Part shown: one piece after another, positions 1 to 42,689 of the stretch | Layout: each line of letters opens with the position of its first letter | Numbering within the stretch: position 1 is the first letter of the stretch | Source of the DNA: a virus | Lineage: Duplodnaviria; Heunggongvirae; Uroviricota; Caudoviricetes | Length of the DNA: 42,689 nucleotides | IMG/VR virus record: IMGVR_UViG_2923318301_000002 | Strand: one strand, 5' to 3' | Translations under genes and position numbers: made by a program | Notes under the pieces: generated by a model | Databases searched by the model: none | Told to the model about the DNA's origin: nothing | The model's input: the letters and a program-made list of their open reading frames with translations, nothing else

Positions 1-327
1 ATGACTAAAAATACTCGTTTTTCCCCCGAAGTCCGTCAACGGGCAGTCCGTATGGTTCTGGAAAGTCAGAGCGAATATGACTCACAATGGGCGACAATTT
101 GTTCCATTGCTCCAAAGATTGGCTGTACGCCGGAGACTCTGCGTGTCTGGGTTCGCCAGCATGAGCGGGATACCGGGGGCGGTGATGGAGGGCTCACCAC
201 CGCTGAACGTCAGCGTCTGAAAGAGCTGGAACGTGAAAATCGTGAACTGCGCCGCAGTAACGATATCCTTCGCCAGGCTTCCGCTTATTTTGCGAAGGCG
301 GAGTTCGACCGCCTCTGGAAAAAATGA
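1..327 (+). CDS. IS3-family transposase OrfA (HTH subunit)
   Basis: 108-aa [22 protein letters not shown]... with leucine-zipper-like C-terminus; stop overlaps orfB start across an A6 run (ggaaaaaatga), typical of IS3-family −1 frameshifting. Confidence 0.85.
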
Positions 328-1214
328 TGCCACTGCTGGATAAGCTGCGTGAGCAGTACGGGGTCGGACCGCTATGCAGCGAACTGCATATTGCCCCGTC
401 AACGTATTACCACTGTCAGCAACAGCGACATCATCCGGATAAACGCAGTGCCCGTGCGCAGCGCGATGACTGGCTGAAGAAAGAGATACAGCGCGTATAC
501 GATGAAAATCACAAGGTATACGGTGTGCGTAAAGTCTGGCGTCAGTTGTTACGGGAAGGTATCAGAGTGGCCAGATGCACTGTGGCACGTCTCATGGCGG
601 TTATGGGACTTGCCGGTGTTCTCCGGGGTAAAAAGGTCCGTACGACCATCAGCCGGAAAGCCGTTGCCGCAGGCGACCGCGTAAACCGTCAGTTCGTGGC
701 AGAACGACCTGACCAGCTGTGGGTGGCTGATTTTACTTACGTCAGCACATGGCGGGGCTTCGTCTATGTGGCGTTCATCATTGATGTGTTTGCCGGATAC
801 ATCGTGGGGTGGCGGGTCTCATCGTCCATGGAAACGACATTCGTGCTGGATGCACTGGAGCAGGCGTTATGGGCCCGTCGACCGTCCGGCACGGTCCATC
901 ACAGTGATAAAGGTTCTCAGTATGTATCGCTGGCCTACACACAGCGGCTTAAGGAAGCCGGATTACTGGCATCAACAGGAAGTACAGGCGACTCGTATGA
1001 CAACGCGATGGCGGAGAGCATCAATGGTCTTTACAAAGCGGAGGTAATACACCGTAAGAGCTGGAAAAACCGTGCAGAAGTGGAACTGGCCACACTCACG
1101 TGGGTGGACTGGTATAACAATCGACGATTGCTGGAAAGGCTGGGCCATACTCCTCCGGCAGAAGCAGAAAAAGCTTATTATGCTTCCATCGGAAACGATG
1201 ATCTGGCAGCCTGA
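324..1214 (+). CDS. IS3-family transposase OrfB (DDE catalytic subunit)
   Basis: 296-aa ORF in the −1 frame relative to orfA; integrase-core-like sequence (…WVADFTYV…HSDKGSQY…YDNAMAES…). Confidence 0.9.
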
Positions 1215-1216
1215 GT

Positions 1217-4200
1217 TCACAGATAAAACACTCTCCAGGAAACCCGGGGCGGTTCAGTAAGGTTTTGCCCGTCTGTTGTTTTTTGCGCATAAAACAGATA
1301 CGCAGCAGACGTTCCAACCTCAAAAACGTTTTGTCGAGTACTGGAACCCCACACCCTGATACTAACTGGTAGTTCTGAATTACCTGAATTAAGTAAAGCA
1401 AAACGATTGCCAGTCCCTGTTTGTTTTCTAATTACTAAATCGGCAGTTGAGTTAACCTCATCTTTGTTGATGGTTAGCGCCTGCGCTGTAGCACCGTTAA
1501 CAGTGCCACTTAGTAGTTGAACCGCTCCATCATCGCCATTTAACAGCACTTGAGCGCTGCTTCTGTGGTTTTTCAGGAACAACATTTTGCCTGTGCTTTC
1601 TGATGTGCCTACCGACCACGCCGAATTGGTTCCAGTGCTATCAACACCGCGCACAGCACAATTCATACTACTGTAATCTGACGTACTCCCCAGCACATCA
1701 ACACGCCCGCCGCCTAATTTTGATGGAGTCGTCGAGGTTAACGACCTGACGGTTACATCCTGATTCCATCCTGAAACAACTACCTGACTCCACTCCGTCC
1801 AGTTTCCATTGACAACAAAGCGAACGTATATGCGTTTTGTGTCGCTGCCAATCAGCGTTTGCATGATCGCATAATCTGAACCCGTAGTTTTACGAGTAGA
1901 TTCTACACGTAGCAAAAAGTTACCGCTTACGCCGTCAGGCTTATTGGTAATATATGCACCACCTGCAACAGTTTTGCATTGATAGTATTTAACAGATCCA
2001 GCCACTGTATTAGCAATGATCAAGTCGTTTAAATCAATAGTCTTGTTGTCAATGGTTTCCGGCTCGATAGATCCCGCCATACCTGCGTTAAATGTGGCAA
2101 AGTCAGAAAAGGTTGTTTTACCGCCTACCGTCACCCCGCTATCGAGTTTTGCTTGTGTGATTACTTTGCTGTTTTTTGTGTGGTCAGAATAACTACCAAA
2201 ATACAAATCACCGTCACCAGCTATACCCAGGTATTTTTGATCAACATCATCAACCTTAAACCCAATGGACAAGTTTTTAATTGTGTTGTTGCTCGTTAAA
2301 ACCAAAGGCGTATGCTGAGATCCTTTGATGCTTACCGTAGTGTTATCGGAACTGGTGCTTGTGTTTGCAAATTCTGCGGTGGCTGCGCTGATTTTGTAAG
2401 TTATTTTTAGATTGCGGGCCTCAACCCTCCCGTCGTGGCGAACAATAAAATCACCACTTGATTCACCTTTTGTGTTTTTCGCCCTGATGTGGATTTCGCC
2501 AAGTGATTCGTTGTTTTCAGGCGACCAAACAACGCCGCGCTCGCTTCCGTCGTTGTTCATGAACCACAGATGAGCGGTTCCTTTTGCTGATTTTAGCCTG
2601 ATAGATGGCGTTTCTTTCAATATATCAAGATCACCAGACATAACATCGCCGGATTTTTTCACCTGCGCATCGTTAGTTACGTTGCCAAGTCCAACATCCG
2701 ATTTCGACGGCTTGTTTGCCGAGCCGTATAGCTCATTGATGCTAAAAGTCCCGTTGTTAAGCCGGGCATCGTTGCCGGCATAGATCTTAATCTTCGCGGT
2801 TGAGTAGTCGATATTGATCGCTGACCACGTATCGCCGCACCGCGAGAATATACCAGAACCGTGGCTATAAATGGTCGCCGTGCTTCCGGTCGGCTTATCA
2901 CCGCGCCAGAAATGACCACCTTTGTCACGCAGAGCTTTTAAGATCTCTACATCGCTCATCTTGCCGTTTGTTGATATCCCGCTACCGCCAAGACCGAAAG
3001 CGCCTGTAAGCATAGCATTAGAAAGACCCAAATCTGCTTTAGTCGGCTTGTTTAACTGGTCGTAAATCCTTACAACGGGGCTTTCAACATATCCAGAAGG
3101 CGCGGCGGTTTGCTTAACAAATCCGTCTGGAATGTATAATTCCGGGCGTGCCGTCTGCGCCAGCACCGCAACCTTTGCGCCGTTGATAAATGCGCGCTGG
3201 AAGGCCCAAACCTCAATAAAGCCGTCACCTTTAACCAGGCCGTAACGCATCTGGTTGTTATCGGTCAGCCCGGTTGACCCTAAGCGGCGTATACTCAGAT
3301 GACGAGAAACATTATCCGCACTAAGCAAAGAAGGCAGACCGCGCGCCGAGATCTCGATAAAGTCAATGTTTCCGTAAGGGGAGCCGTAGTTACCGGCATT
3401 AGTAACCATTAGCGTTACATGGCAATTGCCGCTTCCGGGATCGGAAAGTTTCGCGATCTTTATGTAAAAAGACTCATTACCAGTAACAACGGGCCAATCG
3501 TATTGCGTCATCGGGCTGACGAGTCCCCCGACCTTGTCGAGATATTCTTTCGCCTTGTTCTCTGACGCTTTAGCGTTGGTTTCGCTGACCTTTGCTGCTG
3601 CCTCACTATTTTTCGCGTTGGTTTCTGATTTTTTGGCTGCTGTCGCGGAGTTTGCCGATGCAGTTTGTGAGTCTGCTGCCGCCTGTGCGCTGTTATCCGC
3701 ATTCGTCTCAGACGTTTTTGCGGCCTTCGCGGAATTTCCTGCTGCCGTTGCCGAGGAAGCTGCACTGCCGGCGCTCGAGGCAGCGCTCGTTTCTGATGAT
3801 TTTGCCGCCACTTTTGAAGCCGACGCATCCCGGGCTGAGGTGGCAGCTTCTGACGCTTTCGTGGTCGCGGTGGATGCAGATGTGGCCGCAGATTTTTGTG
3901 ATGCTGCGGCATTCATTTCCGACGTTTTCGCTGCACCGGCACTGGTGGCTGCCGCGCTTTTTGAAGACTCTGCGGCGGCAGCACTTTTTGATGCTTCAGT
4001 GGCCTTTGTTGATGCCGTTCCTGCGCTGGAAGACGCTGACTGAGCCGACGACGCGGCCTGTCCGGCTGACGTGCTGGCTGCACGTGCTGAGCCTGCAGCA
4101 TCAGTCGCACGGGTTGCCGCCTCACGGGCTGATGTGCTGGCATCGCTGGCTGACTTCTTCGCGGCTGCCGTGTTCTGTGCCACCGCGGACGCGTTACGCG

Positions 4201-4540
4201 CCACCTCTTCCACCATCAGTTCAAAACGGCGCAGTGCCTCAGGACGGGCATCATCCTCCGTCATGGCACCGAGAAAATCATTCAGCGTACCGGGTCGGGA
4301 ATCTTCATACACGGTGATGGTCCCGGCATGTGACGGCGGGAATCCTTCCACCAACAGAATAACGCTGTACTGACCGTACTCAACGTCCATGCTGTAACGC
4401 CCGGCTTCATCCGGATTTTCTGAGGCCAGCGTGTTCACCACCACCGTGGTACTGTTACGTTTTGCTTTCAGCTGGATTGTGCAGTTCTGTACCGGTTTTC
4501 CTGTGCCGTCTTTCAGTACACCTGAAATCTTTACTGCCAT
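1217..4540 (-). CDS. stf: Side tail fiber protein (lambda Stf-like), 3' end interrupted by IS629; last ~13 codons and the stop are IS-derived
   Basis: N-terminus MAVKISGVLKDGTGKPVQNCTIQLKAK… matches remembered lambda Stf; long Ala/Ser/Thr-rich repeat region; ATG at 4540 with GGGG upstream (track start 4546 is GTG); ORF continues into the IS inverted repeat (…TDGQN|LTEPPRVSWRVFYL*). Confidence 0.8.
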   Translation of the reverse strand: MAVKISGVLKDGTGKPVQNCTIQLKAKRNSTTVVVNTLASENPDEAGRYSMDVEYGQYSVILLVEGFPPSHAGTITVYEDSRPGTLNDFLGAMTEDDARPEALRRFELMVEEVARNASAVAQNTAAAKKSASDASTSAREAATRATDAAGSARAASTSAGQAASSAQSASSSAGTASTKATEASKSAAAAESSKSAAATSAGAAKTSEMNAAASQKSAATSASTATTKASEAATSARDASASKVAAKSSETSAASSAGSAASSATAAGNSAKAAKTSETNADNSAQAAADSQTASANSATAAKKSETNAKNSEAAAKVSETNAKASENKAKEYLDKVGGLVSPMTQYDWPVVTGNESFYIKIAKLSDPGSGNCHVTLMVTNAGNYGSPYGNIDFIEISARGLPSLLSADNVSRHLSIRRLGSTGLTDNNQMRYGLVKGDGFIEVWAFQRAFINGAKVAVLAQTARPELYIPDGFVKQTAAPSGYVESPVVRIYDQLNKPTKADLGLSNAMLTGAFGLGGSGISTNGKMSDVEILKALRDKGGHFWRGDKPTGSTATIYSHGSGIFSRCGDTWSAINIDYSTAKIKIYAGNDARLNNGTFSINELYGSANKPSKSDVGLGNVTNDAQVKKSGDVMSGDLDILKETPSIRLKSAKGTAHLWFMNNDGSERGVVWSPENNESLGEIHIRAKNTKGESSGDFIVRHDGRVEARNLKITYKISAATAEFANTSTSSDNTTVSIKGSQHTPLVLTSNNTIKNLSIGFKVDDVDQKYLGIAGDGDLYFGSYSDHTKNSKVITQAKLDSGVTVGGKTTFSDFATFNAGMAGSIEPETIDNKTIDLNDLIIANTVAGSVKYYQCKTVAGGAYITNKPDGVSGNFLLRVESTRKTTGSDYAIMQTLIGSDTKRIYVRFVVNGNWTEWSQVVVSGWNQDVTVRSLTSTTPSKLGGGRVDVLGSTSDYSSMNCAVRGVDSTGTNSAWSVGTSESTGKMLFLKNHRSSAQVLLNGDDGAVQLLSGTVNGATAQALTINKDEVNSTADLVIRKQTGTGNRFALLNSGNSELPVSIRVWGSSTRQNVFEVGTSAAYLFYAQKTTDGQNLTEPPRVSWRVFYL

Positions 4541-4551
4541 ATTCACCCCAC

Positions 4552-4577
4552 AAAAAAGCCCGCCTGAACCGGCGGGC
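4552..4577 (-). terminator. Rho-independent terminator downstream of lom
   Basis: GC-rich hairpin gcccgcc-tgaacc-ggcgggc followed on the minus strand by a T6 run. Confidence 0.6.
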
Positions 4578-4604
4578 TGTCATAACACTGTGTTACCTGG
4601 CTAA

Positions 4605-5204
4605 TCAGAATTTATAACCGACACCCACGATGAAACCGTCAGTGCGCCAGTCACCACTGCCGGAGCCTTCATAAGTAATATCAATGGCCACGGATTCGGT
4701 CGGGTTAAACTGCACGCCAGCCCCCCACGCCAGAGACGTGTTGCTGTGGCGACCGTCATCACTTCCGGTCAGCACGTCGTGCGTTTTCCCCTTGTTGTCA
4801 GTTACGCGGAGATAATCCCCGGAGAAAGTCGACACACGGCTGTAAGCCATACCCGCCATCGCATACGCGCTGAACCATTCATTCACGCGCACAGACGGCC
4901 CCGCCATCACGCTGAACCAGCGGTTACGCACGGAATCTTCATGCCAGCGGGTATCGCTGTAATGCGTTTTTTGCTCATCTTTGGCATTGGCATAACTGAA
5001 TGACGTCACCAGCCCCAGCGTGTCCGTAAATTCATAACGGTATTTCACGTTAATCCCGTTCAGATTATCGCTGCCGGGGACGTTCGTACGGGCATGAAGA
5101 TACCCTGCGCTCAGTGTGGACTGGTGTTCAGACGCCCATGCAGGCGTACCTGATACGGCCAGACAGATGGCTGCGGACAAAATAGCTGCATAAACTTTAC
5201 GCAT
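4605..5204 (-). CDS. lom: Outer membrane protein Lom (Ail/Lom family)
   Basis: 199-aa ORF with signal peptide; near-identical to remembered lambda Lom (MRK.YAAILSAAICLAVSG…GFIVGVGYKF). Confidence 0.9.
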   Translation of the reverse strand: MRKVYAAILSAAICLAVSGTPAWASEHQSTLSAGYLHARTNVPGSDNLNGINVKYRYEFTDTLGLVTSFSYANAKDEQKTHYSDTRWHEDSVRNRWFSVMAGPSVRVNEWFSAYAMAGMAYSRVSTFSGDYLRVTDNKGKTHDVLTGSDDGRHSNTSLAWGAGVQFNPTESVAIDITYEGSGSGDWRTDGFIVGVGYKF

Positions 5205-5225
5205 AATTACCTCTCGCTTTTCTGC

Positions 5226-5252
5226 AATAAAAAAGGCGCCATTTCTGGCGCC
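5226..5252 (-). terminator. Rho-independent terminator downstream of J
   Basis: Hairpin ggcgcc-atttct-ggcgcc followed on the minus strand by TTTTTTATT. Confidence 0.55.
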
Positions 5253-5271
5253 CGTATCTGGGTTATAAAAT

Positions 5272-8200
5272 TCAGCTAATCGTGATGCCTGCAGTGGCTT
5301 TCTTCATCACCACAACCAGCAAATCGCTGATACTGGCTGTGGGATACCAGTTATTTACCAGCCATGCTGACACCGAAAACTCCAGTGTCATGTGACCGTG
5401 ACCGGCAGGCATATCAATAACACCACTGTAAATCAGCGTATTATCCAGCGCGGTACGGTTATAAATTTCAGCACCGTTTTTCCGTACTATCAGGCGGCAT
5501 GACGAATAAATATCGTTATTCTCCCGCTCATGTTTAGCGCCGCTGAATGCCACCGCCGGAATAACAATCTGCCGGTCAAACGGCTGATCGTCATAAACCC
5601 TGACGGTGATGGTCCCTGATGGCCACCGTTCCGGTGCACGGGAGTCCCGGGGGAAAGCTTTGCCCACTGTTTTAACGAGATCGCCTTCAATCTGGTTGGC
5701 GGACAGTTTTCCCAGAACCCGACAGTTCTCGTTAATCGTGACGTTGTTGAGCGTCCCGGCGTTCGCATTCACGTTACCGCTGATATCGGCATTTTTCGCC
5801 GTCAGCCGCCCGTCCGGTGTCAGGGAAAATACCGGAGGATTACCGCCGCTGGTAATGGTGGGAGCCGTCAGGCGTTTCAGGAACACTTCGTTCATGAATA
5901 TCTGATCGCCCTGCCCAACAAACATCGGCTTTGTGTTGCCATTCGCAGGATTAATCATCGCAATCCTGTCTGCCGCCAGCAGCACCTGACTCTGCATGCC
6001 GTCAGGGGTGTTCTCAATACCGGCACCAATACCCGCGATATAAAGGCGTCCGTCCTGCATCTGCTGCAGCTTCACAGCCCACATGCTGTTCAGGTTATTA
6101 TTTGTATCAACCTGAACCTTCTGTATCTGCTGAATTGCCGCACTCTGGTCTTCCAGTTTCTTATTGACGGTCTGCGTGATTTCATTGCTGACATCCGTAA
6201 TGGACGTCCTGATTTCAGCCAGGTCAGGCGCAAGCTGACCGTTATCAATCTGCGTCCACAGCTCCTGAGCCAGATGGGTTTTCCCTATCTCGCCTTTGAA
6301 AAAATCCAGATAACCGGATGCATCATCACTCGGCTGACCAACAGCCTCCACGAATGCCGATTTGCCAACGGTGTTCACACTGCGGATATAAAAGTAATAA
6401 TCATGGCCCGGTTTGATATTGATACTGGCGGCTATCCAGTACAGCGCCGTGCCAAGATAGCGTGCTGTGGTTTCAACCTGCCTGATATCGGTAATCCGCT
6501 TTTCCGAGAACCAGAACTCAAACTGTACCGTCGGATCATAAACCGCAAGATGCGGCGTGGCGGTTATCTGAAAATAGCCCGGCGTCAGCTCAATCCGCGA
6601 CGGCGCTGCCGGTGCGGCAATCCGGAACGATACCGACGCCGGATCGCCCTGCTGCCCCCACGCATTTACTGCCCGGACTGTCAGCCTGTAGTTCCCCAGC
6701 GCCAGTTGTGTGAAGCGGTAAGTGGTTTCCGTCGTCCGGGCCGTGCTGACCAGCCACTCACTGCCGTCATCCGCTGTTACGGTCAGACGGAGCAGGAAGC
6801 TCACGCCCTTCACCACCTTCGGCGTGTCCCAGCGCGCCAGCACCTGATATTCCCCGCTGTCTGCGGTGACTTCGGCAGTCAGGTGCTGCACCGCTGGCGG
6901 CGTGACACCATTCACCGTGCCGCTCTGGTCGCCGTCAAAGTGCGCCCCGTTATCCACGATGGCTTCTTTTTCCGGTACATGCTGCACGGCGGTGATGGCA
7001 TACGTGCCGTCATCGTTCTCACGGATACTCACACAGCGGAACAGGCGCTGGCGCAGCGTCGGCAACTTCAGCCCCCACACGCTGTATTCTGCAACACCAT
7101 CAGGAACCCGGCTCACTTTCACCTTCACGCCGTCGGTGACGGACTGGACCTCCACGCTGACCGGATTACCCTGACCGTCAACCAGGCTTATCAGCGTGGT
7201 ACCGGAGGATGGCAGCGTGATTTCACGGTCGAGCGTCAGCGTCCGGGTCTGGCTGTTCACCGCCAGCACGCGCCCGCCGGTGCTGATACCCGCATAGTCA
7301 TCATCGCAGATTTCAATGACATCCCCCGGTACATGGCGAAGCCCTTCCGCACCCACGCTGAAGTCCACGGTCTGCGTTTCCAGCAGTTCCGTTTTAATCA
7401 GCCACAGCCCGGCGCGGTGCGCCTGCCCCCGGCTGGTACAGCCAAAGGCATCCATCTTCGTGACGTTACGACCGTAACGGGCAATGGCCTGCGTATCTTC
7501 AACAAGCTCTGTCGCCGTCTCCCAGCCGTTGTCCGGGTCAATCCAGTTCACCTCAACGGCATTATGGCGGTCTTTCAGGGCGCTGAAGCTGTAGCGGAAC
7601 GGCGCGCCATCATCCGGCATCACCACATTACTGCGGTTATAGGTCCACGCCTTATCCGACGGCCGGTCCTGCACGAACGTCAGCGTCTGCCCGTTCCATA
7701 CCGGCATACAGCGCATCGCCGAGCAGAAATCACTGAGCACATCCCACGCCTTACGCTGTGTGGTCAGGTAAGCGTTACAGGTGATGCGCGGCTCCGTGCC
7801 GCCAAAACCGTCCGGCACCGACTGATCGCAATGCTGGCCGATGACATACAGCGCCCATTTGTCCACATCCGCCGCACCAAGACGTTTCCCCATGCCGTAG
7901 CGCGGATGGGTCAGCATATCCCACAGACACCAGGCCATGTTGTTGCTGTATGCTGGCTTAAACGTTCCGTCCCAGATACCGCTGTATTGCCGCGTCTGCG
8001 GGTTATAGTTCGACGGCACCTGCAGAATGCGCCCGCGCAGATGATAATTACGGCTCACCTGCTGGCTGCCGAACTGCTCCGAATCCACCTGCACGCCGAC
8101 CAGTGCCGTGTTCGGGTAGCACTGTTTCACATCGATGATTTCGGTGTATGACGACCAGAGCGTTTTGTTCTGCAGCTGGTCTGTGGTGCTGTCCGGCGTC

Positions 8201-8751
8201 ATCCTGCGCATCCGGATATTAAACGGGCGCGGCGGCAGGTTATCCACCACCACCGAGGCCAGATACTGCGAGGTGGTTTTGCCCTTAATGGTGATGTCTT
8301 TTTCCGTCACCCAGCCACCATTACGCTGTATCTGAACCAGCAGGCGAACTTCCGACGGATTCCGGTCCCCCTTTGAGGTGGTTTCCACCAGTGCCTGCAC
8401 ACCGAAGGTAAAGCGCAGACGGTCGATGTTTGCAGACGTAATGGTGCGGGTGATCGGCGTGTCATATTTCACTTCCGTACCCAGCACCGTCTCGGAGCCG
8501 GAGGATTCAAACCCCTCCGGCGGTGTCTGCTCCTGCTCACCGGCACGGAACACCACCGTGACACCGGAGATGTTGGTATTCCCCTCAGTGTCCAGCACCG
8601 GCGTACTGTTCAGCAGCACGCTTTTTAATCCATCCACCGGACCTTCAACCGGCCCTTCACTGATGGCGTCTATCACGCTCAGCATCTGGGATGATTTCAG
8701 GTTGTCCTTCGCTTCGCGCGGGGTATGCCCCTTACTGCTGCCTTTACCCAT
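5272..8751 (-). CDS. J: Tail tip host-specificity protein J
   Basis: 1159-aa ORF collinear with lambda gpJ ([22 protein letters not shown]…). Confidence 0.95.
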
Positions 8752-8811
8752 TCCTCACGCTCCAGAAACGACAAAACCGCCCTGAGGCGGTTTCACATAA
8801 AACGTTTTGCA

Positions 8812-9459
8812 TCAGCGACCAATCACCACAACCTGACCACCGTCCCCTTCGTCTGCCGTGCTGATCTCCTGAGAAGCCACCCGCGACCCCACGCGCATTT
8901 CACCGTACAGAACGGGCAGAACATTGCCCTGGGCAACCATGTTATCCAGTGAGGAGAAATAGGTGTTCTGCTTACCGTTATCCGTTGTCTGTGTACGGGG
9001 AGTTCTGGCTTTCGGTGCCAGCATCTGCGCCACACCGCCAAGGATCATACTGGCCCCCGCAGCATACATGCCCGATACAGCCGCAGCTCCCAGCCAGCCC
9101 ACAGGGTTCCACCACGCCACTGCAATCAGCGCCGCACCCAGCACCGCCTGAAACACACCGCCACTTTTTGCTCCCGCAAGACGCGGAACGATGTGGATCA
9201 CGGCACCATTTTTCAGCGGCTCATTAAGACGGGCTGATAATTCGTTTTCGCCTGCATCACGCCCGGCAATGCGCACCTGATACCAGCCATCGCTCAGTTT
9301 CTGACGAAACGCCGGGATCTGCATGGCCAGCGCCCGGATGGCTTCGGCCCCCGTTTTCACACGAAGGTCGATGCGGCGGCCAAATCGTTGCAAATCCCCG
9401 TAAAGGCAGATACGTGCCATGCCCGGTGACGCCAGAGGGAGTGTGTGCGTCGCTGCCAT
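8812..9459 (-). CDS. I: Tail assembly protein I
   Basis: 215-aa ORF MAATHTLPLASPGMARICLYGDLQRFGRRIDLRV… matches lambda gpI; overlaps the K 3' end as in lambda. Confidence 0.85.
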   Translation of the reverse strand: MAATHTLPLASPGMARICLYGDLQRFGRRIDLRVKTGAEAIRALAMQIPAFRQKLSDGWYQVRIAGRDAGENELSARLNEPLKNGAVIHIVPRLAGAKSGGVFQAVLGAALIAVAWWNPVGWLGAAAVSGMYAAGASMILGGVAQMLAPKARTPRTQTTDNGKQNTYFSSLDNMVAQGNVLPVLYGEMRVGSRVASQEISTADEGDGGQVVVIGR

Positions 9460-10100
9460 TTGTCGGTGTACCTCTCTCGTTTGCTCAGTTGTTCAGGAAT
9501 ATGGTGCAGCAGCTCGCCGTCGCCGCAGTAAATTGCGGCGTGATTCGGCACCGATGAACCAAAACAGCACAGCAGCACATCGCCCGGCTGTGCCGCTGAC
9601 AACGGCACCTGATACAGCCCCGTCGCCTCCAGATTATCCAGATAGAGATTCTGGCCGTTACGCCACCAGTCATCCTCACGATGAAAATCAGGCATCTCAA
9701 TTCCCGCCAGATGGTAAGCATCCCGGAGCAGCGTGTAACAGTCCGTCACCCCGTGCTCAAAGCGCCGCCCGGTAAGATGCGGCACACAGCGGAACTTGTG
9801 AATCGCCCCCCGGCAGACCAGCCACCACGGCAAATCACTCTGCACCTGCAGCCGCCGGTCGGCCTCACTCAGCCAGGGCAGACCACCGGGGTGGCTGTGG
9901 ACCAGCGCCACAATCTCACCCTGCATTTCTGCCTGCAGCCAGTCTTCCGGCGACATACGGAAATACGCCTCCGGCTCACCGGAGATATTCACGCAGGGAA
10001 AATATCTTTCCCCCTCCGGCGTGCTTACCACGAAGCCGCACGACTCCGCTGGCGCACATCGCCGGGCGTGCGCCAGAATCGCTGATTCTGTCTGTGTCAT
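9357..10100 (-). CDS. K: Tail assembly protein K (NlpC/P60 and MPN-like)
   Basis: 247-aa ORF MTQTESAILAHARRCAPAESCGFV… matches lambda gpK. Confidence 0.9.
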   Translation of the reverse strand: MTQTESAILAHARRCAPAESCGFVVSTPEGERYFPCVNISGEPEAYFRMSPEDWLQAEMQGEIVALVHSHPGGLPWLSEADRRLQVQSDLPWWLVCRGAIHKFRCVPHLTGRRFEHGVTDCYTLLRDAYHLAGIEMPDFHREDDWWRNGQNLYLDNLEATGLYQVPLSAAQPGDVLLCCFGSSVPNHAAIYCGDGELLHHIPEQLSKRERYTDKWQRRTHSLWRHRAWHVSAFTGICNDLAAASTFV

Positions 10101-10105
10101 GGGAT

Positions 10106-10804
10106 TTACTGCGAAAGTTTGTTAATGGAAAGGAAGCCGCCAAAGTTGCCGACGTTATTGCGGAACTTACAACCGCTCAGGCATTTGCTGCATTTATCCT
10201 TCGTGATATCGGACGTTGGCTGGTCATATTCATCCGCGACAGCCGGACCGCTATAACCGCACTCGTCACCGCGATAGGTCCAGGTGCAGGTGTTGGCCAG
10301 CATGATACGTCCCGGAAAAACAGCGCCATCCGTTTCCGTCGGCGTGGACAGTACAAAGGAGGCACTCACCGCGCTCAGTTCGCTGCACTGCTCAATGCGC
10401 CAGCGGCTGATCACCTCCTGCTCCGGATCGGCGTAACTGTTTCCGTTGACGAAGTTCACCGCATCCAGAAAACGGGCGTAAACCTTACGCCGGACCACCG
10501 TTCCGCCGACCAGACTCTGCATATCTTCCGCCATCCCGGTGACCATGCCGTACAGATTAGAGACTTTAAGCGTTGGCCTTGCACTGGCTCCTTTGCCGTT
10601 CATCTCAAATCCGCTTCCCTGAATGGGATAAGCCTGATACTGCCGCCCCTGCCAGGTGACTGGTTCACCTTTTTCGTTCTGCTCATTACAGAAGAAATAA
10701 CGATCTCCGCCGACCTCTGTCAGATCAATTTCCCAGAGCACGACCAGCGCGGATTGCTCCGTTTTAGTGCACTCATTGAGTGTTTCCTGCTGTATATCCT
10801 GCAT
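10106..10804 (-). CDS. L: Minor tail protein L
   Basis: 232-aa ORF matching lambda gpL; start overlaps M stop (ATGA). Confidence 0.9.
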   Translation of the reverse strand: MQDIQQETLNECTKTEQSALVVLWEIDLTEVGGDRYFFCNEQNEKGEPVTWQGRQYQAYPIQGSGFEMNGKGASARPTLKVSNLYGMVTGMAEDMQSLVGGTVVRRKVYARFLDAVNFVNGNSYADPEQEVISRWRIEQCSELSAVSASFVLSTPTETDGAVFPGRIMLANTCTWTYRGDECGYSGPAVADEYDQPTSDITKDKCSKCLSGCKFRNNVGNFGGFLSINKLSQ

Positions 10805-11145
10805 CAGTGAGTGACCTCTTCAAAGGTACAGTTAAAATCGGTATACATGGCATTATCCGAAATGCTCCACTCCCTGCAGACAACCCGGACAGTCCTGTTG
10901 TGTTTTGGCGGACGCCACAAAAAAGCACGAATCCCGGCATGACGGGATAAAAAACTGTCCAGCGCGGCACGGGAATATTCATCTGTGACACGAAATACCG
11001 GTTTAAACGTTTTCAGATCCGCATTCAGACCACCAGCCCGTCGCTGTTCATATCCGTCACCAAACTTTACCGTAATAACTGATGGCTTTCGTGTCGTCTC
11101 CATCCCCTCACGGGGGATCCAGTTAAAAACTTCAGGCTCAGGCAC
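10804..11145 (-). CDS. M: Minor tail protein M
   Basis: Core FGDGYEQR…GGLNADLKTF matches lambda gpM; start chosen at GTG 11145 (GGAGGA 8 nt upstream) to match lambda M length; track start 11190 and ATG 11160 are alternatives. Confidence 0.7.
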   Translation of the reverse strand: MPEPEVFNWIPREGMETTRKPSVITVKFGDGYEQRRAGGLNADLKTFKPVFRVTDEYSRAALDSFLSRHAGIRAFLWRPPKHNRTVRVVCREWSISDNAMYTDFNCTFEEVTH

Positions 11146-14100
11146 TGTACAATCCTCCATCCCGACGCGATGACTGCATAATTGACACAACCCTGCTGTC
11201 GATCAGATCCACCAGTCCCCTGGCTGAGCGCGCATCTATCTCGCCATTGCTCCCTTGATTCTGAATGCTGATGTGATACACGGGAGAATAAACAAATCCA
11301 CCGCCACCATTCACATCTCCAATGGCCCTGACCCCAAGAGAGCCGTCCGCTGCCCGTGTCAGTGGCATGATTGCTTCAGGCCCGGCCTCGCCCATCAACC
11401 CGGCCCCCTTCGCAAAAGCAAAATACGTCGGTGTATCCACAATAGTGTTACTGTAAGCACTCAGATTTGCCGATGTGTAAACACCACCTTTTGCGTTTGC
11501 CACTGCCCCCGAAATCCATCCGCCGACCGTACCAAGCCACCCTCCGGCACCGGAGAGTGATTTCAGTCCGTTAACAATGGCTGCATTCATCAGAATTTTT
11601 GAAACTTCCCGGAGAACTGAACTCCCCCAGTTCCTCCAGTCCACAACATTTCCGGCCAGTGCATCGGAAATATTTGATACCAGCCCGTCCATAGTGGAAA
11701 CGACAGCATCTGCCGCCTGCGAAGCATAATCGGTGGCACTGTCTGCCCAGTTGGTCAGCCCCTCCTGGAGTCCTGCATTCCAGTTATTACGTAAAGCATC
11801 GGCCTTTGCATAATAATCCTGCTGATCGCTGAGACGCTCTTCCAGATATTTTTTATTCAGTTCTTTCTCCTGTTTCCACAGGGCTTCTTCAATTTCTCCG
11901 GCCTGATACTGTCTCAGCAGCTCGTTATTTTTCTGCTCAAACTCATGCCGGATACTCCACATTTCCTGGAGTCGTTCACGCATCCGTGAGCCTTCACCAT
12001 ATCCCAGTAACTGCGCGTCGTTAGACGCCCGGGTACTGGCATTACTGTCCGCCAGGCTGCTTTCATACGCAGCAAGCTGCTCACGAATCTTTTTCTGGTC
12101 GATGAGTGCTGCATTCTGCAAAAGCGTTTTTTTCTGCGCTTCTGACAGGGTTGATAATTCGCCCTGACTGACCTGATATTTCATCTTAGCCAGTTCAGTA
12201 TTCTGCCCTGCCAGTGCTATCTGTTCTTTTTGCTGTTTAATCAGCCGTTTATAAATATCTTCTGTTTTTTCCGCTTCGGTCTTTTTATGCGCTTTGGGTT
12301 TATTTGCCTGGTTATTTCGCCAGGCATCCAGTGAGTTATTGATATAATTCTGTCTGGCTGTCTGATACGCCTCTCCCACAAAGCCAAGATCATCCGCAGC
12401 ATAGCCCAGTCGAGCACGCTCACGCGCTTCCCCCTTAAGGCGGGACAGAGCCAGTTCGCGCTTGCTGTTATTCAGTGCGGTCTGCTGTTTATCATCCAGG
12501 GTTGCCTGTGGTAGCCGTAACGGTACATTCACCAACCCCTGTCGCTGCTGAAGTAATTCATTACCAAGCCCAAGAAGGCGATTAAACTCGGTATGCTGCC
12601 CATTCATGATCAACAGGGACTGATACGCTTTGTTTTGTTCCGCCGCCTGTTGACGGATCAACGCAACCCGCCGCTCCTCCAGCCCGGCAAGCACATCCTG
12701 AATGGATTGCGCTTTGCCCTGCATTTGTGTGAGACGGGACTGTTCAACTGCCAGTTGATTTGTTGCTTCTGCAAGCCCTTCTGTGACTGTTTTTACCGAC
12801 GTCATGTGGTTAATCATAAAACCGTTATCGGTTGTCCAGCCCGGGTTTGCCAGCACATACTGATAGCCAGCAATTTTTTCCTGTAAGGATTTAATCTTAC
12901 TTTTCTGCTCGTCAATTAACCTGTTTTGCTCATCAAGTGCCTGCCGCGTCTTTTCCTCATTATCTGACGCTTCAGGAAGCGACATTGCCGACGTTTTCTG
13001 GCGAATTTCGTCGATTGTTGCGGCATACTGGCGTGCAGATTCTCTGGCCTGCTCCTGATTCTGATACATCGTGTACCAGGCCGTCGCCCCCAGCATGACG
13101 AGTCCCGGCACACCACCAACCAGCCCCAGCGCACCACTTAACAGACGACTCCCCACTGACGTGACAGTATTCAGCGTTGTCTGCGCCGCTGTTCTGGCCG
13201 CAATATTACGGGTAAGTGACGCCTGAGCAGCTGTCAGCTTCGCTTCTGCTGCGGCCTGCCTTTCGGTACCGCGAGCAGCAACAACCGCCTGTTGCGCACG
13301 ATAAACCGCCGCACGCGCTCTGGCGGTTGCTATCTGTGTCCCCCGAAGTTGCGCTTCAGCAAGAGCCACTTCGTTTCTGGCTGCAGTAATTAATCCGGCA
13401 GTTGCAGATCCAGCAGACGACGCCATATTGCCAAAATATCGGGCTACCCCGACGGCAACCAGTGCGCCAGCTGCAGCAGCCACGGTATCAATATTGTCTG
13501 CAACACCATTCAGCACACCGGAGAGTGTCTTTGTCACTCCGCTTGCCTCGTTCGCACCACCAACCCAGGCCATAAAGGCGTTTTCAACTTTGGTTGCAGA
13601 GGATGAAACAGTATCAGGCATTGCTGCATATTCATCACGCAACGCCCCAAGCTGACTAATCAGTGCAGGAACAACCTTATCGGCGGTCAGTTTTCCGTTA
13701 TCCGCCATGGCCTTCAGATCCTTACGGGCAACCCCCATTCCCGCAGCCAGCGCACGAATAACACGATCGCCGTTCTCATTCACCGAGTTAAACTCTTCAC
13801 CGCGCAGCACTCCCTGCGCCAGTGCCTGACTGAACTGCATGATCACCGAACTGGCTTCTGCTGTACTGGCACCGGATAATTTCAGGCCCGTGGAGATCGC
13901 CTCGGTGACTTTCAGTACCTCCTCAGAACTGTAACCATACTCCCGCATGGAAGCTGCAGAACGGGCAAAAAGGCTGGCGTTATCAGAAAACGCCGTCCCC
14001 GTTCTCTGGCTGATCGCCATTAATTCACGCTGTGATGCCTGAAAATCATCACTGGACTGTGAGGCCTGCTTCAGACGGGCATTTACTGAATTCCACTCAT

Positions 14101-14371
14101 CGGCGAGAGAAATAAGATGACCGGTAGCAAAAGCCCCGGCAAATGCCCCCGCCATATTCAGTGCCGAAGATTTAGCTGTATTTATCTGATCCGTCACTTC
14201 TGCCAGTGCACGCCGCATTTCACGGGAGGCAGCAGCAGACTGTTGGCCTCCGTTCTGCATGGTGCGGTAGTAATCCTGCCCCATACGCGAAGCCCGGGAG
14301 ATCTCTGACTGGAATGACCGGGAGTTTGCCGAGATTTTAATAATCAGTTCACGTAATGTCGCCACACTCAT
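11138..14371 (-). CDS. H: Tail tape measure protein H
   Basis: 1077-aa ORF, coiled-coil rich, positioned between GT and M as in lambda. Confidence 0.9.
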   Translation of the reverse strand: MSVATLRELIIKISANSRSFQSEISRASRMGQDYYRTMQNGGQQSAAASREMRRALAEVTDQINTAKSSALNMAGAFAGAFATGHLISLADEWNSVNARLKQASQSSDDFQASQRELMAISQRTGTAFSDNASLFARSAASMREYGYSSEEVLKVTEAISTGLKLSGASTAEASSVIMQFSQALAQGVLRGEEFNSVNENGDRVIRALAAGMGVARKDLKAMADNGKLTADKVVPALISQLGALRDEYAAMPDTVSSSATKVENAFMAWVGGANEASGVTKTLSGVLNGVADNIDTVAAAAGALVAVGVARYFGNMASSAGSATAGLITAARNEVALAEAQLRGTQIATARARAAVYRAQQAVVAARGTERQAAAEAKLTAAQASLTRNIAARTAAQTTLNTVTSVGSRLLSGALGLVGGVPGLVMLGATAWYTMYQNQEQARESARQYAATIDEIRQKTSAMSLPEASDNEEKTRQALDEQNRLIDEQKSKIKSLQEKIAGYQYVLANPGWTTDNGFMINHMTSVKTVTEGLAEATNQLAVEQSRLTQMQGKAQSIQDVLAGLEERRVALIRQQAAEQNKAYQSLLIMNGQHTEFNRLLGLGNELLQQRQGLVNVPLRLPQATLDDKQQTALNNSKRELALSRLKGEARERARLGYAADDLGFVGEAYQTARQNYINNSLDAWRNNQANKPKAHKKTEAEKTEDIYKRLIKQQKEQIALAGQNTELAKMKYQVSQGELSTLSEAQKKTLLQNAALIDQKKIREQLAAYESSLADSNASTRASNDAQLLGYGEGSRMRERLQEMWSIRHEFEQKNNELLRQYQAGEIEEALWKQEKELNKKYLEERLSDQQDYYAKADALRNNWNAGLQEGLTNWADSATDYASQAADAVVSTMDGLVSNISDALAGNVVDWRNWGSSVLREVSKILMNAAIVNGLKSLSGAGGWLGTVGGWISGAVANAKGGVYTSANLSAYSNTIVDTPTYFAFAKGAGLMGEAGPEAIMPLTRAADGSLGVRAIGDVNGGGGFVYSPVYHISIQNQGSNGEIDARSARGLVDLIDSRVVSIMQSSRRDGGLYSA

Positions 14372-14381
14372 TCTCCGGACG

Positions 14382-14404
14382 AAAAAAAACCGCCGAAGCG
14401 GTTA
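14382..14404 (-). terminator. Intrinsic terminator-like hairpin between GT and H
   Basis: Hairpin aaccgcttcggcggtt followed on the minus strand by T8. Confidence 0.45.
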
Positions 14405-14411
14405 TGTTGAC

Positions 14412-15100
14412 TCACTGAGACACTATTAAAAGCGCGTTTTCCAGTCCGGCAAATGGATCTGAAGCGCCTTCTGTCTGCTCCTTCTCCCACTGAAGAAGCG
14501 CATCATTCAGTGACACTTTGACCCCCTGCGCACCGTAAATAGCTGAAACAATCTGGGCAGCCCGGAAATCAGCCCGTTCGTCCCCCAGCGGGCTGAACCT
14601 GTCAAATTCTGCCCACATCATGATTTCTGATGCGGACATTTCCCGGCGTAACTCTGACAATGTGCGCCCCATCCTGAGCGCCAGCATCATCAGAAAACGC
14701 ATCCCCGGAAGCGCTACTTTTTTTTAACCTCGCCGGCATCACTGATCAGTTCCAGAGACTGCCGAAGAAGCCGCGCATGCACCGGGCCATACACGGCAAT
14801 CACCTGTTCACGATCATCCTCTGAAAATACGGGTTGCAGTCCGGTATCACACAGAACATCAATGAACAGTTCAACATCTGCCTCCAGATTTCGGCGGGCG
14901 CGCTCCGCAACGGATAACGGTGTCTCATCATCTTTTGCTTTAACGATCTCCTGCCAGCGCAACCAGGCTTCTGCAGAAGGTTCCCGTAACACAACCGTTG
15001 CTCCCTCCCATTCAGGCACATCAACGGTTTTATGGCGAAACCCCGACATCGTTGCCAGTGCCAGATTACGGATATTTTTAGTCATCACATCCATCCTCAT
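14412..15100 (-). CDS. GT: Tail assembly chaperone GT (−1 programmed frameshift fusion of G and T)
   Basis: The T ORF (14412-14702) is in the −1 frame relative to G; G ends …EVKKK* on a slippery A AAA AAG heptamer (minus-strand 14723-14717). Confidence 0.7.
14714..15100 (-). CDS. G: Tail assembly chaperone G
   Basis: 128-aa acidic ORF immediately upstream of T/H in conserved order; ends at the slippery site. Confidence 0.8.
   Translation of the reverse strand: MRMDVMTKNIRNLALATMSGFRHKTVDVPEWEGATVVLREPSAEAWLRWQEIVKAKDDETPLSVAERARRNLEADVELFIDVLCDTGLQPVFSEDDREQVIAVYGPVHARLLRQSLELISDAGEVKKK
14717..14723 (-). promoter_or_regulatory. −1 ribosomal frameshift slippery heptamer (A AAA AAG) for G-T
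   Basis: Heptamer sits in the G zero frame just before the G stop; the downstream T ORF is open in the −1 frame. Confidence 0.7.
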
Positions 15101-15804
15101 TAACTGACGGTTACAGTGCAGGAAGTGGAGGTCACTTTGTTAACCGGGCTCGCTGAATCAGAAATCTCGCAGGTATACGCACCGGCATCACCGGATGCTG
15201 CTGATGCCTTACTGAACGTTGCCGCCGTCTGTCCGGAAACAGGAGAACCACCTTTTTTCCAGGCATAAGAATAAGGCGGCACACCACCCACAGCCTCAAC
15301 CGCCATTTCAAGTTTCGCTCCGGAAGCAACCCGCAGCGTGCTTTTTAAATCGACCTTCACTTTCAGCTGCTCTGTCGTCAGCACAGGCTTACCTTTCAGG
15401 CGCAGAGAAAACGTTGCAGCCACAACACCATTGGTTCCTGCAGACCAGGTATGCTGACGCACCTCTGCCATAAAGGTAAATCCGTTGCCTGACGGAAAAA
15501 TAACTTTAAAGCCATACGTGGTGTCATTGTCATAGGCACTGCGCAACGCGTTCTGGGCAGCATTCAGATAAAAGTTGCCTGACATGGAAATCTCTGAAGC
15601 AGCCCCAAGACCGTTAATATTTTCCTGCTCAACAGAATACAGCGTGGTGACATCAATATCCTGCTTTTGTCCTGCGGTAAACTGCACCTCTTTGATTGTA
15701 CAGCTCAGGCCAAGATAGCTGGCAGAATCCAGGGTTTCTGCTGTTACCGGTGCAGACGAAATCATAATTTTCGTCAGTTGCGAACGCTCAAAATTAGAGG
15801 ACAT
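15100..15804 (-). CDS. V: Major tail protein V with C-terminal Ig-like domain
   Basis: 234-aa ORF positioned before G; C-terminal Big_2-like segment (…GGVPPYSYAWKKGG…TCEISD…). Confidence 0.8.
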   Translation of the reverse strand: MSSNFERSQLTKIMISSAPVTAETLDSASYLGLSCTIKEVQFTAGQKQDIDVTTLYSVEQENINGLGAASEISMSGNFYLNAAQNALRSAYDNDTTYGFKVIFPSGNGFTFMAEVRQHTWSAGTNGVVAATFSLRLKGKPVLTTEQLKVKVDLKSTLRVASGAKLEMAVEAVGGVPPYSYAWKKGGSPVSGQTAATFSKASAASGDAGAYTCEISDSASPVNKVTSTSCTVTVS

Positions 15805-15821
15805 ACTCGTCTCCTGAAAAT

Positions 15822-15843
15822 AAAAAAACCCGCCAGCGGCGGG
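15822..15843 (-). terminator. Terminator-like hairpin upstream of V
   Basis: Hairpin cccgccgctggcggg followed on the minus strand by T7, just before the V RBS. Confidence 0.45.
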
Positions 15844-15864
15844 TGGGTAAAATCATTAATGACC

Positions 15865-16209
15865 TCAGGCTATTACCTGGAATTCAAGCGTGGCTCTGCT
15901 CAGACGGGAGTCAGGATCATAACCCTGCGTTTTAGAAATAACGGAGGGTGCCAGTTTTCTTACCGCATCAAGCGCCTGCTCACGAATATTATCTGCGTCA
16001 TCAGGTACTGTCGCCCAGACATCGATCTGCACGGTAATTCTGGATTCAGCCTGCCCATCAAGCACATCAGATACCGTGTCAGACACCACAGAAAACACCA
16101 GCCACGGCGGAGATACTGCAGGCTTTCCCTCCGTCAGCGGGACCACATAAGGATAAACCTGTCCTCCGGCCAGCTGAGACAACAGGGAATACAGTGTGCC
16201 CTCCCTCAT
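15865..16209 (-). CDS. Tail terminator / tail completion protein (U-position)
   Basis: 114-aa ORF directly upstream of the major tail gene; assignment by synteny only. Confidence 0.5.
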   Translation of the reverse strand: MREGTLYSLLSQLAGGQVYPYVVPLTEGKPAVSPPWLVFSVVSDTVSDVLDGQAESRITVQIDVWATVPDDADNIREQALDAVRKLAPSVISKTQGYDPDSRLSRATLEFQVIA

Positions 16210-16655
16210 TTACTTAAGACCTCATCAATAGCCTGATTCATTCGCTGTATGGCAACCTGCGCCGCCAGCTCCTCTGTCGTATCGAAAGCCGGGCGAATGA
16301 ATGGATGCGCGGGCATGTTTATCGTTCCCAGCTCCACAAAGCGCCAGTAAAATGCATTTCGGGGATCGCTGGCTTTCATGCTGTTATCACTGTTTCCGGT
16401 TCGCAGGTTCCGTCCGCGAATGTGGACACCCGAGATAATTTCCCCCCGACGCTTTGAACGCTGAGTGAGAACAACCACATTTTTCTTCAGTTTCCCGGTT
16501 CGCTCCGGCGCACGTTCAACAACTGCATCCCGCATAACTTCAGCACCGGCACGGGTGGCATCGCGCAGAACCTTATTGTTTTCTGCCCTGCTGAGCGTCT
16601 CCAAATCCCGTGCAATATCCGCCAGGCCGGAAAAATCAAGACTGAAATCCATCAC
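16206..16655 (-). CDS. Tail component, HK97 gp10-like family
   Basis: 149-aa ORF translationally coupled to neighbours in the head-tail joining block. Confidence 0.55.
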   Translation of the reverse strand: MMDFSLDFSGLADIARDLETLSRAENNKVLRDATRAGAEVMRDAVVERAPERTGKLKKNVVVLTQRSKRRGEIISGVHIRGRNLRTGNSDNSMKASDPRNAFYWRFVELGTINMPAHPFIRPAFDTTEELAAQVAIQRMNQAIDEVLSK

Positions 16656-16990
16656 ACATTCCCCTTCAGGCTGCAGAGTATTTCAAGCCGGGTAGCGCGT
16701 GCATCCGGTATTGGTGGACCTTCTATACCCAGAATGGCCCCTTTAAATGCACCGGTCAGCACTTTCAGACGTGAAGTCGCTGTCACATCGCGCCGGAATC
16801 TCATCCAGACTCTGACCGTAGCCTGAGCGGTTTCTGCTCCGCCTGAGATTATCTCCCTCCCGCTGATACCCTTAACTTCTGCCCATACGGTAGCTCCCTC
16901 CGTCACCGTCTCCACCGGATGCCCTGACGGAGAGCGGGCGGTGGTGACATTCAGAATAATTACGCGATCACGTAATCTGCCCGCCTGCAT
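16652..16990 (-). CDS. Head-tail adaptor / head closure protein
   Basis: 112-aa ORF in the head-tail joining block; assignment by synteny. Confidence 0.5.
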   Translation of the reverse strand: MQAGRLRDRVIILNVTTARSPSGHPVETVTEGATVWAEVKGISGREIISGGAETAQATVRVWMRFRRDVTATSRLKVLTGAFKGAILGIEGPPIPDARATRLEILCSLKGNV

Positions 16991-16998
16991 GTCTCCTC

Positions 16999-17316
16999 CT
17001 ACAAAGGAATAAAACGATAAGGCTCCAGCAGAGAAGAAAAACCAAACGGGACTGGTGCCTTACTGACATCTGAGGAATTTTCCCGGTTTTCGCACCAGTG
17101 CCCGACCAGCAACATGAGCGCCAGCAAAACATCATCAGCTATAAGCACCCCTTCAGGATCACCTTCCGGCACCGTCTCCTCATAAAGCTTACGGTTGATA
17201 AAATTTTCTGCCTTGCGGCAGGCAGCCCGGAAATACAGCATCAGTAACTCATCATCAGTTGCATCATCTGTATCAATACGGCACTGCGCCCTGAGTTTTT
17301 CCACTATTGCTGCCAT
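16999..17316 (-). CDS. Head-tail connector protein (gp6-like)
   Basis: Start chosen at ATG 17316 (MAAIVEKLRAQ…) with GGAG RBS; the track's longer N-terminal extension overlaps the capsid terminator. Confidence 0.55.
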   Translation of the reverse strand: MAAIVEKLRAQCRIDTDDATDDELLMLYFRAACRKAENFINRKLYEETVPEGDPEGVLIADDVLLALMLLVGHWCENRENSSDVSKAPVPFGFSSLLEPYRFIPL

Positions 17317-17348
17317 CAGAAACTCCTGCCCGCAACACTGTGCGGGCA

Positions 17349-17371
17349 TAAAAAAACCGCGTCGGCGCGGT
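17349..17371 (-). terminator. Rho-independent terminator downstream of the major capsid gene
   Basis: Hairpin accgcgccgacgcggt followed on the minus strand by T7. Confidence 0.6.
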
Positions 17372-17392
17372 CTGTAACTGAACAACGAGTGG

Positions 17393-18610
17393 TTATTTGC
17401 CAGTGAGCGCCTTGATGGCTGCCACATCTTCCAGCACACAGTCAAAACGATGGAAAGCCAGAAATGCCACCTGATCAAACTCAGCATAACGCTCAACCAG
17501 ACGTTTCAGTTCCATATAAGTAACGCGGCGAATGATAAAGCGGTTGAAATCCCCCAGGAAAATGAATTTTTTTCCAGTACCAATCCCGTCAATAGCCTGA
17601 TCAATAACATAAGGGATCCCCAGCACAGTAGCCGGCGTACCGCCTGCAATATCCGGCAGCCATAACGGGCGTTTCTGTCCATCCTCCATCTCTTCAATAG
17701 TCTGCAATGTGGCATCATTGAATGCCCAGCGGTATTTCGGCCCACCACGATATGCCGGATCAATGGCATGTTTCAGGGCATTCATTTCTTTCCAGGTGAA
17801 AGCGGCAGAGGCTGCAGTCTGGATGGTTCCCGTCACCGACGCTGCCAGCCCTTTTGGCTGTAACGGTGATCCCGTTCCGGTCCCCTGAACCAGATATTTT
17901 GCCTCTCCACGACCAATACGCTGGGCAATACGGTTTGCCAGATAAGATTCAATATCCACCCCACTGTCCTGGAGCAGCTCATTGGACACACGAATTATTT
18001 TTGATGACAGCTTTTTAGCCCCCAGAATAGCGGTCCCGAACGTCACATCCTGTTCCGTTGCGGCTGTATTTTCCGCCAGCAGTTCGCCCTCTTCAGTCGT
18101 GCCATCAGACGTTGACCAGGTGATATCCTGCCCGGTTGATGTGGTCAGAAGTTGCGCCACACTGGCAATCCCGCCATAAGCCTTCATGGTGTCAATGATT
18201 TTGTTACGCATCTGCGTGGGCACCGTATATCCGCCCTGAGAATCCGTTGTTACACTCTGAGCCCGCAGTTCACGCATCAGATTACGCTCTTCAGCATTCA
18301 GTTCTGCAAATCCGGCACGCAGAAAACGGTTAAATGCCGCAGCACGCTTCTCTTCCACCGCCTTTTTCCCGTTCTCCGCCTCATTATTCTGGCGCTCTTC
18401 CGGCCCGGACTCATCCACATATGCCTGATCCTGACGGCGCAACTCTTCTTCACGGGCGATTTGCTCATCCAGCGCATCCAGCTCAGCTTTCGCCCTGTTC
18501 CACTCTGCCCGTTGCTCATCAGTCCATGCGTTATCACCAATTTTTTCATGCAGTGCACGCATATCCTTTGCAATGGTGTTTCGTTTTTGCTTCATCTCAT
18601 GAAGTTTCAT
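17393..18610 (-). CDS. Major capsid protein, HK97 family (with N-terminal scaffold-like delta domain)
   Basis: 405-aa ORF; coiled-coil N-terminus then capsid fold region; follows prohead protease. Confidence 0.9.
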   Translation of the reverse strand: MKLHEMKQKRNTIAKDMRALHEKIGDNAWTDEQRAEWNRAKAELDALDEQIAREEELRRQDQAYVDESGPEERQNNEAENGKKAVEEKRAAAFNRFLRAGFAELNAEERNLMRELRAQSVTTDSQGGYTVPTQMRNKIIDTMKAYGGIASVAQLLTTSTGQDITWSTSDGTTEEGELLAENTAATEQDVTFGTAILGAKKLSSKIIRVSNELLQDSGVDIESYLANRIAQRIGRGEAKYLVQGTGTGSPLQPKGLAASVTGTIQTAASAAFTWKEMNALKHAIDPAYRGGPKYRWAFNDATLQTIEEMEDGQKRPLWLPDIAGGTPATVLGIPYVIDQAIDGIGTGKKFIFLGDFNRFIIRRVTYMELKRLVERYAEFDQVAFLAFHRFDCVLEDVAAIKALTGK

Positions 18611-18624
18611 CGTCAGTAGTATCC

Positions 18625-19224
18625 TTATGCATTAAGAAGGGTCAAAAGGCGCTCACGCGCCATTCGTTCATTAACAGCTTTCTTCAGCGCACCACTCGCC
18701 CGCGCTTCCTGCCAGGCTTTCATTGAGCGGACACCGGAGTCTGCGTCCTGATAGGCCGGATATGTCACCGGGCTGACGTCATACAGACGAGAAATGCGCG
18801 TGATTTCCCGGATAACAATCCCCTCGTCGTCTTCATACCAGCTCTCTCCGTCACGGGCGACACGAAACGCGAACGAGGACTGGTTAATGTCACCACGCAA
18901 CATTGGAGACAGCACCAGGTCACAAATAGTCGGAGTATCCGGTGCAACAATGTCATAACGTAAACCGCGTTCATCCACCGACAATGACAATGTGCCGGCA
19001 GAACTTCGTCCGAGAATGAAATTAGGATCATGATTAAACAAGCCACGTACATCATCATTCAGTACATCATCAAAAGCCCCCGGCTTGATGATTTCACGAA
19101 ATCCCCACAGAGGTTCTGAACGACTGTTAAATACCGAGCCATACCCCAGAATGTGGGTCGGGGCATTATCATATTGTTCCGCCCGCACCTCCCCGCTGTA
19201 ACAGCGCGTTTCACGGTCATTCAT
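18625..19224 (-). CDS. Prohead protease, HK97 family
   Basis: 199-aa ORF between portal and capsid; start overlaps portal 3' end. Confidence 0.85.
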   Translation of the reverse strand: MNDRETRCYSGEVRAEQYDNAPTHILGYGSVFNSRSEPLWGFREIIKPGAFDDVLNDDVRGLFNHDPNFILGRSSAGTLSLSVDERGLRYDIVAPDTPTICDLVLSPMLRGDINQSSFAFRVARDGESWYEDDEGIVIREITRISRLYDVSPVTYPAYQDADSGVRSMKAWQEARASGALKKAVNERMARERLLTLLNA

Positions 19225-20443
19225 CGTTCTTTTCCTCTTTGCCTTTCGTATCTTTAAAGTTATTCAACGGATTTGCTGCATTTACGCTGACCAGCATTTC
19301 ATCCAGACCGTCAACCGGGTTCATATCCTCAAATGCCCTGGCTTCATTCCGACTCATCCAGCCATCTGTAATGGCAAAGTGATAGAACTGCGCACGCTCC
19401 TGTGGGGTCCCACGGAGCAACCCCGTGAGGTTAAAACGAACGTAATACCCGGCAGCCCGTTCTGTACGGGTAAACAGGCGACGGTTAAGCTCCTGCTCCC
19501 AGTTCGCAACCCAGGGCATCATCGTGTAGCGAACAAACTGAATCGCCTGCTGCGTAATATTCGAAAATGTGGCTTTTTCCAGGTCATTAATCATGTGCGC
19601 CGGGACATTAAAAATCCCTGCAATCATCGACCTGTTCAGCTTGGTCATATCAATGATCTGAGCATCCACCGGAGAAACTGTCAGAGCGCGGTAATCCAGT
19701 TGCGCAGGCAACAGCATGGTTTTATTTTCCTGGCTGCGAAGCGCTGTCACCGCCCGCTGCCACATATTTTTAAGCCTGCCCCAGCTCTGTTCGTTCAGTT
19801 CATTTTTCACAGAAATAATACCGGCAGGACGGGCATTACCGTTAAAAAAGGCGCTGGTATACTGCTGGCCACTCATTCCCATACCAATGGTTTCAGCATG
19901 CTGCATGATCGGGCTCAGTCCCATTTTCTGATTGTTTCCCAGCGCCCTGATATGGATCATGTCGTCCGGACTTACCGCAAATGCACCCTCTTCGTTATAC
20001 ACCCCGTAAGTATGACGCCCACCGGTGTTAAGTAACGTGGTTTCCCATGGCATACAGCATTCAAGGCTGGTAACCTCTCCACGACGATTACGTTTTACCC
20101 ACGTATAACCATTGCCCCACCCCAGCACATGACGCTGCTTCAGTTCCCGCCACTTATAGCTGGTCTGCCAGGCATTAGGTTCATCATGAACGAGCCAGAA
20201 CAACGGATGATCGCGTGCAGGCTGAACATGCTCATTCGTTTTTCGCATCACATGCAGGGGCATCTGAGCCACACTGGATGAAATAACATAAATACAGGCA
20301 TAGACAGCAGCCAGCTTCATGGATGTTTCCGGACTGACATACACATCCCGGGCAAAAATATTATCCGTCTCAGCGGCCTCTCCGGTTACCGGAACCGAGG
20401 GATTTTCCAGAGACTCACTGCGAAACAGAGCATCAAGAAGCAT
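19217..20443 (-). CDS. Portal protein, HK97 family
   Basis: 408-aa ORF downstream of the terminase large subunit. Confidence 0.85.
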   Translation of the reverse strand: MLLDALFRSESLENPSVPVTGEAAETDNIFARDVYVSPETSMKLAAVYACIYVISSSVAQMPLHVMRKTNEHVQPARDHPLFWLVHDEPNAWQTSYKWRELKQRHVLGWGNGYTWVKRNRRGEVTSLECCMPWETTLLNTGGRHTYGVYNEEGAFAVSPDDMIHIRALGNNQKMGLSPIMQHAETIGMGMSGQQYTSAFFNGNARPAGIISVKNELNEQSWGRLKNMWQRAVTALRSQENKTMLLPAQLDYRALTVSPVDAQIIDMTKLNRSMIAGIFNVPAHMINDLEKATFSNITQQAIQFVRYTMMPWVANWEQELNRRLFTRTERAAGYYVRFNLTGLLRGTPQERAQFYHFAITDGWMSRNEARAFEDMNPVDGLDEMLVSVNAANPLNNFKDTKGKEEKNDE

Positions 20444-20594
20444 GTTTTCTCCTCATGGACACTACCAGTGCATAAAGCAGCAACAAACAGCCCGACAGCA
20501 TCAGAGACGCTGGCAGACCTGCATACAGATAAACGCCAGCAGTGAGCAAACCGAAACCGATCAGCCCGGTCATATCAGTAATAAGCTGTTTCAC
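20433..20594 (-). CDS. Small hydrophobic protein (hypothetical) between terL and portal
   Basis: 53-codon ORF not in the supplied track; GTG start overlaps terL stop (GTGA) and stop overlaps portal start; predicted single TM (…LIGFGLLTAGVYLYAGLPASLMLSGCLLLLYALVV…). Confidence 0.25.
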   Translation of the reverse strand: MKQLITDMTGLIGFGLLTAGVYLYAGLPASLMLSGCLLLLYALVVSMRRKHAS

Positions 20595-22348
20595 AGAATT
20601 AACAGGTCCTCATCAGGATCAAGCGTGGACAGAAAGTCATTCACGCCCCCGCCATTTACCAGAAAGCGGCTCATGGCCGTAAAAAGCGCAACAGGGCCGT
20701 CGATTTTGGCTTCAGGCGTGGATTTATTCGGGAAGATGTTGTCGTTTTTGTCCGGTTTTACCGTAACGTTAGACATCATCCAGTTCATGACCGGATGATT
20801 GCTGTGATGGAAACGCCCGGCATAAACCAGTGATTCCGTTTCCTTCATGGCCTCTGACAGATTGCGGACCGTCTGCGGAACCTCCACCAGCGGTATCCCT
20901 TCTTCAGCCAGTGCCAGGCTGAACTGCATTGCGCTCCACGGGTCAAATCCCAGTTCCCTGAGGTTTTCACCGCCAATCCATTCCAGTAAGTCACTTTTTA
21001 TCTGAGCATGATCGATAACATCACCATCCGTCAGGATGAGCTTATCCATCTCCGCCCACTTCCGGTAAAGTTCTGCCTGCTGCCGCGAGCATCGCTCCAG
21101 CCGTCCTTCCGGAAGCCAGAATTTAAAATCAGCATGAACATGTCCGTTATCGGTTCGCCAGAGTTTTGCCGCCGCACAGATATCAATCTTATGAGCAAGG
21201 TCGACGCCGACCCACATGGGATATGTTTTCAGCTCATGTTGTGGAGCAATGTATTCGCACTTCTCCCACTTAATCATATCCATCCAGGCAGATTCGGCAG
21301 TGACCCACACATTCATGTGTTTGGTAAAAAAATTCACCCGCGCAGAGACCTGCTCCTTCGCTTTTTTCGCCAGACGACGCAGATCATCCCAGCGTTTACA
21401 GATGCCCAGGCCAGGATTCGCTTTCTGCCAGACCGTTTCATCAAACGGATCATCTCCCTCATCGAGCGTGTAAATGATCGCAAAGTAGGAGTCGTCTTTT
21501 ACCGCGCCCTCCACGTCGCTGTTATAGCCTCGCAATACCTTAATGGCGTAATCGCGCTGCTCGTAGCAAATCCCTTCCTTGTTAAAGCCAGCCGTGGTGA
21601 TGCCAAATAACAGAGACTGCAGACGGGCACCGGTTGCCGTTTCCAGAACGTCCCACACGTCACGGGTTTTATGAGCATGCAGCTCATCAATAATGGCGCA
21701 GTGGATGTTCAGACCGTCCAGGTTGTTTGCATCCGAGGAAAGCGGTTCAAATTTTGATGCGCTCTGCTCCTGGTAAATCGCCAGCTTGTTGAAATCAAAC
21801 AACCGCCCGAGTGTCGACCGGGCTTTTCTGACCATATTTTTGGCGTCTTCAAACACAATTCTGGCCTGGTCACGCGTGGTTGCGGCTGAATACACCTCAG
21901 CCCCGCCTTCACCATCTGCCCCCGTCATATACAGACCGATACCCGATGACAGGGTTGATTTTGCGTTTTTACGGGCAACTTCGTTGTATGCTGTCCGGAA
22001 CCGGCGCACCATCACCGGGCGTCCACTGCCATCGCTGCGCATGACAACTTCCCCGGTTTCTTCATTCACCAGCGGAATGACAAAACCAAAAATATTAATG
22101 AGGATAAACACATGCCAGTCCATCAACTCAATGGGCTGACCTGCCAGCGCCCCTTTCACATGGGGTACAAATTTGTAGAAATTAAGGATGTGCTGTGCAC
22201 GGGGTTCACTGAAATAAATCCCCCGCTCTTCGCCGTACTTCAGATCATCAAGAAAACGCTGGCAGGCCAGACGGACAAATTCGCCAGCAACAATTTCTCC
22301 TGCAACAACACGTTCGGCGTAGCGGATCCCGTCAGCCACTTTTGCCAT
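20591..22348 (-). CDS. Terminase large subunit
   Basis: 585-aa ORF; Walker-B-like CAIIDELHAH motif; position between TerS and portal. Confidence 0.9.
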   Translation of the reverse strand: MAKVADGIRYAERVVAGEIVAGEFVRLACQRFLDDLKYGEERGIYFSEPRAQHILNFYKFVPHVKGALAGQPIELMDWHVFILINIFGFVIPLVNEETGEVVMRSDGSGRPVMVRRFRTAYNEVARKNAKSTLSSGIGLYMTGADGEGGAEVYSAATTRDQARIVFEDAKNMVRKARSTLGRLFDFNKLAIYQEQSASKFEPLSSDANNLDGLNIHCAIIDELHAHKTRDVWDVLETATGARLQSLLFGITTAGFNKEGICYEQRDYAIKVLRGYNSDVEGAVKDDSYFAIIYTLDEGDDPFDETVWQKANPGLGICKRWDDLRRLAKKAKEQVSARVNFFTKHMNVWVTAESAWMDMIKWEKCEYIAPQHELKTYPMWVGVDLAHKIDICAAAKLWRTDNGHVHADFKFWLPEGRLERCSRQQAELYRKWAEMDKLILTDGDVIDHAQIKSDLLEWIGGENLRELGFDPWSAMQFSLALAEEGIPLVEVPQTVRNLSEAMKETESLVYAGRFHHSNHPVMNWMMSNVTVKPDKNDNIFPNKSTPEAKIDGPVALFTAMSRFLVNGGGVNDFLSTLDPDEDLLIL

Positions 22349-22830
22349 CAGTCTCTCGCTTTTAAAAGCTCTGCCAGCGGATCAACATCATCCGGTCCGG
22401 CGGTATTTACTTTCGCCCGGCTTGCCGGTGACATACCAAACTCTGCAAGCATCGCCCGAATCCGCTTCCAGGCATCAGCCTTCATCGCAGCAGCCGGGTG
22501 TGCCTTGATCAGCACATCGCCATTCTGCGTTTCCGTGCGGTAGGTATAACCCTCAACATCGAGTATTTCGCAGTGATGCCGGTATTCGGTGTAGGCTTCC
22601 ACCAGTAACTCGAGCGCACGTGCATCGAGCTGAGAAATGATCCCTTCCGCATTCAGCTCTTCCGCCATTCGCCTGAACCAGTACTTCCCCTGCGCCCCTA
22701 AATGTTGCGGAATTTTAGGGAGACCTTTTTCATCCTTTTTAGCGGTTTTTTTGGAGTCTTTAACTGGCCGCTTTGAGGGGTTACCTCGTATCAAATGCAG
22801 GCGTGGCGGGGTTTTCGGGGGTCCAGACAT
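22348..22830 (-). CDS. Terminase small subunit (P27-like)
   Basis: 160-aa basic N-terminal ORF immediately upstream of TerL (ATGA overlap). Confidence 0.8.
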   Translation of the reverse strand: MSGPPKTPPRLHLIRGNPSKRPVKDSKKTAKKDEKGLPKIPQHLGAQGKYWFRRMAEELNAEGIISQLDARALELLVEAYTEYRHHCEILDVEGYTYRTETQNGDVLIKAHPAAAMKADAWKRIRAMLAEFGMSPASRAKVNTAGPDDVDPLAELLKARD

Positions 22831-22976
22831 AATCGATTTTACCTATCAATCATTTAATCACATTCCAAAAAAAAGTTTTCGAACCTGCGGCGATGCGAGG
22901 AAAGGTCAGGCGGCGGTACTGAGCAGCCAGGGTTGCAGAGATTTGACCTGCCCTCCCCTACAGATGGGAACTGTTA

Positions 22977-23327
22977 TCAATTGAGGCGTTCGCGCGCTGT
23001 TTTTGCTTTATGACAGGGCCAGCACAGACTCTGCAGGTTACTGTCTGCATCCGTGCCACCATGAGCTTTCGGAATGATGTGGTCCACAGTTCTGGCTTCA
23101 ACGGCTCTCCCATTGCGCAGGCAGTTCTGACACAGATGATTATCACGCTTCAGTATGCGCGCACGTATGGCATCCCATTTCGAGCCATAGCCACGCTGGT
23201 GGCGGCTCAGTCCGCGTTGATGCTGTACCCATCCTTCGCCACGATGTTTATCGCAGTAACCAGAACTGTCTGTGGTTGTACCTGCACATCCACGCTTACG
23301 GCAGGCGCGTGGGATTCGTGGGGGCAT
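22977..23327 (-). CDS. HNH endonuclease
   Basis: Cys-rich ORF with H-N-H signature (…TVDHIIPKAHGGTDADSNLQSLCWPCHKAKT…); start chosen at ATG 23327 with GGAG RBS (track start 23426). Confidence 0.8.
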   Translation of the reverse strand: MPPRIPRACRKRGCAGTTTDSSGYCDKHRGEGWVQHQRGLSRHQRGYGSKWDAIRARILKRDNHLCQNCLRNGRAVEARTVDHIIPKAHGGTDADSNLQSLCWPCHKAKTARERLN

Positions 23328-23549
23328 ATGTACTCCAATGAAGAAGCCACCGACATAGCCTCCTCCATTCATAGTGAAACTATTTTCATCTACCCAGTAA
23401 TGAATTCTTTGTAGAGTTGTGATCAATACAACTCACTAATGGAGAGGCTTGTCCAACACGTTGGACAAGTTTCCTGTTTGATTTACTGGACACTATAGAA
23501 GGACAGAATGCCTTCATCACTCGAATAACATCAATTAAGGAGGTTCAAC

Positions 23550-23672
23550 ATGTTTCATTCCACAAATCATCAGGCTGTAATTATGGCTGCATCAGCTTGT
23601 GCCACAGACCTTTTCCGCTTCACTTTGAGCCTGATTCATTTCTACCTGACCGGCTCGCCTCTATCTTTTTAA
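23550..23672 (+). CDS. Hypothetical 40-aa protein upstream of bor
   Basis: Near-consensus RBS AAGGAGG 6 nt upstream of ATG; not in the supplied track (<60 aa). Confidence 0.25.
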   Translation: MFHSTNHQAVIMAASACATDLFRFTLSLIHFYLTGSPLSF

Positions 23673-23852
23673 TCCCCGCTTTATCCAAATTGCATTGCCA
23701 GAATGCCGACAACAGACTGACATTCAAATCCTGACTACCTCCAATAGGCTGAGCATCCACCTATATAGTTTTAATTTTCATCAATCCATTTAACTATCGT
23801 TTAATTGTTGTCACATAGGATTCTGCCGTTTTTAACAATGCAGGATAATAAG

Positions 23853-24146
23853 ATGAAAAAAATGTTGTTTTCTGCCGCGCTGGCAATGCTTATTACAGGA
23901 TGTGCTCAACAGACGTTTACTGTTGGAAACAAACCGACAGCAGTAACACCAAAGGAAACCATCACCCATCATTTCTTCGTTTCGGGAATTGGACAGGAGA
24001 AAACTGTTGATGCAGCCAAAATTTGTGGCGGCGCAGAAAATGTTGTTAAAACAGAAACCCAGCAAACATTCGTAAATGGATTTCTCGGTTTTATTACTTT
24101 AGGCATTTATACTCCACTGGAAGCGCGTGTGTATTGCTCACAATAA
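23853..24146 (+). CDS. bor: Bor lipoprotein (serum resistance)
   Basis: MKKMLFSAALAMLITGC lipobox; near-identical to remembered lambda Bor; start at internal ATG 23853 with AGGA RBS. Confidence 0.9.
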   Translation: MKKMLFSAALAMLITGCAQQTFTVGNKPTAVTPKETITHHFFVSGIGQEKTVDAAKICGGAENVVKTETQQTFVNGFLGFITLGIYTPLEARVYCSQ

Positions 24147-24177
24147 TTGCATGAGTTGCCCATCGATATGGGCAGCT

Positions 24178-24639
24178 CTATCTGCACTGCTCATTAATAT
24201 ACTTCTGGGTTCCTTCCAGTTGTTTTTGCATTGTGATCAGCCTCTCTCTGAGGGTGAAATAATCCCGTTCAGCGGTGTCTGCCAGTCGGGGGCTGGTTGC
24301 ATTATCCACGCCGGAGGCGGTGGTGGCTTCACGCACTGACTGACAGACTGCTTTGATGTGCAACCGACGACGACCAGCGGCAACATCAGCGCGCAGAGTT
24401 TCATTTTCAGCTTTCGCATTGGCTAATTCTCTCGAGTACTTTGCATCGAGTGCAGCAACATCACGCTGACGCTGCTGCATGTCAGCGATAGTGGCGATCG
24501 CCTGCTTCAGCTCACTGACTTTTTTATCACGCTGTTCTTTGTAGGCGATGGCGTTATCACGGTAATGATTGACCGCCCACGACAGGCAGACGATGATGCA
24601 GATAACCAAAGCATAAATAATCGCGGCGACTCTGCTCAC
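24178..24639 (-). CDS. Rz: Spanin inner-membrane subunit Rz
   Basis: Matches lambda Rz (…[20 protein letters not shown]…[18 protein letters not shown]); GTG start overlapping R stop (GTGA). Confidence 0.9.
24237..24419 (-). CDS. Rz1: Spanin outer-membrane lipoprotein Rz1 (embedded in Rz, +1 frame)
   Basis: 60-aa ORF with lipobox LVVVGC and PPPPP tract, matches lambda Rz1. Confidence 0.85.
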
Positions 24640-25169
24640 TGCTCTATCCCCCAACAGGCTAATGCGCTTTCCTGGTCACGACGAATAACCTGTCCATAGC
24701 AGTTATTTGAACGTATGCGGCAATCGCGCCCACCATCTTTTATCCACCAGCGAATCGCCTCGCATGCGCCCTTACGATCACCGGCATTCAGCCGCTTATA
24801 AAACGTCGACGGGAAACACTTACCGGGGCCAATGTTATAGGGACAGAATGACGCTATACCCGCTTTTTGTGGTTCGGTCAGTAGTACTTTAATATTGCGC
24901 TCCACCCATGCCAGCGCCTTATCACGCTCAATGGCGTTGACCTGGTCGCATTTTTCCTTCGACAGTTTCATACCGGGAAAAACGGGTTTTCCATCCACCA
25001 TCGTGGCACCCCGACAGATGGTCCAGATGCCGGACCCATCGCGGTATGCCGTTGTGTGGTTACCTTCTTTTTCATCCAGAAACTGGTCGAGAATATCAGG
25101 CGCGGGCGCACCGACGGCAATCAGTGCCAGAACGGCAGCCGACAGGCCGTATCTGATTTTTGCGTTCAT
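24636..25169 (-). CDS. SAR endolysin (T4-lysozyme-like, Qin RrrQ/P21 R type)
   Basis: N-terminal Ala/Gly-rich weakly hydrophobic segment ([18 protein letters not shown]) then E-x8-D-x5-T catalytic triad ([16 protein letters not shown]). Confidence 0.9.
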
Positions 25170-25232
25170 GGATATTTATCAGGATTTATCGGTTTCTGCC
25201 CACGGACAGGTTTATCTGTTCCGGTCAGTGAC

Positions 25233-25583
25233 TTAAGGTTGTGATTCCGGAGGAGTCTTCAGAGAACCAGTAATTCTTCCCGGTAGCTTTCCTTTGTAGG
25301 TTATCCATACATTCTGCGCCTCTAAAATTACGGGGCGCTTTTCCGGCGACTGCTCATCCCCTTCACATAACCCGGCAGCAACATCCAGGAAGACCTGTCT
25401 GATACTCATTCTGGCTGCTGCCTCATAAAACTCCAGCGCGGCACCTTCAACACGGTCCAGCGAGATGTCCAGGTCAAAAATTTCACCGTCAAAGCGTTTT
25501 TTGTCCCGTAACGCTAAAGTTACCGTAACTTTATTCTCAAAATTGCGGATCCCTTTCACAATCAGTTCATAGTTTTGAGTCAT
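25233..25583 (-). CDS. YdfR-like protein (DUF1327-type) inserted between holin and endolysin
   Basis: 116-aa ORF with GGGGAGAG RBS; resembles remembered Qin YdfR and sits in the same position between holin and endolysin. Confidence 0.5.
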   Translation of the reverse strand: MTQNYELIVKGIRNFENKVTVTLALRDKKRFDGEIFDLDISLDRVEGAALEFYEAAARMSIRQVFLDVAAGLCEGDEQSPEKRPVILEAQNVWITYKGKLPGRITGSLKTPPESQP

Positions 25584-25587
25584 TGAA

Positions 25588-25803
25588 TTACTCTCCCCGT
25601 GCCGCCTTACGACGGTCCTCTCTGATTTTGAAATACAGGTTAGTCAGATATGTCAGCAGCCCAAACAGCAGACTCCCCAGCACGCCTATTGCCGCCCACT
25701 GAGACGGGGAAACCCTGTCCAGCAACTGCAGGAACCAGTAGCCCGTTCCCACCGCTGACGTGGTGTATGACACACCTGTTGTGATTTTTTCCATCTGGTC
25801 CAT
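25588..25803 (-). CDS. Pinholin (S21-like class II holin, 71 aa)
   Basis: [10 protein letters not shown]… with two in-frame Met codons (possible dual start), two TM segments and charged C-terminus; matches remembered P21 S21. Confidence 0.85.
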
Positions 25804-26110
25804 ACCCCGTCTCCCGTTATCCGGAAGCTGACAACAATAAAAAAGCCACCAGTTAACTACTGATGGCTCTGATAACTCATGCAAGCGTCTCAGACGATCC
25901 ACTGACACTACCGGTGAGTTTAACGATACCTTCCATTTGACTGGCTCACTTTTTATGATGATGCCGGTGTATTTATCTCCAGCACCAGACTTTCTATCTC
26001 AACGCCATACGTTGCATTTTTGGTAATATCCGTCAGCGTCAGTGCATTTAGTCCCACTGCCAGACCGTCTTTTATGGTCTGGAATGCCGGGCCAGTACGA
26101 TGACGTAGTA

Positions 26111-26299
26111 TCACTCCGGCTCAGTTGCACCACTGACCACCACATCACCTTCTGCTGCAATCGCCTGCATCAGGGTATAAGGGGTTATGGCCACCGGACT
26201 ACCAAACGGCTGCCAGCCCTCTTTCAGTTTATGTGTCAGCTTTTCCGCAAGATCTGACGGCGGCGCCGCCCTGACAACATCATAGTGTTTAAATGCCAT
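26111..26299 (-). CDS. Hypothetical protein (possibly DUF1737-like) upstream of the lysis cassette
   Basis: 62-aa ORF MAFKHYDVVRAAPPSDLAEKL…EGWQPFGSP… with GGTGGA RBS; the longer track ORF begins inside the IS30 terminal repeat. Confidence 0.4.
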   Translation of the reverse strand: MAFKHYDVVRAAPPSDLAEKLTHKLKEGWQPFGSPVAITPYTLMQAIAAEGDVVVSGATEPE

Positions 26300-26330
26300 G
26301 GTTCTTTCCACCATCTGAAAAATAATTCCT

Positions 26331-27396
26331 TGAATTGTCAAACCAAGTGCAACGATTTTTTGAAGTAAACTTCATAAGGTGTTTTCCAACCTAAACATTT
26401 ACGTGGTCGTAAATTCAGTTTATTGATCACCTGTTGAATATCAACTTCGCTCCACTGATTGATGTCTTGGTGCTTCGGAAAGTATTCACGAAGTAACCCA
26501 TTTGTATTTTCATTCGTTCCCCGTGTCCACGGTTGATGCGGCTCGGGGAAGTAAAATTCTACACCCAGTGCTTCTGTTACCAAACGATGTTGGGCAAATT
26601 CTTTACCACGGTCTGGCGTAATTGACCGCAATATATGTGAATCCAGCAATTCAATCATGGCTTTTTGGACTGCTTCGGCTTTTTTGGCAGGAATTTTCTT
26701 CACCAACTCAAAACGACTTTTGCGTTCCGTCAGCGTCAGCAAACAAGCTCCACCCGCTTTACCCAGTACGGTATCGGCTTCCCAATGTCCAAAGCGACTG
26801 CGATTTTGCGCCGAAATGGGACGGTCGTTCAAATGGTTGGATATCTGAATTTTGCCACGTTTTTCATGATGATTTTTTGTATGCCGTGTTTTGCCTTTGT
26901 GGCGCAGTTTGCGACTGGCTTTGCGTTCGCCTATATCAAACAACCCTGAATAAATACCACGATAAATGGTTGAATAACTAATGGATAATTCAGATTTTTC
27001 CAATTTTAATCGTGCGCTGATTTGTTCGGGCGACCAGTTTTCTGTCAGAAACTTTTCTTGCACCAAATTGAAATATTCAGGCTGCTCTAATTTGCGCTGT
27101 GCTTTGCTATTTTGACGATGCTTCAAATAGCTGTTTTGTGCGTTCGTTGCACTGTAGCTTTCTAGAGCGTGTCGTTTCAGCTCGCGAGAAATGGTGCTGG
27201 AGCTACGTCCCAGTGCTTTGGCAATTTCTGCTTGTTTTTTGCCCTGTGCGAGTAAAATCATTATCTTTTCTCGCTCGTTTATTGTAAGATGTCGGTAGGA
27301 AGTACTCATCATTTGGAAATGGTTTTTGTGTGGAAACAAAATTATATTCTAGTTGATGAGTACTTCTTTTTTTGTTGCACTTGGATTGTAAATTCA
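26331..27396 (-). mobile_element. IS30-family insertion sequence (~1.07 kb)
   Basis: Single transposase ORF flanked by imperfect terminal inverted repeats (left …tgaattgtcaaaccaagtgcaac, right gttgcacttggattgtaaattca); ends uncertain by ±1-2 bp. Confidence 0.7.
26338..27312 (-). CDS. IS30-family transposase
   Basis: N-terminal HTH (…LTINEREKIMILLAQGKKQAEIAKALGRSSSTISRELKR…) and DDE region (…HWEADTV…RGTNENTNGLLR…); start at ATGATG 27312. Confidence 0.85.
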   Translation of the reverse strand: MMSTSYRHLTINEREKIMILLAQGKKQAEIAKALGRSSSTISRELKRHALESYSATNAQNSYLKHRQNSKAQRKLEQPEYFNLVQEKFLTENWSPEQISARLKLEKSELSISYSTIYRGIYSGLFDIGERKASRKLRHKGKTRHTKNHHEKRGKIQISNHLNDRPISAQNRSRFGHWEADTVLGKAGGACLLTLTERKSRFELVKKIPAKKAEAVQKAMIELLDSHILRSITPDRGKEFAQHRLVTEALGVEFYFPEPHQPWTRGTNENTNGLLREYFPKHQDINQWSEVDIQQVINKLNLRPRKCLGWKTPYEVYFKKSLHLV

Positions 27397-27631
27397 GCTC
27401 TTTAAAATACCAGACATGTAACACAGAAAAAACACAAAACCATACCTTAAATAGAAACCTGATCATCAAGCAGATATGCATGGATAAACTACAAGACGAG
27501 ATATAAACCACCCTGCATTTAAATAAACAATAAACAACATCAGAAAAATAATTCTGCTCTATGGTTTATATTCAAAAATATCATTTATACTTTTCAGAAC
27601 ATCACCAGCAAGGCATAAACAAGGAAGCTAA

Positions 27632-27967
27632 ATGAAGTGGATTGTAATTGATACAGTTATCCAGCCATCATGCGGAATATCTTTTTCAGTCATATGGAGT
27701 AAAGTAAAATTAATAATCTGGTATCAATCGGATGCTTTCTTACCTCCTGAAAGTATATTTACACTGACTCACACAGGTATCATGCTCAATAACAAAGTGC
27801 TACCTGTAACCATTTACAACGTAGTACCATTCAATAAAACATTCTGGAATTTAATCAAAAACAGCCAGGAATGCCCTACAAATACAGATAACGTATTGAA
27901 TGAATGCTTTAATAACCGTTGCATTCTGCAAATATGTCCTTATGGACTAAAACAACAAAGTCCATAA
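27632..27967 (+). CDS. Hypothetical protein, AT-rich accessory gene (111 aa, 6 Cys)
   Basis: AAGGAAG RBS 6 nt upstream of ATG; strongly AT-rich relative to the prophage backbone; convergent with late transcription. Confidence 0.45.
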
Positions 27968-28002
27968 GGAGTTTACTCACATCTGACAAAATCAATATAA
28001 AC

Positions 28003-28193
28003 AGCCCCTCCGGAGAGGGGCTGGAGAGTGGCGCTATGTGCCATTGCATGGTGCCGGGTGCCTCCCGGTGAATTCAGTACCAGCACCTGAATCCGCGATT
28101 ATCCCATATACCTACTCGCTGATTACCCCTCCGCACAGGGGGATTCACCATGCGAAATTTTTTAACAAACTTCCCGCCGGCCAGACAATAATC
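28003..28193 (-). repeat. Structured element copy A (candidate ncRNA; paralogue of copy B)
   Basis: Shares with copy B a terminal hairpin AGCCCCTCCGGAGAGGGGCT and conserved blocks (GCATGGTGCC.GG.GCCTCCCGGT.AATTCAG; GGGGGATTCACCATGCGA; TTTTTAACAAA…GCCAGACAAT.ATC); stem partners are conserved while loops differ. Confidence 0.5.
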
Positions 28194-28465
28194 GCCAGCC
28201 TGAATTATGAGCAACGTGGCATTTTACGGGAAAACTGTTTTCTGCAGTAAAAAGGCCCGCCGGAGCGAGCCTGGAAGGATAGCGGTCATGTGATGCCGGT
28301 TTCCCGGTAACTCAGCATCGGTATCTGAGTCAACGTTTTCTCTACTGGGTCATTTCCGATACGTTCCGCCTTCCGGCAGACTTTCATCACGTCAGAAAAT
28401 ATAGCACCCTGAGTAACAGGACAGTACTCAGAATTCAGGAAACTGTGACACATCCTGCACAGAAA

Positions 28466-28663
28466 AGCCCCTCCGGAGAGGGGCTGAAGTATAGCCTAAT
28501 TTCTGTCTGTCGCATGGTGCCAGGGGCCTCCCGGTAAATTCAGCCTGTCTACTGAATTTGCATGTTCTCTGGATCATACACTTTGCCAGATGCCCCGCCG
28601 CTGAGGGGGATTCACCATGCGATGTAATTTTTAACAAATTCTCCGGCAGCCAGACAATCATCA
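28466..28663 (-). repeat. Structured element copy B (candidate ncRNA; paralogue of copy A)
   Basis: As copy A; on the minus strand the terminal hairpin is followed by TTTTCTGTG. Confidence 0.5.
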
Positions 28664-28856
28664 AGCTGTGGAATTGTGAGGTATTTAAAAATTTCAACGG
28701 GTAACTGATACCCTGCTAATCGCCTGATGCTTTCTTTTTCAGCAACGGGAAAGCAACAACCACACACCCGCCACCAAAACACCATCAGACAGCACCGACA
28801 TTATCCGGCTGCTGAAGTCCACCATCACCACCAGAAACAACAGGAGTGCAACCACA

Positions 28857-28900
28857 GCTGCTTAGAAGGCAATTGCTCTGCCCGGCTGAGCTAACAACGC
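28857..28900 (-). other. tRNA-like 5' fragment (acceptor, D arm and anticodon arm with UCU-like anticodon); no T arm or 3' acceptor
   Basis: GCGTTGTTAGCTCAGCCGGGCAGAGCAATTGCCTTCTAAGCAGC folds as the 5' two-thirds of a tRNA; downstream sequence gives no T stem or ACAACGC-CCA. Confidence 0.3.
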
Positions 28901-29000
28901 TGAATACCGATAATGGACCGCCATCGGGGACCCGCCCCCGCACCAACAACCCTGTTATCGTGTCGTCTGCTCTTCCTGATAAGCTAATGGCGGTTTGTGA

Positions 29001-29076
29001 TGGTGGCCCTTGCTGGATTTGAACCAGCGACCTGGCGATTATGAGTCGCTCGCTCTCACCACTGAGCTAAAGGGCC
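29001..29076 (-). tRNA. tRNA with CAU anticodon (Met or Ile2/lysidine type; ileZ-like of lambdoid phages)
   Basis: 76-nt cloverleaf folded by hand: acceptor GGCCCTT/AAGGGCC, D arm GCTC…GAGC, anticodon loop CTCATAA, T arm GCTGG-TTCAAAT-CCAGC, 3' CCA encoded. Confidence 0.9.
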
Positions 29077-29113
29077 GGGAGTAGAATAATAACGGTCCGT
29101 AACTAATTCCGCA

Positions 29114-29137
29114 ATAAAAAACCCGCTCGGCGGCGGG
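29114..29137 (-). terminator. tR'-like intrinsic terminator downstream of the late promoter
   Basis: Hairpin cccgccgccgagcggg followed on the minus strand by TTTTTTAT, ~45-50 nt downstream of the predicted −10. Confidence 0.6.
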
Positions 29138-29186
29138 TTGTAGAAACTCTTCTAACGTCAGGCATAAAAAGCCCATTATTATGACG

Positions 29187-29214
29187 AATTTACCACAGAT
29201 TCCGGAAAAATCAA
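29187..29214 (-). promoter_or_regulatory. Late promoter pR'-like (−35 TTGATT, 16-nt spacer, −10 TAAATT) immediately downstream of the Q-like gene
   Basis: Sigma-70-like hexamers on the minus strand; −10 TAAATT is the same hexamer I recall for lambda pR'. Confidence 0.45.
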
Positions 29215-29219
29215 CCTTG

Positions 29220-30041
29220 TTACCTAGTTACCTTTTTTAACTGCCGCTCAGCCCATGCTTCTTCAATATCAAACCGGGTCACCAGCGCATCATAGAATTT
29301 CTTAACTGTTTTTTCCCATGACGCGCGTGTTATCTGGTTTGTCACCTCGCATATAGCATTAAATGTCTCCGTTGATGGTAGTCTTTCATAGCCACGACCA
29401 CCACAACGCTGGCAGTCTCTGATAACAGGCATACCACGTTTTACCGACTCTTCACGATGAATGGCGACACCACGCCCACGGCAATCCTTACAGGCGGTGG
29501 AAACCTCACCCTTTCCGCCACACTCCGGACAGGCAACTTTTACCACCTCCCTGACTTTTTTCCATTCTTCCCAGTAAGACGAATACACACCTTTCGTACA
29601 CTTTGCCCATACCGGCGGCTTACCATCCGGATACTGGACCTTGTTTGTAAAAACTACGCTTTCAATAAATTTTTCCCCATAGCAACAAGGGCACTGCTTT
29701 TTACTCGCTGCGCTGCGGGCATAATCCTCAAAAGCGTACGAAGCCATAATGCGCATCACTAACGGTTTTATTTCTGCCGGAAGTTTTCTCAACGCCGCAA
29801 CACGATCGCACCGACTGAGTGCATAATCTGCCAGTAATTCTGTTGCCCGCGCCCTGTCATTCATACTGATGCCCATTTTCCCCAGGAACGCAGAAAACCC
29901 CATCTCAGCCCGATTCTGTGTCATGCCCTGCGCGGCCATCACATCAGTGATACTCAGCGCATCTTTTGACGTTGAGGCCGATGCATCGGTCAGGCCAGGG
30001 GATTTTGGGGAGTAGTATTTCGGTAAATCTTCCAGTTTCAT
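29220..30041 (-). CDS. Putative late-gene antiterminator (Q-position) with four DnaJ-type CxxCxGxG zinc-finger motifs
   Basis: 273-aa ORF after rusA (ATGA overlap) and before the pR'/tR'/tRNA block; motifs CPCCYGEK, CPECGGKG, CKDCRGRG, CQRCGGRG; function inferred from synteny. Confidence 0.5.
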   Translation of the reverse strand: MKLEDLPKYYSPKSPGLTDASASTSKDALSITDVMAAQGMTQNRAEMGFSAFLGKMGISMNDRARATELLADYALSRCDRVAALRKLPAEIKPLVMRIMASYAFEDYARSAASKKQCPCCYGEKFIESVVFTNKVQYPDGKPPVWAKCTKGVYSSYWEEWKKVREVVKVACPECGGKGEVSTACKDCRGRGVAIHREESVKRGMPVIRDCQRCGGRGYERLPSTETFNAICEVTNQITRASWEKTVKKFYDALVTRFDIEEAWAERQLKKVTR

Positions 30042-30418
30042 TTTTTGACCTGCTCTTCATGCATTATGGGGTAAATCTTCACCCCCAGACGTCCACCAGA
30101 TACTGGCTGACCACGAACGATATTGATTTCATCAAACTGCTCATCGTCCATTAACACTCCCGCATGCGTCAGCGCATCCAGCGGTGCTTTCAGGATATTG
30201 TCCAGGTCGCGACGACGCTTATCCGGTGGCTCTGCAATCACCTTTATCGCCAGCCTTCCGGACAGGTTTAATTTCAGCCGCTGCTGGCGAACAATTAGCG
30301 CCACATCACGGCGATAACGCTTTCCGGCCTCCGAGATGAAATACGTATTGCCATGACGTCGCCAGTAGGTATTCACCGTCGGCGGGTAAGGCAAAACAAA
30401 TTCTATGCGTTCAGTCAT
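30038..30418 (-). CDS. rusA: Holliday junction resolvase RusA
   Basis: 126-aa ORF with RusA-like motifs (…PDKRRRDLDNILKAPLDALTHAGVLMDDEQ…). Confidence 0.85.
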   Translation of the reverse strand: MTERIEFVLPYPPTVNTYWRRHGNTYFISEAGKRYRRDVALIVRQQRLKLNLSGRLAIKVIAEPPDKRRRDLDNILKAPLDALTHAGVLMDDEQFDEINIVRGQPVSGGRLGVKIYPIMHEEQVKK

Positions 30419-31477
30419 TCATGCTTTCCACTTCAGGACACCCGAATTTCTCGCGTGCATTAAAAAACGAATCAGCAACAACAGCTGGCTGCCGTGTTTT
30501 TCTTCAAAATCTTTTACCCCGGCGTGCAGTTCGTTATGACATTTACGGCACAGCGGAATAACAAACAAATCATCAGCCTTTGTTCCCATACCTCCCAGGC
30601 CATGACCAATGATGTGATGCGGATCATCTGCCTGATTACCGCACGTCATGCATTTCTGCGTTTTTACCCAGCGCGTGTATACAGGCATCTCTTCCCGTTG
30701 TGGTTTCTGGCGCTGGAGATACTGAACCGGAGACTCCGGATCAACGGCGATGCTTACTAACGTCTTTTCCTGGAGTGGGGGCTGTTGCTGGTGGACGTGA
30801 AGTGGCAGCGCAATATTTTTTGTGCGCTGCTTCAGTATGCTGGTGGCAGTCTGTTCTCCCGGTACGATGTCACTCTCACGGTATACGGAGCGGATTTTTT
30901 CCACCGGTAATCCCAGTGAACGACACAATACAGACTCCGGAAGCGCATCAGCCACCTGATTGCAGACCGCCCACCAGGATAATTCGGCCAGCGATAACTC
31001 CCTCTCCTGCGTACCGCTGATTGCGTGACGGATGACGTCAATCATCCATGCTGACAAGTTTTGATGAGCAAGTTGCCCGAGTGATTCTGATGTCTGGTCC
31101 CGCAACTGGTTGTCACAGTGCCAGCACAACACCATCGCGCCGGTACCGTAACGGTGAATGACGGTTTCACTGTGATGATAGTCACCATGAGGCCACTGGC
31201 AGGATTTGACATGACGCAACAGCCAGTCAGACAGTGCCCCAGCGCCGCCAGCAGCACGAATCACCCGATCATCGCTGAAAAATGGCAGTAATGATTTATC
31301 CTCCGCCAGCGGCTGGCGAACGGCAGGGACGACTCCGGACGGCAGACCGCGCATGCTTTTCGGTTCAGGCTCCACCAGCACTCGAGGGTTATGAAATACT
31401 TGCATGGATTCACGGCCCGGCCTAAGGACCACCAGCCCGAGTTCCGGTACCAGAACAGGTCGAAGTAATATCCGCAC
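30419..31477 (-). CDS. nin-region protein (DUF968-like) with C-terminal Cys/His zinc-binding module
   Basis: GTG start with GGAGG RBS; C-terminus CMTCGNQADDPHHIIGHGLGGMGTKADDLFVIPLCRKCHNELH resembles YbcO/DUF1364-type domains. Confidence 0.5.
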   Translation of the reverse strand: MRILLRPVLVPELGLVVLRPGRESMQVFHNPRVLVEPEPKSMRGLPSGVVPAVRQPLAEDKSLLPFFSDDRVIRAAGGAGALSDWLLRHVKSCQWPHGDYHHSETVIHRYGTGAMVLCWHCDNQLRDQTSESLGQLAHQNLSAWMIDVIRHAISGTQERELSLAELSWWAVCNQVADALPESVLCRSLGLPVEKIRSVYRESDIVPGEQTATSILKQRTKNIALPLHVHQQQPPLQEKTLVSIAVDPESPVQYLQRQKPQREEMPVYTRWVKTQKCMTCGNQADDPHHIIGHGLGGMGTKADDLFVIPLCRKCHNELHAGVKDFEEKHGSQLLLLIRFLMHARNSGVLKWKA

Positions 31478-31478
31478 G

Positions 31479-31757
31479 TTACCTCCAGATCCGTTGCTGG
31501 TATGTGCGGGATGAACGCGGTGGGCGTTCGGAGTAAGGGAGTCTGACTGAGATTATCCAGTGACGGTAGTCGAGGCTAAGAGCTTTCTTAACCTCGTATC
31601 CGCGCCTGCGGTAACACTGAATTATCCATTCCGCCTGCTCTTCAGTGCATGGAGGATGCTGGAACCAGTCTGATTTGAATGCGTGAAAACGCCGTCCGCA
31701 CCTACTGGCAAAGACGGCAGAATCATTAGAATTGTGTAATTTGGTATCGTGCGCCAT
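31479..31757 (-). CDS. Hypothetical protein (92 aa)
   Basis: ORF from ATG 31757 downstream of the hok terminator; stop 1 nt before the next start; weak RBS. Confidence 0.4.
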   Translation of the reverse strand: MAHDTKLHNSNDSAVFASRCGRRFHAFKSDWFQHPPCTEEQAEWIIQCYRRRGYEVKKALSLDYRHWIISVRLPYSERPPRSSRTYQQRIWR

Positions 31758-31828
31758 CGGTTGTCTCTGCTGGCGCAGCAGGTGCCAGTTGTTCAGGCTG
31801 GCGTGCGAATTGTAAACCAGAATGCCAG

Positions 31829-31856
31829 GAAAAAACAAAACCCGCCGAAGCGGGTT
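31829..31856 (-). terminator. Rho-independent terminator at the 3' end of the hok transcript
   Basis: Hairpin aacccgcttcggcgggtt followed on the minus strand by TTGTTTTTT. Confidence 0.6.
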
Positions 31857-31924
31857 ACGTGCGGGTGCGTTGAGGATGCCTGACACATCAGAGGTGGCGA
31901 GGGATTTCTCCCCCGCCAGGTCTC

Positions 31925-32080
31925 TTACTCCTCAGGTTCGTAAGCTGTGAAGACAGCGACCTCCGTCTGGCCGGTTCGGATTCGTACCTCGCAGAGGTCT
32001 TTCCTCGTTACCAGTGCCGTCACAATGACGGTTAAACAGATGACGATCAGGGCGATTAACATCGCCTTTTGCTGCTTCAT
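31925..32080 (-). CDS. hokD: Hok/Gef family type I toxin (HokD/RelF-like)
   Basis: 51-aa ORF MKQQKAMLIALIVICLTVIVTALVTRKDLCEVRIRTGQTEVAVFTAYEPEE matches remembered HokD; an in-frame upstream extension and a structured leader are present. Confidence 0.85.
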   Translation of the reverse strand: MKQQKAMLIALIVICLTVIVTALVTRKDLCEVRIRTGQTEVAVFTAYEPEE

Positions 32081-32339
32081 AGCCTGCTTCTCCTTGCCTT
32101 TCGGCACGTAAGAGGCTAACCTAGATTTGCCGTTCATAGATTGAGCCTCAGATTAATGTTAAGCGTCTTGCAGGACGCGTAATGTTAACTGGGGCTTTTC
32201 TCTATCTGCCTTTTGGTGTTCATGCCTGAGACAGATAGCCTCAAGCACCCGCAGTCATTCTACTTAACTAAGATTTCCCCGCAAACCGTTTTTGTCCGGC
32301 ACAGTAAATATCCAACTAAACCAATGGCGTTCGCTGTAT

Positions 32340-32519
32340 TTACCGCCAGTATTCAATGCACATGACCGCCATGAACACCCCTAAAAAAAGGGCATTTATA
32401 TATCCAAATATTAATATCAAAACATCAACTTTTTCCATATACCTTGCTGTGAAGATGATGGGCATACATGATACGAACAACCAGAACGCAACAAACAAAA
32501 ACTGCAATGCGTTTTTCAT
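32340..32519 (-). CDS. Small membrane protein (59 aa, two predicted TM helices), AT-rich
   Basis: AGGAGG RBS 5 nt upstream of ATG 32519; hydrophobic sequence. Confidence 0.4.
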   Translation of the reverse strand: MKNALQFLFVAFWLFVSCMPIIFTARYMEKVDVLILIFGYINALFLGVFMAVMCIEYWR

Positions 32520-32748
32520 TATTCCTCCTACAATCAATGTGCAATTACATTTAAACACACCTCAATTTGGCCGAACATATAAATATCTAAACCAGAAAAA
32601 ATCACTTACATAGCGTTACAAACTCTTTAGTCTAAATATTCATCGTAAAACATTCCCCATACTTATCAGCCCGTTCTGCGCCAGGTAGCTCATTGCCTTA
32701 TCTGGGAATCTGTAATCAGGTTTCCGGATGCTGGTGGATTTTCGCGTT

Positions 32749-33006
32749 TTAGTTGTTCATAAAAGTGCACAGCTTTAACCAGTTCTTCTGATGTAACCGG
32801 GACTGGCGGGGCAGTGAATAAGGCCTGAATTTCATAGTTCGGCCTGTCGTTACAATCCTCTTTTTTCGGTACATACTTCCAGTCACCAGACCACTACTTC
32901 TCCTGAAAGTCCGTAACGCCTTTTTTTTCACGTAGCGATATCGCCATGCCACTGTTTTTGCTTGCCCCGCCGTTTCATGCCCTTCCTGATAATTAACCTC
33001 GCTCAT
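32749..33006 (-). CDS. Hypothetical protein, probably frameshifted
   Basis: ATGA start overlap with the upstream small ORF; contains A8 and A6 runs; a protein-like stretch (…EIQALFTAPPVPVTSEELVKAVHFYEQLKRENPPASGNLITDSQIRQ*) continues in the −1 frame to ~32690 without a start codon. Confidence 0.3.
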   Translation of the reverse strand: MSEVNYQEGHETAGQAKTVAWRYRYVKKKALRTFRRSSGLVTGSMYRKKRIVTTGRTMKFRPYSLPRQSRLHQKNWLKLCTFMNN

Positions 33007-33179
33007 TCATCGCCCCACTCATCACAATATGCTTCGACCGGAGTTTTTCCTGCTTCATAATCATCACGCCATGCTTCAGCATCAGCAGCACTGCCACCAC
33101 GTAACTCTGCATAGTCCATTAACAGTTCATGCCATTCTTCAAAACTGACGTTGTATTTAGTTGAACCAAAATCAGCCAT
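33003..33179 (-). CDS. Hypothetical small acidic protein (58 aa)
   Basis: GAGGAA RBS; ATGA-coupled to the downstream ORF; not in the track (<60 aa). Confidence 0.35.
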   Translation of the reverse strand: MADFGSTKYNVSFEEWHELLMDYAELRGGSAADAEAWRDDYEAGKTPVEAYCDEWGDE

Positions 33180-33354
33180 TTTGTTCTTCCTCTTCGTCTT
33201 TTATTTCGTGATATGAGTAATTGCAGTAGTTAAAGAAAATATCTTTTGCTTCGTCATGTATTTCATCAGGCGTCGCATCATCATCCACTTCGAATTCATC
33301 CTCGAAATCTCCACCGGCTATTCCCGTTTCAATAATTATTTTAAACTTTCGCAT
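33172..33354 (-). CDS. Hypothetical small acidic protein (60 aa)
   Basis: ORF with an upstream GC hairpin; overlaps the next ORF start by 8 nt. Confidence 0.3.
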   Translation of the reverse strand: MRKFKIIIETGIAGGDFEDEFEVDDDATPDEIHDEAKDIFFNYCNYSYHEIKDEEEEQNG

Positions 33355-33447
33355 TTAACTACCGCCCTTTCGGGCGGCCTCCTGATGTTCTGAGGGTGCA
33401 GAAATCCCTCCGGTTAAGGATTAAATTTTTAACAGAGCTAAATTTAA

Positions 33448-33804
33448 TTATTCAGTTCTGGATTTTGTCGCCCTGCGTATCCGCGCTTTCGCGTTACGCT
33501 CAATCTGAATTAGCTTTTCTATATTTTTTCGCCTTTCCCGCTCCTCCTGACGCAAGAGCCTTACATCATCTGCCAGTCTGGTTTCTCTTTTCGCCACAGA
33601 GAGCATCCAGTCAAATGGCTCCACAACTGCACCGCAGATTTTACAGCGGACCTGACGCTCTTTTTCGTCAACCCGGACAGAGGCGTGATGACAATATGGT
33701 CTTTCCGATGGCTCATAAAGAAAATTAACCTGATTACGAGGGTCATCCTCTTTTACCGGAAATAAAACGATATTGCTTAACTCATCCTCTGGTTTTATTT
33801 CCAT
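33448..33804 (-). CDS. Hypothetical protein with putative zinc-binding motif (CHH…CKIC)
   Basis: 118-aa ORF from ATG 33804 with AGGAGAGGAG RBS. Confidence 0.5.
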   Translation of the reverse strand: MEIKPEDELSNIVLFPVKEDDPRNQVNFLYEPSERPYCHHASVRVDEKERQVRCKICGAVVEPFDWMLSVAKRETRLADDVRLLRQEERERRKNIEKLIQIERNAKARIRRATKSRTE

Positions 33805-33861
33805 GCTCCTCTCCTTTGATGCGAATGCCAGCGGTAATTGAAGCCTGATAGCTAATTTCAC

Positions 33862-34284
33862 TCACAGTACCGCCTCCTGAAAATTACCCTGATAGAAAGC
33901 CAGTACACGCTGCATAGCTTCACTCTTCCGGCACTCGCGACAGATTATGTTTAGGCGACTGTCGTAGCGACGTATTTCTCCGTCAGGTAACGACCAGATA
34001 AGGTCCGGATCAACCACAACCGGTTTCTTCAGCTTTGCCCTCGATAATTTTTTGCGGGCATTTTGCCAGTCTTTACGAGCCTGTTCAGACGGGAATAACC
34101 CGTAGCCAGAATTGTATACATCGCCACTGGCAACCAGCTCTCTGGCCAGAACGCTCATCAGATATCTTGTTGCCCCAGTTTTAGCTTCCAGTTGTCGTAA
34201 CGTCTCGCGCCCACTCTGGCGTACGAGTTCAAGAACCTGTCCTTTAATTTTTTCCCGCTCTTCTTGTGTAAAAACTTTTGCCAC
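33862..34284 (-). CDS. Hypothetical protein (140 aa) downstream of the replication gene
   Basis: ORF in the early right operon; C-terminal CRECRK motif; no recognisable P/DnaC-like helicase loader. Confidence 0.5.
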   Translation of the reverse strand: MAKVFTQEEREKIKGQVLELVRQSGRETLRQLEAKTGATRYLMSVLARELVASGDVYNSGYGLFPSEQARKDWQNARKKLSRAKLKKPVVVDPDLIWSLPDGEIRRYDSRLNIICRECRKSEAMQRVLAFYQGNFQEAVL

Positions 34285-34324
34285 AAGCCCTCCTGAAAAT
34301 TACCTCATGACCAGAAATTAACAC

Positions 34325-35395
34325 TTACCCCCTGAAGCCCGGCGGAATTTCGTTATCCGGTTCAGAAATATGATTCACACAACGCTGGTTGTTCGTGCCG
34401 CTTACCGGGAGCAGCCAGGGGTTTTCAAAATTCCGGTCCGGTCCAAAAAACGTCGTCGCTCGCTGAACAAATTCCGTTCCCGTTTTCCCGGTAGCCGCAA
34501 GGTATCTTGCGTAACGCCTCACGCCATCCAGCATGGCCTCTGGTGGCACCCCCTCGCGTAATCTGGCTTTCCAGGCACTGAAAGCGGATTTCTTCGGGTT
34601 TGCCCCGGCACGCAACGGGTATTTCCGCCAGACCTGTTCGAACACATCAGGATAATCCACTCGTCCCACAGGCTGCCCGGTGTTTTCCGGGACTACCCGA
34701 TCGGCTTCCCGCTGAATGGCGGAATCGGCTTCAGGCTGCTGAAGTTGGTGTGATTGCTCCTGCCTTGCGGTCATCACCTGCTGCACAGCGCCCGAATCGG
34801 CTTTCAGCGCATACGCTGAATCGGCTTCCGGTGTCGTGCCTGCGGGCTGGCCAGGAGTGACGGTCTGAACATCCCCTGCCTGGTTCGTGGCGTTTTTTAC
34901 GCCATGGACCATAGTGTTTTGATCTTCTTGATCTGTATCTTTATCTGTATCTTTATCTGTCGTGACTCGTCGTGACATGTGCGTGACATTTCGTGACTCG
35001 CCGTGACAATCGCCATTTTGTTCCCGCTTTCTTTCCCTCTCTCGCTGCGCCCTCTTGCGCTCTGCCGGAGATTTTGCGGTTTGCGAAATATTGCCGTTGT
35101 CCTCTTTCAGCACCTGGCGTTTTTCCCATCCAGTGATTAAATCACCATCAAGTACCCGCCCCTGCATCGTCTGCAAAATTGAATCAATTACCTCTTCTGT
35201 CACGTCGAGCGCACTTGCCAAATCTTCTGTCGTGACATCAATGTGACCTCGCGTGACATTTCGTGACGCGCTCACCAGGAGGTGGATATACACTGCCATC
35301 ACTGTTGCAATTGGCTGCCCTGACACCCTGGCAATTGTTCGCCACTTAGGGTCATTTGGCATGTCATGCCATAATCTGAGCCAGGCGTTAGCCAT
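34325..35395 (-). CDS. Replication initiation protein (O-like), iteron-like repeats within the coding sequence
   Basis: N-terminal winged-helix-like region; low-complexity acidic linker (DKDTDKDTD) encoded by tandem repeats; C-terminal domain resembling phage replication-protein C-termini; ATG 35395 with GAGGTGA RBS. Confidence 0.65.
   Translation of the reverse strand: MANAWLRLWHDMPNDPKWRTIARVSGQPIATVMAVYIHLLVSASRNVTRGHIDVTTEDLASALDVTEEVIDSILQTMQGRVLDGDLITGWEKRQVLKEDNGNISQTAKSPAERKRAQRERERKREQNGDCHGESRNVTHMSRRVTTDKDTDKDTDQEDQNTMVHGVKNATNQAGDVQTVTPGQPAGTTPEADSAYALKADSGAVQQVMTARQEQSHQLQQPEADSAIQREADRVVPENTGQPVGRVDYPDVFEQVWRKYPLRAGANPKKSAFSAWKARLREGVPPEAMLDGVRRYARYLAATGKTGTEFVQRATTFFGPDRNFENPWLLPVSGTNNQRCVNHISEPDNEIPPGFRG
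34931..35010. repeat. Iteron-like direct repeats, cluster 1 (candidate origin)
   Basis: 12-bp tandem ATCTGTATCTTT x2.5 followed by five CGTGAC motifs at 34961, 34971, 34982, 34992, 35002 (10-11 bp phasing). Confidence 0.5.
35229..35268. repeat. Iteron-like direct repeats, cluster 2
   Basis: CGTGACAT-type motifs at 35231, 35242 (TGTGAC), 35252, 35262 with ~10-bp phasing. Confidence 0.45.
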
Positions 35396-35466
35396 ACTCA
35401 CCTCTTCTGATACCGAATCTTTTTACTCACGAGTTGCCGGAAGCGATTCGATATGACTATTGTCAG

Positions 35467-35892
35467 TCAATGTACTGCCACAGCATTTCCTGCCGGGCCA
35501 CCACGGTTCATCTGATTGAAACCGGCGATTGCCACTGCGACAAAATCATCAGCGTCTCTCACCAGTCGCTCCCGCGTCTCCACCAACTCCCGAAAATAAG
35601 CTGAACTGTGGCTGCGCATTCTGGCCACCAGCAAAGGTGGCATTGCCTTTTCGATCGCTGGTAACAACGCCTGAATTTTTTCAACTGCATCAGGGGTGTC
35701 TTTCTCCACCCAGCGGAAAATTTTCTGGGTATTGCGAGCCAGGGCTTCCGGATGGCTGTCGTCATACAGTTCCGGGAACGTCATTCCCAGCTCGAAATAC
35801 GCTTTGGTAATTTTCGCAGCCGGTACTTTTTCGCCGTCCGGATGCGCCCAGGCATTCATCGCCATGCGGATGTGTTCATGCTTGATTTTCAT
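35467..35892 (-). CDS. cII-position protein, possibly YdaT family
   Basis: 141-aa ORF from ATG 35892 (MKIKHEHI…) with AAGGGGGG RBS, immediately after the Cro-like gene; family assignment from memory and synteny. Confidence 0.45.
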   Translation of the reverse strand: MKIKHEHIRMAMNAWAHPDGEKVPAAKITKAYFELGMTFPELYDDSHPEALARNTQKIFRWVEKDTPDAVEKIQALLPAIEKAMPPLLVARMRSHSSAYFRELVETRERLVRDADDFVAVAIAGFNQMNRGGPAGNAVAVH

Positions 35893-36118
35893 GAATCCCC
35901 CCTTGGTTAGAAGGCGGATTATGATCAGAACCGGGAATGACAACCGTCGGTATGTGTAACTCATATTTGAGCGCCCCGGCAGTGACTGCCTGAATTAGCA
36001 ACGCCCATTTCCACGGAACCTCTTCCCCCCACATGCTGACTGTGGTTTTTGACGTTCCTAGAGCTGCGGCTGTTTTAACAACTCCGCCAAAATAGCCTAA
36101 TACTTCTGATTTTTTCAT
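35876..36118 (-). CDS. Cro/YdaS-like HTH regulator
   Basis: 80-aa ORF with HTH (…GGVVKTAAALGTSKTTVSMW…), divergent from the CI-like repressor. Confidence 0.7.
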   Translation of the reverse strand: MKKSEVLGYFGGVVKTAAALGTSKTTVSMWGEEVPWKWALLIQAVTAGALKYELHIPTVVIPGSDHNPPSNQGGIHENQA

Positions 36119-36209
36119 GAGTCGCTCCATAAAACTGAACGTCAAAAGTTTAATAATCAAAACCAAAGAAAGTCAAGAAACAAAACCATCTGTGTTTTAA
36201 AATCAAAAC
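36119..36209. promoter_or_regulatory. Divergent immunity control region (OR-like operators, PR/PRM)
   Basis: 91-bp AT-rich intergenic region between divergent cro-like and cI-like genes; contains TGTTTTAAAATCAAAACAT, whose half-site ATGTTTTGAT recurs downstream of cI. Confidence 0.5.
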
Positions 36210-36848
36210 ATGAGCAAGCAAACTATATCTGAACGCATAACCCAACGTATGCATGCGCTAAACCTGAAAGGCAAAGACCTTGTCAATGGCACTGGCGCAT
36301 CAAAAGGCTCCGTAAGTCAATGGATGAACGGTGGAGGAGCGCCGTCCTCGCGTTACATAAGTTCACTGGCAAAAATATTGAAAGTAAACGAAAATTGGCT
36401 TCTTAATGGAGGAGAGTTAAATACAGGTGATTCGCTTGATCTATCTTTACCGCCGATAAAAACGGTTCCGCTACTATCACTTCAGCAGGCAGCAAGCTGG
36501 AGTGATTATATGAAAAATTCCTCAATAACCTCTTGTGTGCAGCTTGTCGGAGAAATCCCGGTCAATACCTTTGCAGTTGTTCTAGAGAGTGACAGTATGT
36601 CAACATCTGGTGGGGGAGTTTCCATCCCAAATGGTTCAACAGTTTTTGTTGATCCCGATCGAACCGTACAACCAGGAAATATTGTCCTTGCCTTACCCAA
36701 AGGGACCACAACACCTGTCATTCGTAAACTGGAGATAGAAGGGCCGGATATTCTTTTAGTCCCCACGAATCCTCGCTACCCTTCAATTATGCTGGATGAT
36801 CTATCTTGCATATTGGGCGTATGCTTTAAAATTCAACAAGATATTTAA
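36210..36848 (+). CDS. CI-like repressor (N-terminal HTH, C-terminal S24 LexA-like peptidase domain)
   Basis: HTH (…LKGKDLVNGTGASKGSVSQWMNG…) and S24 motifs (…ESDSM…, …VIRKL…); no Shine-Dalgarno upstream of the ATG. Confidence 0.85.
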   Translation: MSKQTISERITQRMHALNLKGKDLVNGTGASKGSVSQWMNGGGAPSSRYISSLAKILKVNENWLLNGGELNTGDSLDLSLPPIKTVPLLSLQQAASWSDYMKNSSITSCVQLVGEIPVNTFAVVLESDSMSTSGGGVSIPNGSTVFVDPDRTVQPGNIVLALPKGTTTPVIRKLEIEGPDILLVPTNPRYPSIMLDDLSCILGVCFKIQQDI

Positions 36849-36913
36849 CCAACCTCATCTATTTGATTAACTGTATGCCATCGTGGTGATGGCTTAACAG
36901 CTGCCTGCTTAAA

Positions 36914-36961
36914 ATGTTTTGATAAAAAAACATTGACCTGAAAAGTTCGTTTTTCTAAACT
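36914..36961 (+). promoter_or_regulatory. OL/pL-like operator and promoter for the leftward operon
   Basis: Palindrome-like ATGTTTTGATAAAAAAACAT overlapping −35 TTGACC, 17-nt spacer, −10 TAAACT. Confidence 0.4.
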
Positions 36962-37279
36962 TCATTCATTCCCTCACCCCATCCTACAGAATGCAGGGCA
37001 ATACTTCGAGTTACCAGGCAGTGGTCAGGGGTTAAGTAGCCAGCCCGAGGCGTAAGAACATGACGGCAGGGTTCAACTTTAATAACTATGCAGCAGGTTT
37101 TTGTTCCGCTACCCCGGCGTTAAGGGGAAACAGAGGATTTCTCAGTGGGCGAAGTCAAACATCAGAATGGAAGGCGTCCAGGGATCAGCAAAGAAACAGC
37201 GATGGCGCTTTATATTGATATCAGCGCCATTGCCGGACAGGTAAGAATTATCAGAGCGGTAACTAAGCGGTATGCGCCT

Positions 37280-37480
37280 TTACTTCAGAAAGTCTCTGGT
37301 GAGTGCACCGAAGATATTGTCAACGATTTCGTCATCAAACTGCGAGGACTCATCTTCAGTTACAAGGTGACCACAATTTTTGCAGATGGCTCCCGCGAAA
37401 CTGTCAGAGCCCTGCGGTTTAAAGGATGTGTCAAAGACTTCGCCACCACATTCTGGGCAAGAAAACTTGATTGTATTCAT
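37280..37480 (-). CDS. Small zinc-ribbon protein (66 aa), hypothetical
   Basis: CPECGG…(18 aa)…CKNCGH motif; GAGAGGAA upstream of ATG 37480; conflicts with an overlapping plus-strand ORF (37145-37501), so uncertain. Confidence 0.35.
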   Translation of the reverse strand: MNTIKFSCPECGGEVFDTSFKPQGSDSFAGAICKNCGHLVTEDESSQFDDEIVDNIFGALTRDFLK

Positions 37481-37572
37481 AACCAATTTCCTCTCGAGTA
37501 ACAGACCCCTCAGAGGATACCACCTCGCCTGACGTGGTTAAAAGCAGGCAACGCTAACCACAAGGAGCCGAC

Positions 37573-37791
37573 ATGCAGAAACGAGAACCCGTCATCATCG
37601 CGCCAGACTATACCGATGATGAACTTTATGAGTGGATGCGCCAGAAAATTAATGCAGCGCAGGATTTGAAATGGGCCAATGAAGCCAGGGCTAAGCAGGC
37701 TGAAAATCTGTCCGCTCTGGAGCAGGATATCACCAGGCTGGAAAAAGCAGCGGCATTAAGCATTGCCAGAATGATTACATACCCGCGTTAA
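37573..37791 (+). CDS. YdfC-like hypothetical protein (72 aa) in the dicB operon
   Basis: AAGGAG RBS 6 nt upstream; lies upstream of DicF/dicB as ydfC does in Qin. Confidence 0.55.
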   Translation: MQKREPVIIAPDYTDDELYEWMRQKINAAQDLKWANEARAKQAENLSALEQDITRLEKAAALSIARMITYPR

Positions 37792-38132
37792 TAGATAACC
37801 AACGAAGCTAAGGTTGGTAATTAAGGAGTTCTCCACGGGTGAGGTGGAGTGCGTGCGCCGGACACGGGTGAGCATCCGGCACTGACAGTTTACTGAAAGG
37901 ATATTTCCCTGAAAAGTCAGACCATAACGCGAAAGCGCACGGCGAGGTAGCTGGTTCATAGATAGCCTGTCGTTAAATTTTCGTCGACCGTGCGCTTCCG
38001 GTTGTGGCAATCCGCGAAATGGCGCGGCGGTAAGTATGGCGGGGTTATTCCTTCCCCCGTTGAGGACACCGGGTTGTCAGGTTGACCATACGCTTAAGTG
38101 ACAACCCCACTGCAACGCCCTCTGTTATCAAT

Positions 38133-38190
38133 TTTCTGGTGACGTTTGGCGGTATCAGTTTTACTCCGTGACTGCTCTGCCGCCCTTTTT
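38133..38190 (+). ncRNA. dicF: DicF-like Hfq-dependent sRNA (cell-division inhibitor RNA)
   Basis: tttctggtgacgtttggcggtatcagttttactccgtgactgctctgccgcccttttt matches remembered DicF, including the terminator hairpin and U-tail; immediately upstream of dicB. Confidence 0.7.
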
Positions 38191-38359
38191 AAAGTGAATT
38201 TTGTGATGCGGTGAATGCGGCTAAGCGCACGCGGAACAGTTAAAACCAAAAACAGTGTTATGGGTGGATTCTCTGTATCCGGCGTTAATTGTTAACTGGT
38301 TAACGTCACCTGGAGGCACCAGGCACCGCATCACAAAACTCATTGTTGAGGGCGCGATA

Positions 38360-38548
38360 ATGAAAACGTTATTACCAAACGTTAATACGTCTGAAGGTTG
38401 TTTTGAAATTGGTGTCACTATCAGTAATCCTGTATTTACTGAAGATGCCATTAACAAAAGAAAACACGAACGGGAGTTATTAAATAAAGTATGCATTGTT
38501 TCAATGCTGGCCCGTTTACGTCTGATGCCAAAAGGATGTGCACAATGA
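38360..38548 (+). CDS. dicB: Cell division inhibitor DicB
   Basis: 62-aa ORF MKTLLPNVNTSEGCFEIGVTISNPVFTEDAINKRK… near-identical to remembered Qin DicB; ATGA-coupled to ydfD. Confidence 0.85.
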   Translation: MKTLLPNVNTSEGCFEIGVTISNPVFTEDAINKRKHERELLNKVCIVSMLARLRLMPKGCAQ

Positions 38549-38736
38549 ATCCAGTATTTGCACTTATTCTGACGGTTTTTCTTGTTTCCGGAGAGCCAGT
38601 TGATATTGCAGTCAGTGTTCACAGAACAATGCAGGAATGTATGGCAGCAGCAACCGAACAGAAAATTCCAGGCAACTGTTATCCGGTCGATAAAGTTATT
38701 CACCAGGATAATAACGAAATCCCGGCAGGATTTTAA
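38545..38736 (+). CDS. ydfD: YdfD-like small secreted/lysis-associated protein
   Basis: 63-aa ORF with N-terminal hydrophobic segment MNPVFALILTVFLVSG…, matching remembered YdfD downstream of dicB. Confidence 0.8.
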   Translation: MNPVFALILTVFLVSGEPVDIAVSVHRTMQECMAAATEQKIPGNCYPVDKVIHQDNNEIPAGF

Positions 38737-38829
38737 AACAGCACCGTAATAAATATCCAGTTTCATTCTTATATGTCAGCAATGGCAGAGATTTGTTCAC
38801 CCTTAAATCTGTGATGAGGTTTACCAATA

Positions 38830-41271
38830 ATGAGCACTGATAAAGAAGAATTTGCACTATATTGCGAAGCAAAAAATGACAAAGTAAGAAAACGCCTAGG
38901 AATTAAAGGTGGTTTTTACTGGACTACAGCAAAAAAATTATCTGTTGCAATCTCCCGCTGCATTACCGCAATGGATGACAACGATTATGATGAAGACGAC
39001 TTTAAAAAACCCGTCCGCGTCAATTTGCCCGTTGTTGACGACCTTCCGCCAGAAGGCGTGTTTGATACTGAATTCTGCAACCGCTATGAAAAAGGCGGGA
39101 AAGATGGCATCACAATGACATTTATCGGCCCTTCCCCCTCTGTTCAGGACAAACCAGCCAGCACTGACAATACCAACATCAACGGCGAAGCCATGACTGA
39201 GATTGAGGAGAGCATGCTTCTGCCTGTCTCCGGTCAGGAACTGCCCATTCGTTGGCTTGCTCAACACGGCAGCGAAAAACCAGTAACGCACGTTTCACGC
39301 GACGAACTCCAGGCATTACACATTGCACGGGCTGAAGAACTACCGGCTGTTACTGCCCTGGCTATTTCGCATAAAACCAGTCTGCTCGACTCGCTGGAGA
39401 TTCGCGACCTCCACAAACTGGTTCGTGACACTGACAAAGTTTTCCCTAATCCTGGTAATTCAGACCTGGGACTAATAACTGCTTTTTTCGAAGCATACCT
39501 AGACGCTGACTACACTGATCGGGGTCTGCTGACAAAAGAGTGGATGAAAGGAAATCGTGTTTCACGCATCACCCGCACGGCTTCCGGTGCTAATGCTGGC
39601 GGTGGGAACAAAACCGATCGCAATCCGAATTTAGTACACACCCTCGACACACTGGATGTGGAGATTGCAGCAGCCACACTTCCGATGGATTTTAATATTT
39701 ATGAAATTCCGGGCAGCGTTTATCGTCGCGCAAAAGAAGTAGTCCTGAACAAAGAAAGTCCGTTCAAAGAATGGTCCGCAGCACTTCGTGCAACCCCGGG
39801 TATTCTGGACTATTCCCGCGCCGCTATTTTTGCACTTATCCGAAGCGCACACCCTGAATTTTATCACTACCCGGGACGCCTTCAGGGGTATATCAACGCC
39901 TATTTGACGGAAACTGATCACGAGAACCCCAGCAAGGAAACTCTCACAGCTGCCCGGCATACGCCGGAAAAAGATATCCTGGAAGAAATTAACCGCGAGG
40001 TGGTTACTGAGCGTGAAACAGAAGAAGAAAAACCACAACCATCTGACGCAATGGCAGGTGAACAGGCAACAACTGAAACAATGGAACCGGATACAACTGA
40101 ACATGGCCAGAACGCGCAGTCGCTGGATGCTCAGTCGCAGGTGAGTTCCGCTAACCAAGTAAAAGTCACCGCTGACGAAGTAAACAAAATTATGCAGGCA
40201 GCCAATATCAGCCAGCCTGACGCCGATAAGTTACTTGCTGTATCGCGTGGTGAATTTGTTGAGGGGATTAGCGACCCTAATGATCCGAAATGGGTCAAAG
40301 GGATCCAGACTCGCGATTCTGTGAACCAGAACCAGCATGAATCGGAACGGAACGACCAAAAAGCGGAACAAAACAGCCCAAATGCGTTACAAAACGAGCC
40401 AGAAACGAAACAATCCGAACCAGTGGCGCAACAGGAAGTGGAAAAAGTCTGCACCGCCTGCGGTCAGACCGGCGGCGGCAACTGCCCTGATTGTGGCGCG
40501 GTGATGGGCGACGCAACATACCAGGAAACATTCGATGAAGAGTATCAGGTTGAAGTTCAGGAAGATGATCCGGAGGAAATGGAAGGCGCTGAACATCCAC
40601 ACAAGGAGAACACTGGCGGCAATCAGCATCACGATAGCGATAATGAAACTGGCGAGACGGCAGATCACTCAATTAAGGTGAACGGTCATCAAGAAATCAC
40701 ATCCACCAGCAGGACGTGTGACCATCTAATGATCGACCTTGAAACCATGGGAAAAAATCCTGATGCCCCGATCATCTCAATAGGTGCAATATTTTTCGAT
40801 CCGCAAACCGGAGATATGGGACCGGAATTTAGTAAGACTATCGATCTGGAAACTGCTGGCGGAGTCATTGATCGGGACACCATTAAATGGTGGCTTAAGC
40901 AATCACGCGAAGCGCAATCTGCCATTATGACCGATGAAATCCCGTTAGATGATGCACTGTTACAATTGCGGGAATTTATCGACGAAAACTCCGGTGAATT
41001 TTTTGTTCAGGTCTGGGGAAATGGAGCCAACTTCGACAACACGATTTTGCGCCGTTCATACGAACGGCAGGGGATCCCCTGCCCGTGGCGTTACTACAAC
41101 GATCGCGATGTACGCACAATCGTTGAGCTGGGGAAAGCCATAGACTTCGATGCCAGAACGGCTATTCCATTCGAAGGTGAGCGCCATAATGCACTTGATG
41201 ACGCCCGTTACCAGGCAAAATACGTTTCAGTTATCTGGCAAAAACTGATCCCGAGTCAGGCTGATTTTTAA
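38830..41271 (+). CDS. Large early protein with C-terminal DEDDh (DnaQ-like) 3'-5' exonuclease domain (often annotated exodeoxyribonuclease VIII in prophages)
   Basis: 813-aa ORF; C-terminus carries Exo I (MIDLETMG), Exo II ([12 protein letters not shown]) and Exo III (HNALDDARY) motifs; central acidic Glu/Gln-rich linker; CTACGQ…CPDCG zinc ribbon. Confidence 0.7.
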
Positions 41272-41332
41272 TGTTCAACCGTCGCCAGTTGTCGTTGATA
41301 TTCTGCAACTGGCGCGTTCCGGAGTGATAGCC

Positions 41333-41602
41333 ATGAGCGAACAGTACCTGATAACGCTCGACGAGTGGAAACCAAAACGGTTCAGTCTCCCAATAACAAA
41401 CACTACCCTGGTGAAATACGGAAAACTAGGATACATCGTTCCAAGGCCACAAAAAATTCGTGGGCGTTGGCTGATAGATCGCCGAGCAGTATTTGTTGGG
41501 CCTGGTGAAACGGGAATTGCGCCGGAAATTCATACTGGCGATGATGATGCACTGAAGGAGATTTTAACTCATGTCACCGAGGCCACGAAAAAACAGCACT
41601 GA
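41333..41602 (+). CDS. xis: Excisionase-like DNA-binding protein
   Basis: Small ORF immediately upstream of and overlapping int; GGAG RBS 8 nt before ATG 41333; assignment largely by synteny. Confidence 0.65.
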   Translation: MSEQYLITLDEWKPKRFSLPITNTTLVKYGKLGYIVPRPQKIRGRWLIDRRAVFVGPGETGIAPEIHTGDDDALKEILTHVTEATKKQH

Positions 41603-42689
41603 CGTAGCCGGTCTTTACGAAAAGTTTGATCGCAGAACTGGCAGAGTTTACTACCAGTATAAAAATCCTGTGACTGGAAAATTTCACGGACTCGGAACAG
41701 ACAAAGGTAAGGCAGAAAAAATCGCTTCCACAGCCAATCAGCGAATAGCTGCAGCAGAAGCTGAATATTTCATGCGCAAAATTGATGAAAGTCTGTCAGC
41801 AACAAAACGTCGGGGTATCAGATTAAAGGCATGGGTTGATCGATATCTGAAAATACAGGACACGCGACTGAAAAATGGAGATATTGCAGCTACAACTCAC
41901 AAAGAAAAAACTCGAATGGCTGCATACCTGGTTTCCCGTCTGGGAAACCACCCATTGAAAGAACTGGAAGTAAGAGACTTTGCATTAATACTGGATGAGT
42001 GGCTGGATAAAGACATGGTCAGCACAGCGAGAGTAAATCGTGGATTATGGGTTGATATTTATAAAGAAGCACAGCATGCAGGGGAAGTTCCTCCTGGATG
42101 GAATCCTCCGGAGGCTACCCGTAAACCGATCCCTAAAGTAACCAGAGCCAGGCTCACCATGGAAGACTGGCAAAAAATTTACAATGCAACGCCTGAAAAA
42201 CACTTTATCCGTAACGCAATGCTTCTTGCGATTGTTACTGGTCAGCGCCGTGATGACATTTGCCACATGCGTTTTTCAGATGTGTGGAACGAACACTTGC
42301 ATATCACCCAGGGAAAAACCGGAATGCGTCTGGCGTTACCGCTTACACTACGCTGTGATGCCATTGGGATAACGTTAAAAGAAGTTATTGATGGGTGCCG
42401 AGACAGAATATTAAGTCCATATCTAATCCATAGTCGGCACCAGAAACAACCGAAGCCGATGAGTAAAGACAACCTGAGCGACTACTTTGCCAAAGCACGG
42501 GATCTGGCTGGGATAATTCCACCAGCAGGAAAAACTCCGCCAACATTTCATGAACAACGCTCTCTATCAGAACGGCTGTACCGTGCACAGGGTATCGATA
42601 CAAAAACATTACTAGGACATAAAGTCCAGGCAACCACCGATCGCTATAACGATACTCGAGGTCAGGAATGGGTTAAGTTGGTTATTTGA
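41571..42689 (+). CDS. int: Tyrosine integrase (lambda Int family)
   Basis: 372-aa ORF with conserved C-terminal catalytic region (…LLGHKVQATTDRYNDTRGQEW…, cf. lambda …GHKSDTMASQYRDDRGREW…); stop codon is the last three bases of the window. Confidence 0.9.
   Translation: MSPRPRKNSTDVAGLYEKFDRRTGRVYYQYKNPVTGKFHGLGTDKGKAEKIASTANQRIAAAEAEYFMRKIDESLSATKRRGIRLKAWVDRYLKIQDTRLKNGDIAATTHKEKTRMAAYLVSRLGNHPLKELEVRDFALILDEWLDKDMVSTARVNRGLWVDIYKEAQHAGEVPPGWNPPEATRKPIPKVTRARLTMEDWQKIYNATPEKHFIRNAMLLAIVTGQRRDDICHMRFSDVWNEHLHITQGKTGMRLALPLTLRCDAIGITLKEVIDGCRDRILSPYLIHSRHQKQPKPMSKDNLSDYFAKARDLAGIIPPAGKTPPTFHEQRSLSERLYRAQGIDTKTLLGHKVQATTDRYNDTRGQEWVKLVI

Follow-up and report, generated by a model that had tools for sequence, protein, structure and literature searches.

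The window analyzed here, a stretch of 42,689 nucleotides from an IMG/VR virus record, opens inside an insertion sequence (IS) that lies directly against the side tail fiber gene stf, followed further to the right by lom and the tail tip gene J (Table 1). Since the stf open reading frame (ORF) follows J and lom (order J–lom–stf) and closes the tail module, it is identified on sequence grounds as a lambda-type side tail fiber gene. The phage_tail_N domain (PF08400, Prophage tail fibre N-terminal domain) is retained at residues 3–136 with a score of 239 bits. Codons are numbered from the GTG at 4546; RefSeq and the phage Ayreon use an ATG at 4540, two codons later.

Sequence to the left of position 1 was read from relatives. 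The best of these is the Escherichia coli WCHEC005784 locus (L001/L007), in which the first 4,652 bases of the window recur without a single difference. In comparison to WCHEC005784, the window carries an extra 1070-bp ISApl1 element and scattered differences. According to the RefSeq annotation of a near-identical locus, the remaining prophage is largely complete by appearance. attR lies beyond the window, which closes with the stop codon of the integrase gene, and a search for attL/attR direct repeats gave no exact repeat of at least 11 bp between L001 1–1100 (the potB side) and the right end of the window.

Table 1. Coordinates of the features at the left end of the window.
Feature	Position	Strand	Details and basis
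IS629-type IS3-family insertion sequence, 5' end outside the window	1..1256	+	Corresponds to IS positions 55–1310
IS orfA, 108 aa, HTH_Tnp_1	1..327	+	ORF and profile match
ALIL pseudoknot (RF01497), programmed −1 frameshift signal	282..398	+	120 bits, gathering score 50
IS orfB, 296 aa, rve DDE integrase core	324..1214	+	ORF and profile match
Right terminal inverted repeat of the IS	1232..1256	.	23/25 match to the left repeat (off-window)
Last 12 codons of the stf ORF (EPPRVSWRVFYL) and TGA stop, IS-encoded	1217..1255	-	Junction translation
Truncated side tail fiber gene stf, 1097 native codons, without S74 domain	1217..4546	-	ORF, Pfam, alignment
3-bp target-site duplication GTA, copy adjoining stf	1257..1259	.	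Other copy off-window, L001 5944–5946
lom	4605..5204	-	ORF and RefSeq annotation of near-identical locus
Tail tip/host-specificity gene J, intact, 1159 aa	5272..8751	-	Main receptor-binding protein, unaffected

The IS629-type element and its junction with stf

Position 1 of the window is the ATG of orfA, and the first 54 bp of the element, including its left inverted repeat, are located off-window, which is an effect of the window edge and not of biology. In L001, the full IS spans 1310 bp (5947–7256) and is identical to window positions 1–1256 across the overlap. Comparison of its two ends in this locus revealed imperfect terminal inverted repeats, which begin with TGAAC... and match at 23 of 25 positions. 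The two transposase frames overlap in the −1 frame, with an A6 run at 319–324 inside the span of the ALIL pseudoknot, and the NCBIfam IS3 transposase model NF033516 was matched as well. A neighboring identical copy is labeled in RefSeq as “IS3-like element IS629 family transposase.” IS629 belongs to the IS3 family, with IS1203 and IS3411 as isoforms. Its published length is 1310 bp (PMC3064760), and target duplications of 3–4 bp have been described (PMC3271280). We consequently assign the element to the IS629 type, an assignment resting on length, repeats, ORFs, pseudoknot and target duplication together with the RefSeq label of the neighboring copy.

The right end of the IS reads ...CCCGGGGCGGTTCA at position 1256, and it is here that the minus-strand stf ORF enters the right inverted repeat. 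Thr1097 (GTG numbering) is the last native codon, the third base of which, position 1256, is at the same time the first base of the IS as met from stf. The codons at 1220–1255 encode EPPRVSWRVFYL, and the TGA stop occupies 1217–1219. A previous sequence-only reading of this DNA had proposed that an IS629-like element truncates stf and that the last ~13 codons and the stop are IS-derived. Both proposals are borne out by the IS ORFs, the right repeat and the stf ORF crossing into the IS end, with an exact count of 12 codons plus TGA.

Empty site and displaced 3' end

To the left of the IS, the L001 sequence ends with ...TTTACAGTA, and to the right of it the window resumes with GTAAGG..., i.e., GTA is present on both sides of the element (the left side being read in L001), confirming the 3-bp target duplication. 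In silico deletion of the IS and one GTA copy restored an open ORF of 1254 codons. A 1000-bp query over this reconstructed junction retrieved five complete genomes at 100% identity in a single ungapped piece, as well as ~300 more at lower identity. Over 7146 bp, the reconstruction furthermore aligns colinearly to strain HUM3355 (12 mismatches, 0 gaps), and the stf of this IS-free strain is likewise a continuous ORF of 1254 codons. A chance origin of the GTA duplication is excluded.

The remaining 157 stf codons adjoin the other end of the IS at L001 5469–5946, just beyond the window. The native C-terminal part of the fiber had been described as either displaced or lost, and only the former applies: because these 157 codons sit directly across the IS in L001 and the empty site is intact elsewhere, the 3' end is displaced, not lost, and the expected sequence left of the window was indeed found adjoining the IS in relatives (173 of the 175 carriers).

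The part cut off from the fiber

The reconstructed protein matches Peptidase_S74 (PF13884, “chaperone of endosialidase” in Pfam) at residues 1111–1162 from profile position 1 onward (60.1 bits, cut-off 22) and shows a weak coiled-coil-type Pfam match (APC_N_CC, residues 1211–1252) below the cut-off of that model. In a Pfam search, the truncated protein encoded in the window gave no Peptidase_S74 match, and none of the NCBIfam models matched the fiber. Outside the window, the domain starts with the motif SDRRLK, in which Lys1116 comes five residues after Ser1111. This S-D-x-x-x-K (S-x4-K) dyad is present in the reconstructed and the IS-free alleles and is kept in all four intact homologs that were aligned, comprising the IS-free allele, a second prophage allele, and the fibers of Ayreon and mEp460. 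All four share the stretch ...NCTTLNQSSDR.LK... and continue for 157 residues past the junction, giving the size of the missing C-terminus; not one of these intact homologs ends at the junction in the way the IS-bearing allele does.

The arrangement of S1111 and K1116 equals that of the catalytic dyad S911/K916 of endoNF (PMC8326128). In addition, the ...SSDRRLK... stretch aligns with the long-tail-fiber distal subunit gp37 of phage S16 (PDB 6F45, E = 2e-9), with the 14 residues directly after the junction falling on the gp37 strand just ahead of the cleavage site. In the S74 family, a Ser/Lys dyad is used, and the domain drives trimerization and folding of the fiber before cleaving itself off (PMC8326128). 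The lost part is hence predicted to consist of 14 residues of the mature fiber and the whole ~143-residue S74 chaperone/self-cleaving domain, and the IS lies 14 codons ahead of the Ser/Lys motif, the place where self-cleavage is predicted. A receptor-binding tip was also considered for the lost part and rejected, as the Peptidase_S74 intramolecular chaperone was identified instead.

The sequence-only reading had further expected a tail fiber assembly gene (tfa) to be displaced or lost behind stf, which did not hold. Downstream of stf, IS-free alleles feature only a 135-bp C-terminal tfa remnant; such remnants of 123–135 bp are found in both IS-free and IS-bearing alleles (in L001 after the displaced stf 3' end), and in phage mEp460, stf is not followed by any tfa gene. 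Since this fiber type is without a working tfa even in IS-free alleles, none was displaced by the IS. The absence of tfa fits a fiber carrying its own chaperone, and the remnant looks like the scar of an earlier module exchange.

Distribution and left flank of the insertion

Among 5426 complete E. coli genomes, 175 (~3%) contain the junction between the IS and stf (right junction) and 173 the junction between the stf 3' end and the IS (left junction). The identical right junction in 175 genomes, together with the left one in 173, points to a single insertion that was clonally inherited and in which the orphan end was almost always kept. The exact truncated protein is moreover indexed in 571 blocks of a public assembly collection.

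The left flank itself differs among relatives. Some carry a second, inverted IS629, and in many the orphan chaperone fragment lies between inverted IS629 copies. Most relatives have a group II intron in the IS itself, and in some such an intron is found within one or the other of the IS copies. There are also two deletion derivatives, one without the stf 3' end and another with only an internally deleted IS. As the left flank was taken from relatives that differ at this place, how the orphan fragment is arranged in the source genome can only be inferred.

A GenBank “phage” record, representing a PHASTER-predicted prophage, ends with the same shortened fiber carrying 12 transposon-derived residues. 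Record ON470612 was considered as proof of a truncated fiber in a viable phage and rejected, since it is a PHASTER prediction and not an isolated phage.

Discussion

Taken as a whole, the locus is very probably best explained by an IS629-type insertion that splits stf and removes the S74 chaperone, leaving a fiber which is predicted not to trimerize; the insertion itself has spread clonally. A 1310-bp IS629-type element transposed into the distal part of stf in a lambda-like prophage residing between potB and potC, thereby duplicating GTA. The 1254-codon gene was split after codon 1097, with translation of the upstream part running 12 codons into the IS before it stops and the downstream 157 codons remaining as a fragment across the IS. 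A single insertion event followed by clonal inheritance accounts for its present distribution.

The truncated product would comprise nearly the whole mature fiber but, by analogy to characterized S74 proteins, would presumably neither fold nor trimerize without the S74 domain. Endosialidases deprived of their chaperone domain, for example, fail to fold or trimerize (PMC3742443; PMC8326128). The earlier suggestion that the fiber is likely non-functional can be followed with a “probably,” given that members of the S74 family need their chaperone domain, and loss of function is in our view the most likely outcome of the truncation. Virions, if made, would be devoid of side fibers and would depend on J, the tip protein left intact, in the manner of laboratory lambda. 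In the latter, Stf is dispensable, and loss of stf is frequent and arises readily (PMC2762979). Since J is intact and laboratory lambda plates well without side fibers, fiber loss should not kill the phage, which by analogy would be fiber-less but not dead.

An alternative option, to which we assign a small chance, would be that the truncated fiber still works, either because it folds by itself or because the orphan S74 fragment or the S74 fiber of another prophage acts as its chaperone in trans. Of the 1111 residues predicted for the mature fiber, the protein retains 1097, among them the phage_tail_N attachment domain as well as its distal domains, so that it ends just 14 residues short of the natural maturation site, and neither half of the gene is damaged in comparison to the IS-free allele. 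Exactly these 14 residues, however, match the strand that precedes the cleavage site in S16 gp37. Help in trans is at odds with the characterized S74 chaperones, which act in the same chain and the constructs of which fail once the domain is missing (PMC3742443; PMC8326128). One gene caller (L013) did predict a 164-aa S74 ORF on the orphan fragment, but the fragment lacks any ATG, GTG or TTG in frame ahead of codon ~1172, leaving the dyad and the domain core untranslatable from a normal start. For lack of such a canonical start, a complete chaperone cannot come separately from the orphan fragment, and its expression on its own was therefore rejected.

In another reading, stf would already have been dead upon arrival of the IS, with the insertion sitting in a pseudogene. 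In RefSeq, the IS-free allele is annotated in two pieces, a pseudo N-terminal part and, separately, an S74 peptidase, and remnants of tfa and dinI are present in the surrounding region. Nevertheless, the IS-free allele is one uninterrupted ORF of 1254 codons, colinear with the side tail fiber genes of Ayreon (1252 aa) and mEp460, so that the split annotation does not result from a stop codon or frameshift; no such lesion common to all IS-free stf alleles was found. A prior loss of the gene is accordingly very improbable. We regard it as equally improbable that the insertion represents a reversible off-switch for side fibers rather than a dead end, even though the few 100%-identical empty sites could be precise-excision revertants, because the gene halves are identical to the IS-free allele and the duplication is intact. 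Under this reading, the orphan chaperone fragment, where flanked by inverted IS629 copies in relatives, could also be rearranged by recombination. Least credible of all, and hardly worth upholding, is an artifact of the assembly or the window, such as a chimeric contig at a repeated IS. IS629 is multicopy, short-read assemblies often break or are mis-joined at such elements, and the start of the window coincides exactly with the transposase start codon. This reading is refuted by the recurrence of the same right junction in 175 complete genomes and of the left one in 173, as well as by the matching 3-bp duplication and the precise empty site in other strains.

The insertion of an IS629-type element into an uninterrupted stf, which we favor over these readings, is an ordinary gene inactivation by a common E. 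coli IS and is already known in kind. Its biological importance is small, although it accounts for the shortened side tail fiber annotation found in hundreds of assemblies. The only mildly instructive point is that the IS has cut between a fiber and its intramolecular chaperone, almost precisely at the border of the domain. For host-range engineering with this fiber, the 1254-residue IS-free allele including the S74 chaperone should be chosen. The junction of IS and stf might further serve as a candidate clonal marker, given that 175 of the 5426 complete genomes contain it.

The element itself resembles IS629 insertions described for E. coli prophages in its length of 1310 bp, the orfA/orfB organization with a −1 frameshift and ALIL pseudoknot, the terminal repeats (TGAACCGCCCCGGG...) and the 3-bp duplication, but the hosts are here non-O157 clinical and animal E. 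coli. An S74-type stf as IS629 insertion site was not found in the literature covered by our non-exhaustive search. With respect to the fiber, the intact allele shares the C-terminal PF13884 domain and its dyad with endoNF (the K1F endosialidase), the T5 L-shaped tail fiber, K5 lyase, GA-1 gp12 and S16 gp37. In contrast to these characterized S74/ICA/CIMCD proteins, the domain is here attached to a lambda-type Stf with a phage_tail_N N-terminus and, in the window allele, physically split from the remainder of the gene. Close counterparts are the fibers of the phages Ayreon (MF807953) and mEp460 (NC_019716), which show the same J–lom–stf order, N-terminal domain and S74 C-terminus at 87% and 54% identity to the window protein, respectively, and whose genes, unlike the stf of the window, are uninterrupted.

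Finally, the situation is comparable to that of lambda PaPa (cf. Ur-lambda), likewise a lambdoid phage with a disrupted side tail fiber gene and an intact J. The expected phenotype would correspondingly be that of fiber-less, slower-adsorbing, viable particles (PMC2762979). The two cases differ in the lesion, which in lambda PaPa is a single-base frameshift and here an IS insertion, and in the way the fiber is assembled: lambda Stf needs the separate chaperone Tfa, encoded by its own gene downstream, whereas the chaperone of the fiber described here is part of the same protein.

Remodeling of the IS629 insertion

The IS629 copy that truncates the side tail fiber gene stf is itself interrupted in many relatives at about position 795 by a 2,261-bp group II intron, which begins with the bases GTGTG and carries an ORF with RVT_1 and GIIM domains. 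Strains differ in where they carry the intron: in copy 1 of IS629, in copy 2, in both copies or not at all. The nesting is on three levels: the intron within the IS and the IS within the prophage. The uninterrupted IS629 seen in the window occurs in only about 28–30 of the 175 carrier genomes (complete E. coli genomes with the IS-stf junction). The additional copy, found in many relatives to the left of the window, is inverted, lies 646 bp off and has its own 3-bp duplication, GTT; consequently, IS629 copies in inverted orientation enclose the orphaned 3' end of stf together with the tfa remnant. Moreover, two deletion derivatives of the insertion (CP035350 and CP130447) were observed, both of which still encode the identical IS-tailed truncated fiber.

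Coordinates of the insertion elements, their derivatives and further prophage features
Feature	Locus	Position	Remark
Group II intron	relative L002	3216-5476	
Group II intron	WCHEC005784 (L001)	2245-4505	also in relatives L011, L014-L017
Second IS629	WCHEC005784 (L001)	1721-5300	also in relatives L010, L013, L015, L017
IS629 derivative	CP035350 (L012)	11285-11581	palindromic pair of right ends, 148 + 150 bp, all that remains; stf 3' end gone
IS629 derivative	CP130447 (L006)	4501-4760	IS cut down to 262-bp remnant composed of both ends
IS-free stf	L005	6023-9787	
IS-free stf	L003	5505-9272	
ISApl1 (IS30 family), 1070 bp	window	26329-27398	second IS, unrelated to IS629
ISApl1 transposase ORF	window	26338-27339	minus strand
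TC, 2-bp duplication flanking ISApl1	window	26327-26328 + 27399-27400	
potB/potC site	window	right end	integrase stop 42689
potB/potC site	WCHEC005784 (L001)	1-425	
potB/potC site	WCHEC005784 (L007)	41785-42579	
Last retained fiber segment	window	1260-1500	
lom difference cluster	window	4653-4685	
J difference cluster	window	7649-8440	
1-bp indel region	window	near 22954	

Annotation of stf in deposited records

For IS-free strains, RefSeq divides stf into two entries, an N-terminal part marked "pseudo" and a "pyocin knob domain-containing S74 family peptidase." The gene is, in fact, a continuous reading frame of 1254/1255 codons in these strains, and the split is therefore an annotation artefact. 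The same truncated stf is present in GenBank ON470612 ("Escherichia phage vB_EcoS-640R1"), whose record stops exactly at the IS-derived stop codon. An origin of this record from an isolated virus was ruled out, as its source preprint describes a PHASTER-predicted prophage.

Prophage location, cargo and divergence

The prophage sits between potB and potC and therefore splits the potABCD operon; beside it, between the same genes, lie a gene for a SAM-dependent methyltransferase and older remnants of tfa and dinI. No att repeat was found on comparing the potB-side flank (L001) with the right end of the window, which stops at the integrase stop. According to the L007 annotation, window ~23850-38700 holds genes for lysogeny and cargo, namely iss/bor, iraM, hokD, dicB, ydfC/ydfD and a tRNA-Ile. 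A LexA-family repressor-like gene, short at 112 aa, and a handful of small pseudogenes are annotated as well. ISApl1 has iraM on one side and the remnant of a DUF1737 gene on the other; its site is unoccupied in the closest complete genome, and its junction was found in none of the 5,426 complete E. coli genomes. Differences from the otherwise near-identical WCHEC005784 prophage are concentrated in lom and J, with a 1-bp indel region besides; the pattern resembles patches of recombination rather than mutations spread at random.

The last fiber segment kept upstream of the IS comprises Stf residues ~1015-1097 (...SIRVWGSSTRQNVFEVGTSAAYLFYAQK...) and resembles domains that recur in gp34, the proximal long tail fiber of T4 (PDB 5NXH, 4UXE; E about 1e-4).

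Follow-up and report, generated by a model that had tools for sequence, protein, structure and literature searches.

A complete, intact single copy of the IS30-family element ISApl1 (26329-27398, 1070 bp) is present in the Q-to-lysis 'moron' zone of the lambdoid prophage analysed here. From the sequence and layout of the region, this simple insertion is most likely neutral or nearly so for lysis and virion production, a reading to which we assign a probability of roughly 70%. The DNA analysed was a single stretch of 42,689 nucleotides (IMG/VR record IMGVR_UViG_2923318301_000002), referred to throughout as the window, with all positions counted from its first letter. The window is that of a lambdoid prophage with a Q of the lambda type and a lysis set of S21 pinholin, endolysin and Rz; its head and tail genes are HK97-like. 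The element adds approximately 2.6% to the length of this phage genome.

The element was identified from its transposase, its ends and its DNA sequence. Identity to copies annotated as ISApl1 was 100% across all 1070 bp, and the score of the transposase ORF against NF033563, the NCBIfam model for IS30 transposases, was 309 bits, with a cut-off of 80. The protein, encoded on the minus strand, contains an N-terminal HTH_38 domain (59.4 bits) and an rve integrase core, and the stop codon of its gene is located 9 bp inside the end of the IS. On an identical copy of ISApl1 in plasmid pMRY15-131_2 the annotated CDS is likewise 975 bp. Taken with the terminal inverted repeats, these matches bear out the original prediction that an IS30-family element was present. 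The features of the element and of its immediate borders are as follows:

26338..27312, minus strand: ISApl1 transposase CDS, 324 aa, beginning MMSTSY..., the start which RefSeq also assigns to identical copies
27372..27398, minus strand: left inverted repeat (IRL), on the transposase-promoter side and to the right in the window, GCTGAATTTACAATCCAAGTGCAACAA; it includes TACAAT, which would serve as the -10 element of the promoter at the circle junction
26329..26355, minus strand: right inverted repeat (IRR), to the left in the window and facing DUF1737 and the lysis genes; the complement of CTTGAATTGTCAAACCAAGTGCAACGA in transposase orientation
26327..26328, no strand: target-site duplication TC, copy 1, from the empty-site alignment with E. 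coli 4/2-1 (locus L001)
27399..27400, no strand: target-site duplication TC, copy 2, from the same alignment with L001

ISApl1 originates from Actinobacillus pleuropneumoniae and flanks mcr-1 in Tn6330. The copy described here has the same sequence over 1070 bp, the same type of inverted repeats, a 2-bp target-site duplication and an AT-rich target, but it is solitary and is not accompanied by mcr-1, which was not found in the list of open reading frames of the window. With the IS30 prototype it shares a single DDE transposase with an N-terminal HTH, a nearly full-length ORF, short inverted repeats and a 2-bp target-site duplication. IS30 itself is 1221 bp long and prefers a palindromic hot-spot consensus, whereas ISApl1, at 1070 bp, uses AT-rich targets. 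The features that define ISApl1 and the IS30 family, namely the transposase model match, the inverted repeats, the target-site duplication, the length and identity and the AT-rich target, were all found. The element is of a known kind, in a common prophage; its location is new, the type of feature is not, and no new element type or mechanism is implied.

A repeat search located a 23-bp inverted repeat core, 87% complementary, at 26331-26353 (plus strand) and 27374-27396 (minus strand). A degenerate version of the repeat pattern occurred at exactly two places in the 42.7-kb window, with 0 expected in shuffled sequences, and as the search returned just these two ends no second copy of ISApl1 was found in the window. 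When the two ends were aligned, inverted repeats of 27 bp with six mismatches (21/27 matching) were obtained, and the published inverted repeats of ISApl1 are also 27 bp in length with six mismatches (PMC5404521). The ends which had originally been proposed, 26331 and 27396, stand for the 23-bp repeat core, but the true borders of the element as determined from the empty site are 2 bp wider on each side.

The comparison with an IS-free homologous prophage that was suggested along with the original prediction could be made with E. coli 4/2-1 (L001, NZ_CP023834), and alignment to this genome defined both the target site and the 2-bp TC duplication. The empty site in this strain reads ...GAAAAATAATTC/TTTAAAATACC. 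The 20-bp core of the target has a GC content of 5% and the surrounding 40-bp window is in the lowest 2.2% of the prophage; the insertion site is where the AT content peaks within the 260-bp intergenic region (31% GC) that separates the divergent genes iraM and DUF1737. The reported target preference of ISApl1 is for AT-rich DNA with a central GC bias (PMC5404521), and the low GC content of the target found here agrees with that AT-rich preference. When positions 8812-42689 of the window were compared with the IS-free record ON470619 the two were collinear with 99.98% identity, the only differences besides the IS being seven substitutions and one intergenic 1-bp indel. Since the rest of the prophage is unchanged relative to ON470619, and since a 2-bp duplication flanks the element, the single ISApl1 arrived by clean, simple insertion, without deletion or rearrangement. 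The closest 'phage' records, ON470619 among them, contain host genes (for example potC-lolC) and look like predicted prophages; given these host flanks, such records provide no evidence of inducibility.

Copies of the 1070-bp ISApl1 at 100% identity were present in 234 of the 5426 complete E. coli genomes, which together have 932 such places, 636 of them chromosomal; matches at 100% were also recorded in 449 plasmid records. One identical copy is located directly upstream of mcr-1.1 on the IncI2 plasmid pMRY15-131_2. The same prophage segment without the IS was observed in many E. coli genomes, strains 4/2-1 and Sanji being two with an empty site. The exact DUF1737 protein occurred in 17,121 collection blocks, and the arrangement was that of the empty site in 10/10 among the matches listed. 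Using a 3.8-kb query across the site, no place with at least 80% coverage was found among the 5426 complete E. coli genomes. A search with the exact 36 nt of the left junction found no match in GTDB representative genomes or JGI metagenome contigs, and a 76-aa ORF spanning the junction was not on record. As judged by these comparisons, the insertion is probably a recent, strain-specific event.

The genes on the late strand are arranged in the order Q, tRNA-CAT, three STnc100 copies, iraM (on the opposite strand), ISApl1, DUF1737, a 53-aa ORF, holin, YdfR/DUF1327, endolysin and Rz, and are followed after Rz by an HNH gene and by terminase, portal, capsid and tail genes. The genes between the IS and the structural region are listed below:

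26111..26299, minus strand: DUF1737 gene, the first late-strand gene past the IS (PF08410, 61.7 bits)
25953..26114, minus strand: orf3, a small ORF of 53 aa between DUF1737 and the holin gene, annotated in the homologous loci including L001 and L002
25588..25803, minus strand: S21-type class II holin of the pinholin family, 71 aa (PF04971, 110.6 bits), annotated as 216 bp in L001
25233..25583, minus strand: YdfR/DUF1327 gene (PF07041, 142 bits)
24636..25169, minus strand: endolysin (phage lysozyme; PF00959, 83.9 bits) with a SAR-like hydrophobic N-terminus
24178..24639, minus strand: Rz spanin (PF03245, approximately 168 bits)

The local context had been described as a pinholin-type lysis cassette with its first preceding gene about 30 bp from the IS and with the IS co-oriented with late transcription, and each of these points was upheld. 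The holin is of the S21 type by its PF04971 match, the distance from the end of the IS (26329) to the ATG of DUF1737 (26299) is 29 bp, and the transposase gene reads from the minus strand, as do Q and the holin, endolysin and Rz genes. The N-terminus of the holin, M-D-Q-M, is a dual start. The endolysin translation, as read by eye, has a hydrophobic N-terminus rich in Ala, Leu and Gly and an E-8-D-5-T motif, and in the homologous loci Rz1 (PF06085) was called embedded within Rz. With respect to the DUF1737 ribosome binding site, occlusion by IS sequence is not predicted, as the SD/AUG region was not more paired when the IS was present (mean unpaired probability of 0.46 with the IS versus 0.29 without it).

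Upstream of the insertion on the late strand, the region from Q to the IS contains the following features:

29220..30041, minus strand: late antiterminator Q, lambda-Q type (PF03589, 182.8 bits), with an inserted zinc-finger segment
29187..29214, minus strand: candidate pR', TTGATT-16 nt-(TGg)TAAATT followed by a -10-like TAATAAT, positioned directly after the Q stop codon
29111..29139, minus strand: tR'-like intrinsic terminator, a 7-bp GC-rich stem and a T-run, the hairpin itself spanning 29139-29120
29001..29076, minus strand: tRNA with anticodon CAT, in the late leader
27993..28650, minus strand: STnc100 sRNA, two full copies and one degenerate copy (Rfam RF02076; 138, 132.5 and 30 bits against a gathering score of 47)

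Q matched the Q-lambda structures 7UBM/7UBN with E = 1.3e-39 and differs from lambda Q in carrying the zinc-finger insertion, which is approximately 70 aa in length. The candidate pR' matches at 8/12, which is under the threshold of the promoter scan, and it was assigned from position and consensus only. Each STnc100 copy ends in a terminator-like hairpin (at 28485, 28272 and 28023), and across 25500-29400 as a whole 14 terminator-like sites were observed versus 3.4 expected. Two further RNA family matches were treated as chance, these being Trp_leader over the pR'/tR' region (25.7 bits versus an Rfam gathering score of 41) and Ms_IGR-7 inside the IS (27.7 bits versus 45).

According to the original prediction, late transcripts must cross the IS to reach S-R-Rz. 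The architecture agrees with this, as the lysis genes are separated from the Q/pR' region by the IS, and a promoter scan of the late strand found no promoter-like site between the IS and the holin gene. The scope of the claim was however understated. Downstream of the tR'-like hairpin the minus strand carries not only the lysis genes but also those for terminase, head and tail, so that polarity, if present, would extend beyond S-R-Rz to the entire late operon. In the sequence of events which we propose, late transcription would start at the pR'-like promoter just past Q, Q would render the polymerase resistant to terminators, and the Q-modified polymerase would then run through the 1.07 kb of IS before reaching DUF1737 and the lysis and structural genes.

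Between the candidate pR' and the site of insertion, the native leader runs for approximately 1.8 kb; it is mostly non-coding, is antisense to iraM and contains four terminator-like hairpins, so that late expression in the IS-free phage would already depend on processive antitermination by Q. No terminator-like site was found inside 26329-27398 on either strand. It is because this leader with its four hairpins has to be crossed in any case, and because the IS contributes no terminator-like site of its own, that we consider the insertion most likely to be neutral. In phage lambda, RNA polymerase loaded with Q is resistant over tens of kb to terminators of both the intrinsic and the Rho-dependent kind, and classical work shows that lambda antitermination relieves the polarity of IS elements, which counts against polarity in the present case. 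By analogy with this relief by lambda N and Q the same logic may apply, with a polymerase modified upstream ignoring termination signals within the IS; the element would be polar for a polymerase without Q modification and is expected to be non-polar for one which carries it.

The alternative that the IS is polar, either through Rho-dependent termination in untranslated IS RNA or through a roadblock at the inverted repeats, with late lysis or a defective prophage as the consequence, must be weighed against the following feature within the element:

27299..27366, minus strand: ISApl1 leader hairpin; the tandem AUG start codons of the transposase are paired within its 13-bp stem

This hairpin has a predicted fold of -23.1 kcal/mol (z = -5.1), and 0/200 shuffled sequences were as stable. 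As it would sequester the transposase start codons, read-through transcripts are probably poorly translated over the IS, adding approximately 1 kb of extra untranslated RNA, which together with the position of the IS, past the candidate pR' but ahead of every late gene, would favor polarity. For the same reason, the idea that translation of the transposase shields read-through RNA from Rho was dropped. A crude C-over-G (rut-like) profile gave no clear Rho-loading signal; C exceeded G by up to 0.18 in some 78-nt windows of the sense strand, a point in favor of polarity, but the overall composition of the IS was unremarkable, with a C/G ratio of 1.02. Transposase or HU bound to the inverted repeats could form a roadblock, and related prophages (L008 and L011) have lost a working holin gene to IS3-family elements, though there the elements are located within the gene and interrupt it directly. 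Against these points stand the absence of a terminator-like hairpin from the IS and the native, mostly untranslated leader, for which robust antitermination by Q is needed anyway, and we therefore regard polarity of the IS as unlikely.

It had also been suggested that the IS could supply an outward promoter. The IRR contains a perfect TTGACA facing outward (26336-26341, minus strand), 7 bp from the end of the IS. When IRR and IRL are joined through a 2-bp spacer, the derived sequence is TTGACA-17-TACAAT, an 11/12 match, and this TTGACA may therefore be a functional -35 by design. In the IS30 prototype, abutted ends 2 bp apart likewise make a strong junction promoter, and the ends of the present copy are, on their sequence, compatible with a circle-junction promoter of the IS30-family type. 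Circles of ISApl1 with a 2-bp spacer have been shown experimentally elsewhere (PMC10916398). At the insertion site a hybrid promoter could be formed from the -35 of IRR and a -10 in the flank, or transcription could begin from an internal promoter close to the 3' end of the IS (TTGATA-16-TAAACT at 26444-26417 on the late strand), either of which would give constitutive, Q-independent expression of DUF1737, orf3 and possibly the holin in the lysogen. The flank hexamer at 17 bp spacing is however TCAGAT, which matches at only 3/6 and is without the critical A at position 2, and the predicted start of the hybrid promoter is inside the SD region of DUF1737. Promoter-like matches in the region were at chance level (7 versus 6.0 +/- 2.4 in shuffles), there is a terminator-like hairpin (25870-25842) between orf3 and the holin gene, and constitutive expression of a holin would be counter-selected. 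Given the poor flank -10, the chance-level matches and the hairpin before the holin gene, the IS is unlikely to drive the lysis genes constitutively, and an effective outward promoter is the least probable of the explanations considered here. In the empty site a candidate GTTACA-17-AATTAT (8/12), which is split by the IS, was judged too weak to interpret.

On its other side the insertion faces a gene which is divergent from DUF1737 and antisense to late transcription:

27632..27967, plus strand: iraM, anti-adapter protein (NCBIfam PRK09919, 162 bits), annotated in L001 and L002

The insertion could alter regulation of iraM, and with it RpoS stabilisation, either by displacing silencing or activating sequences or by transcription from the IRL end, any effect on lysis then being incidental. 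The ATG of iraM is 233 bp from the IRL end, and the IS is located in the 31%-GC intergenic region which the two divergent genes share. In addition, Snesrud et al. reported an independent ISApl1 (TSD AT) which interrupted iraM and was fixed in all serial ST-617 isolates from one patient (PMC5404521). The AT-richness of the region can alone explain two independent hits, however, and the best native promoter-like site (27524-27552, plus strand) and everything nearer to iraM remain intact. An effect through iraM is thus very improbable, and neutrality or near-neutrality for lysis and virion production remains the preferred reading.

IS elements are common in the Q-to-lysis zone of lambdoid prophages. 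In K-12 the nmpC::IS5 of DLP12, between quuD and essD, is a further example. The ISApl1 insertion resembles insertions in the Q-to-S region of other lambdoid prophages in being placed after Q and either before or inside the lysis module. It differs from them in that many of those insertions interrupt genes or mark decayed prophages, whereas the ISApl1 insertion is intergenic and the prophage is otherwise unaltered. In a survey of Stx phages, transposases and IS elements were recorded near the stx genes (PMC8136144).

A solitary chromosomal ISApl1 such as this one serves as both an annotation and an epidemiological marker. It signals that the host carried, or still carries, an active source of ISApl1, typically an mcr-1 plasmid. 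It also illustrates that this element finds an easy target in the AT-rich moron region between Q and the lysis genes of lambdoid prophages. If the phage is viable, it could move ISApl1 between strains. A stronger version of this, which we consider rather doubtful and slightly more so than polarity, is that the prophage is fully inducible and packages ISApl1, thereby acting as a vehicle for an element that mobilises mcr-1, while Q-driven read-through couples the supply of transposase, or its suppression by the leader hairpin, to the lytic cycle. In a weaker form, the insertion would rewire the control of iraM and RpoS. On the stronger version, a lambdoid temperate phage would be a horizontal carrier of the element that mobilises mcr-1.

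The leader of the ISApl1 transposase gene was predicted to fold into a stable structure on the strand of late transcription.

27299-27366, minus strand: stable hairpin within ISApl1 (-23.1 kcal/mol, z = -5.1)

Within this structure both of the transposase gene's tandem AUG start codons are paired with a segment 40-60 nt upstream, and the loop contains TATAAT. In some other IS elements, fold-back devices stop translation of transcripts which read through into the element, and the ISApl1 leader hairpin resembles such devices. When IRR (26329-26355) and IRL (27372-27398) were joined via a 2-bp spacer as a virtual circle junction, the sequence TTGACA-17-TACAAT was created (11/12). As read from the sequence, it corresponds to the strong promoter that a circle or dimer intermediate of an IS30-family element is expected to form at its junction.

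Upstream of ISApl1 with respect to late transcription, the following features were assigned.

27632-27967, plus strand: iraM, encoding an anti-adapter which stabilises RpoS
27993-28650, minus strand: STnc100 sRNA copies (Rfam)
29220-30041, minus strand: Q antiterminator gene, product aligned to lambda Q

The prophage iraM gene and the DUF1737 gene are divergently oriented, with iraM running antisense to the late transcripts. The Q-iraM-DUF1737-S module of which it is part is extremely common, the DUF1737 protein being present in 17,121 collection blocks. An iraM copy with an independent ISApl1 insertion inside the gene has been published (PMC5404521).

Between Q and iraM, the STnc100 copies are arranged as a direct repeat of approximately 467 bp. 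Two of these are full copies, scoring 138 and 132.5 bits against an Rfam gathering score of 47, while the third is degenerate (30 bits, below the same gathering score). Every copy ends in a terminator-like hairpin, and the copies lie within the late-operon leader, 3' of the candidate pR' and tR'. With respect to Q itself, residues 1-113 and 183-273 of the prophage protein align to lambda Q, the two aligned segments being separated by an insertion of approximately 70 aa which is not part of the alignment. DnaJ-type CxxCxGxG zinc-finger motifs match Q residues 171-218, at the C-terminal edge of this insertion.

Apart from ISApl1, the sole indel which distinguishes the window from its IS-free collinear relative ON470619 is at window position 22951, where 1 bp (C in ON470619) is missing from the window; this site is intergenic, flanked by the small terminase gene on one side and the HNH gene on the other. 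The ON470619 record continues after the integrase gene into the host genes potC, potD and lolCDE (32974-40218), the pot operon adjoining the prophage. As the other "phage" records of the phage collection that come closest to the window likewise include host genes after the integrase gene, these records are predicted prophage regions and not sequenced virions.

On the lysis-gene side of ISApl1, a further hairpin was found.

25842-25870, minus strand: terminator-like hairpin whose 12-bp stem precedes TTTTATTG

It is situated between a 53-aa ORF and the holin start, and is enclosed by a longer GTG-started ORF (25588-25908). In IS-free relatives, the DUF1737 gene (window 26111-26299) is annotated by RefSeq as a pseudogene with its C-terminus missing, followed by the 53-aa ORF as a separate hypothetical gene (window 25953-26114). 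The DUF1737 gene and the 53-aa ORF may represent one longer ancestral gene which has been split.

Two loci from other genomes, L008 and L011, carry the same Q-iraM-DUF1737 module as the window. In both (about 3497-4860), the holin gene has been cut to 59 aa by IS3-family elements, and the lysis genes downstream of the truncated holin gene have been replaced. These loci are real examples of IS-mediated decay of this lysis cassette.

Follow-up and report, generated by a model that had tools for sequence, protein, structure and literature searches.

Organization of the locus

We analyzed a stretch of viral DNA of 42,689 nucleotides (IMG/VR record IMGVR_UViG_2923318301_000002), called the window here. 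According to the listing of its open reading frames (ORFs), positions 27632 to 27967 of the plus strand encode a protein of 111 aa, with an ATG start and a stop codon. The original prediction, made from the sequence alone, had described this ORF as an accessory gene with a strong ribosome-binding site in a markedly AT-rich block, and we found it as described. There is a Shine-Dalgarno-like AGGAAG (5/6 matches to AGGAGG) with its end 4 nt upstream of the ATG, and the GC content is 0.324 between positions 27399 and 27999 and 0.339 within the ORF, compared to 0.504 for the whole window. When the 42.7 kb were scanned in 600-bp segments, those with the lowest GC content all started within 27251 to 27401, about 3.6 standard deviations below the mean. 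The protein was said to contain six cysteines; the count is five (C14, C81, C92, C97, and C102).

The ORF, identified below as iraL, is convergent with late transcription, as had been noted, and the late genes are all on the minus strand. The minus-strand features around it comprise the gene of the Q antiterminator (29220 to 30041), a tRNA gene with a CAT anticodon downstream of Q (29001 to 29076; tRNA-Met according to ARAGORN, tRNA-Ile in the PGAP annotation of identical loci), a DUF1737 gene (26111 to 26341; Pfam PF08410, E value of 6e-17), and the genes of a P21-type holin (25588 to 25908) and a lysozyme (24636 to 25169). Q-dependent late transcription would therefore run antisense to iraL. 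The "IS30 element" and the "structured repeats" of the original prediction, between which the ORF is located, correspond to the IS30 family element ISApl1 on the left (26329 to 27398) and to minus-strand repeats of the STnc100 small RNA (sRNA) on the right. The DUF1737 gene is the left neighbor on the late strand and has the same position in strain M217, strain CFT073, and phage vB_EcoS-640R1, with a remnant in phage 2851. As listed, its ORF enters the end of ISApl1 by 13 nt, and an ATG at 26297 to 26299 lies outside the element.

The Rfam model of STnc100 (RF02076) identified two full copies, at 27993 to 28181 (132.5 bits, for a gathering score of 47) and at 28457 to 28650 (138 bits), as well as a third, degenerate unit (28246 to 28421) that scored 30 bits (E value of 3e-4), which is under the gathering score. 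The three units form a tandem array between the tRNA gene and iraL in the direction of late transcription, each with a terminator-like hairpin, that of the degenerate unit being located at 28253 to 28272. In related genomes, PGAP places small "hypothetical protein" fragments on the STnc100 units. A terminator scan showed that the 3' ends of iraL and of the array converge, the hairpin of the first STnc100 copy (28002 to 28023) being located 35 nt past the iraL stop codon. This hairpin is followed by a T-run on the minus strand only, so that read-through from iraL would be antisense to STnc100.

Identification of the AT-rich gene as iraL

The profile and structure-prediction searches that the original prediction had suggested, when run on the 111-aa protein, led to the IraM family of RssB anti-adaptors and to an IraM-like fold. 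The protein matched the NCBIfam entry NF007393, "anti-adapter protein IraM," with 162 bits (curated cutoff of 121 bits), the match spanning residues 1 to 110 of the protein and positions 1 to 113 of the 114 in the profile. It also matched PHROG 4407 from end to end (E value of 8e-73), and a phmmer search against the PDB retrieved chain A of 8TWD, which is IraM (E value of 8.7e-32). The alignment with IraM from Escherichia coli K-12 is gap-free over 107 aa with 63% identity.

Identity with IraL from strain CFT073 (c1429, WP_000871291.1) is much higher, at 109 of the 111 aa, with two conservative substitutions (I25V and T98I), and the coding sequences share 332 of 336 nt (98.8%). In CFT073, the gene belongs to the potB prophage and was reported "on the potB genomic island" (PMC4045071). 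The gene order is also common to both loci: RusA, Q, tRNA(s), DUF3927, STnc100, the convergent iraL, DUF1737, holin, DUF1327/YdfR, and lysozyme. The loci differ in the number of tRNAs, one in the window versus three (Ile, Arg, and Arg) in CFT073, and in the placement of insertion sequences, the window having ISApl1 at 200 bp upstream of the start of iraL transcription and CFT073 having IS200C upstream of the tRNAs. Hryckowian et al. (2014, PMC4045071) defined iraL by an identity to CFT073 of no less than 95% across the entire coding region and of no less than 96% for the promoter/upstream region, together with the mapped start sequence. The window gene has 98.8% identity over the coding region and 96.5% over positions -200 to -1. 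Based on its identity to c1429 and on the same gene order, we conclude from the sequence that the AT-rich ORF is iraL, an RssB anti-adaptor gene of the IraM family.

The function of the ORF, given as unknown in the original prediction, has thus been studied experimentally, since iraL was named and characterized in 2014 (PMC4045071), and identical loci already carry the NCBI annotation "anti-adapter protein IraM." In CFT073, deletion of iraL decreased the level of sigma-S in log phase and shortened its half-life from ∼5 to ∼2.5 min, and complementation restored the stability of sigma-S (PMC4045071). His6-tagged IraL and CBP-tagged RssB copurified in both directions, and in a two-hybrid assay the part of RssB bound by IraL was the N-terminal receiver domain, as opposed to both domains for IraM (PMC4045071).

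IraM from K-12 (YcgW/ElbA) is an RssB anti-adaptor induced by Mg2+ starvation (PDB entry 8TWD; PMC10844676). Like the window iraL, the K-12 iraM gene is AT rich (GC content of 0.34) and adjoins prophage DNA (e14), and its product has all five cysteines of the window protein, which is longer by four C-terminal residues (QQSP). The two genes differ in genomic context and in expression, IraM being induced by stress and IraL acting in log phase (PMC4045071).

The original prediction had also proposed a horizontally acquired cargo gene, and this was borne out by the foreign composition of iraL and by its location between Q and the lysis genes in a lambdoid prophage. The gene has the attributes of a lambdoid prophage "moron," namely, a deviating GC content (0.32 versus 0.50), its own promoter, and a position that has the Q/tRNA block on one side and the holin/lysozyme block on the other. 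Expression of iraL in lysogenic CFT073 supports this status. It is very likely, in our view, that the window iraL is a lysogenic conversion gene that would stabilize RpoS by blocking RssB and would be expressed from its own promoter in the lysogen. For annotation, this would mean a prophage that rewires the general stress response of its host, with RpoS stabilized in growing cells, a trait associated with uropathogenic E. coli and Shigella.

Promoter and transcription start of iraL

The 5' end of the CFT073 iraL mRNA was determined by 5' RACE as ACATCACCAGCAAGGCATAAACAAGGAAACCA (PMC4045071). This published end, ACATCACCAGCAAGGCATAAACAAGGAA..., matches the window starting at position 27599, where we place the putative start of transcription. 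The resulting 5' untranslated region (UTR) has 33 nt (27599 to 27631, plus strand) and contains the Shine-Dalgarno sequence AGGAAG at 27622 to 27627; it differs from that of CFT073 by two substitutions beside this sequence, at 27627 and 27629. The original prediction had mentioned an AT-rich promoter-like leader upstream of the ORF: the AT richness is real, and most of this DNA is promoter and upstream sequence rather than leader, given a UTR of just 33 nt.

Upstream of the start, we compared two plus-strand segments with other iraL loci. The core promoter region, from -100 to -1 (27499 to 27598), is identical to that of CFT073 at 98 of 100 positions, the differences being at 27569 (-30) and at 27598 (-1; A for G), and identity is 96.5% when the comparison is extended to -200. 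The AT-rich segment from -200 to -101 (27399 to 27498), which the insertion sequence separates from its former neighbor, is 100% identical to the uninterrupted site of M217. In K-12, a CFT073 fragment extending from -100 to the stop codon suffices to raise sigma-S (PMC4045071).

From the position of the start site, we assigned the likely -10 element to TATACT at 27586 to 27591 and the likely -35 element to TTTATA at 27565 to 27570, which reads TTTACA in CFT073. The substitution at 27569, C in CFT073 and T here, is located within this likely -35 hexamer. The T allele is common to M217, the MRSN346595 lineage, and phage vB_EcoS-640R1, and it may correspond to "iraL2," a promoter variant noted in strain JJ1886 (PMC4045071). 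The mapped iraL promoter was missed by a generic sigma-70 scan, which returned no more sites than in shuffled sequence; the promoter assignment therefore rests on the published 5' RACE sequence. Inspection by eye for a PhoP box, as expected for iraM, yielded a single good half-site, GGTTTA, at 27563 to 27568. In CFT073, iraL mRNA was detected and found to be regulated, with levels that were higher at 37°C and also upon mutation of fur.

ISApl1 insertion upstream of iraL

ISApl1 is the element that mobilizes mcr-1. The copy in the window occupies 1,070 bp (26329 to 27398, minus strand) between the DUF1737 gene and iraL and is flanked by a 2-bp target duplication, TC, at 26327 to 26328 and 27399 to 27400. 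It is 99.4 to 99.6% identical to plasmid copies of ISApl1, 21 of 27 positions are identical between its terminal inverted repeats, and its transposase contains the domains HTH_38 and rve. Comparison with the empty site of M217 showed an insertion of 1,072 bp, which corresponds to the 1,070-bp element and the 2-bp duplication. Among 5,426 complete E. coli genomes, we found none with the ISApl1-iraL junction and 322 with the same 7-kb region at ∼100% identity and without the insertion sequence. An independent ISApl1 copy is located within the iraL ORF of the MRSN346595 lineage, in the same prophage type; because of this second copy, ISApl1 appears to have targeted the AT-rich iraL module repeatedly.

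The end of ISApl1 is separated from the iraL start site by 200 bp and is therefore outside the -100 fragment that is sufficient for activity. By replacing all the DNA beyond -200, the element could take away or bring regulatory input. This insertion and the C-to-T substitution in the likely -35 element are the features that are particular to the window.

Both features have to be considered in an alternative reading, in which the gene is iraL by descent and would be silent or much weakened here, owing to the -35 substitution, to ISApl1, or to both, with no role in RpoS stability. The T at 27569, 30 nt upstream of the mapped start, argues in this direction, and some iraL copies were reported to have a point mutation in the -35 element that leaves their expression uncertain (PMC4045071). 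So do the uniqueness of the insertion among the 5,426 genomes and the outright knockout of iraL by ISApl1 in the MRSN346595 lineage, which implies that the gene is dispensable. However, the T allele is shared by M217-type genomes and the ORF is intact in the two records inspected, which speaks against decay of long standing; TTTATA retains four of the six bases of TTGACA, and the sufficient -100 fragment is untouched by the insertion. We consider that loss of expression is unlikely and infer that the window allele would be expressed and active despite the -35 substitution and the presence of ISApl1 200 bp upstream.

Predicted fold of IraL and contacts with RssB

We then modeled the protein with AlphaFold2, using 13 family sequences. 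The core was predicted with confidence (pLDDT of ∼76 to 91 over residues 1 to 80) and consists of strands at residues 2 to 11, 16 to 22, 26 to 33, 42 to 45, 49 to 52, and 55 to 66, followed by a helix at residues 69 to 77. With Foldseek, this core superposed on chain A of 8TWD with a TM score of 0.90 and a root mean square deviation of 1.3 Å over 78 columns, with 65% identity. The crystal structure of IraM revealed a PmrD-like beta-barrel that bridges both domains of RssB, remodels the segmented helical linker of RssB, and occludes its sigma-S-binding 4-5-5 face (PMC10844676).

The residues of IraM that contact RssB were grouped into clusters I to III in the same study (PMC10844676), and we used these clusters to evaluate the window protein. 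Cluster I, which contacts RssB's N-terminal domain, is identical to that of IraM at all five positions. Three of the five residues are identical in cluster II, which contacts the C-terminal domain, and the other two are conservatively replaced (T13S and L75I). In cluster III, which contacts the linker and helix alpha-8, two of the four residues are identical, the changes being H63N and I64V. This pattern fits the reported behavior of IraL, which would keep the interaction with the N-terminal domain and differ from IraM elsewhere. The two substitutions relative to CFT073, I25V and T98I, are outside the listed contact residues of IraM.

We propose the following mechanism. The iraL gene, a "moron" between Q and the lysis genes of a lambdoid prophage, would be transcribed in the lysogen, opposite to the silent late operon, from a sigma-70-type promoter of its own (start at 27599). 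Residues 1 to 78 of IraL would form a PmrD-like beta-barrel and one helix, followed by a cysteine-rich tail, and the protein would bind the response-regulator-like adaptor RssB, such that sigma-S (RpoS) would not be handed over to the ClpXP protease. Sigma-S would then be longer lived and would accumulate already in exponential growth, with the general stress response of the host armed in advance. The structural part of this mechanism is extrapolated from IraM to IraL, because cluster III differs and because IraL reportedly binds RssB in a different way.

The core of the model also superposed on the PmrD structures 4HN7, 2JSO, and 2RQX, with a Foldseek probability of 1.00 and TM scores of 0.70 to 0.75. 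PmrD, the connector between PhoPQ and PmrAB, has the same small beta-barrel-plus-helix fold with 12 to 20% identity, and, like IraM and IraL, it binds a receiver-domain protein (PMC10844676). The partners and outcomes differ: PmrD protects PmrA from dephosphorylation, and IraL would block substrate delivery by RssB. The matched PmrD chains have 81 to 88 residues and lack the four-cysteine tail. A local Pfam-A scan of the 111-aa protein returned no family at E values up to 1, the PmrD family (PF11183) included; only the fold is shared. The PF11183 label is nevertheless precomputed on homologs in a large protein collection, in conflict with the local scan.

The fold match and this label are what would favor a connector for a phosphorylated response regulator other than RssB, such as PmrA, or a protein acting mainly in a phage process, RssB not being the main target in either case. 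We rejected this reading, which we regard as highly improbable. It is opposed by the low identity to PmrD and the absence of a match in the local Pfam scan, by the copurification with RssB, the two-hybrid data, and the sigma-S phenotype obtained with the 98%-identical CFT073 protein (PMC4045071), and by the conservation of all the cluster I contacts.

Cysteine-rich C-terminal tail

Beyond the core, the protein contains the motif C81-P-x9-C92-x4-C97-x4-C102-P-Y-G, encoded at 27872 to 27946 (codons 81 to 105 of iraL). In an alignment of 15 members with identities down to 32%, the invariant columns included C81, P82, C92, C97, C102, P103, and G105, and C14, which contacts RssB in IraM, was variable and often replaced. 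The four-cysteine pattern is kept in a Salmonella RssC-like fragment (partial, from a phage record). The tail of IraM was removed for crystallography as it was proteolytically unstable, and it was described as "less conserved" (PMC10844676); contrary to this description, the C-terminal tail is conserved at key positions.

In the anti-adaptor papers that we searched, neither cysteines nor zinc or disulfides were found to be discussed for IraM. A Cys4 module formed by the tail (residues 79 to 111), which would bind a metal or sense redox conditions and set the stability or activity of the anti-adaptor, is a speculative and rather doubtful possibility. AlphaFold2 gave no confident model of the tail (pLDDT below 50), and the prediction therefore neither supports nor excludes a metal site. 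Such a module, if real, would tie the stabilization of sigma-S to metal or oxidative status.

Distribution and conservation of the family

We next looked into the distribution of the module. A megablast search with positions 27340 to 28000 retrieved it from 1,478 of the 5,426 complete E. coli genomes, where it is annotated as IraM. The records with at least 99% identity to the window numbered 287, and M217-type genomes share the T allele with 100% identity. We inspected two of these records (M217 and phage vB_EcoS-640R1), and in both, as in the window, the iraL ORF is intact. A scan of species-representative genomes, the search patterns of which missed RssC of Salmonella, found relatives in Escherichia and Shigella only, apart from distant ones (31% identity) in Pseudescherichia and in a metagenome-assembled genome of the Enterobacteriaceae.

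Within Escherichia, further clusters of the family have 53 to 76% identity. As judged from these sequences, the family is broader than an IraL/IraM dichotomy and has a third, unnamed clade in Stx2c and Stx2a phages, which has 75% identity to IraL and 65% to IraM. Its representative in phage 2851 (FM180578.1, ∼24239 to 24562) is an ORF of 107 aa with seven cysteines and a GC content of 0.41. In phage 2851 and in Stx2-converting phage 1717, the ORF is flanked by a DUF1737 remnant and, on the opposite side, by STnc100, in the same cassette as in the window, and its orientation between Q and the lysis genes is likewise convergent with the late operon. Unlike the window iraL, it is located directly downstream of stx2B (stx2cB in phage 2851). 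Among the matches listed, the majority of the records of Stx2c and Stx2a phages leave it without annotation, and we found no functional test of it in the literature. This stx2-adjacent third clade, the apparent repeated targeting by ISApl1, and the invariant four-cysteine tail go beyond the literature that we consulted for the family.

Comparison of the IraL, IraM, and Stx-phage clades yielded dN/dS values of 0.10 to 0.17, with synonymous sites near saturation, which indicates that the frame is under purifying selection. The frame is free of indels over 107 codons in these three clades, and few gaps were needed down to 32% identity. The original prediction had left room for a frame devoid of conserved homologs or for a region transcribed only in the antisense direction; homologs with a conserved frame proved to be plentiful, and a sense start was mapped by 5' RACE in CFT073, the sequence of which is present here. 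The idea that the ORF is not a gene and represents an untranslated spacer or an antisense stretch of the late transcript, which its opposite strand and read-through by a Q-modified transcript might suggest, is thus refuted by the purifying selection, the conserved frame, the crystal structure of a paralog, and the mapped sense start, and we give it practically no credence.

Elsewhere in the window, Rfam models identified an ALIL pseudoknot at 282 to 398 (plus strand), a frameshift signal of the IS3 family that points to another insertion sequence near the start of the window, the sok antitoxin RNA of a hokD-type locus at 32075 to 32250 (minus strand), and DicF at 38134 to 38185 (plus strand). 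These three elements are typical of the content of Qin/Rac-like lambdoid prophages.

Follow-up and report, generated by a model that had tools for sequence, protein, structure and literature searches.

A probable tandem array of three STnc100-family small RNA genes in the accessory slot of a lambdoid prophage

STnc100-type RNAs have been documented by experiment in EHEC, EPEC, and Salmonella (PMC5331693, PMC4104026, PMC7873438, PMC8550237, PMC12711010, bioRxiv 10.64898/2026.05.13.724894), and 11 STnc100 copies were transcribed in uninduced EDL933, one of which was confirmed by Northern analysis (PMC5331693). The sRNA just downstream of stx2B in Stx2 phages is EcOnc27/sRNA103 (Tree 2014; Gruber & Sperandio 2015, as cited in PMC7873438 and PMC12711010), which is Hfq-bound and Northern-confirmed (PMC4104026, PMC7873438, PMC12711010). 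On overexpression of sRNA103, only changes in the levels of fimZ and espA were reported (PMC7873438). PasD1 and PasD2 of EPEC E2348/69, homologues of EcOnc13, were detected by RIL-seq and Northern analysis as Hfq-bound RNAs with a seed in the 3' linker (PMC8550237), and PasD and STnc100 were judged to be related (10.64898/2026.05.13.724894). AsxR and AgvB are anti-sRNAs found in the same moron-site neighborhood, where they are convergent with STnc100-type sRNAs in EHEC "dyads" (PMC4104026). In the literature, we found no STnc100-type member with a target validated by direct pairing.

Three STnc100-type elements between Q and the lysis genes

The window, i.e., the whole stretch of DNA that was analyzed, comprises 42,689 nucleotides of IMG/VR virus record IMGVR_UViG_2923318301_000002 (Caudoviricetes). 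An earlier note had placed two diverged paralogous elements on the minus strand between Q and the lysis genes, had presented them as candidate novel structured RNAs, and could not match them to any RNA family. Repeat finding and Rfam both bore out the pair, its location, and its strand. The two copies, A and B, share blocks of 30-35 nt with 83-91% identity on the minus strand (A/B, 28046-28077/28512-28543; 28126-28155/28593-28622; 28159-28193/28628-28662), and their terminator palindromes are 93% shared. In the Rfam covariance search, both copies aligned over the full length of the STnc100 model (RF02076; 206 positions) at ~3 times its gathering score of 47 bits, copy A at 27993-28181 (-) with 132.5 bits (E 4.6e-29) and copy B at 28457-28650 (-) with 138 bits (E 1.8e-30). 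We regard the membership of A and B in this family as close to certain. The observation was thus correct but not new, because the elements fall in a catalogued prophage sRNA family that has long been in Rfam.

A third, diverged member, copy C, which had been overlooked, lies between A and B. It scored 30 bits (E 3.6e-4) with the Rfam STnc100 model, under the gathering score of 47, and 45.2 bits (E 4e-9) with the covariance model (CM) built in the present analysis, with which A and B scored 166 and 124.8 bits, respectively. A weak match to this custom CM at 24151-24307 (-) (10.6 bits, E 0.36) was taken as chance. The three genes are as follows.

27996..28153 (-): copy A, STnc100-family sRNA gene; predicted RNA from ~28153 to ~27996
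28248-28392 (-): copy C, diverged third member
28460..28620 (-): copy B, STnc100-family sRNA gene; predicted RNA from ~28620 (G of GCAUGGUG) to ~28460

It is quite probable that the region is a tandem array of three STnc100-family sRNA genes on the minus strand, A and B being canonical and C diverged, whose products most likely act in trans in the lysogen. ORF, Pfam, tRNA, and RefSeq annotation agreed with the accessory-slot position described earlier, downstream of Q, pR'/tR', and the tRNA. The array occupies the accessory ("moron") slot of a lambdoid prophage between Q/pR'/tRNA/DUF3927 and the lysis cassette, with Q, RusA, tRNA, holin, and lysozyme in its surroundings. The nearest features are listed below.

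27632..27967 (+): convergent gene annotated as anti-adapter IraM in RefSeq (identical locus), its 3' end facing the copy A terminator; no match in Pfam
28739..28855 (-): DUF3927 small ORF of 38 aa, directly upstream of the array (Pfam PF13064, E 5.8e-11; RefSeq, identical locus)
29001..29076 (-): tRNA with anticodon CAU, between tR' and the DUF3927 ORF (Rfam tRNA, 72.5 bits); tRNA-Met according to ARAGORN and tRNA-Ile according to PGAP (identical gene)
29113..29214 (-): pR'-like promoter TTGATT-16-TAAATT (29214-29187), so named for its presumed likeness to lambda pR', and tR'-like terminator stem (29139-29120), directly downstream of Q
29220..30041 (-): Q antiterminator gene (Pfam PF03589 Antiterm, E 1.2e-54; RefSeq "antitermination protein")

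Of 5426 complete E. coli genomes, 2862 had an STnc100 match, as did 350 phage records, most of them from Stx-converting phages. It is normal for a genome to have several members of the family. When 596 Gb of contigs were searched for GCATGGTGAATCCNCC, a 15-base pattern too short for a set of this size, nothing but chance hits in unrelated phyla came back.

We compared the array with the described systems. EcOnc27/sRNA103 occupies the same slot, with a cargo gene upstream and lysis genes downstream. The stx2B-adjacent copy in phage LC645409, which we equate with EcOnc27 by its position rather than by published coordinates, shares with copy A the 5' core, P5, the 3' arm, the linker AAUGGCACAUAGCGCCACUCUCC, and the terminator, but differs in the middle variable region. 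In this Stx2a phage, the copy lies 104 nt downstream of stx2B, and its linker and terminator are identical to those of copy A. Unlike the EcOnc27 locus, the array is not accompanied by stx, and its upstream neighbor is DUF3927. In this respect it resembles the PasD loci: PasD1 and PasD2 of E2348/69 also neighbor a DUF3927 ORF, and the array likewise lies directly downstream of this ORF after Q. PasD has the same overall architecture and a core in common with the array copies (GCAUGGUGAAUCC..., the P4 hairpin, and GGGAGGC), but falls under the Rfam threshold (37.7 and 41.4 bits) and does not have the full 3' half of P5. When aligned to PasD, the array copies have a different linker and terminator, and the PasD-specific 3' region (CCUUGUGAGUUCUGGCUGCGCAUG, seed UGUGAG) had no match in the window with up to 3 mismatches. 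An identity of the array copies with PasD1/PasD2 was therefore rejected: the core is common, but the PasD seed and terminator are missing.

No match to AsxR or AgvB (RF02703/RF02702) was detected at the gathering threshold in the window, nor at E<=10 in 27300-29300. In contrast to the dyads, the array is a head-to-tail triple, and its convergent element is the protein gene annotated as IraM. IpeX of DLP12 in K-12 was a possible family member in view of its slot and its length of ~167 nt. It was rejected, since the custom CM gave no match at E<=1 in K-12 573000-579500, the Q-to-lysis region of DLP12.

Fold and covariation

All RF02076 consensus helices were found in the locus, namely the closing helix, CCCCU/AGGGG, UUCAG/CUGAA, CCGGG/CCCGG, and the terminator. 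Every helix listed in the earlier note, including the terminator-like hairpin with its T-rich tract, was present in both the Rfam alignment and independent MFE folds. The long-range closing helix GCAUGGUG/CACCAUGC appeared in the Rfam consensus alignment and in the MFE folds, in which it has 8 bp in copies A and B. The loops of the UUCAG...CUGAA hairpin are unrelated between these copies, and the CCGGG hairpin reads CCGGG-AGGCA-CCCGG in A and CCGGG-AGGCC-CCUGG in B, a G-U-compatible difference. The terminator scan identified AGCCCCUC-UCCG-GAGGGGCU followed by U-rich sequence.

Single-sequence MFE folding predicted the same fold independently for the three copies. In copy A (-69.8 kcal/mol, z -3.0), the linker AAUGGCACAUAGCGCCACUCUCC leads to a terminator stem at 28023-28002, which is followed by an interrupted U tract, UUUAUAUU. 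In copy B (-62.5 kcal/mol, z -3.0), core helices P1, P2, P4, and P5 precede the linker GACAGACAGAAAUUAGGCUAUACUUC, and the terminator stem occupies 28485-28466. Copy C (z -2.5) has the architecture of A and B and keeps all helices through compensatory changes: P1 is GUGAUG/CAUCAC, P2 is a hairpin with a GGAA loop, P4 is ACUCAG/CUGAGU, and P5 is CCGG-GAAA-CCGG; these are followed by the linker AUGACCGCUAUCCUUCC and its own terminator stem (28272-28253).

The earlier claim that the hairpins covary also held across homologues. Among 54 homologues, gathered with a search pattern in which the 5' arm and P2 were fixed, 96.5% of cells were paired compared with 39-53% in slid controls, and double changes occurred at 9 pairs, mainly in the UUCAG/CUGAA hairpin and the terminator. 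In 81 distinct members of the wider family, 97.3% were paired compared with 35-45% in the controls, with double changes at 28 of the 34 pairs, including 6 of the 8 closing-helix pairs; this alignment was fitted to the model, and the covariation counts represent a few subfamily-level events, not many independent ones. RNAalifold on a MAFFT alignment instead paired CCCC of P2 with GGGA of P5. We preferred the local P2 and P5 hairpins because they are kept in all subfamilies with compensatory changes.

Promoters, linkers, and candidate mode of action

Upstream of each copy, promoter-like elements were observed on the minus strand.

28159..28188 (-): copy A promoter-like element; -35 TTGTCT (28188-28183), 18-nt spacer, extended -10 TGtTAAAAA (hexamer 28164-28159)
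28406-28398 (-): copy C extended -10 TGcTATATT
28628..28657 (-): copy B promoter-like element; -35 TTGTCT (28657-28652), 18-nt spacer, extended -10 TGtTAAAAA (hexamer 28633-28628)

The element of copy A falls in a conserved block common to copy B. In 40 unique homologue upstream regions, the arrangement was TTGnnn-17/18-TA(A/G)AA(A/G), often with TGn, ending 5-7 nt before GCAUGG; the spacers differ among these regions although the promoter architecture is kept. From these sequence features, we infer that the elements of A, B, and C are sigma-70-type promoters. The 5' end of PasD1 in RNA-seq aligns with the G of the conserved GCAUGG, and the 5' end of copy B is predicted at its corresponding G. 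The first 25-30 positions of the Rfam model are probably promoter DNA rather than RNA. On the plus strand, the promoter-like sites TTAACA-16-GACAAT (28162-28189 and 28631-28658) were dismissed as chance occurrences (2 observed, 1.7 in shuffled sequence); they correspond to the minus-strand promoter block read in reverse complement, and the final T of their -10-like hexamer is absent in other family variants.

The expectation that the elements would be transcribed under Q antitermination stood only in part. Q-modified polymerase would read through them, but each copy has its own conserved promoter-like element of sigma-70 type, and Q dependence of expression would therefore not be required. Transcription by Q alone is also countered by the abundance of homologues in uninduced cultures and by RpoD binding (PMC5331693, PMC10794520, PMC8550237), which was observed at STnc100 promoters in Salmonella LT2 (PMC10794520). 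At the other end of each gene, the terminator scan gave intrinsic terminators for all three copies, each in late-operon orientation and situated between tR' and the lysis genes, in support of non-coding structured RNAs on the minus strand that each end in an intrinsic terminator. In A and B, the U tracts that follow are short or interrupted (UUUAUAUU and UUUUCUG, respectively), whereas Hfq-binding sRNAs usually have stronger ones.

In the MFE folds, a single-stranded linker of 17-26 nt, different in each copy, was observed. Across the family, the same core is joined to at least 12 linker types, and the linker is hypervariable between types and strictly conserved within a type. The family is modular, with a conserved multi-helix core followed by a hypervariable single-stranded linker, which is probably the seed, and then the terminator. 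Each gene would consist of its own sigma-70-type promoter, a core of ~110 nt that is multi-branched and closed by GCAUGGUG/CACCAUGC, the linker, and an intrinsic terminator. As the most likely mechanism, the copies would be trans-acting, Hfq-associated base-pairing sRNAs made in the lysogen, in which the variable linker beside the terminator would choose the targets and the conserved core would serve as a stabilizing or scaffold domain; on induction, the three terminators would not stop Q-modified polymerase. We favor this seed and Hfq mechanism for the array copies by a slight degree. The seed was placed in the linker because the PasD seed UGUGAG lies in the equivalent linker and EcOnc27/sRNA103 shares the 3' module of copy A; that the array copies form discrete transcripts, bind Hfq, and carry their seed there is what we infer from homologues. 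Plain base-pairing sRNAs do not usually have so large a conserved structured core, which hints at another activity.

The dicF-dicB core and alternative readings

A further STnc100-like core was detected at a distance from the array.

38203..38333 (+): STnc100 core without promoter or terminator, in the DicF-to-dicB spacer

This element scored 46.6 bits (E 1.9e-9) with the CM built in the present analysis and 38.8 bits (E 8e-7; model positions 21-154) with Rfam STnc100, under the gathering score, and it also occurs in K-12. The dicF-dicB region of Qin-type prophages shares the core architecture and the motifs GGUGAAU and UCACCNGGAGGCACCNGGCACC with the array copies, and relative to the family the element has compensatory changes in P1, P4, and P5. 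It differs in being embedded in mRNA, upstream of dicB or other ORFs, and in its extended closing helix, which has ~26 bp in the MFE fold (helix 38187-38213/38323-38350; z -4.9). We found no paper in the open-access literature that links STnc100 to the dicF-dicB spacer. The family would be larger than its Rfam annotation, because copy C and the dicF-dicB elements are under threshold.

The four-helix core could, as a tentative proposal, be an autonomous mobile RNA module and more than part of a single sRNA. The moron-site cores come with a promoter of their own, a 3' seed cassette that can be exchanged, and a terminator, often in tandem arrays of 2-4 genes, and at dicF-dicB the extended closing helix of the core seems to serve as the RNase III site for making the 72-nt DicF; an RNase III cut in the DicF-dicB intercistronic region is known to yield this RNA (PMC5069750). 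If the core is mobile, phages would shuffle it between contexts, and it would be a platform for processing, stability, or protein binding, e.g., setting the release or half-life of the 3' seed RNA.

An alternative is a role in cis within the late operon, in which the elements would be terminators or insulators and processing sites that keep read-through from pR' or elsewhere out of the lysis genes in the lysogen, or points of RNase III entry that affect how stable the late transcript is, the core being a processing signal and not an sRNA body. Such a role would be in keeping with the three successive intrinsic terminators that separate tR' from the lysis genes on the strand of the late operon, and with the occurrence of the core inside an operon at dicF-dicB, where the ~26 bp closing helix coincides with the reported RNase III cut (PMC5069750). 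However, every moron-site copy has a conserved promoter-like element, the 8 bp closing helix of A and B is too short for a classical RNase III site, and homologues build up as discrete Hfq-bound RNAs without induction (PMC5331693, PMC4104026, PMC8550237). The hypervariable linker, strictly conserved within type, also fits target recognition better than termination. We consider a role in cis unlikely.

The possibility that the elements encode small proteins is very improbable. Either a leaderless peptide (MVNPPxRRG...) would start at the AUG of GCAUGGUG, at RNA position 3, and continue for 14-50 codons depending on the copy, or the product would come from the antisense ORFs, RefSeq having pseudo or hypothetical CDS under the elements; ribosome footprints were also reported on some EDL933 STnc100 copies, with coverage values <=3.2 (PMC5331693). 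However, the peptides of A (25 aa) and B (14 aa) are wholly different after nine codons, these nine codons coincide with conserved RNA helices, and codon 6 varies non-synonymously (V, E, Q, K, or M). The ORFs overlapping the elements are not alike between A and B and gave no Pfam match. In 82 unique homologues, no frame was open across the set, the minimum stop-free run in the core being 4-20 codons in the six frames, and substitutions follow base-pairing rules instead of codon periodicity. Coding on either strand was rejected on the lack of a conserved frame and of a Pfam match, and the earlier argument from non-conserved ORFs, for RNA rather than protein, was confirmed. Equally improbable is a decay of the array, in which the copies would be degenerating duplicates of a single ancestral sRNA gene with one or none of the three functional: copy C is under the Rfam gathering score, the U tracts of A and B are imperfect, and the prophage has IS elements and appears partly defective, but the 721-bp array is present at 100% identity in many unrelated strains, among them E. 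coli M217 (NZ_AP019189, 2776426-2777146), and at least 80% of it is covered in 655 genomes, copy C keeps its helices by compensatory changes and an 86%-identical variant of it occupies the same middle position in other triple arrays, and promoter and terminator are intact in A, B, and C.

For the array as trans-acting sRNA genes, the annotation itself is routine, as any Infernal/Rfam pass, e.g., with Bakta, labels A and B as STnc100. Beyond the catalogued family, the new details are copy C, the per-copy promoter-like elements, the modularity, the 3' module common to A and the Stx2 phage, and the dicF-dicB core. The importance of the finding is modest and lies in the fact that STnc100-type sRNAs adjoin Shiga toxin genes; in a machine-learning study, SNPs in the stx2-linked copy ranked with the strongest predictors of HUS (PMC12711010). 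A fixed core with swapped 3' linker cassettes, tandem arrays that include a third type below threshold, and the recurrence of the core at the RNase III site of the dicBF operon could be useful for the design of experiments on these abundant, functionally obscure, pathogen-associated sRNAs.

Identity, folding and covariation of the tandem elements

The whole window was searched against Rfam 15. Two minus-strand elements matched STnc100 (RF02076), copy B at 28457-28650 (138 bits, E 1.8e-30) and copy A at 27993-28181 (132.5 bits, E 4.6e-29). Because both matches span the full model length and score above the 47-bit gathering threshold, the statement in the earlier note that the elements could not be matched to a known RNA family, and with it their novelty, was wrong. 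The observation of two structured copies on the minus strand was confirmed. Repeat finding gave common blocks (30-35 nt, 83-91% identical) with near-identical terminator palindromes, and the four helices named in that note were all found in Rfam alignments and in single-sequence minimum free energy (MFE) folds (copy A, -69.8 kcal/mol, z -3.0; copy B, -62.5 kcal/mol, z -3.0). The terminator-like hairpins were recovered by a terminator scan, which detected three intrinsic-terminator-like sites on the minus strand (28023-28002, 28272-28253, and 28485-28466).

The observation was incomplete, since a third member, copy C, sits between copies A and B. Its terminator is visible in repeat family D1 (28250-28276). 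Rfam placed it at 28246-28421 under the gathering score (30 bits, E 3.6e-4), and our own covariance model, built from 54 family members, at 28248-28392 (45.2 bits, E 4e-9). The MFE fold has the same architecture as those of A and B. Compared with copy A, double substitutions keep the pairing in the closing helix (AUGGUG/CACCAU to GUGAUG/CAUCAC) and in a hairpin (AUUCAG/CUGAAU to ACUCAG/CUGAGU). A variant 86% identical to copy C fills the same middle place in other triple arrays.

We looked for compensatory changes in homologues. A pattern scan of IMG/VR yielded 139 anchored copies (82 unique). In a first count, 54 distinct RNAs were aligned with MAFFT and scored for pairs of an Rfam-type structure. 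In this set, 96.5% of cells were paired, compared with 39-53% when the 3' partners were slid by 1-3 columns. Nine pairs were changed on both sides, six within the 8-pair UUCAG/CUGAA hairpin and three in the terminator; in that hairpin, for example, one pair was G-C in 29 and A-U in 24 RNAs, and another A-U in 43, G-C in 7, and U-A in 3. Variation in the closing helix and the two G+C-rich hairpins was limited to G-U-compatible changes, and the 54 RNAs provide no test of these helices because the collecting pattern fixes the 5' arm. A wider set of 81 distinct sequences included copy-C types, PasD, and dicF-dicB elements. Here, 97.3% of cells were paired against 35-45% in slid controls, on an alignment fitted to the model, and double changes occurred at 28 of the 34 pairs, a count that reflects the model-fitted alignment and a small number of subfamily-level events. 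They included six of the eight closing-helix pairs (G-C/A-U, C-G/U-A, A-U/G-C, U-A/C-G).

No conserved coding frame was found: all six frames were interrupted in some of the 82 unique homologues, the shortest stop-free run through the core was 4-20 codons depending on the frame, and existing ORFs were idiosyncratic. As noted earlier, the ORFs overlapping copies A and B are mutually unrelated, and ORFs overlapping the elements had no Pfam match. A candidate peptide, MVNPPxRRG..., starting from the AUG at RNA position 3, was rejected; it has 25 aa in copy A and 14 aa in copy B, is unrelated elsewhere, and varies non-synonymously at codon 6, in a hairpin loop. Overall, the STnc100 array is a genuine feature with good support as structured non-coding RNA.

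The array is already known, as members of a known family in their usual place. Tree et al. described such sRNAs as regularly present at the "moron" site, which lies past pR' and its Q antitermination, in no fewer than eight prophages of Sakai. In EDL933, 11 annotated STnc100 copies are transcribed without induction (RPKM up to ~1900), with Northern-blot confirmation of STnc100_4 (PMC5331693). The copy right after stx2B, named EcOnc27 in Sakai and sRNA103 in EDL933, is Hfq-crosslinked and Northern-confirmed, and fimZ and espA transcripts increase when it is overexpressed (PMC4104026, PMC7873438, PMC12711010). Hfq RIL-seq identified the ~172-nt PasD1 and PasD2 RNAs of EPEC, and Northern blots confirmed them; a UGUGAG seed directly precedes the terminator (PMC8550237). 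A 2026 preprint derives PasD and STnc100 from a common ancestor and reports frequent STnc100 matches in prophage and phage flanks (10.64898/2026.05.13.724894). STnc100 promoters give an RpoD ChIP-exo signal in Salmonella LT2 (PMC10794520), and outer-membrane vesicles of STEC have been found to contain STnc100 (PMC12370729); copy A matches the qPCR primers of the vesicle study exactly.

Gene neighbourhood and putative promoters

The window is a lambdoid prophage with its late region encoded on the minus strand.

Features around the array
32075-32250, minus, sok antitoxin RNA, part of a hok/sok-type locus (RF01794, 112.4 bits)
30038-30418, minus, RusA
29220-30041, minus, antiterminator Q (Pfam PF03589, E 1.2e-54)
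29113-29214, minus, pR'-like promoter (TTGATT-16-TAAATT) and tR'-like terminator (sequence reading and terminator scan)
29001-29076, minus, tRNA with anticodon CAU (ARAGORN)
28739-28855, minus, DUF3927 ORF, 38 aa (Pfam)
28657-28652, minus, TTGTCT of copy B, then 18 nt and TGtTAAAAA to 28628 (promoter-like sequence)
28406-28398, minus, TGcTATATT of copy C (promoter-like sequence)
28188-28183, minus, TTGTCT of copy A, then 18 nt and TGtTAAAAA to 28159 (promoter-like sequence)
27632-27967, plus, convergent gene, IraM (RefSeq annotation of a 100%-identical locus)
26338-27339, minus, IS30-type transposase with HTH_38 and rve domains
282-398, plus, ALIL pseudoknot (RF01497, 120.2 bits)

The pR'-like promoter begins 6 nt past the Q stop codon and is followed by a strong terminator (stem 29139-29120). 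This pair would produce a short constitutive RNA of ~65 nt, an analogue of lambda 6S RNA and StxS; Rfam matches in this region were weak and sub-threshold only (Trp_leader, 25.7 bits; isrK, 14 bits). The tRNA is called tRNA-Met by ARAGORN and, for an identical gene, tRNA-Ile by PGAP, which would imply a lysidine-modified CAU.

Along the minus strand, the array follows the DUF3927 ORF and precedes the convergent gene annotated as anti-adapter protein IraM, which had no Pfam match. The 3' end of this gene lies 35 nt from the copy A terminator stem, and that terminator could serve both. The IS30-type transposase separates the IraM-like gene from the lysis cassette. The locus of E. coli strain M217 lacks this transposase; it matches the window exactly over the 721-nt array and runs on into holin, lysozyme, and Rz-type lysis genes; RefSeq annotates hokD in the same M217 prophage region, ~3.2 kb from the array. 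The ALIL pseudoknot, by which IS3-family insertion sequences frameshift, marks a second insertion sequence in the window.

The estimated 5' end of PasD1 (NC_011601 position 1060260; PMC8550237, Table S6) aligns with the G of GCAUGGUG. In 40 unique upstream regions of the family, 17-18 nt of variable sequence separate TTGnnn from TA(A/G)AA(A/G); the latter often follows TGn in the extended -10 style and ends 5-7 nt before this G. Because of these conserved promoter-like elements and the aligned PasD1 5' end, the conserved block at Rfam model positions 1-29 is probably promoter DNA. The lysogen most likely expresses the STnc100-type RNAs of the window, since these carry such elements and their homologues are expressed in uninduced cells. 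The transcription under Q antitermination proposed in the earlier note is thus only partly right, as expression may do without Q. The read-through part of that proposal is retained on the basis of established lambda biology: after induction, Q-modified polymerase would additionally read through the array.

Linkers, tandem arrays and distribution

Downstream of the closing helix, at least 12 unrelated types of linker, the single-stranded stretch before the terminator, were found, each nearly invariant internally and joined in varying combinations to the same conserved core, which is unusually large. Some copies carry a PasD-type terminator.

Linkers in the window
Copy A, AAUGGCACAUAGCGCCACUCUCC, the commonest type
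Copy B, GACAGACAGAAAUUAGGCUAUACUUC
Copy C, AUGACCGCUAUCCUUCC

In the Stx2a phage LC645409, 104 nt separate stx2B from a downstream family member; this member has exactly the P5 hairpin, 3' arm, linker, and terminator of copy A, with a different middle region. Since the PasD seed occupies the position equivalent to the linkers of copies A, B, and C, the strongest candidate for target recognition is the linker. If so, the three tandem genes would have three different specificities. Head-to-tail arrays of 2-4 STnc100-family genes, spaced by ~260-470 nt and with a different linker in each member, are common in IMG/VR prophage contigs.

Examples of arrays at IMG/VR loci
L174, 6985-7931, plus, four copies, spacing ~265 nt
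L233, 11411-11825
L239, 9152-9603
L199, 5026-5606

The 721-bp array region matched 8216 places in 2862 of the 5426 complete E. coli genomes, and in 655 genomes one such match spanned 80% or more of the array, many at 100% identity. The 350 phage records matched by copy A come mostly from Stx1- and Stx2-converting phages. Under a matching array, RefSeq annotates only "hypothetical protein". Hypothetical-protein or pseudo CDS calls also cover STnc100 and PasD genes in RefSeq and GenBank (B7R44_RS25095, E2348C_RS28255, and several phage records), and 28038-28250 (+) is the corresponding position in the window. These calls are probably spurious, lying over non-coding RNA genes.

An STnc100 core in the dicF-dicB spacer

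Our own model also matched the window at 38206-38373 (+) (46.6 bits, E 1.9e-9), where Rfam STnc100 gave 38.8 bits (E 8e-7, model positions 21-154).

Features of the dicF-dicB region
38134-38185, DicF
38203-38333, plus, STnc100 core copy in the DicF-to-dicB spacer (own model and Rfam)
38361, dicB start codon

The core is complete, and three helices carry compensatory changes: the closing helix (AUGCGGUG/CACCGCAU), P4 (GGCGUUAA/UUAACGUC), and P5 (CCUGG/CCAGG). In the MFE fold, the closing helix is lengthened to ~26 bp (z -4.9). The 3' end of the 72-nt form of DicF is reported to be made by RNase III (PMC5069750, citing Faubladier 1990); counting from the DicF 5' end, it would fall at ~38204, inside the predicted ~26-bp helix. 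K-12 MG1655 carries this element as well (~1649455-1649622), and 89 unique IMG/VR variants lie after a DicF-like terminator and before varied ORFs.

Four additional observations count as leads and not as findings: copy C, the promoters, the cassette-like 3' ends, and this dicF-dicB relative. Since the copy in the dicF-dicB spacer has neither a promoter nor a terminator of its own, the STnc100 core is not confined to free-standing sRNA genes.

Follow-up and report, generated by a model that had tools for sequence, protein, structure and literature searches.

Does a protein rich in DnaJ-type cysteine motifs serve as the Q antiterminator of a prophage, or does it simply occupy the place of one? 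The question is raised by a gene in the 42,689-nucleotide stretch of DNA analysed here (the window), which a sequence-only reading had assigned to the antiterminator slot while regarding the CxxCxGxG motifs of its product as foreign to lambda Q. An open reading frame for a 273-residue protein indeed lies in this slot, at 29220..30041 on the minus strand, and its ATG start codon overlaps the rusA stop codon as ATGA (30041..30038, read from the sequence). Genes on this strand run in the order hokD, DUF968, rusA, Q and tRNA, followed by holin, lysozyme, terminase, portal, capsid and tail genes, which puts Q at the end of the nin/rusA region. Very probably, a lambdoid E. coli prophage of the Qin/mEp460 type switches its late genes here, and profile and structure matches place the protein in a long-arm subtype of the lambda Q family.

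A lambda-family Q protein

The 273-residue protein matches the Antiterm profile PF03589 with 182.8 bits (cut-off 26.7, E 1.2e-54) and PHROG 127, 'anti-termination protein Q-like', over its full length (E 2e-110). In BLASTP it is 30% identical to lambda Q, also over the full length. A phmmer comparison with lambda Q (7ubm_Q, E 1.3e-39) aligns residues 1-113 and 182-273, and the sole gap in this end-to-end alignment is an insertion of 68 residues. An AF2 model of the protein (pLDDT 79.2) is predicted to share the lambda Q fold, matching 7ubn_Q with an E of 8.5e-14 and a TM of 0.70 on the target; eight matches were obtained in the fold search at E <= 0.001, all of them lambda Q structures. The profile search and the structure prediction, both proposed in the sequence-only reading, thus lead to Q. 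The Q21 (PF06530) and Q82 (PF06323) profiles gave no match to the protein at E <= 0.1, and no other antiterminator was found annotated within 19 kb around the Q gene. RefSeq already carries the open reading frame as 'antitermination protein' (WP_000762879.1). Judged by its sequence, the protein is a lambda-family Q antiterminator, already annotated as such, in an ordinary late-gene switch.

[quoted passage not shown] The counterpart of this segment by alignment is encoded at 29862..30041 on the minus strand, where residues 1-60 align without a gap to residues 1-60 of lambda Q (MKLEDLPKYYSPKSP... and MRLESVAKFHSPKSP..., respectively). Residues 1-27 of the AF2 model have low pLDDT, which is consistent with disorder of this segment in the free protein.

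An enlarged zinc-ribbon arm

Four motifs of the CxxCxGxG type had been counted in the protein. Three are strict, beginning at residues 171 (CPECGGKG), 184 (CKDCRGRG) and 210 (CQRCGGRG). The fourth, CPCCYGEK at residue 117, keeps the cysteine pair and the first glycine and lacks the last glycine, so that the count becomes three strict motifs and one degenerate one rather than four strict ones. Homologues have a canonical motif at the residue-117 position, for example CDCCNGSG, and many of them have four strict motifs. Successive motifs are spaced by 54, 13 and 26 residues. The view that such motifs are not a feature of lambda Q proves mistaken, as lambda Q itself bears two of them, CRDCHGTG and CGRCKGVG. 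In lambda these form the zinc-ribbon arm, which contacts both the Q-binding element (QBE) and sigma region 4 (PMC9388147).

The lambda arm has its counterpart by alignment in residues 182-220 (29382..29498, minus strand), which include CKDCRGRG and CQRCGGRG and align to lambda Q residues 116-154 with a cysteine-to-cysteine spacing of 26 residues in both proteins. C184, C187, C210 and C213 pair with lambda C118, C121, C144 and C147 and are invariant among 61 homologues. The 68-residue insertion, defined by the alignment gap, immediately precedes this module; it comprises residues 114-181 (29499..29702, minus strand) and carries the other two motifs, CPCCYGEK and CPECGGKG. Among the same 61 homologues, C171 and C174 are invariant and conservation of C117, C119 and C120 is at least 90%, all four cysteine pairs thus being conserved. 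DSSP assigns strands to residues 125-136 and 159-170 of the AF2 model, and the insertion cysteines lie at the base of what is predicted to be a long beta-hairpin, where they are presumed to form a second zinc (Cys4) site. The hairpin varies in length and tip sequence, the distance from motif 1 to motif 2 ranging from 35 to 58 residues among homologues. Long-arm Q proteins retain the lambda-equivalent arm, the glycine at the arm tip and the helix-turn-helix (HTH) region.

The insertion would thereby enlarge an arm with one zinc by a second Cys4 set, in which we infer that zinc is bound, and it is the sole structural departure from lambda Q. Searched alone against Pfam, it reached the cut-off of no family. 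Two possible signs of an internal duplication of the zinc ribbon were considered. The similarity between the segments before motif 2 and before motif 4 is weak (single-comparison E 0.001), and is suggestive of duplication without establishing it. The presence of two PF03589 stretches in the protein was rejected as a sign of duplication, and is uninformative because lambda Q also shows two.

The putative late promoter, spacer and pause element

A promoter resembling lambda pR' had been proposed 5 bp past the Q stop codon, and its sequence elements lie at exactly the coordinates given for it. The stop codon, TAA, occupies 29222..29220 on the minus strand and lies 5 bp before the -35 hexamer, read from the sequence as TTGATT (29209..29214, minus strand). 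A 16-nt spacer, TTTCCGGAATCTGTGG (29193..29208, minus strand), separates this from the -10 hexamer TAAATT (29187..29192, minus strand), which is the same as that of lambda pR'. The 3' end of the spacer carries TGG, an extended -10 (TGn) directly before the -10 hexamer. At the position of the -35, related loci have TTTACT, and lambda has TTGACT. A putative sigma-dependent pause element, the -10-like AATAAT followed by GGG (29172..29180, minus strand), lies 6 nt beyond the -10, the same geometry as that of AACGAT-GGG in lambda; most related loci have AACGATGGG at this position. By analogy with lambda, transcription is predicted to start at about 29180, so that the -10-like sequence would occupy about +1 to +6, with a pause near +16/+17, or about 29165/29164.

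The promoter matches the consensus at only 8 of 12 positions and was not called by a simple promoter scan with a threshold of 9 of 12, so that on consensus alone it does not rise above chance. The promoter call rests instead on comparative conservation. In a comparison of 35 distinct related sequences, conservation is at least 90% over the -35 and the spacer and about 80-90% over the -10; it then falls to 30-50% over the next 6-7 nt and returns to 70-90% at AACGATGGG. The Q proteins of these 35 loci are mostly 50-60% identical, and the spacer beside them is at least 90% identical. The most divergent Q proteins (those of L041, L043, L044, K-12 Qin and lambda) adjoin a different spacer sequence. 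From its position and conservation the spacer is a candidate Q-binding element, embedded in the promoter.

Within this pattern, the locus has some peculiarities of its own. Its pause element is AATAAT, compared with the AACGAT usual in related loci, and the 6-mer just upstream, TCGTCA, matches the -35-like element at four of six positions and is unconserved in the subfamily. The lambda equivalent of this 6-mer, TTGACT, seats the repositioned sigma region 4 (PMC9388147). With an AATAAT pause element and so poor a -35-like element, the details of Q loading may differ from those in lambda.

An inverted repeat, AACGA...TCGTT, surrounds the pause element and was considered as a possible RNA structure. 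Its arms pair in 82.8% of cells, and sliding the partner brings this down to no more than 60%. A single G-C to A-U change is found, in five related sequences, and the covariation score was reached by 20 of 500 shuffles. The candidate was rejected as too weak, and little of the repeat survives in the window itself.

A model for late-gene antitermination

In this model, Q closes the early-right operon and is translationally coupled to rusA. RNA polymerase would start near 29180 from pR' (TTGATT-16-TAAATT), whereupon sigma-70 would re-bind the -10-like AATAAT-GGG in the initial transcribed region, causing the polymerase to pause around +16/+17. Without Q, transcription would terminate at the hairpin and U-run at 29139..29113, releasing an RNA of about 65-68 nt. 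[quoted passage not shown] The Q-modified polymerase could then pass tR' and further terminators, and its minus-strand transcript would take in the tRNA, both STnc100 copies and the genes for lysis and morphogenesis.

The enlarged arm may, in another reading, give a mode of loading unlike that of lambda Q, either through a longer QBE that extends to the -35 or through a direct contact with polymerase or sigma that replaces the -35-like element; this is possible, though on the whole doubtful. The insertion, with its conserved cysteines, does sit in exactly the part of the protein through which lambda Q touches the QBE and sigma region 4. The conserved block upstream of the -10 is about 23 nt long (TATTTACTTTTCCCGAATCTGTG), compared with 13 bp for the lambda QBE (PMC9388147), although these 23 nt are in part just the -35 hexamer, which the block includes. 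The segment from the -10 to the pause element, which holds TTGACT in lambda, varies more than any other part of the region in the subfamily. However, the wide variation in the length and tip sequence of the hairpin, which has 23 fewer residues between motifs 1 and 2 in K-12 QuuQ, argues against a precise conserved contact, and with the lambda-equivalent arm, the tip glycine and the HTH region all retained, loading as in lambda needs no extra element.

The terminator and the predicted short RNA

The strong terminator reported about 50 nt downstream of the promoter is present as a GC hairpin with a U-run, the stem of which begins 48 nt past the -10. In the terminator scan, tR' is AACCCGC-CGCCGA-GCGGGTT followed by T6 A TT (29113..29139, minus strand), with a stem (29139..29120) of seven pairs, five of them G-C, and a loop of 6; it forms the 3' hairpin of the MFE fold of the predicted transcript. 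Terminator-like sites abound in this part of the window, with 14 found in a 3-kb region compared with 3.1 +/- 1.4 in shuffles. Of 38 loci, 28 have a hairpin and T-run in the corresponding position, with differing sequences, ending about 51-65 nt past the predicted start. The terminated pR'-tR' RNA is predicted to be about 65-68 nt long here and about 60-75 nt across related loci. The sequence-only reading thus holds for the arrangement as a whole, with a pR'-type promoter and tR' coming after the Q gene, as judged from family membership and from the conservation of promoter, pause element and terminator.

Could the short RNA itself be the functional product, a regulatory RNA acting in trans or in cis in lysogens in the manner of StxS or IsrK? 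Stx phages set a precedent, their terminated pR' transcript being an sRNA that binds Hfq (PMC7547250), and IsrK lies directly downstream of the Q-like gene of Gifsy-1 (PMC4825925). A Rho-independent terminator with a U-run, as found here, is also the usual Hfq-binding 3' end. Nevertheless, no Rfam covariance model reached its gathering score on 29113..29180. The isrK model (RF01394) scored 14 bits against a gathering score of 50 (E 1.9), which is at chance level, and was rejected. A Trp_leader match, from a search at E <= 10 on 28650..29260, was likewise set aside at 25.7 bits, below threshold; both sub-threshold matches are probably driven by the terminator. The Gifsy-1 AntQ is of the Q82 type, not of the lambda Q family, and the idea of an IsrK relative was dropped for that reason. 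The fold of the RNA is not clearly above that of shuffles (z -1.87, with 11 of 200 shuffles as good), and past the pause element both the transcribed sequence and the terminator are freely replaced among relatives, which fits a purely structural role of the RNA. A regulatory function of this kind is accordingly unlikely.

Downstream genes and the state of the prophage

The first gene past tR' is an ileZ-like tRNA-Ile2 with a CAT anticodon (29001..29076, minus strand), recognized by ARAGORN and Rfam (72.5 bits) and annotated as tRNA-Ile by PGAP. The gap between tR' and the tRNA is too small for a promoter of its own. This is the only intact tRNA, and a tRNA-Arg remnant is also present. Two copies of the STnc100 sRNA follow on the minus strand (28650..28457 and 28181..27993; Rfam RF02076, 138 and 132.5 bits, gathering score 47) as direct repeats spaced by about 467 nt. 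In the terminator scan, these copies and a hairpin at 28272..28253 provide three further terminator-like sites for late transcription. The cargo past Q also includes a DUF3927 open reading frame, and iraM lies on the opposite strand. In the reference annotation, a downstream DUF1737 gene is partial and a gene of the early region is frameshifted.

Between iraM and the lysis cassette sits an IS30 copy that other genomes, identical in all else, do not have. With Q thus separated from the lysis genes, the prophage may have lost some of its function. The neighbourhood also resembles the cryptic Qin and Rac regions, with dicB, dicF, ydfC and hokD. It might be supposed from these resemblances, from the IS30 copy and from the two damaged genes that the locus is a decaying remnant, in which Q and pR' are recognisable but the switch no longer drives the late genes of this strain. 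This is improbable, however, as the Q open reading frame is intact, and identical in hundreds of genomes; the isolated phages vB_EcoS-640R1, vB_EcoS-813R8 and mEp460_ev081 share the Q-to-tRNA segment with 99-99.9% identity; and a complete set of lysis, terminase, portal, capsid and tail open reading frames follows on the same strand. Moreover, a Q-modified polymerase reads through terminators, so that the IS element need not be polar.

Distribution of the long-arm branch

Of 5426 complete E. coli genomes, 3121 contain DNA that matches the Q-to-tRNA segment, the gene being annotated there as "antitermination protein". The four-motif layout is common to K-12 QuuQ (YdfT) and hundreds of database proteins, and the Q proteins of ES18 and Fels-1 share the long form, as judged by gene length. 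On this comparative evidence the enlarged arm characterises the whole of a large long-arm branch, K-12 QuuQ among its members, and the compact pR'-tR' unit, which is found in K-12 Qin as well, is typical of the long-arm subfamily and not special to this locus. Literature searches found no functional or structural work on any long-arm Q, and no functional study of K-12 QuuQ.

The Q type that about half of all complete E. coli genomes carry has an enlarged, probably two-zinc arm, and is not the 207-residue lambda form, on which all structural work has been done. It is conceivable, though unlikely, that the whole branch (the 273-residue Q, K-12 QuuQ, ES18 and Fels-1) binds two zinc ions and uses the extra hairpin to make a contact that is absent in lambda Q. 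Were this so, Q loading in the commonest Q type of E. coli prophages would depart from the lambda paradigm. The consensus drawn from the 35 loci, namely TTTACT/TTGATT, TTTCCSGAAWCTGTGK, TAATTT/TAAATT, N6 and AACGATGGG, could serve as a guide for locating pR', the QBE and the short terminated RNAs when enterobacterial prophages are annotated. Some Stx-converting phages are among these, and there the switch gates toxin as well as lysis genes.

Comparison with known systems

The DnaJ cysteine-rich (CR) domain, PF00684, shares the CxxCxGxG motif type with the protein, and there are weak profile and fold matches over about 50 residues. The domain search suggested in the sequence-only reading falls short, however, with 29.3 bits against a cut-off of 32.7; lambda Q scores 23.1 bits and K-12 QuuQ 35.4 bits. 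The TIGR02349 DnaJ model gives 27.4 bits against a cut-off of 377, and no Pfam match to a J domain or a DnaJ C-terminal domain was found in the protein at E <= 0.1. The zinc sites of the DnaJ CR domain are nested within a V-shaped hairpin domain, being formed by motifs 1 and 4 and by motifs 2 and 3. In the Q protein, motifs 3 and 4 correspond to the single ribbon of lambda Q and motifs 1 and 2 flank the predicted hairpin, a layout suggestive of tandem sites (1 with 2, and 3 with 4) rather than nested ones. A zinc-finger chaperone or redox protein of DnaJ type, lodged in the Q slot while antitermination is performed by something else, is very improbable given the homology of the protein to lambda Q from end to end with the insertion as the only gap, the missing DnaJ domains, a weak PF00684 match of the same kind in lambda Q itself, and the lack of a Q21 or Q82 match or of any other annotated antiterminator in 19 kb.

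The antQ-isrK locus of Gifsy-1 in Salmonella has a similar outline, with a Q-like gene followed directly by a short terminated RNA, a read-through form of which enters the downstream genes. Its AntQ is annotated as a phage-82-type Q, unlike the lambda-family Q described here.

Stx phages share the layout of a Q gene, a constitutive pR', an immediate terminator, tRNA genes with cargo, and lysis genes; the order is Q, pR', tR' (with the StxS sRNA), ileZ-argN-argO, stx and the lysis genes. At 94% identity, the tRNA segment in the window resembles the ileZ-argN region of Stx phages, and a Q of this type (90.8% identical) occurs in at least one of them, the Stx2a phage Stx2_EH1910. The classical 933W Q belongs to another Q family. 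Unlike Stx phages, the present locus has no stx genes, a single intact tRNA, and cargo consisting of STnc100, the DUF3927 open reading frame and iraM; its short RNA has no detectable relation to a known sRNA family.

In the Qin prophage of K-12, QuuQ (YdfT, b1559) has four cysteine-pair motifs in the same order (CEHCSGTG, CQHCHGKG, CRGCKGKG and CGRCNGNR), its neighbours likewise include DUF968/ydfU and hokD, and downstream of it lie TTGCAT-17-TAAAAT, AACGATGGG and a nearby terminator. Identity between the two proteins is only 42%, QuuQ has the shorter hairpin between motifs 1 and 2, and the spacer sequence is different. In Qin, no tRNA follows, and cold-shock genes are found in its place.

With lambda, the locus has in common the Q family and the predicted fold, comprising the N-terminal nozzle segment, the helix-turn-helix body and the Cys4 zinc-ribbon arm. 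The -10 hexamer and the 6-nt gap that leads from it to the -10-like pause element and GGG are identical, a short terminated RNA is predicted here too, and the Q gene likewise sits ahead of the lysis and late genes. By contrast, lambda Q lacks the 68-residue arm insertion and its second Cys4 set; the spacer or QBE differs in sequence and is 16 nt long here compared with 17 in lambda; the promoter begins 5 bp past the Q stop codon rather than 45 bp; and the TTGACT -35-like element beside the lambda pause element is unconserved here. The predicted short RNA, of about 65-68 nt, contrasts with lambda 6S RNA, which is 194 nt in length. The novelty suggested for the protein in the Q slot does not hold, and both its family and the cassette that follows it conform to the textbook lambda model.

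Identity of the Q-position protein

The window protein is a lambda-family Q. The Pfam search returned PF03589, "Antitermination protein Q", at 182.8 bits (cut-off 26.7), with neither the Q21 nor the Q82 family appearing, and the match to PHROG 127 spans the protein from end to end. Among PDB sequences it retrieved lambda Q (7ubm_Q, E 1.3e-39; also 4mo1 and 7ubj) in an alignment that covers query residues 1-113 and 182-273, including a well conserved N-terminal segment, and leaves the intervening 68 residues without a counterpart. An AlphaFold model built with 61 homologues (mean pLDDT 79) matched 7ubn_Q in Foldseek (E 8.5e-14, TM 0.70 on the target), and all eight matches at E <= 0.001 were lambda Q entries. 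The role of antiterminator, which a sequence-only reading had assigned from gene position, is supported by these matches; that the protein might belong to an unrelated family, with Q encoded by a separate gene, is contradicted by homology and predicted fold, both of which are those of lambda Q.

The Q ORF (273 aa; 29220..30041) lies on the minus strand, as do pR' and tR', and its ATG shares the sequence ATGA (30041..30038) with the stop codon of the upstream RusA gene. Beyond RusA lie a DUF968/HNH gene and a hokD/sok module, comprising a hokD-like ORF and the sok antitoxin RNA (RF01794, 112 bits; 31925..32250, minus strand). In the record of phage mEp460_ev081 (L002 3587..4636) the DUF968/HNH gene upstream of rusA is named 'Phage antitermination protein Q', probably a misannotation. 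Elsewhere in the window, a DicF sRNA (76.7 bits; 38134..38185, plus strand) is found in the early region, and an ALIL frameshift pseudoknot (120 bits; 282..398, plus strand) indicates an element of the IS3 family close to the tail-fibre end.

Zinc-finger motifs and the inserted arm

Four CxxCxGxG motifs had been counted in the protein and had not been associated with lambda Q. Three, at residues 171, 184 and 210, are strict; the fourth, at 117, reads CPCCYGEK here and is canonical in homologues. Lambda Q itself carries CRDCHGTG and CGRCKGVG, and in the alignment these two pair with motifs 3 and 4 here at an equal spacing of 26 residues. In lambda they form a zinc ribbon, the Q-lambda "arm" (residues 114-152), which contacts positions 11-13 of the Q-binding element (QBE) and, at its tip, sigma region 4 once this has been repositioned (PMC9388147). 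What distinguishes the window protein from lambda Q is the insertion, residues 114-181, bearing motifs 1 and 2. Across 61 homologues, conservation is at least 90% for C117, C119 and C120, whilst C171, C174, C184, C187, C210 and C213 do not vary. In the models, motifs 1 and 2 are separated by two long strands predicted to pair (125-136 and 159-170). This suggests an additional beta-hairpin with a second Cys4 site at its base, and that site would stand in tandem with the lambda-type ribbon. The zinc arrangement of DnaJ, unlike this tandem form, is nested, pairing motifs 1 with 4 and 2 with 3.

Resemblance to the DnaJ_CXXCXGXG profile (PF00684) is present but falls below threshold, at 29.3 bits against a cut-off of 32.7, and the window protein has no J domain; lambda Q also matches this profile weakly and below threshold. 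The kinship with DnaJ is weak. Motifs of the DnaJ type are usual in the lambda Q family, and a widespread subfamily has them doubled. A Serratia homologue (P0037) is named 'chaperone protein DnaJ' in the database, probably in error.

A compact predicted pR'-tR' unit

The Q stop codon TAA (29222..29220) is followed after 5 bp by a -35 element, TTGATT (29214..29209), a 16-nt spacer, TTTCCGGAATCTGTGG, and a -10 element, TAAATT (29192..29187), all read from the minus strand. Next come CGTCAT and AATAAT-GGG (29180..29172), and then a hairpin, AACCCGC/GCGGGTT (29139..29120), with T6-A-TT running to 29113. This arrangement reproduces the coordinates of the sequence-only reading. As pR' matches only 8 of 12 consensus positions and is overlooked by a simple promoter scan, the case for it rests on comparison rather than on consensus score. 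Lambda has TTGACT-17-TAAATT-TGACTC-AACGAT-GGG where the window has TTGATT-16-TAAATT-CGTCAT-AATAAT-GGG; the -10 is identical, the 6-nt gap is equal, and the -10-like hexamer with GGG occupies the position of lambda's sigma-dependent pause element. By analogy, transcription is predicted to start near 29180 and pause near 29165/29164, giving an RNA of ~65-68 nt.

The comparison comprised 43 loci with relatives of the protein (43-98% identical, most 50-60%) from Enterobacter, Klebsiella, Kluyvera, Pantoea, Erwinia and other genera. A core common to 37 loci, representing 35 distinct sequences, has the consensus TATTTAC-TTTTCCCGAATCTGTG-TTAATTT-N6-CTAACGATGGG. Across the distinct sequences, identity is at least 90% in the -35 and spacer, 80-90% in the -10, 30-50% in the next 6-7 nt and 70-90% in the pause element. 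That the spacer is better conserved than the -10 is expected if the QBE is embedded in the promoter, and the most divergent Qs (L041, L043, L044, K-12 Qin and lambda) come with different spacers. Of 38 loci, 28 have a hairpin and T-run ending ~51-65 nt past the predicted start; the hairpin sequences are of several unrelated kinds, and what is conserved is therefore position and not sequence. The Qin prophage of E. coli K-12 also has such a unit. Compactness is therefore a trait of the subfamily and not peculiar to this locus.

Three further features of this region were observed. Within the subfamily, no part of the region is less conserved than the 6-mer that separates the -10 from the pause element (29181..29186, minus strand; TCGTCA in the window); at this position lambda has TTGACT, the -35-like site that receives sigma region 4 on repositioning. 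An inverted repeat, AACGA...TCGTT, surrounds the pause element in lambda (L003 ~1585..1609), K-12 Qin and most relatives (loci L004-L042), and is largely degraded in the window (~29151..29179, minus strand). In it 82.8% of cells pair, falling to at most 60% once the partner is slid; G-C is changed to A-U in five related sequences, and the covariation score was reached by 20 of 500 shuffles. [quoted passage not shown] Finally, non-Escherichia relatives (L006-L039) have an inverted repeat of 20-35 nt, AAATAGCTCAC...GTGAGCTATTT, in the interval from the Q stop to pR', its 3' arm reaching into the -35 TTTACT. It could terminate the early transcript, and is absent from the window and E. albertii, where pR' begins 5-8 bp past the stop.

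Genes beyond the terminator

The first feature beyond tR' is a tRNA with a CAT anticodon (29076..29001, minus strand), called Met by ARAGORN and tRNA-Ile by PGAP. It is an ileZ-like tRNA-Ile2, and the segment shares 94% identity with the ileZ-argN region of Stx phages. A tRNA-Arg remnant (28857..28891, minus strand; partial tRNA match of 13.9 bits over model positions 10-42) resembles a decayed argN/argO and is followed on the same strand by a DUF3927 mini-ORF. Two tandem copies of the STnc100 sRNA (RF02076; 28650..28457 and 28181..27993, minus strand; 138 and 132.5 bits, gathering score 47) lie ~467 nt apart in the orientation of the late transcript, each closing with a terminator hairpin; a third hairpin separates the copies. 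STnc100 and PasD sRNAs have been linked with neighbourhoods holding a PF03589 Q gene (2026 preprint, 10.64898/2026.05.13.724894).

The Q-to-lysis cargo region also holds iraM, a 111-aa ORF (27632..27967; RefSeq anti-adapter protein IraM) on the plus strand, to which read-through from pR' would therefore be antisense. Between it and the lysis cassette lies a 333-aa IS30-family transposase ORF (26338..27339, minus strand). Of a 24.7-kb query, only 96% is covered, in two to three pieces, by genomes that are otherwise 100% identical, so this insertion appears to be strain-specific. Holin, lysozyme, terminase, portal, capsid and tail genes follow on the same strand as Q. The interval from tR' to the tRNA is too short to hold a promoter, and thus the tRNA and all that lies beyond it depend on read-through, as had been proposed. 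The several additional terminators downstream fit with processive antitermination by Q.

Mechanism

The mechanism of lambda Q is taken from a structural study (PMC9388147), and membership of this structurally defined family makes it very probable that the window Q works in the same way. It would bind the QBE through its helix-turn-helix body and arm, and engage polymerase that contains sigma and has paused at the -10-like element. Together with NusA, the N-terminal ~45 residues (1-44 in lambda Q) would become a nozzle narrowing the RNA-exit channel, such that terminator hairpins would be unable to form.

The -35-like element beside the pause element, on which lambda seats sigma region 4, is not conserved in the subfamily, leaving room for a modified loading geometry in the long-arm branch, those lambda-family Qs with an insertion in the arm. 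The length of the extra hairpin varies, with 35-58 residues between motifs 1 and 2, which argues against a precise conserved contact. We consider a modified geometry rather unlikely. A regulatory role for the short pR'-tR' RNA has precedent in StxS (PMC7547250) and IsrK (PMC4825925); at this locus no specific support for one was found.

Distribution and relation to known Q proteins

No functional or structural work on a long-arm Q came up in searches of the literature. The window Q cassette is a standard, already annotated lambda-family form; the original observation is real and its functional reading essentially right. The best 120 database relatives are mostly 260-277 aa, shorter ones being fragments; most carry PF03589 and PF00684 hits, and those named by their source are called "antitermination protein". 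A search of representatives clustered at 50% identity returned 236 clusters, with many full-length members of 250-280 aa matched in one stretch. The Q-to-tRNA DNA matches 3121 of 5426 complete E. coli genomes, 2476 of these with at least 80% coverage, and is 99-99.9% identical in the phages vB_EcoS-640R1, vB_EcoS-813R8 and mEp460_ev081. QuuQ (YdfT) of the K-12 Qin prophage shares 42% identity and the set of four motifs with the window protein. Sequenced phages with a Q gene of ~750-820 nt include ES18, Fels-1, phiEt88, Klebsiella phages and Stx2c phages; those with the 621-nt form include lambda, P22, HK97 and HK620.

Follow-up and report, generated by a model that had tools for sequence, protein, structure and literature searches.

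The hok/mok/sok locus (parB) of plasmid R1 contains tac, ucb, the mok Shine-Dalgarno sequence (SDmok), mok, dcb, hok, fbi and a terminator in this order, and its Sok RNA is antisense to the mok initiation region. The elements tac, fbi, ucb and dcb, and the closed, open and metastable states of the hok mRNA, are used here as they were defined for R1 (PMC9841398). In lambdoid prophages, hok/sok has been annotated since the genome record of phage 933W, was found to be functional in Sp5 in 2021, and was the subject of a genome-wide survey in a 2025-26 preprint. The 933W record (AF125520) annotates mokW and hokW, which have a common stop codon, and a "SokW antisense RNA". HokW is toxic and 44% identical to R1 Hok, and sokW transcribed from its own promoter neutralises HokW (PMC8621323). 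Escherichia coli K-12 carries hokD (relF) in the Qin prophage. Its product, RelF/HokD, is toxic when overexpressed.

The locus described here lies in a stretch of 42,689 nucleotides from a Caudoviricetes virus (IMG/VR record IMGVR_UViG_2923318301_000002). This whole stretch is called the window, and all positions refer to it. The locus is very probably an intact hok/mok/sok module, the complete form of the hokD locus truncated in K-12, in the delayed-early region (replication to Q) of a lambdoid prophage. Prophage hok/sok of this sort is already known, and there is nothing new in the system or its setting.

The locus, its setting and its relatives

A complete hok/mok/sok type I toxin-antitoxin locus spans ~31830-32290 of the window (Table 1). 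A preliminary description of this DNA had proposed a Hok/Gef-type type I toxin locus in the early region at 31820-32340, and this span encloses the entire locus. The assignment holds, as the toxin is identical to HokD and all of the R1-type cis elements were located. The placement is also correct. In a RefSeq E. coli chromosome, a prophage region matches the window at 99.98% identity over 11 kb, and the ORF is labelled hokD (WP_000813254.1) there. The gene order in this record is dicB, ydfC, a LexA-family repressor gene, a cro-like gene, YdaT, replication genes, small genes and hokD, followed by a 92-aa gene, DUF968, RusA, the Q antiterminator gene, a tRNA gene, holin and lysozyme. The locus is thus found between the replication genes and DUF968/RusA/Q, in the orientation of the cro-side operon. 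Matches to a 641-nt query were found in 102 phage records and, among 5,426 complete E. coli genomes, in 4,955. Since only the toxin CDS is annotated in RefSeq and phage records, the positions given here for the Sok RNA, mok and the cis elements provide a usable annotation.

Table 1. Features of the hok/mok/sok locus, listed from the hok promoter onwards and then for the Sok gene; transcript ends and pairing partners are predicted.
Feature	Positions	Strand	Basis and remarks
hok promoter	32257..32284	-	Relaxed hexamer scan; -35 TTGCGG (32284-32279), 16-nt spacer, -10 TAGAAT (32262-32257)
Full-length hok mRNA, ~417-420 nt	31831..32250	-	Rfam start, R1 homology, terminator; starts with GGGUGCUUGAGG, ends in the U run that follows the terminator
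tac (translational activator element)	32239..32250	-	5'-terminal 12 nt; pairs with fbi in the minimum-energy fold (probability 0.99)
tac stem-loop of processed mRNA	32191..32250	-	First Rfam helix; holds the ctatctg/cagatag arms; metastable 5' hairpin in nascent RNA
ucb / anti-SD (AGCCCC)	32191..32196	-	Partner of mok SD (closed form) and of tac (open form)
Long leader hairpin	32152..32189	-	Second Rfam consensus helix; its complement is the Sok terminator hairpin
mok Shine-Dalgarno (GAGG)	32146..32149	-	Read from sequence; 8 nt 5' of mok AUG, within the Sok-complementary stretch
mok ORF, 70 aa	31925..32137	-	ORF list; ATG at 32137; 19-aa N-terminal extension MNGKSRLASYVPKGKEKQA in frame with hok
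Loop ACGGCAAA of the SDmok/dcb hairpin	32126..32133	-	Truncated-mRNA fold; complementary to the Sok 5' end; in the hypervariable block
dcb (AGCCUC)	32112..32117	-	Ensemble fold; partner of the mok SD region (open form); the opposite strand carries the overlapping Sok -10
hok Shine-Dalgarno (AAGGAG)	32090..32095	-	Read from sequence; 9 nt 5' of hok AUG; last helix of the Rfam model
hok ORF, 51 aa	31925..32080	-	ORF list, Pfam, PHROG, HokD comparison; ATG at 32080
Putative editing site TACG at Tyr47	31939..31942	-	Motif match; TadA-type A-to-I (Tyr to Cys), codon phase 0
fbi (fold-back inhibition element) CCUCAACGCACCC	31863..31875	-	12 bp with tac, one bulged C; just 5' of the terminator
Intrinsic terminator	31830..31856	-	Terminator scan; G+C stem 31856-31839 and U run
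Sok promoter	32094..32122	+	Relaxed scan and homology; -35 TTGCCT (32094-32099), 17-nt spacer, -10 TAACCT (32117-32122)
Sok antisense RNA, ~71-75 nt	32129..32203	+	Alignment and fold, ends inferred; 9-nt single-stranded 5' tail, long hairpin, U tail

Among the relatives, hokW/mokW/sokW of 933W/Sp5 shows ~92% DNA identity to the window over the whole mRNA. The 933W locus resembles that in the window in its leader, in the -35, spacer and -10 of Sok, in its in-frame 70-aa mok, and in tac and fbi. The differences are local. The C-terminus of the toxin is TAYEPEE in the window and VDYESEK in HokW, and mok codons 2-5 and the Sok 5' tail also differ (MNGKS in the window, MLNTC in MokW). The window has a GC hairpin terminator after fbi, but 933W does not. 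The 933W locus is at the right end of the genome and on the opposite strand, whereas that of the window lies between the replication genes and Q. The R1 locus has the same order of elements as the window, a leader of similar length (168 nt against 170 nt) and the same predicted switch of the closed form to the open one, but it is carried by a plasmid and not by a prophage.

The K-12 locus has an identical protein and 98% DNA identity over window positions 32094-31831, through fbi and the terminator. Homology starts only at 32094, 14 nt 5' of the hok ATG, and upstream of it K-12 has relB-relE, abutting the hok SD. Thus, the hok promoter, tac, ucb, the Sok target and the mok start are missing from K-12, as is the entire Sok gene. 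K-12 retains fbi and the terminator, whereas the window carries the complete locus. Farther downstream, a small hypothetical gene beside ydfU and the DUF968 gene ydfU itself match the window at ~85% identity, and nothing in the window corresponds to rem, which K-12 has between hokD and these two genes. The window therefore holds the full version of a locus that survives in K-12 as a stump.

Toxins of the Hok/Gef family are peptides of ~50 aa that have a transmembrane helix at the N-terminus and a conserved periplasmic motif at the C-terminus. The hok product matched Pfam HOK_GEF (PF01848) with 81.6 bits (cut-off 22, E = 3e-23) and PHROG 251, "MokW-like host killing" (E = 2.8e-33). It is identical to K-12 HokD (RelF) at 51 of 51 residues and to HokW of 933W at 48 of 51. 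These results agree with the earlier proposal of a 51-aa HokD/RelF-like toxin, and loss-of-function substitutions, which had been named as a possible objection, are not seen, as no residue differs from HokD. Two NCBIfam models matched below their own cut-offs, NF007279 (Hok-family subfamily; 48.5 against 73) and NF007290 (HokA equivalog; 40.2 against 89), and none of the NCBIfam matches was to a HokD-specific model. According to a bioRxiv preprint (10.1101/2025.08.07.668861), mRNAs of the hok family contain a TadA-type editing motif, and hokD is edited at this cysteine position.

The hok mRNA, mok and the Sok gene

Related loci were collected from IMG/VR; 80 prophage loci with an identical toxin gave 68 distinct mRNA sequences. 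Pairing was assessed on an alignment of 67 sequences, with 933W and Rac (A2) among them.

The -10 hexamer of hok is kept in nearly all of the 68 related loci, and it sits 6 nt 5' of the point at which the Rfam leader model begins. The predicted 5' end of the hok mRNA coincides with the start of the RF01794 match (32250) and is consistent with the homology to the R1 leader. At the other end, the 3' terminator of the preliminary description was recovered as a hairpin followed by a T run. Sub-threshold Rfam matches in the 3' UTR to isrK (27 bits against 50), rsmX, Leu_leader, CRISPR repeat and ceN48 were dismissed as look-alikes consisting of a hairpin and a terminator.

An Rfam search had been suggested in the preliminary description. 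The match to RF01794, "sok antitoxin (CssrC)", covers the entire model (1-157 of 157) at 32250-32075 on the minus strand, with 112.4 bits against a gathering score of 59 (E = 6e-25). As aligned, it begins with GGGUGCUUGAGG, takes in the mok AUG, continues through the hok SD and finishes on the hok AUG. The match falls on the toxin strand because RF01794 models the leader of the hok mRNA. The strand of this match was not taken at face value as that of Sok, since RF01794 follows the hok mRNA co-linearly; the true Sok RNA corresponds to a partial reverse complement of the strand reported by RF01794. The search, with its score well above the gathering score, thus fixes the homology of the leader and not the strand of Sok, and "sok" matches in Rfam are best interpreted as marking the hok leader strand.

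The mok frame is open from its ATG into hok, and there is no stop codon ahead of the hok ATG. This is the in-frame upstream extension that had been noticed before. The mok of R1 is out of frame with hok. In the R1-type plasmid copy that was examined, mok is in frame and starts 57 nt upstream, and the in-frame layout in the window is therefore not claimed to be unusual. In 60 of the 68 related loci mok is in frame with hok, and in 8 mok is cut short by a 2-nt deletion to end close to where hok starts. In the Rac record, a different frame is annotated as mok. Because the frame is shared in the window, the product could be the 51-aa peptide or a form extended to 70 aa. No variation is seen in the mok SD (diversity 0.000) or AUG among the 67 sequences, while codons 2-5 of mok vary freely among the related loci. 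This free variation suggests that the translation of mok matters more than the Mok peptide.

On the plus strand, the 71-nt sokW misc_RNA of AF125520 aligns to 32132-32199. If counted from the -10 as in 933W, Sok would start at G32129, and it would end at ~32199-32203. The predicted 75-nt RNA has a folding energy of -31.5 kcal/mol (z = -5.3), and none of 200 shuffles was equally stable. It spans both the mok SD and the mok AUG. The -35, the 17-nt spacer and the -10 of Sok are the same in sokW of 933W/Sp5. Hexamers and spacing are also the same in 55 of the 68 distinct related loci, and the remaining 13 carry variants closer to the consensus. In Sp5, sokW RNA was detected by northern blot (PMC8621323). 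The promoter-less sokW mutant of Takada et al. was made with primer YO-421, which changes TAACCTA to GAGCCGG, that is, this -10 hexamer; the mutation abolished the protection from HokW, and sokW supplied in trans partially restored growth (PMC8621323).

Neither the hok nor the Sok promoter was found by a stringent sigma-70 scan. The stricter scan missed the Sok promoter because its -10 TAACCT fits the consensus at only 3 of 6 positions. Two other candidates from the relaxed scan on the plus strand, at 32127 and 32133, were rejected because both fall within the Sok RNA and 933W has no equivalent of either. The preliminary description had expected an antisense Sok-like RNA on the plus strand and had regarded the absence of an antisense promoter or transcript as fatal to the proposal. 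At the sequence level, a promoter identical to that of sokW, its 17-nt spacer, and a hairpin with a U tail are present on this strand, and the Sok promoter, mok, tac and fbi were all located in the search. It is thus likely that the plus strand carries a Sok gene with its own promoter and terminator hairpin, overlapping the mok initiation region.

The stringent scan, which gave no plus-strand promoter in the leader, and the sole Rfam "sok" match, which is on the toxin strand, would fit a lone toxin gene similar to hokD of K-12, lacking a working antisense partner and expressed only within the early operon of the prophage. This is very unlikely. RF01794 models the hok leader from tac to the hok AUG and not Sok, and the plus strand has the -35, the 17-nt spacer and the -10 of the validated sokW, with a hairpin and a U tail after them. 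The homology here also runs through the whole leader, unlike in K-12.

Predicted folds of the hok mRNA and their conservation

The minimum-energy fold of the 417-nt hok RNA contains the tac-fbi helix. With -21.1 kcal/mol, the tac/fbi duplex is more stable than any obtained from 2000 dinucleotide shuffles of the 3' UTR. In the full-length RNA, the pairing probability is 0.99 for tac-fbi and 0.96 for ucb-SDmok, and those for tac-ucb and SDmok-dcb are 0.00 and 0.01, respectively. When fbi is removed (3' end at 31876), ucb-SDmok is 0.25, and tac-ucb and SDmok-dcb are both 0.74. With 3' ends at 31880-31890 the open form has a probability of 0.27-0.67, and it is lower still in shorter RNAs. The open state thus depends on the exact 3' end, and the bistable RNA is a prediction and not a measurement. 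In nascent RNAs of 40 and 110 nt, another 5' hairpin is formed, in which tac is paired with the adjacent downstream sequence. The folds of nascent RNAs of 40, 60 and 140 nt support the tac stem-loop. This hok mRNA is therefore predicted to adopt all three states known from R1, closed, open and metastable.

The preliminary description had pointed to a hairpin formed by ctatctg and cagatag in the leader. Its arms (32238-32232 and 32208-32202) are found on the mRNA strand, inside the first helix of RF01794. They are 97.5% paired in the 67 related sequences, and one pair switches from A-U to G-C. In the tac stem-loop as a whole, one compensatory A-U to G-C pair and one C-G/U-G pair are seen. The long leader hairpin at 32152-32189 is 95% paired, with three pairs altered on both sides. 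When the full-length fold is placed on the 67-sequence alignment, 93.9% of cells are paired, against ~40% with slid partners. Both sides are altered in nine pairs, and none of 500 shuffles gave as many.

Pairing of the tac-fbi helix reaches 100% in the 67 sequences; its pairs change only from G-C to G-U, and a C-to-T change affects the bulge. Covariation between tac and fbi was sought in these prophage sequences and was not found, as both elements are essentially invariant. This close set therefore provides conservation and not covariation. Between the window and the R1-type plasmid, both tac and fbi differ, and each pair is still complementary. The cognate duplex of the window, with the -21.1 kcal/mol given above, compares with -15.6 and -13.0 kcal/mol for the two cross-pairings between the window and the R1-type copy.

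Some data could be explained by a silent relic, a locus intact in sequence but weakly transcribed or locked in the closed form, which never releases its toxin and hitch-hikes on the prophage. The chromosomal hokA, hokB and hokC showed no post-segregational killing and no activation by rifampicin in earlier tests, as summarised in a preprint (10.1101/2025.08.07.668861). The hok and Sok promoters are both far from the consensus, and the K-12 copy of hokD has decayed, with its leader replaced by relBE. Nevertheless, such a relic is unlikely. In 67 distinct prophage sequences, all of the regulatory elements are conserved and their pairing is kept; little or no change is seen in tac, fbi and the mok SD and AUG, while adjacent bases vary freely; and hokW-sokW, which is 92% identical, is active from its native prophage (PMC8621323).

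The freely varying bases are concentrated in one stretch. Pairwise diversity is 0.34-0.35 at 32145-32138 and 32134-32123, and 0.03-0.12 in the flanking leader. At the third codon positions of hok it is 0.014, a value biased low because the loci were chosen for an identical toxin. The variable stretch, 32145-32123 with the invariant mok AUG inside it, corresponds to the Sok 5' tail and to its target hairpin's loop and upper stem. There are 16 variants of this stretch among the 68 loci.

Proposed mechanism and role

The following steps are inferred from the plasmid R1 paradigm. A weak promoter (TAGAAT) would give a ~417-nt hok mRNA, and a metastable 5' hairpin would silence this RNA while it is being transcribed. 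In the finished RNA, tac at the 5' end would pair with fbi at the 3' end, and ucb would mask the mok SD, so that the RNA would be stable, untranslatable and not bound by Sok. Slow 3' trimming would take off fbi. Then tac would pair with ucb, and the mok SD and AUG would be displayed in the hairpin closed by dcb. The 5' tail of the short-lived Sok, starting at ~32129, would pair with the loop of this SDmok/dcb hairpin. The hok-Sok duplex would stop mok translation and then be cleaved, possibly with contributions from RNase III and Hfq, as in the Sp5 homologue. Once Sok synthesis stops, mok would be translated together with hok, and the peptide would damage the inner membrane. Smaller hokW RNAs, with partial dependence on RNase III and Hfq, were seen in Takada et al. 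2021 (PMC8621323).

The most likely role, by analogy with Sp5, would be killing or permeabilising the host once Sok transcription stops, with faster lysis and phage release after induction. In Sp5, mitomycin C caused a RecA-dependent loss of sokW, followed by the appearance of HokW in the inner membrane (PMC8621323). Compared with a hokW-sokW deletion mutant, growth arrest came ~40 min earlier and phage release was twofold (PMC8621323). These induction data, the chromosomal hok results mentioned above, the mild effect on T4 and the enrichment in prophages described below together favour killing on induction or on loss of Sok. As the 933W copy is at another site and in another orientation, the transfer of an induction-linked role to the window is uncertain.

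Alternatively, the main role could be the defence of the lysogen (abortive infection or exclusion) or prophage addiction, instead of help with the phage's own lysis. The roles suggested in the preliminary description, prophage stabilisation and abortive infection, agree with this, and both are speculative. R1 hok/sok on a high-copy plasmid cut T4 plating by 42%, as cited in PMC8621323, and a four-fold enrichment of hok genes in prophages is given in the preprint 10.1101/2025.08.07.668861. The same preprint gives no enrichment of hok genes near defence systems, and the only direct experiment with a prophage shows faster lysis and more phage released (PMC8621323). A main role in defence or addiction is possible but appears somewhat unlikely. 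Beside killing after induction as the most likely role, post-segregational addiction and phage exclusion are possibilities as secondary roles.

The signal that silences Sok on induction was left unexplained by Takada et al. (PMC8621323). The hok locus runs in the direction of the early rightward operon, to which the Sok promoter is convergent, and read-through from the operon could silence Sok on induction. Separately, the variable tail and loop may act as a specificity cassette. This pair of proposals is tentative and on balance doubtful. If the second is true, co-resident prophage hok/sok modules would escape cross-protection, and each would report only the state of its own prophage. The variability of the Sok tail is a cheap, testable lead on cross-talk between co-resident modules.

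The conserved leader is found at 9886 places in 4523 genomes. IMG/VR gave only ~4 pairs of loci from the same genome, a number too small for this comparison. The exact tail variant of the window was counted 1708 times in 1625 genomes, and no genome has more than 4 copies. The number of places with the same variant per positive genome is 1.05, against a roughly expected ~1.16, a mild deficit which is confounded by the relatedness of strains and by prophage immunity.

Variation at the Sok-mok pairing region

Within the hok/sok module, strong variability is observed only at 32145-32138 and 32134-32123, on both strands. Included in this stretch are the 5' tail of Sok, codons 2-5 of mok and, in the mok-initiation hairpin, the loop together with the upper part of the stem. 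Pairwise diversity is 0.34-0.35 in the variable stretch, against 0.03-0.12 in the flanks, and 16 variants are present among 68 related loci, which are distinct prophage mRNA sequences from IMG/VR with an identical toxin. The mok Shine-Dalgarno (SD) sequence and AUG are invariant amid this variation. Judged from these sequences, the variable stretch of the Sok tail and its target may set the specificity of the antisense RNA. In a rough census of genomes with several loci, the window's own variant shared a genome with itself slightly less often than expected, a difference that is confounded by strain relatedness and prophage immunity.

Five of the IMG/VR loci (L023, L036, L064, L074, and L084) carry a Sok-terminator/target hairpin which is ~21 nt shorter and different in sequence (columns 97-135 of A2, the alignment of 67 sequences). 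The tac element, the mok SD and hok are all retained in these loci. As far as the alignment goes, loci with the shorter hairpin would encode a Sok subtype of their own, in which each arm of the hairpin would compensate for the changes in the other.

Editing motif and 3' untranslated region of hok

The Tyr47 codon of hok lies in a TACG motif, whose position is listed in the table with those of the other features. TACG is the reported context of A-to-I editing by TadA, through which Tyr is replaced by Cys in the products of hok-family mRNAs, hokD among them (10.1101/2025.08.07.668861). In the closed form predicted for the mRNA, the hok AUG is buried by a long-range helix between 32085-32071 and 31957-31942. 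The final pair of this helix includes 31942, the base with which the TACG motif begins.

The hairpin and the terminator of the hok 3' UTR (31835-31916, minus strand) weakly resemble isrK, a Salmonella prophage sRNA. The match is below the threshold, with 27 bits against the gathering score of 50 (E ~1e-3 at a search length of 801 nt). The resemblance probably reflects no more than the shared combination of a hairpin and a terminator.

Other features of the prophage

Features in the window, with coordinates and strand
Feature	Coordinates	Strand	Remarks
59-aa hydrophobic ORF (MKNALQFLFVAFWLFVSCMPIIF...)	32343-32519	-	Unannotated; directly upstream of hok promoter
TACG at hok Tyr47 codon	31942-31939	-	Motif in phase 0
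STnc100 (RF02076), copy 1	27993-28181	-	Part of tandem pair
STnc100 (RF02076), copy 2	28457-28650	-	Part of tandem pair
DicF antisense sRNA (RF00039)	38134-38185	+	77 bits; adjoins dicB and ydfC
tRNA, CAT anticodon	29001-29076	-	ARAGORN
333-aa ORF	26338-27339	-	Inside 1.07-kb insertion
ALIL pseudoknot (RF01497)	282-398	+	120 bits

The 59-aa ORF has a strong ribosome-binding site, AGGAGG, and lies within an AT-rich island (~32300-32700; local GC 32-37%). It matched none of the families in Pfam, NCBIfam, and PHROG. Only three phage records contain the ORF, in one case under the wrong label "hornerin", and RefSeq leaves it without annotation.

The two matches to STnc100, a prophage sRNA family, scored 132 and 138 bits; the Q antiterminator gene and the tRNA both lie upstream of them. 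This tRNA is tRNA-Met according to ARAGORN, whereas the RefSeq annotation of the identical gene is tRNA-Ile; if the latter holds, a lysidine-modified CAT anticodon would be implied. Because DicF adjoins dicB and ydfC, the prophage is identified as a Qin/Rac-like element that carries the dic operon for inhibition of cell division.

The RefSeq prophage, which is otherwise 99.98% identical, lacks a 1.07-kb insertion that is present here at 26329-27398. The 333-aa ORF inside this insertion looks like a transposase, possibly of the IS30 family. The ALIL pseudoknot, the frameshift signal of IS3-family transposases, suggests that the left end of the window contains an insertion sequence.

Follow-up and report, generated by a model that had tools for sequence, protein, structure and literature searches.

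The stretch of phage DNA analysed here (the window, 42,689 nt) carries on its + strand, between positions 37573 and 38736, three small genes and a small RNA that, by their sequence, constitute an intact copy of the E. coli prophage DicF–DicB–YdfD cassette. We aligned positions 37573–38821 with the Qin prophage of NC_000913, from ydfC to the 3′ flank of ydfD, and observed 96.0% identity over 1249 nt with a single gap, the ORFs being collinear and intact. A Qin-type ydfC–DicF–dicB–ydfD segment in the early-left operon, as proposed by the first-pass annotation, is therefore borne out by this alignment. The frames of ydfC, dicB and ydfD are all undisrupted, and a Shine–Dalgarno sequence precedes each of them. 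The agreement of these elements with the known module is far beyond chance; the cassette itself is already known and ordinary, and as products of Qin, DicF, DicB and YdfD are textbook knowledge.

The first gene, ydfC (37573–37791, +; 72 aa), is identical to K-12 YdfC at 71 of 72 residues and matches phrog_1744 with 134 bits. The upstream part of the ydfC–dicB spacer (37792–38132, +) is the DicF precursor region; it is ∼98% identical to Qin and, judged from this alignment, should contain the RNase III/RNase E processing region mapped in K-12. In Qin, these two enzymes process DicF from one polycistronic transcript (PMC10448788). Counting back from the conserved 3′ end, the 190-nt DicF species would begin near 37996. 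DicF itself (38133–38185, +; 53 nt including the intrinsic terminator hairpin) sits between ydfC and dicB, as in Qin, and is an exact match to K-12 DicF in all 53 positions, followed by TTTTT (38186–38190). The Rfam model RF00039 was matched over its full length (model 1–52; 38134–38185, +) with 76.7 bits (E 2.4e-15) against a gathering score of 48, and the terminator hairpin was calculated at −15.9 kcal/mol, so that the recognition of DicF together with its terminator was confirmed. For the Qin copy, Hfq-dependent repression of ftsZ and of metabolic mRNAs is known (PMC5069750).

The division inhibitor gene dicB (38360–38548, +; 62 aa) encodes a protein identical to that of K-12 at 60 of 62 residues, Q36H and I44V being the only substitutions, and was recognized by both Pfam PF05358 (135.4 bits; cut-off 27) and NCBIfam NF049927 (134.3 bits; cut-off 100). 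K-12 DicB exerts a MinC-dependent division block and inhibits ManYZ (PMC6832061). The following gene, ydfD (38545–38736, +; 63 aa), overlaps dicB by an ATGA (38545–38548), as it does in Qin, and its product matches DUF1482 (PF07358, 87.9 bits; cut-off 25). YdfD is 56/63 identical to its K-12 counterpart, and four of the seven substitutions fall within the N-terminal segment reported as IspG-binding. Lengths and overlap of the two genes are those originally read from the DNA, and we found neither divergence in the seed or terminator of DicF nor any frame break in dicB or ydfD. In K-12, YdfD binds IspG and causes division-dependent lysis, which is prevented by co-expression of DicB (PMC8835842). 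The earlier description as a lysis module is thus correct in that YdfD is present and overstated in its label, as DicB blocks this lysis and the prophage has a separate holin/endolysin/Rz cassette of its own. The PADLOC defence-system models gave no meaningful matches to YdfC, DicB, YdfD or the zinc-ribbon protein described below.

Downstream, the same operon continues into an 813-aa exonuclease gene (38830–41271, +), the intact counterpart of the K-12 pseudogene ydfE. Its product combines an N-terminus resembling RecE with an Rv2179c-like 3′–5′ exonuclease C-terminus (Pfam Exonuc_VIII; Rv2179c-like, 227 bits), and the NCBIfam exoVIII match to it is limited to positions 1–602 of 877. The ORF list and the annotation of identical prophages then give xis (41324–41602, +) and int (41571–42689, +), which ends the leftward operon beside potC. 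Exonuclease, xis and int are intact here, whereas they are pseudogenes in Qin. The gene order is therefore cI–pL–…–dicB–ydfD–exonuclease–xis–int–potC, in a largely complete lambdoid prophage integrated beside potC. Identical prophages possess complete head, tail, lysis, Q and replication genes; E. coli 4/2-1, for example, carries this prophage, and a 100% identical copy occurs in an ST410 isolate. Two IS insertions were seen in the prophage: the tail-fibre region contains one, and the other separates Q from the lysis genes. This IS-bearing prophage may be incapable of forming infectious particles. Sequence identity, intact frames and gene order were all read directly, as were the promoter and operator motifs and the RNA structure considered next.

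CI-type repressor and operators upstream of the module

Upstream of the module lies a gene for a CI-type repressor of 212 aa (36210–36848, +), in which Pfam models identified an N-terminal HTH (HTH_3, 20.8 bits) and a C-terminal Peptidase_S24 domain (49.4 bits; cut-off 23). An S24-type CI had been expected here instead of DicA, and this ORF agrees with that expectation: Qin DicA is a protein of 135 aa, and the two are similar only in the HTH, where the N-terminus of the repressor is 35% identical to DicA. Among gene calls, the 212-aa form predominates (P0001, 802 members), and the PGAP annotation covers only its C-terminal 112 aa. Divergent from cI is a cro-like gene (35876–36118, −; 80 aa) of the P22_Cro/DicC type (Pfam P22_Cro, 57.6 bits), which has a weak NCBIfam DicC match and is annotated as Cro/CI family in RefSeq; in BLASTP, its product had no detectable similarity to DicC of Qin.

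In the cro–cI interval (36148–36211), repeat analysis revealed operator repeats resembling OR, namely TGTTTTAAAATCAAAACAT and GTTTAATAATCAAAAC, which are the inverted-repeat partners of the OL site. The latter, a palindrome at 36914–36933, overlaps a pL-like promoter (OL and pL together 36914–36961, +), which the promoter scan placed at 36933–36961 as TTGACC-17-TAAACT. Operator-like palindromes are hence common to the cI/cro intergenic region and to the region overlapping pL. The same scan detected no further promoter-like site on the + strand between 36962 and dicB.

Next, we considered whether this repressor is likely to be cleaved. A HMMER alignment with lambda cI (3bdn) pairs the Ser of ESDSM in the repressor with lambda Ser149 and the Lys of IRKL with lambda Lys192. 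The motif QQAASW aligns to lambda VQAGMF, and Ala-Ala replaces the scissile Ala111-Gly112; the linker of the 212-aa repressor thus holds neither the Ala-Gly nor the Cys-Gly scissile bond of LexA/lambda-CI repressors. Ala-Ala was retained in five of the six homologues examined (84–99% identical), that is, in all five that cover the segment. Therefore, RecA-stimulated cleavage of the repressor cannot be assumed, and the SOS-inducible expression implied by the first-pass annotation is an inference, direct SOS induction being only putative. The conserved Ala-Ala would fit an operon that is not directly SOS-inducible and an S24 repressor that cleaves itself poorly or not at all, and repressors of the DicA and Gifsy types are found upstream of the same operon under antirepressor control (PMC10448788). 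Candidate routes of derepression would then be the antirepressor of another prophage, a Cro-type switch or slow RecA-independent autocleavage. However, selection has preserved the Ser/Lys dyad along with the entire S24 fold, which is hard to explain if cleavage has been lost, and neither a homologue of the Rem antirepressor, whose absence is a further difference from Qin, nor a good LexA box was found in the window, where four weak CTG-N10-CAG matches were seen, none of them near a candidate antirepressor. We regard a repressor outside direct SOS control as unlikely, if well worth keeping in mind. The ORF at 31479–31757, which one phage record labels "toxin to Rem", was tried as a Rem-type antirepressor and rejected, having no similarity to K-12 Rem.

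The pL leader, mosaic insert and search for antitermination signals

A conserved pL leader (36975–37130, +), common to the Tritos/Qin-type phages, is 97.4% identical to Tritos L003:4001–4156 and includes a 28-nt Qin match upstream of ydfA. Its end is a mosaic junction immediately ahead of the point at which ydfA begins in Qin and in Tritos. Here, a mosaic insert of 442 bp (37131–37572) stands in for Qin ydfA–ydfB and carries, on the opposite strand, an ECs_2282-family CxxC zinc-ribbon gene (37280–37480, −; 66 aa; NCBIfam NF047912, 57.3 bits; cut-off 37), an assignment shared by phrog_4852 and the RefSeq annotation. Relative to the pL transcript, this gene lies in antisense orientation. The leader was rejected as a structured RNA, the fold of 36968–37150 being no stabler than that of shuffled sequences (z +1.28).

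The first-pass annotation had noted no N-like antiterminator, and we likewise found neither an N gene nor boxA/boxB downstream of pL. Two + strand ORFs, 37060–37218 and 37145–37501, were rejected as N, with no family matches and no Arg-rich N-terminus. The former arises from fusion of the conserved Qin/Tritos leader to sequence beyond the mosaic junction, and RefSeq calls the opposite-strand zinc-ribbon gene, not these two ORFs. Nothing convincing appeared as a boxA (≤2 mismatches) beside a hairpin between 36849 and 37600, no boxB-like hairpin (5–6 bp stem, 4–7 nt loop) was present from pL to 37600, and the whole window is devoid of an exact boxA. A blastn-short comparison of the pL and pR leaders with the HK022 immunity region for put sites returned only chance matches of 9–13 nt, this being a comparison of sequence that a structure-only relative would escape. 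Partial read-through of the DicF terminator was seen in Qin; apart from read-through of this type, the passage of RNA polymerase through that terminator to xis and int does not appear to be explained by any N/nut or put-like device.

Five-helix spacer RNA between DicF and dicB

The remainder of the spacer contains a five-helix RNA resembling the STnc100 core (38193–38342, +), closed by a stem of 38199–38213 with 38324–38338 and ending 8 nt upstream of the dicB Shine–Dalgarno sequence. Its fold has an MFE of −58.8 kcal/mol (z −4.69). Among nine homologues, 98.6% of the cells were paired, compensatory changes occurred in 8 of 32 pairs, and 0 of 500 shuffles did as well. Positions 38197–38337 matched Rfam STnc100 (RF02076; model 21–154 of 206) with 38.8 bits (E 2e-6), a score below the gathering threshold of 47. 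The dicB spacer shares the covariation-supported core with the STnc100/PasD prophage sRNAs, whereas it lacks the STnc100 5′ segment and 3′ terminator and lies inside an mRNA 5′ UTR rather than forming a stand-alone sRNA gene. It is a probable RNase III substrate. Two full STnc100 copies were also observed elsewhere in the window.

The DicF terminator and the five-helix RNA with its STnc100 core recur as one cassette upstream of three unrelated genes. In Qin-type phages it follows DicF and precedes dicB; Rac-type and Stx phages have it behind KilS and ahead of kilR, and P1-like phages ahead of tciA/terB. Both dicB and kilR are division-inhibitor genes; tciA/terB has only a by-homology note, in which cell-division inhibition is one of several things named. 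In 1994, Faubladier and Bouché reportedly described dicF-like sequences from further prophages. We tentatively suggest, holding it the less probable alternative, that intrinsic terminator and five-helix RNA make up a portable, perhaps undescribed, cis-acting gate that allows the sRNA to be made while the toxic protein is rationed. Such a gate might combine attenuation at the terminator with RNase III processing, or control translation through its structure.

In the closing stem, the substitutions between the window and Qin keep pairing (C-G/G-C here versus U-G/G-U in Qin). This bears on the view that the segment is a silent, decaying and functionless remnant, for which one may point to the defective state of Qin itself and to the IS insertions of this prophage. 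Preserved stem pairing, an exact DicF, intact ORFs each with its Shine–Dalgarno sequence and identical module copies in many unrelated strains already contradict that view at the level of the DNA, and we consider it very improbable.

Relatives and proposed working of the operon

The module region was matched in 4759 of 5426 complete E. coli genomes, and the repressor-to-ydfC arrangement seen here was present in 247 of the 5426. This arrangement is not new: it is common, and both RefSeq genomes and phage records already have it annotated. Order and sequence (96% identity) agree with Qin throughout ydfC, the complete DicF-containing spacer of 568 nt, dicB and ydfD. The isolated temperate phages Tritos, Evi and mEp460 have the same module after their CI, and phages such as Tritos already carry annotations of DicF, dicB and ydfD. 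Identities of 96–97% were found with Tritos (OV696610), Evi, mEp460_ev081 and the HannyBb and PPompW prophages, and Tritos and its relatives share the order CI–pL leader–ydfC–DicF–dicB–ydfD–exonuclease–xis–int. Tritos differs in having ydfA–ydfB and a short CI of 139 aa, in contrast to the S24 CI and zinc-ribbon insert of the window.

The KilS–kilR locus of Rac occupies the same slot of the pL operon, has an sRNA with a GGCGGYATCAGTTTT...CCGCCCTTTTT terminator and the same five-helix spacer RNA, and is followed ∼20–30 nt past this spacer by the start of a small FtsZ-directed division inhibitor; an opposite-strand gene (sieB in Rac) lies upstream in both. However, the sRNA body with the seed is unrelated, as are KilR and DicB, and Rac has no ydfD partner. 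In lambda, expression of kil from the pL operon on induction is established biology. Lambda kil is likewise a small division inhibitor in the pL operon, although it has no sequence similarity to dicB and no associated sRNA, and transcription from lambda pL requires the N/nut system that is missing here. Lambda Kil is reported as a small division inhibitor expressed from pL upon induction (PMC3961180). The position formerly equated with that of lambda N and cIII is thus indeed in the pL operon, whereas the equivalence is rather with the division-inhibitor slot of lambda kil and Rac kilR.

It is highly probable, from the sequence evidence, that a largely complete lambdoid prophage near potC has here a functional-looking dicBF cassette in its early-left operon of the pL type, and that this cassette works as follows, where processing and targets are carried over from the Qin studies and we infer CI control and read-through to int. 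In the lysogen, the 212-aa CI-type repressor would occupy the operators overlapping pL and keep the operon off. Upon inactivation of CI, RNA polymerase would start near 36968, traverse the leader, pass antisense across the zinc-ribbon gene and enter ydfC. RNase III and RNase E would cut the long ydfC–dicB spacer and release DicF, whose 3′ end would be formed by its own leaky intrinsic terminator. Polymerases reading through would transcribe the five-helix spacer RNA, dicB, the translationally coupled ydfD, the exonuclease gene, xis and int. DicF with Hfq would repress ftsZ and metabolic mRNAs; DicB would recruit MinC to the septum and block ManYZ-dependent DNA entry by other phages; YdfD would inhibit IspG. 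The net effect would be to arrest division and take over the host at an early stage of induction, as with Kil in lambda and KilR in Rac.

The wide retention of the module, which is often found in defective prophages and in several copies (PMC5069750), can also be read as a sign that the cassette is kept mainly as a moron-like benefit to the lysogen and not for lytic development. Low, leaky or stress-induced pL transcription would in that case yield DicF and perhaps a little DicB, giving protection from ManYZ-dependent phages and metabolic tuning. DicB gives ∼100-fold protection against lambda-type infection (PMC6832061), DicF of K-12 accumulates in stationary phase despite DicA repression of the operon promoter (PMC10448788), and a DicF terminator placed before dicB would allow sRNA with little toxin in the uninduced cell. 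But isolated temperate phages that form plaques have the module as well, likewise in the early-left position, and its slot is that of kil and kilR, which act during induction. We find a mainly lysogen-directed role conceivable, though rather doubtful, as we do its proposed workings through leaky pL transcription; the two roles are not mutually exclusive.

The Qin prophage is defective and DicA is not known to be cleaved in the SOS response, and because of this the Qin literature is silent on what the cassette does in a real induction. A natural dicBF cassette behind an S24-type repressor, in a lambdoid prophage that is nearly complete, could be used to probe this, and the covariation-supported RNA cassette common to the DicF–dicB, KilS–kilR and tciA loci offers a concrete lead on how phages may gate their toxic early genes.

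Identity of the dic module and its prophage setting

The window is the sequence of a lambdoid prophage, oriented so that the early-left operon runs along the + strand. From identical or near-identical copies (RefSeq genomes and one prophage record), we obtained the gene order: tail, head, terminase, lysis (holin/lysozyme/Rz), Q and replication genes, then a YdaT-type cII analogue, a P22_Cro-type cro (35876-36118, − strand), the repressor, the ydfC–DicF–dicB–ydfD module, the gene for an 813-aa exonuclease, xis and int, with potC adjoining.

We observed that the DicF sRNA (38134-38185, + strand) covers the whole Rfam model RF00039 with 76.7 bits (gathering score 48), and that 38133-38185 is an exact string match to the 53-nt K-12 dicF, directly followed by TTTTT. 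BLASTN aligned 37573-38821, which spans the four elements and the 3′ flank, to the Qin prophage of MG1655 with 96.0% identity over 1249 nt and a single 1-nt gap. The three + strand genes are intact: ydfC (37573-37791; 72 aa, 71/72 identical to K-12), dicB (38360-38548; 62 aa, 60/62) and ydfD (38545-38736; 63 aa, 56/63), the last overlapping dicB at ATGA. The profile scores of DicB (135 bits in Pfam, 134 bits in NCBIfam) and of YdfD (DUF1482, 88 bits) are far over the cut-offs, and PHROGs families exist for all three proteins. The segment is therefore as the first-pass annotation had described it, with neither divergence from DicF in the seed or terminator nor frame disruption in dicB or ydfD.

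Several other features of the prophage were recorded. A sok antitoxin RNA (32075-32250, − strand; Rfam, 112 bits) occurs with hokD, as in Qin, and the nin-region layout (hokD, DUF968, RusA, Q) resembles that of Qin. The 813-aa protein (38830-41271, + strand) has the N-terminal region of RecE (exonuclease VIII), the RecE nuclease domain being replaced by a C-terminal Rv2179c-like 3′-5′ exoribonuclease domain; no recT/bet partner was found downstream, and the K-12 pseudogene ydfE is what truncation has left of it. Compared with prophages that are otherwise 99.9% identical, the window has an insertion of ∼1.07 kb (26335-27398), which separates Q from the lysis genes close to a DUF1737 gene and encodes a 324–333-aa transposase (PHROG transposase, 337 bits); the insertion resembles an element of the IS30 family. 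The left end of the window carries an IS3-family (IS629-like) element (1-741; ALIL frameshift pseudoknot at 282-398) that interrupts the tail-fibre region; the prophage may be tail-fibre defective.

Repressor control, SOS response and antitermination

The CI-type repressor (36210-36848, + strand; 212 aa) has an HTH domain, 35% identical to that of DicA, and a Peptidase_S24 domain (49 bits). Among gene calls, this 212-aa form dominates; PGAP calls only the C-terminal 112 aa, as 'LexA family protein', and misses the HTH domain. The promoter scan identified a sigma-70-like site, TTGACC-17-TAAACT (36933-36961), whose −35 element is overlapped by the palindrome ATGTTTTGAT...AAAACAT, and close copies of this palindrome are present in the cro/cI intergenic region. 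As judged from the sequence, this is a classical OL/OR layout. The same scan found no further + strand promoter-like site from pL to dicB. The operator palindromes, the pL-like site and the lack of another promoter ahead of dicB make the proposed control of the module by the S24 repressor well supported by anatomy. The earlier assignment of an S24 CI repressor and an OL/pL-like promoter is upheld.

The first-pass annotation also implied SOS-inducible expression. In a HMMER alignment with lambda cI, the catalytic Ser (ESDSM) and Lys (IRKL) are kept, whereas the scissile Ala111-Gly112 of lambda aligns to Ala-Ala ('QQAASW'; window 36480-36500). The Ala-Ala pair is not a one-off mutation: of six database homologues compared, with identities as low as 84%, the five that include this segment all keep it. 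In the papers searched, no data were found on whether RecA can still stimulate cleavage with Ala at P1′. The window has neither a Rem-type antirepressor nor a good LexA box. SOS induction of DicF/DicB is therefore plausible, with a specific doubt arising from the Ala-Ala replacement.

Between pL and the module, similarity of the window with Qin and with the isolated temperate phage Tritos (OV696610) covers the pL leader (36975-37130) and returns at precisely the first codon of ydfC (37573); where Qin and Tritos have ydfA-ydfB, the window has a 442-bp mosaic segment (37131-37572). The sole supported gene in this segment encodes a 66-aa CxxC zinc-ribbon protein of the ECs_2282 family (37280-37480, − strand; NCBIfam 57 bits, cut-off 37), in the slot where Rac-type phages have sieB. 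It would be transcribed antisense from pL, and may therefore be expressed in the lysogen. The + strand ORFs of the interval had no family support in Pfam or NCBIfam, and one of them is simply the conserved pL leader read over the mosaic junction.

Consistent with the earlier statement that N is not evident, our search downstream of pL found no N-like ORF, boxA or boxB, and an exact boxA is absent across the whole window. Nothing similar to the HK022 put region was found, the pL leader folded without unusual structure, and nothing was detected to explain transcription passing the DicF terminator to xis and int. In Qin, the DicF terminator is leaky, and transcripts reaching through ydfD have been observed (PMC10448788).

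A structured RNA between DicF and dicB

From the DicF T-tract to the dicB ribosome-binding site, a 150-nt spacer (38193-38342, + strand) is predicted to fold into a very stable multi-helix structure (−58.8 kcal/mol, z −4.69), with a sub-threshold Rfam match to the STnc100 core (38.8 bits, E 2e-6). Across nine sequences, 98.6% of cells were paired in the predicted five-helix structure and 8 of the 32 pairs had compensatory changes, a covariation that 0 of 500 shuffles and no slid-register control came close to. RNase III generates a 72-nt DicF species (PMC5069750); as its end (∼38204) would fall within the 15-bp closing stem of the spacer, this stem is probably the RNase III site.

In Rac, the terminator of the sRNA KilS (PMC8175672) is related to that of DicF and is followed by the same spacer (L007, the Rac K-12 sequence, 7230-7405, − strand) and then kilR. 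Similarity between the Rac and Qin types begins at the terminator and ends just ahead of the start codon, whereas neither the sRNA bodies nor the proteins are related. The same spacer is also found ahead of kil (Stx phages) and of tciA/terB (P1-like phages D6 and P7). Among the matches listed in an IMG/VR scan, at least 105 loci were usable; the ORF that comes first behind the element resembled DicB in 52, KilR in 23 and TciA in 4, and was something else in 19, with no ORF in 7. By these comparisons, the terminator and the structured RNA form a shared cassette upstream of unrelated genes, of which dicB and kilR encode division inhibitors. Part of the Rac/Qin parallel may have been described already by Faubladier & Bouché in 1994.

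Two full-length STnc100 copies (132 and 138 bits) lie in the late operon, following a tRNA gene and Q (coordinates for this area: 27993-28181, 28457-28650 and 29004-29076, all − strand); the hypothetical CDSs annotated over both in phage record ON470619 are probably spurious. Stretches 87–98% identical to the E. coli DicF–dicB spacer also occur in the non-Escherichia records MT713136 (Aeromonas phage AP1, 249906-250152) and PP818812 (Actinobacillus phage vB_Apl-pPE4). In AP1, the position of the stretch, close to the end of the 254-kb record, points to a contaminated assembly or to wrong host labels.

Function and distribution of the module

As the RNA and proteins are near-identical to those of Qin, the Qin mechanism should be applicable. 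There, DicF represses ftsZ, xylR, pykA and manX (PMC5069750, PMC10448788); DicB acts on the Z ring via MinC and blocks ManYZ-dependent phage DNA entry (PMC6832061); and YdfD binds IspG and causes lysis confined to dividing cells, which co-expressed DicB prevents (PMC8835842). Given that DicB blocks YdfD lysis, that translation of ydfD is coupled to that of dicB, and that the prophage carries a lysis cassette of its own, the earlier label of 'lysis module' is an overstatement. By analogy, the module is best seen as an early pL-driven division/host take-over function, comparable to lambda kil and Rac kilR.

In megablast, 36850-38800 matched 4759 of 5426 complete E. coli genomes, 743 of them with ≥80% query coverage and many at 100% identity; the contiguous cI(S24)–pL–zinc ribbon–ydfC arrangement (≥80% coverage) was found in 247 genomes. 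The same S24 cI precedes ydfA-ydfB-ydfC in other strains, and occurs also in O157:H7. Matches were present in 61 phage records, isolated temperate phages among them, and the Tritos record already annotates DicF, dicB and ydfD after CI, so that the 2016 remark that DicB and DicF are lacking from phage databases (PMC5069750) no longer holds. The '813R8'-type records with a 100% match are predicted prophages of carbapenemase-producing clinical isolates, not isolated virions.

The module is thus a known one, of wide occurrence and with existing annotation, and its lambdoid context is typical; follow-up is merited only for the Ala-Ala repressor and for the terminator/structured-RNA cassette upstream of unrelated genes.
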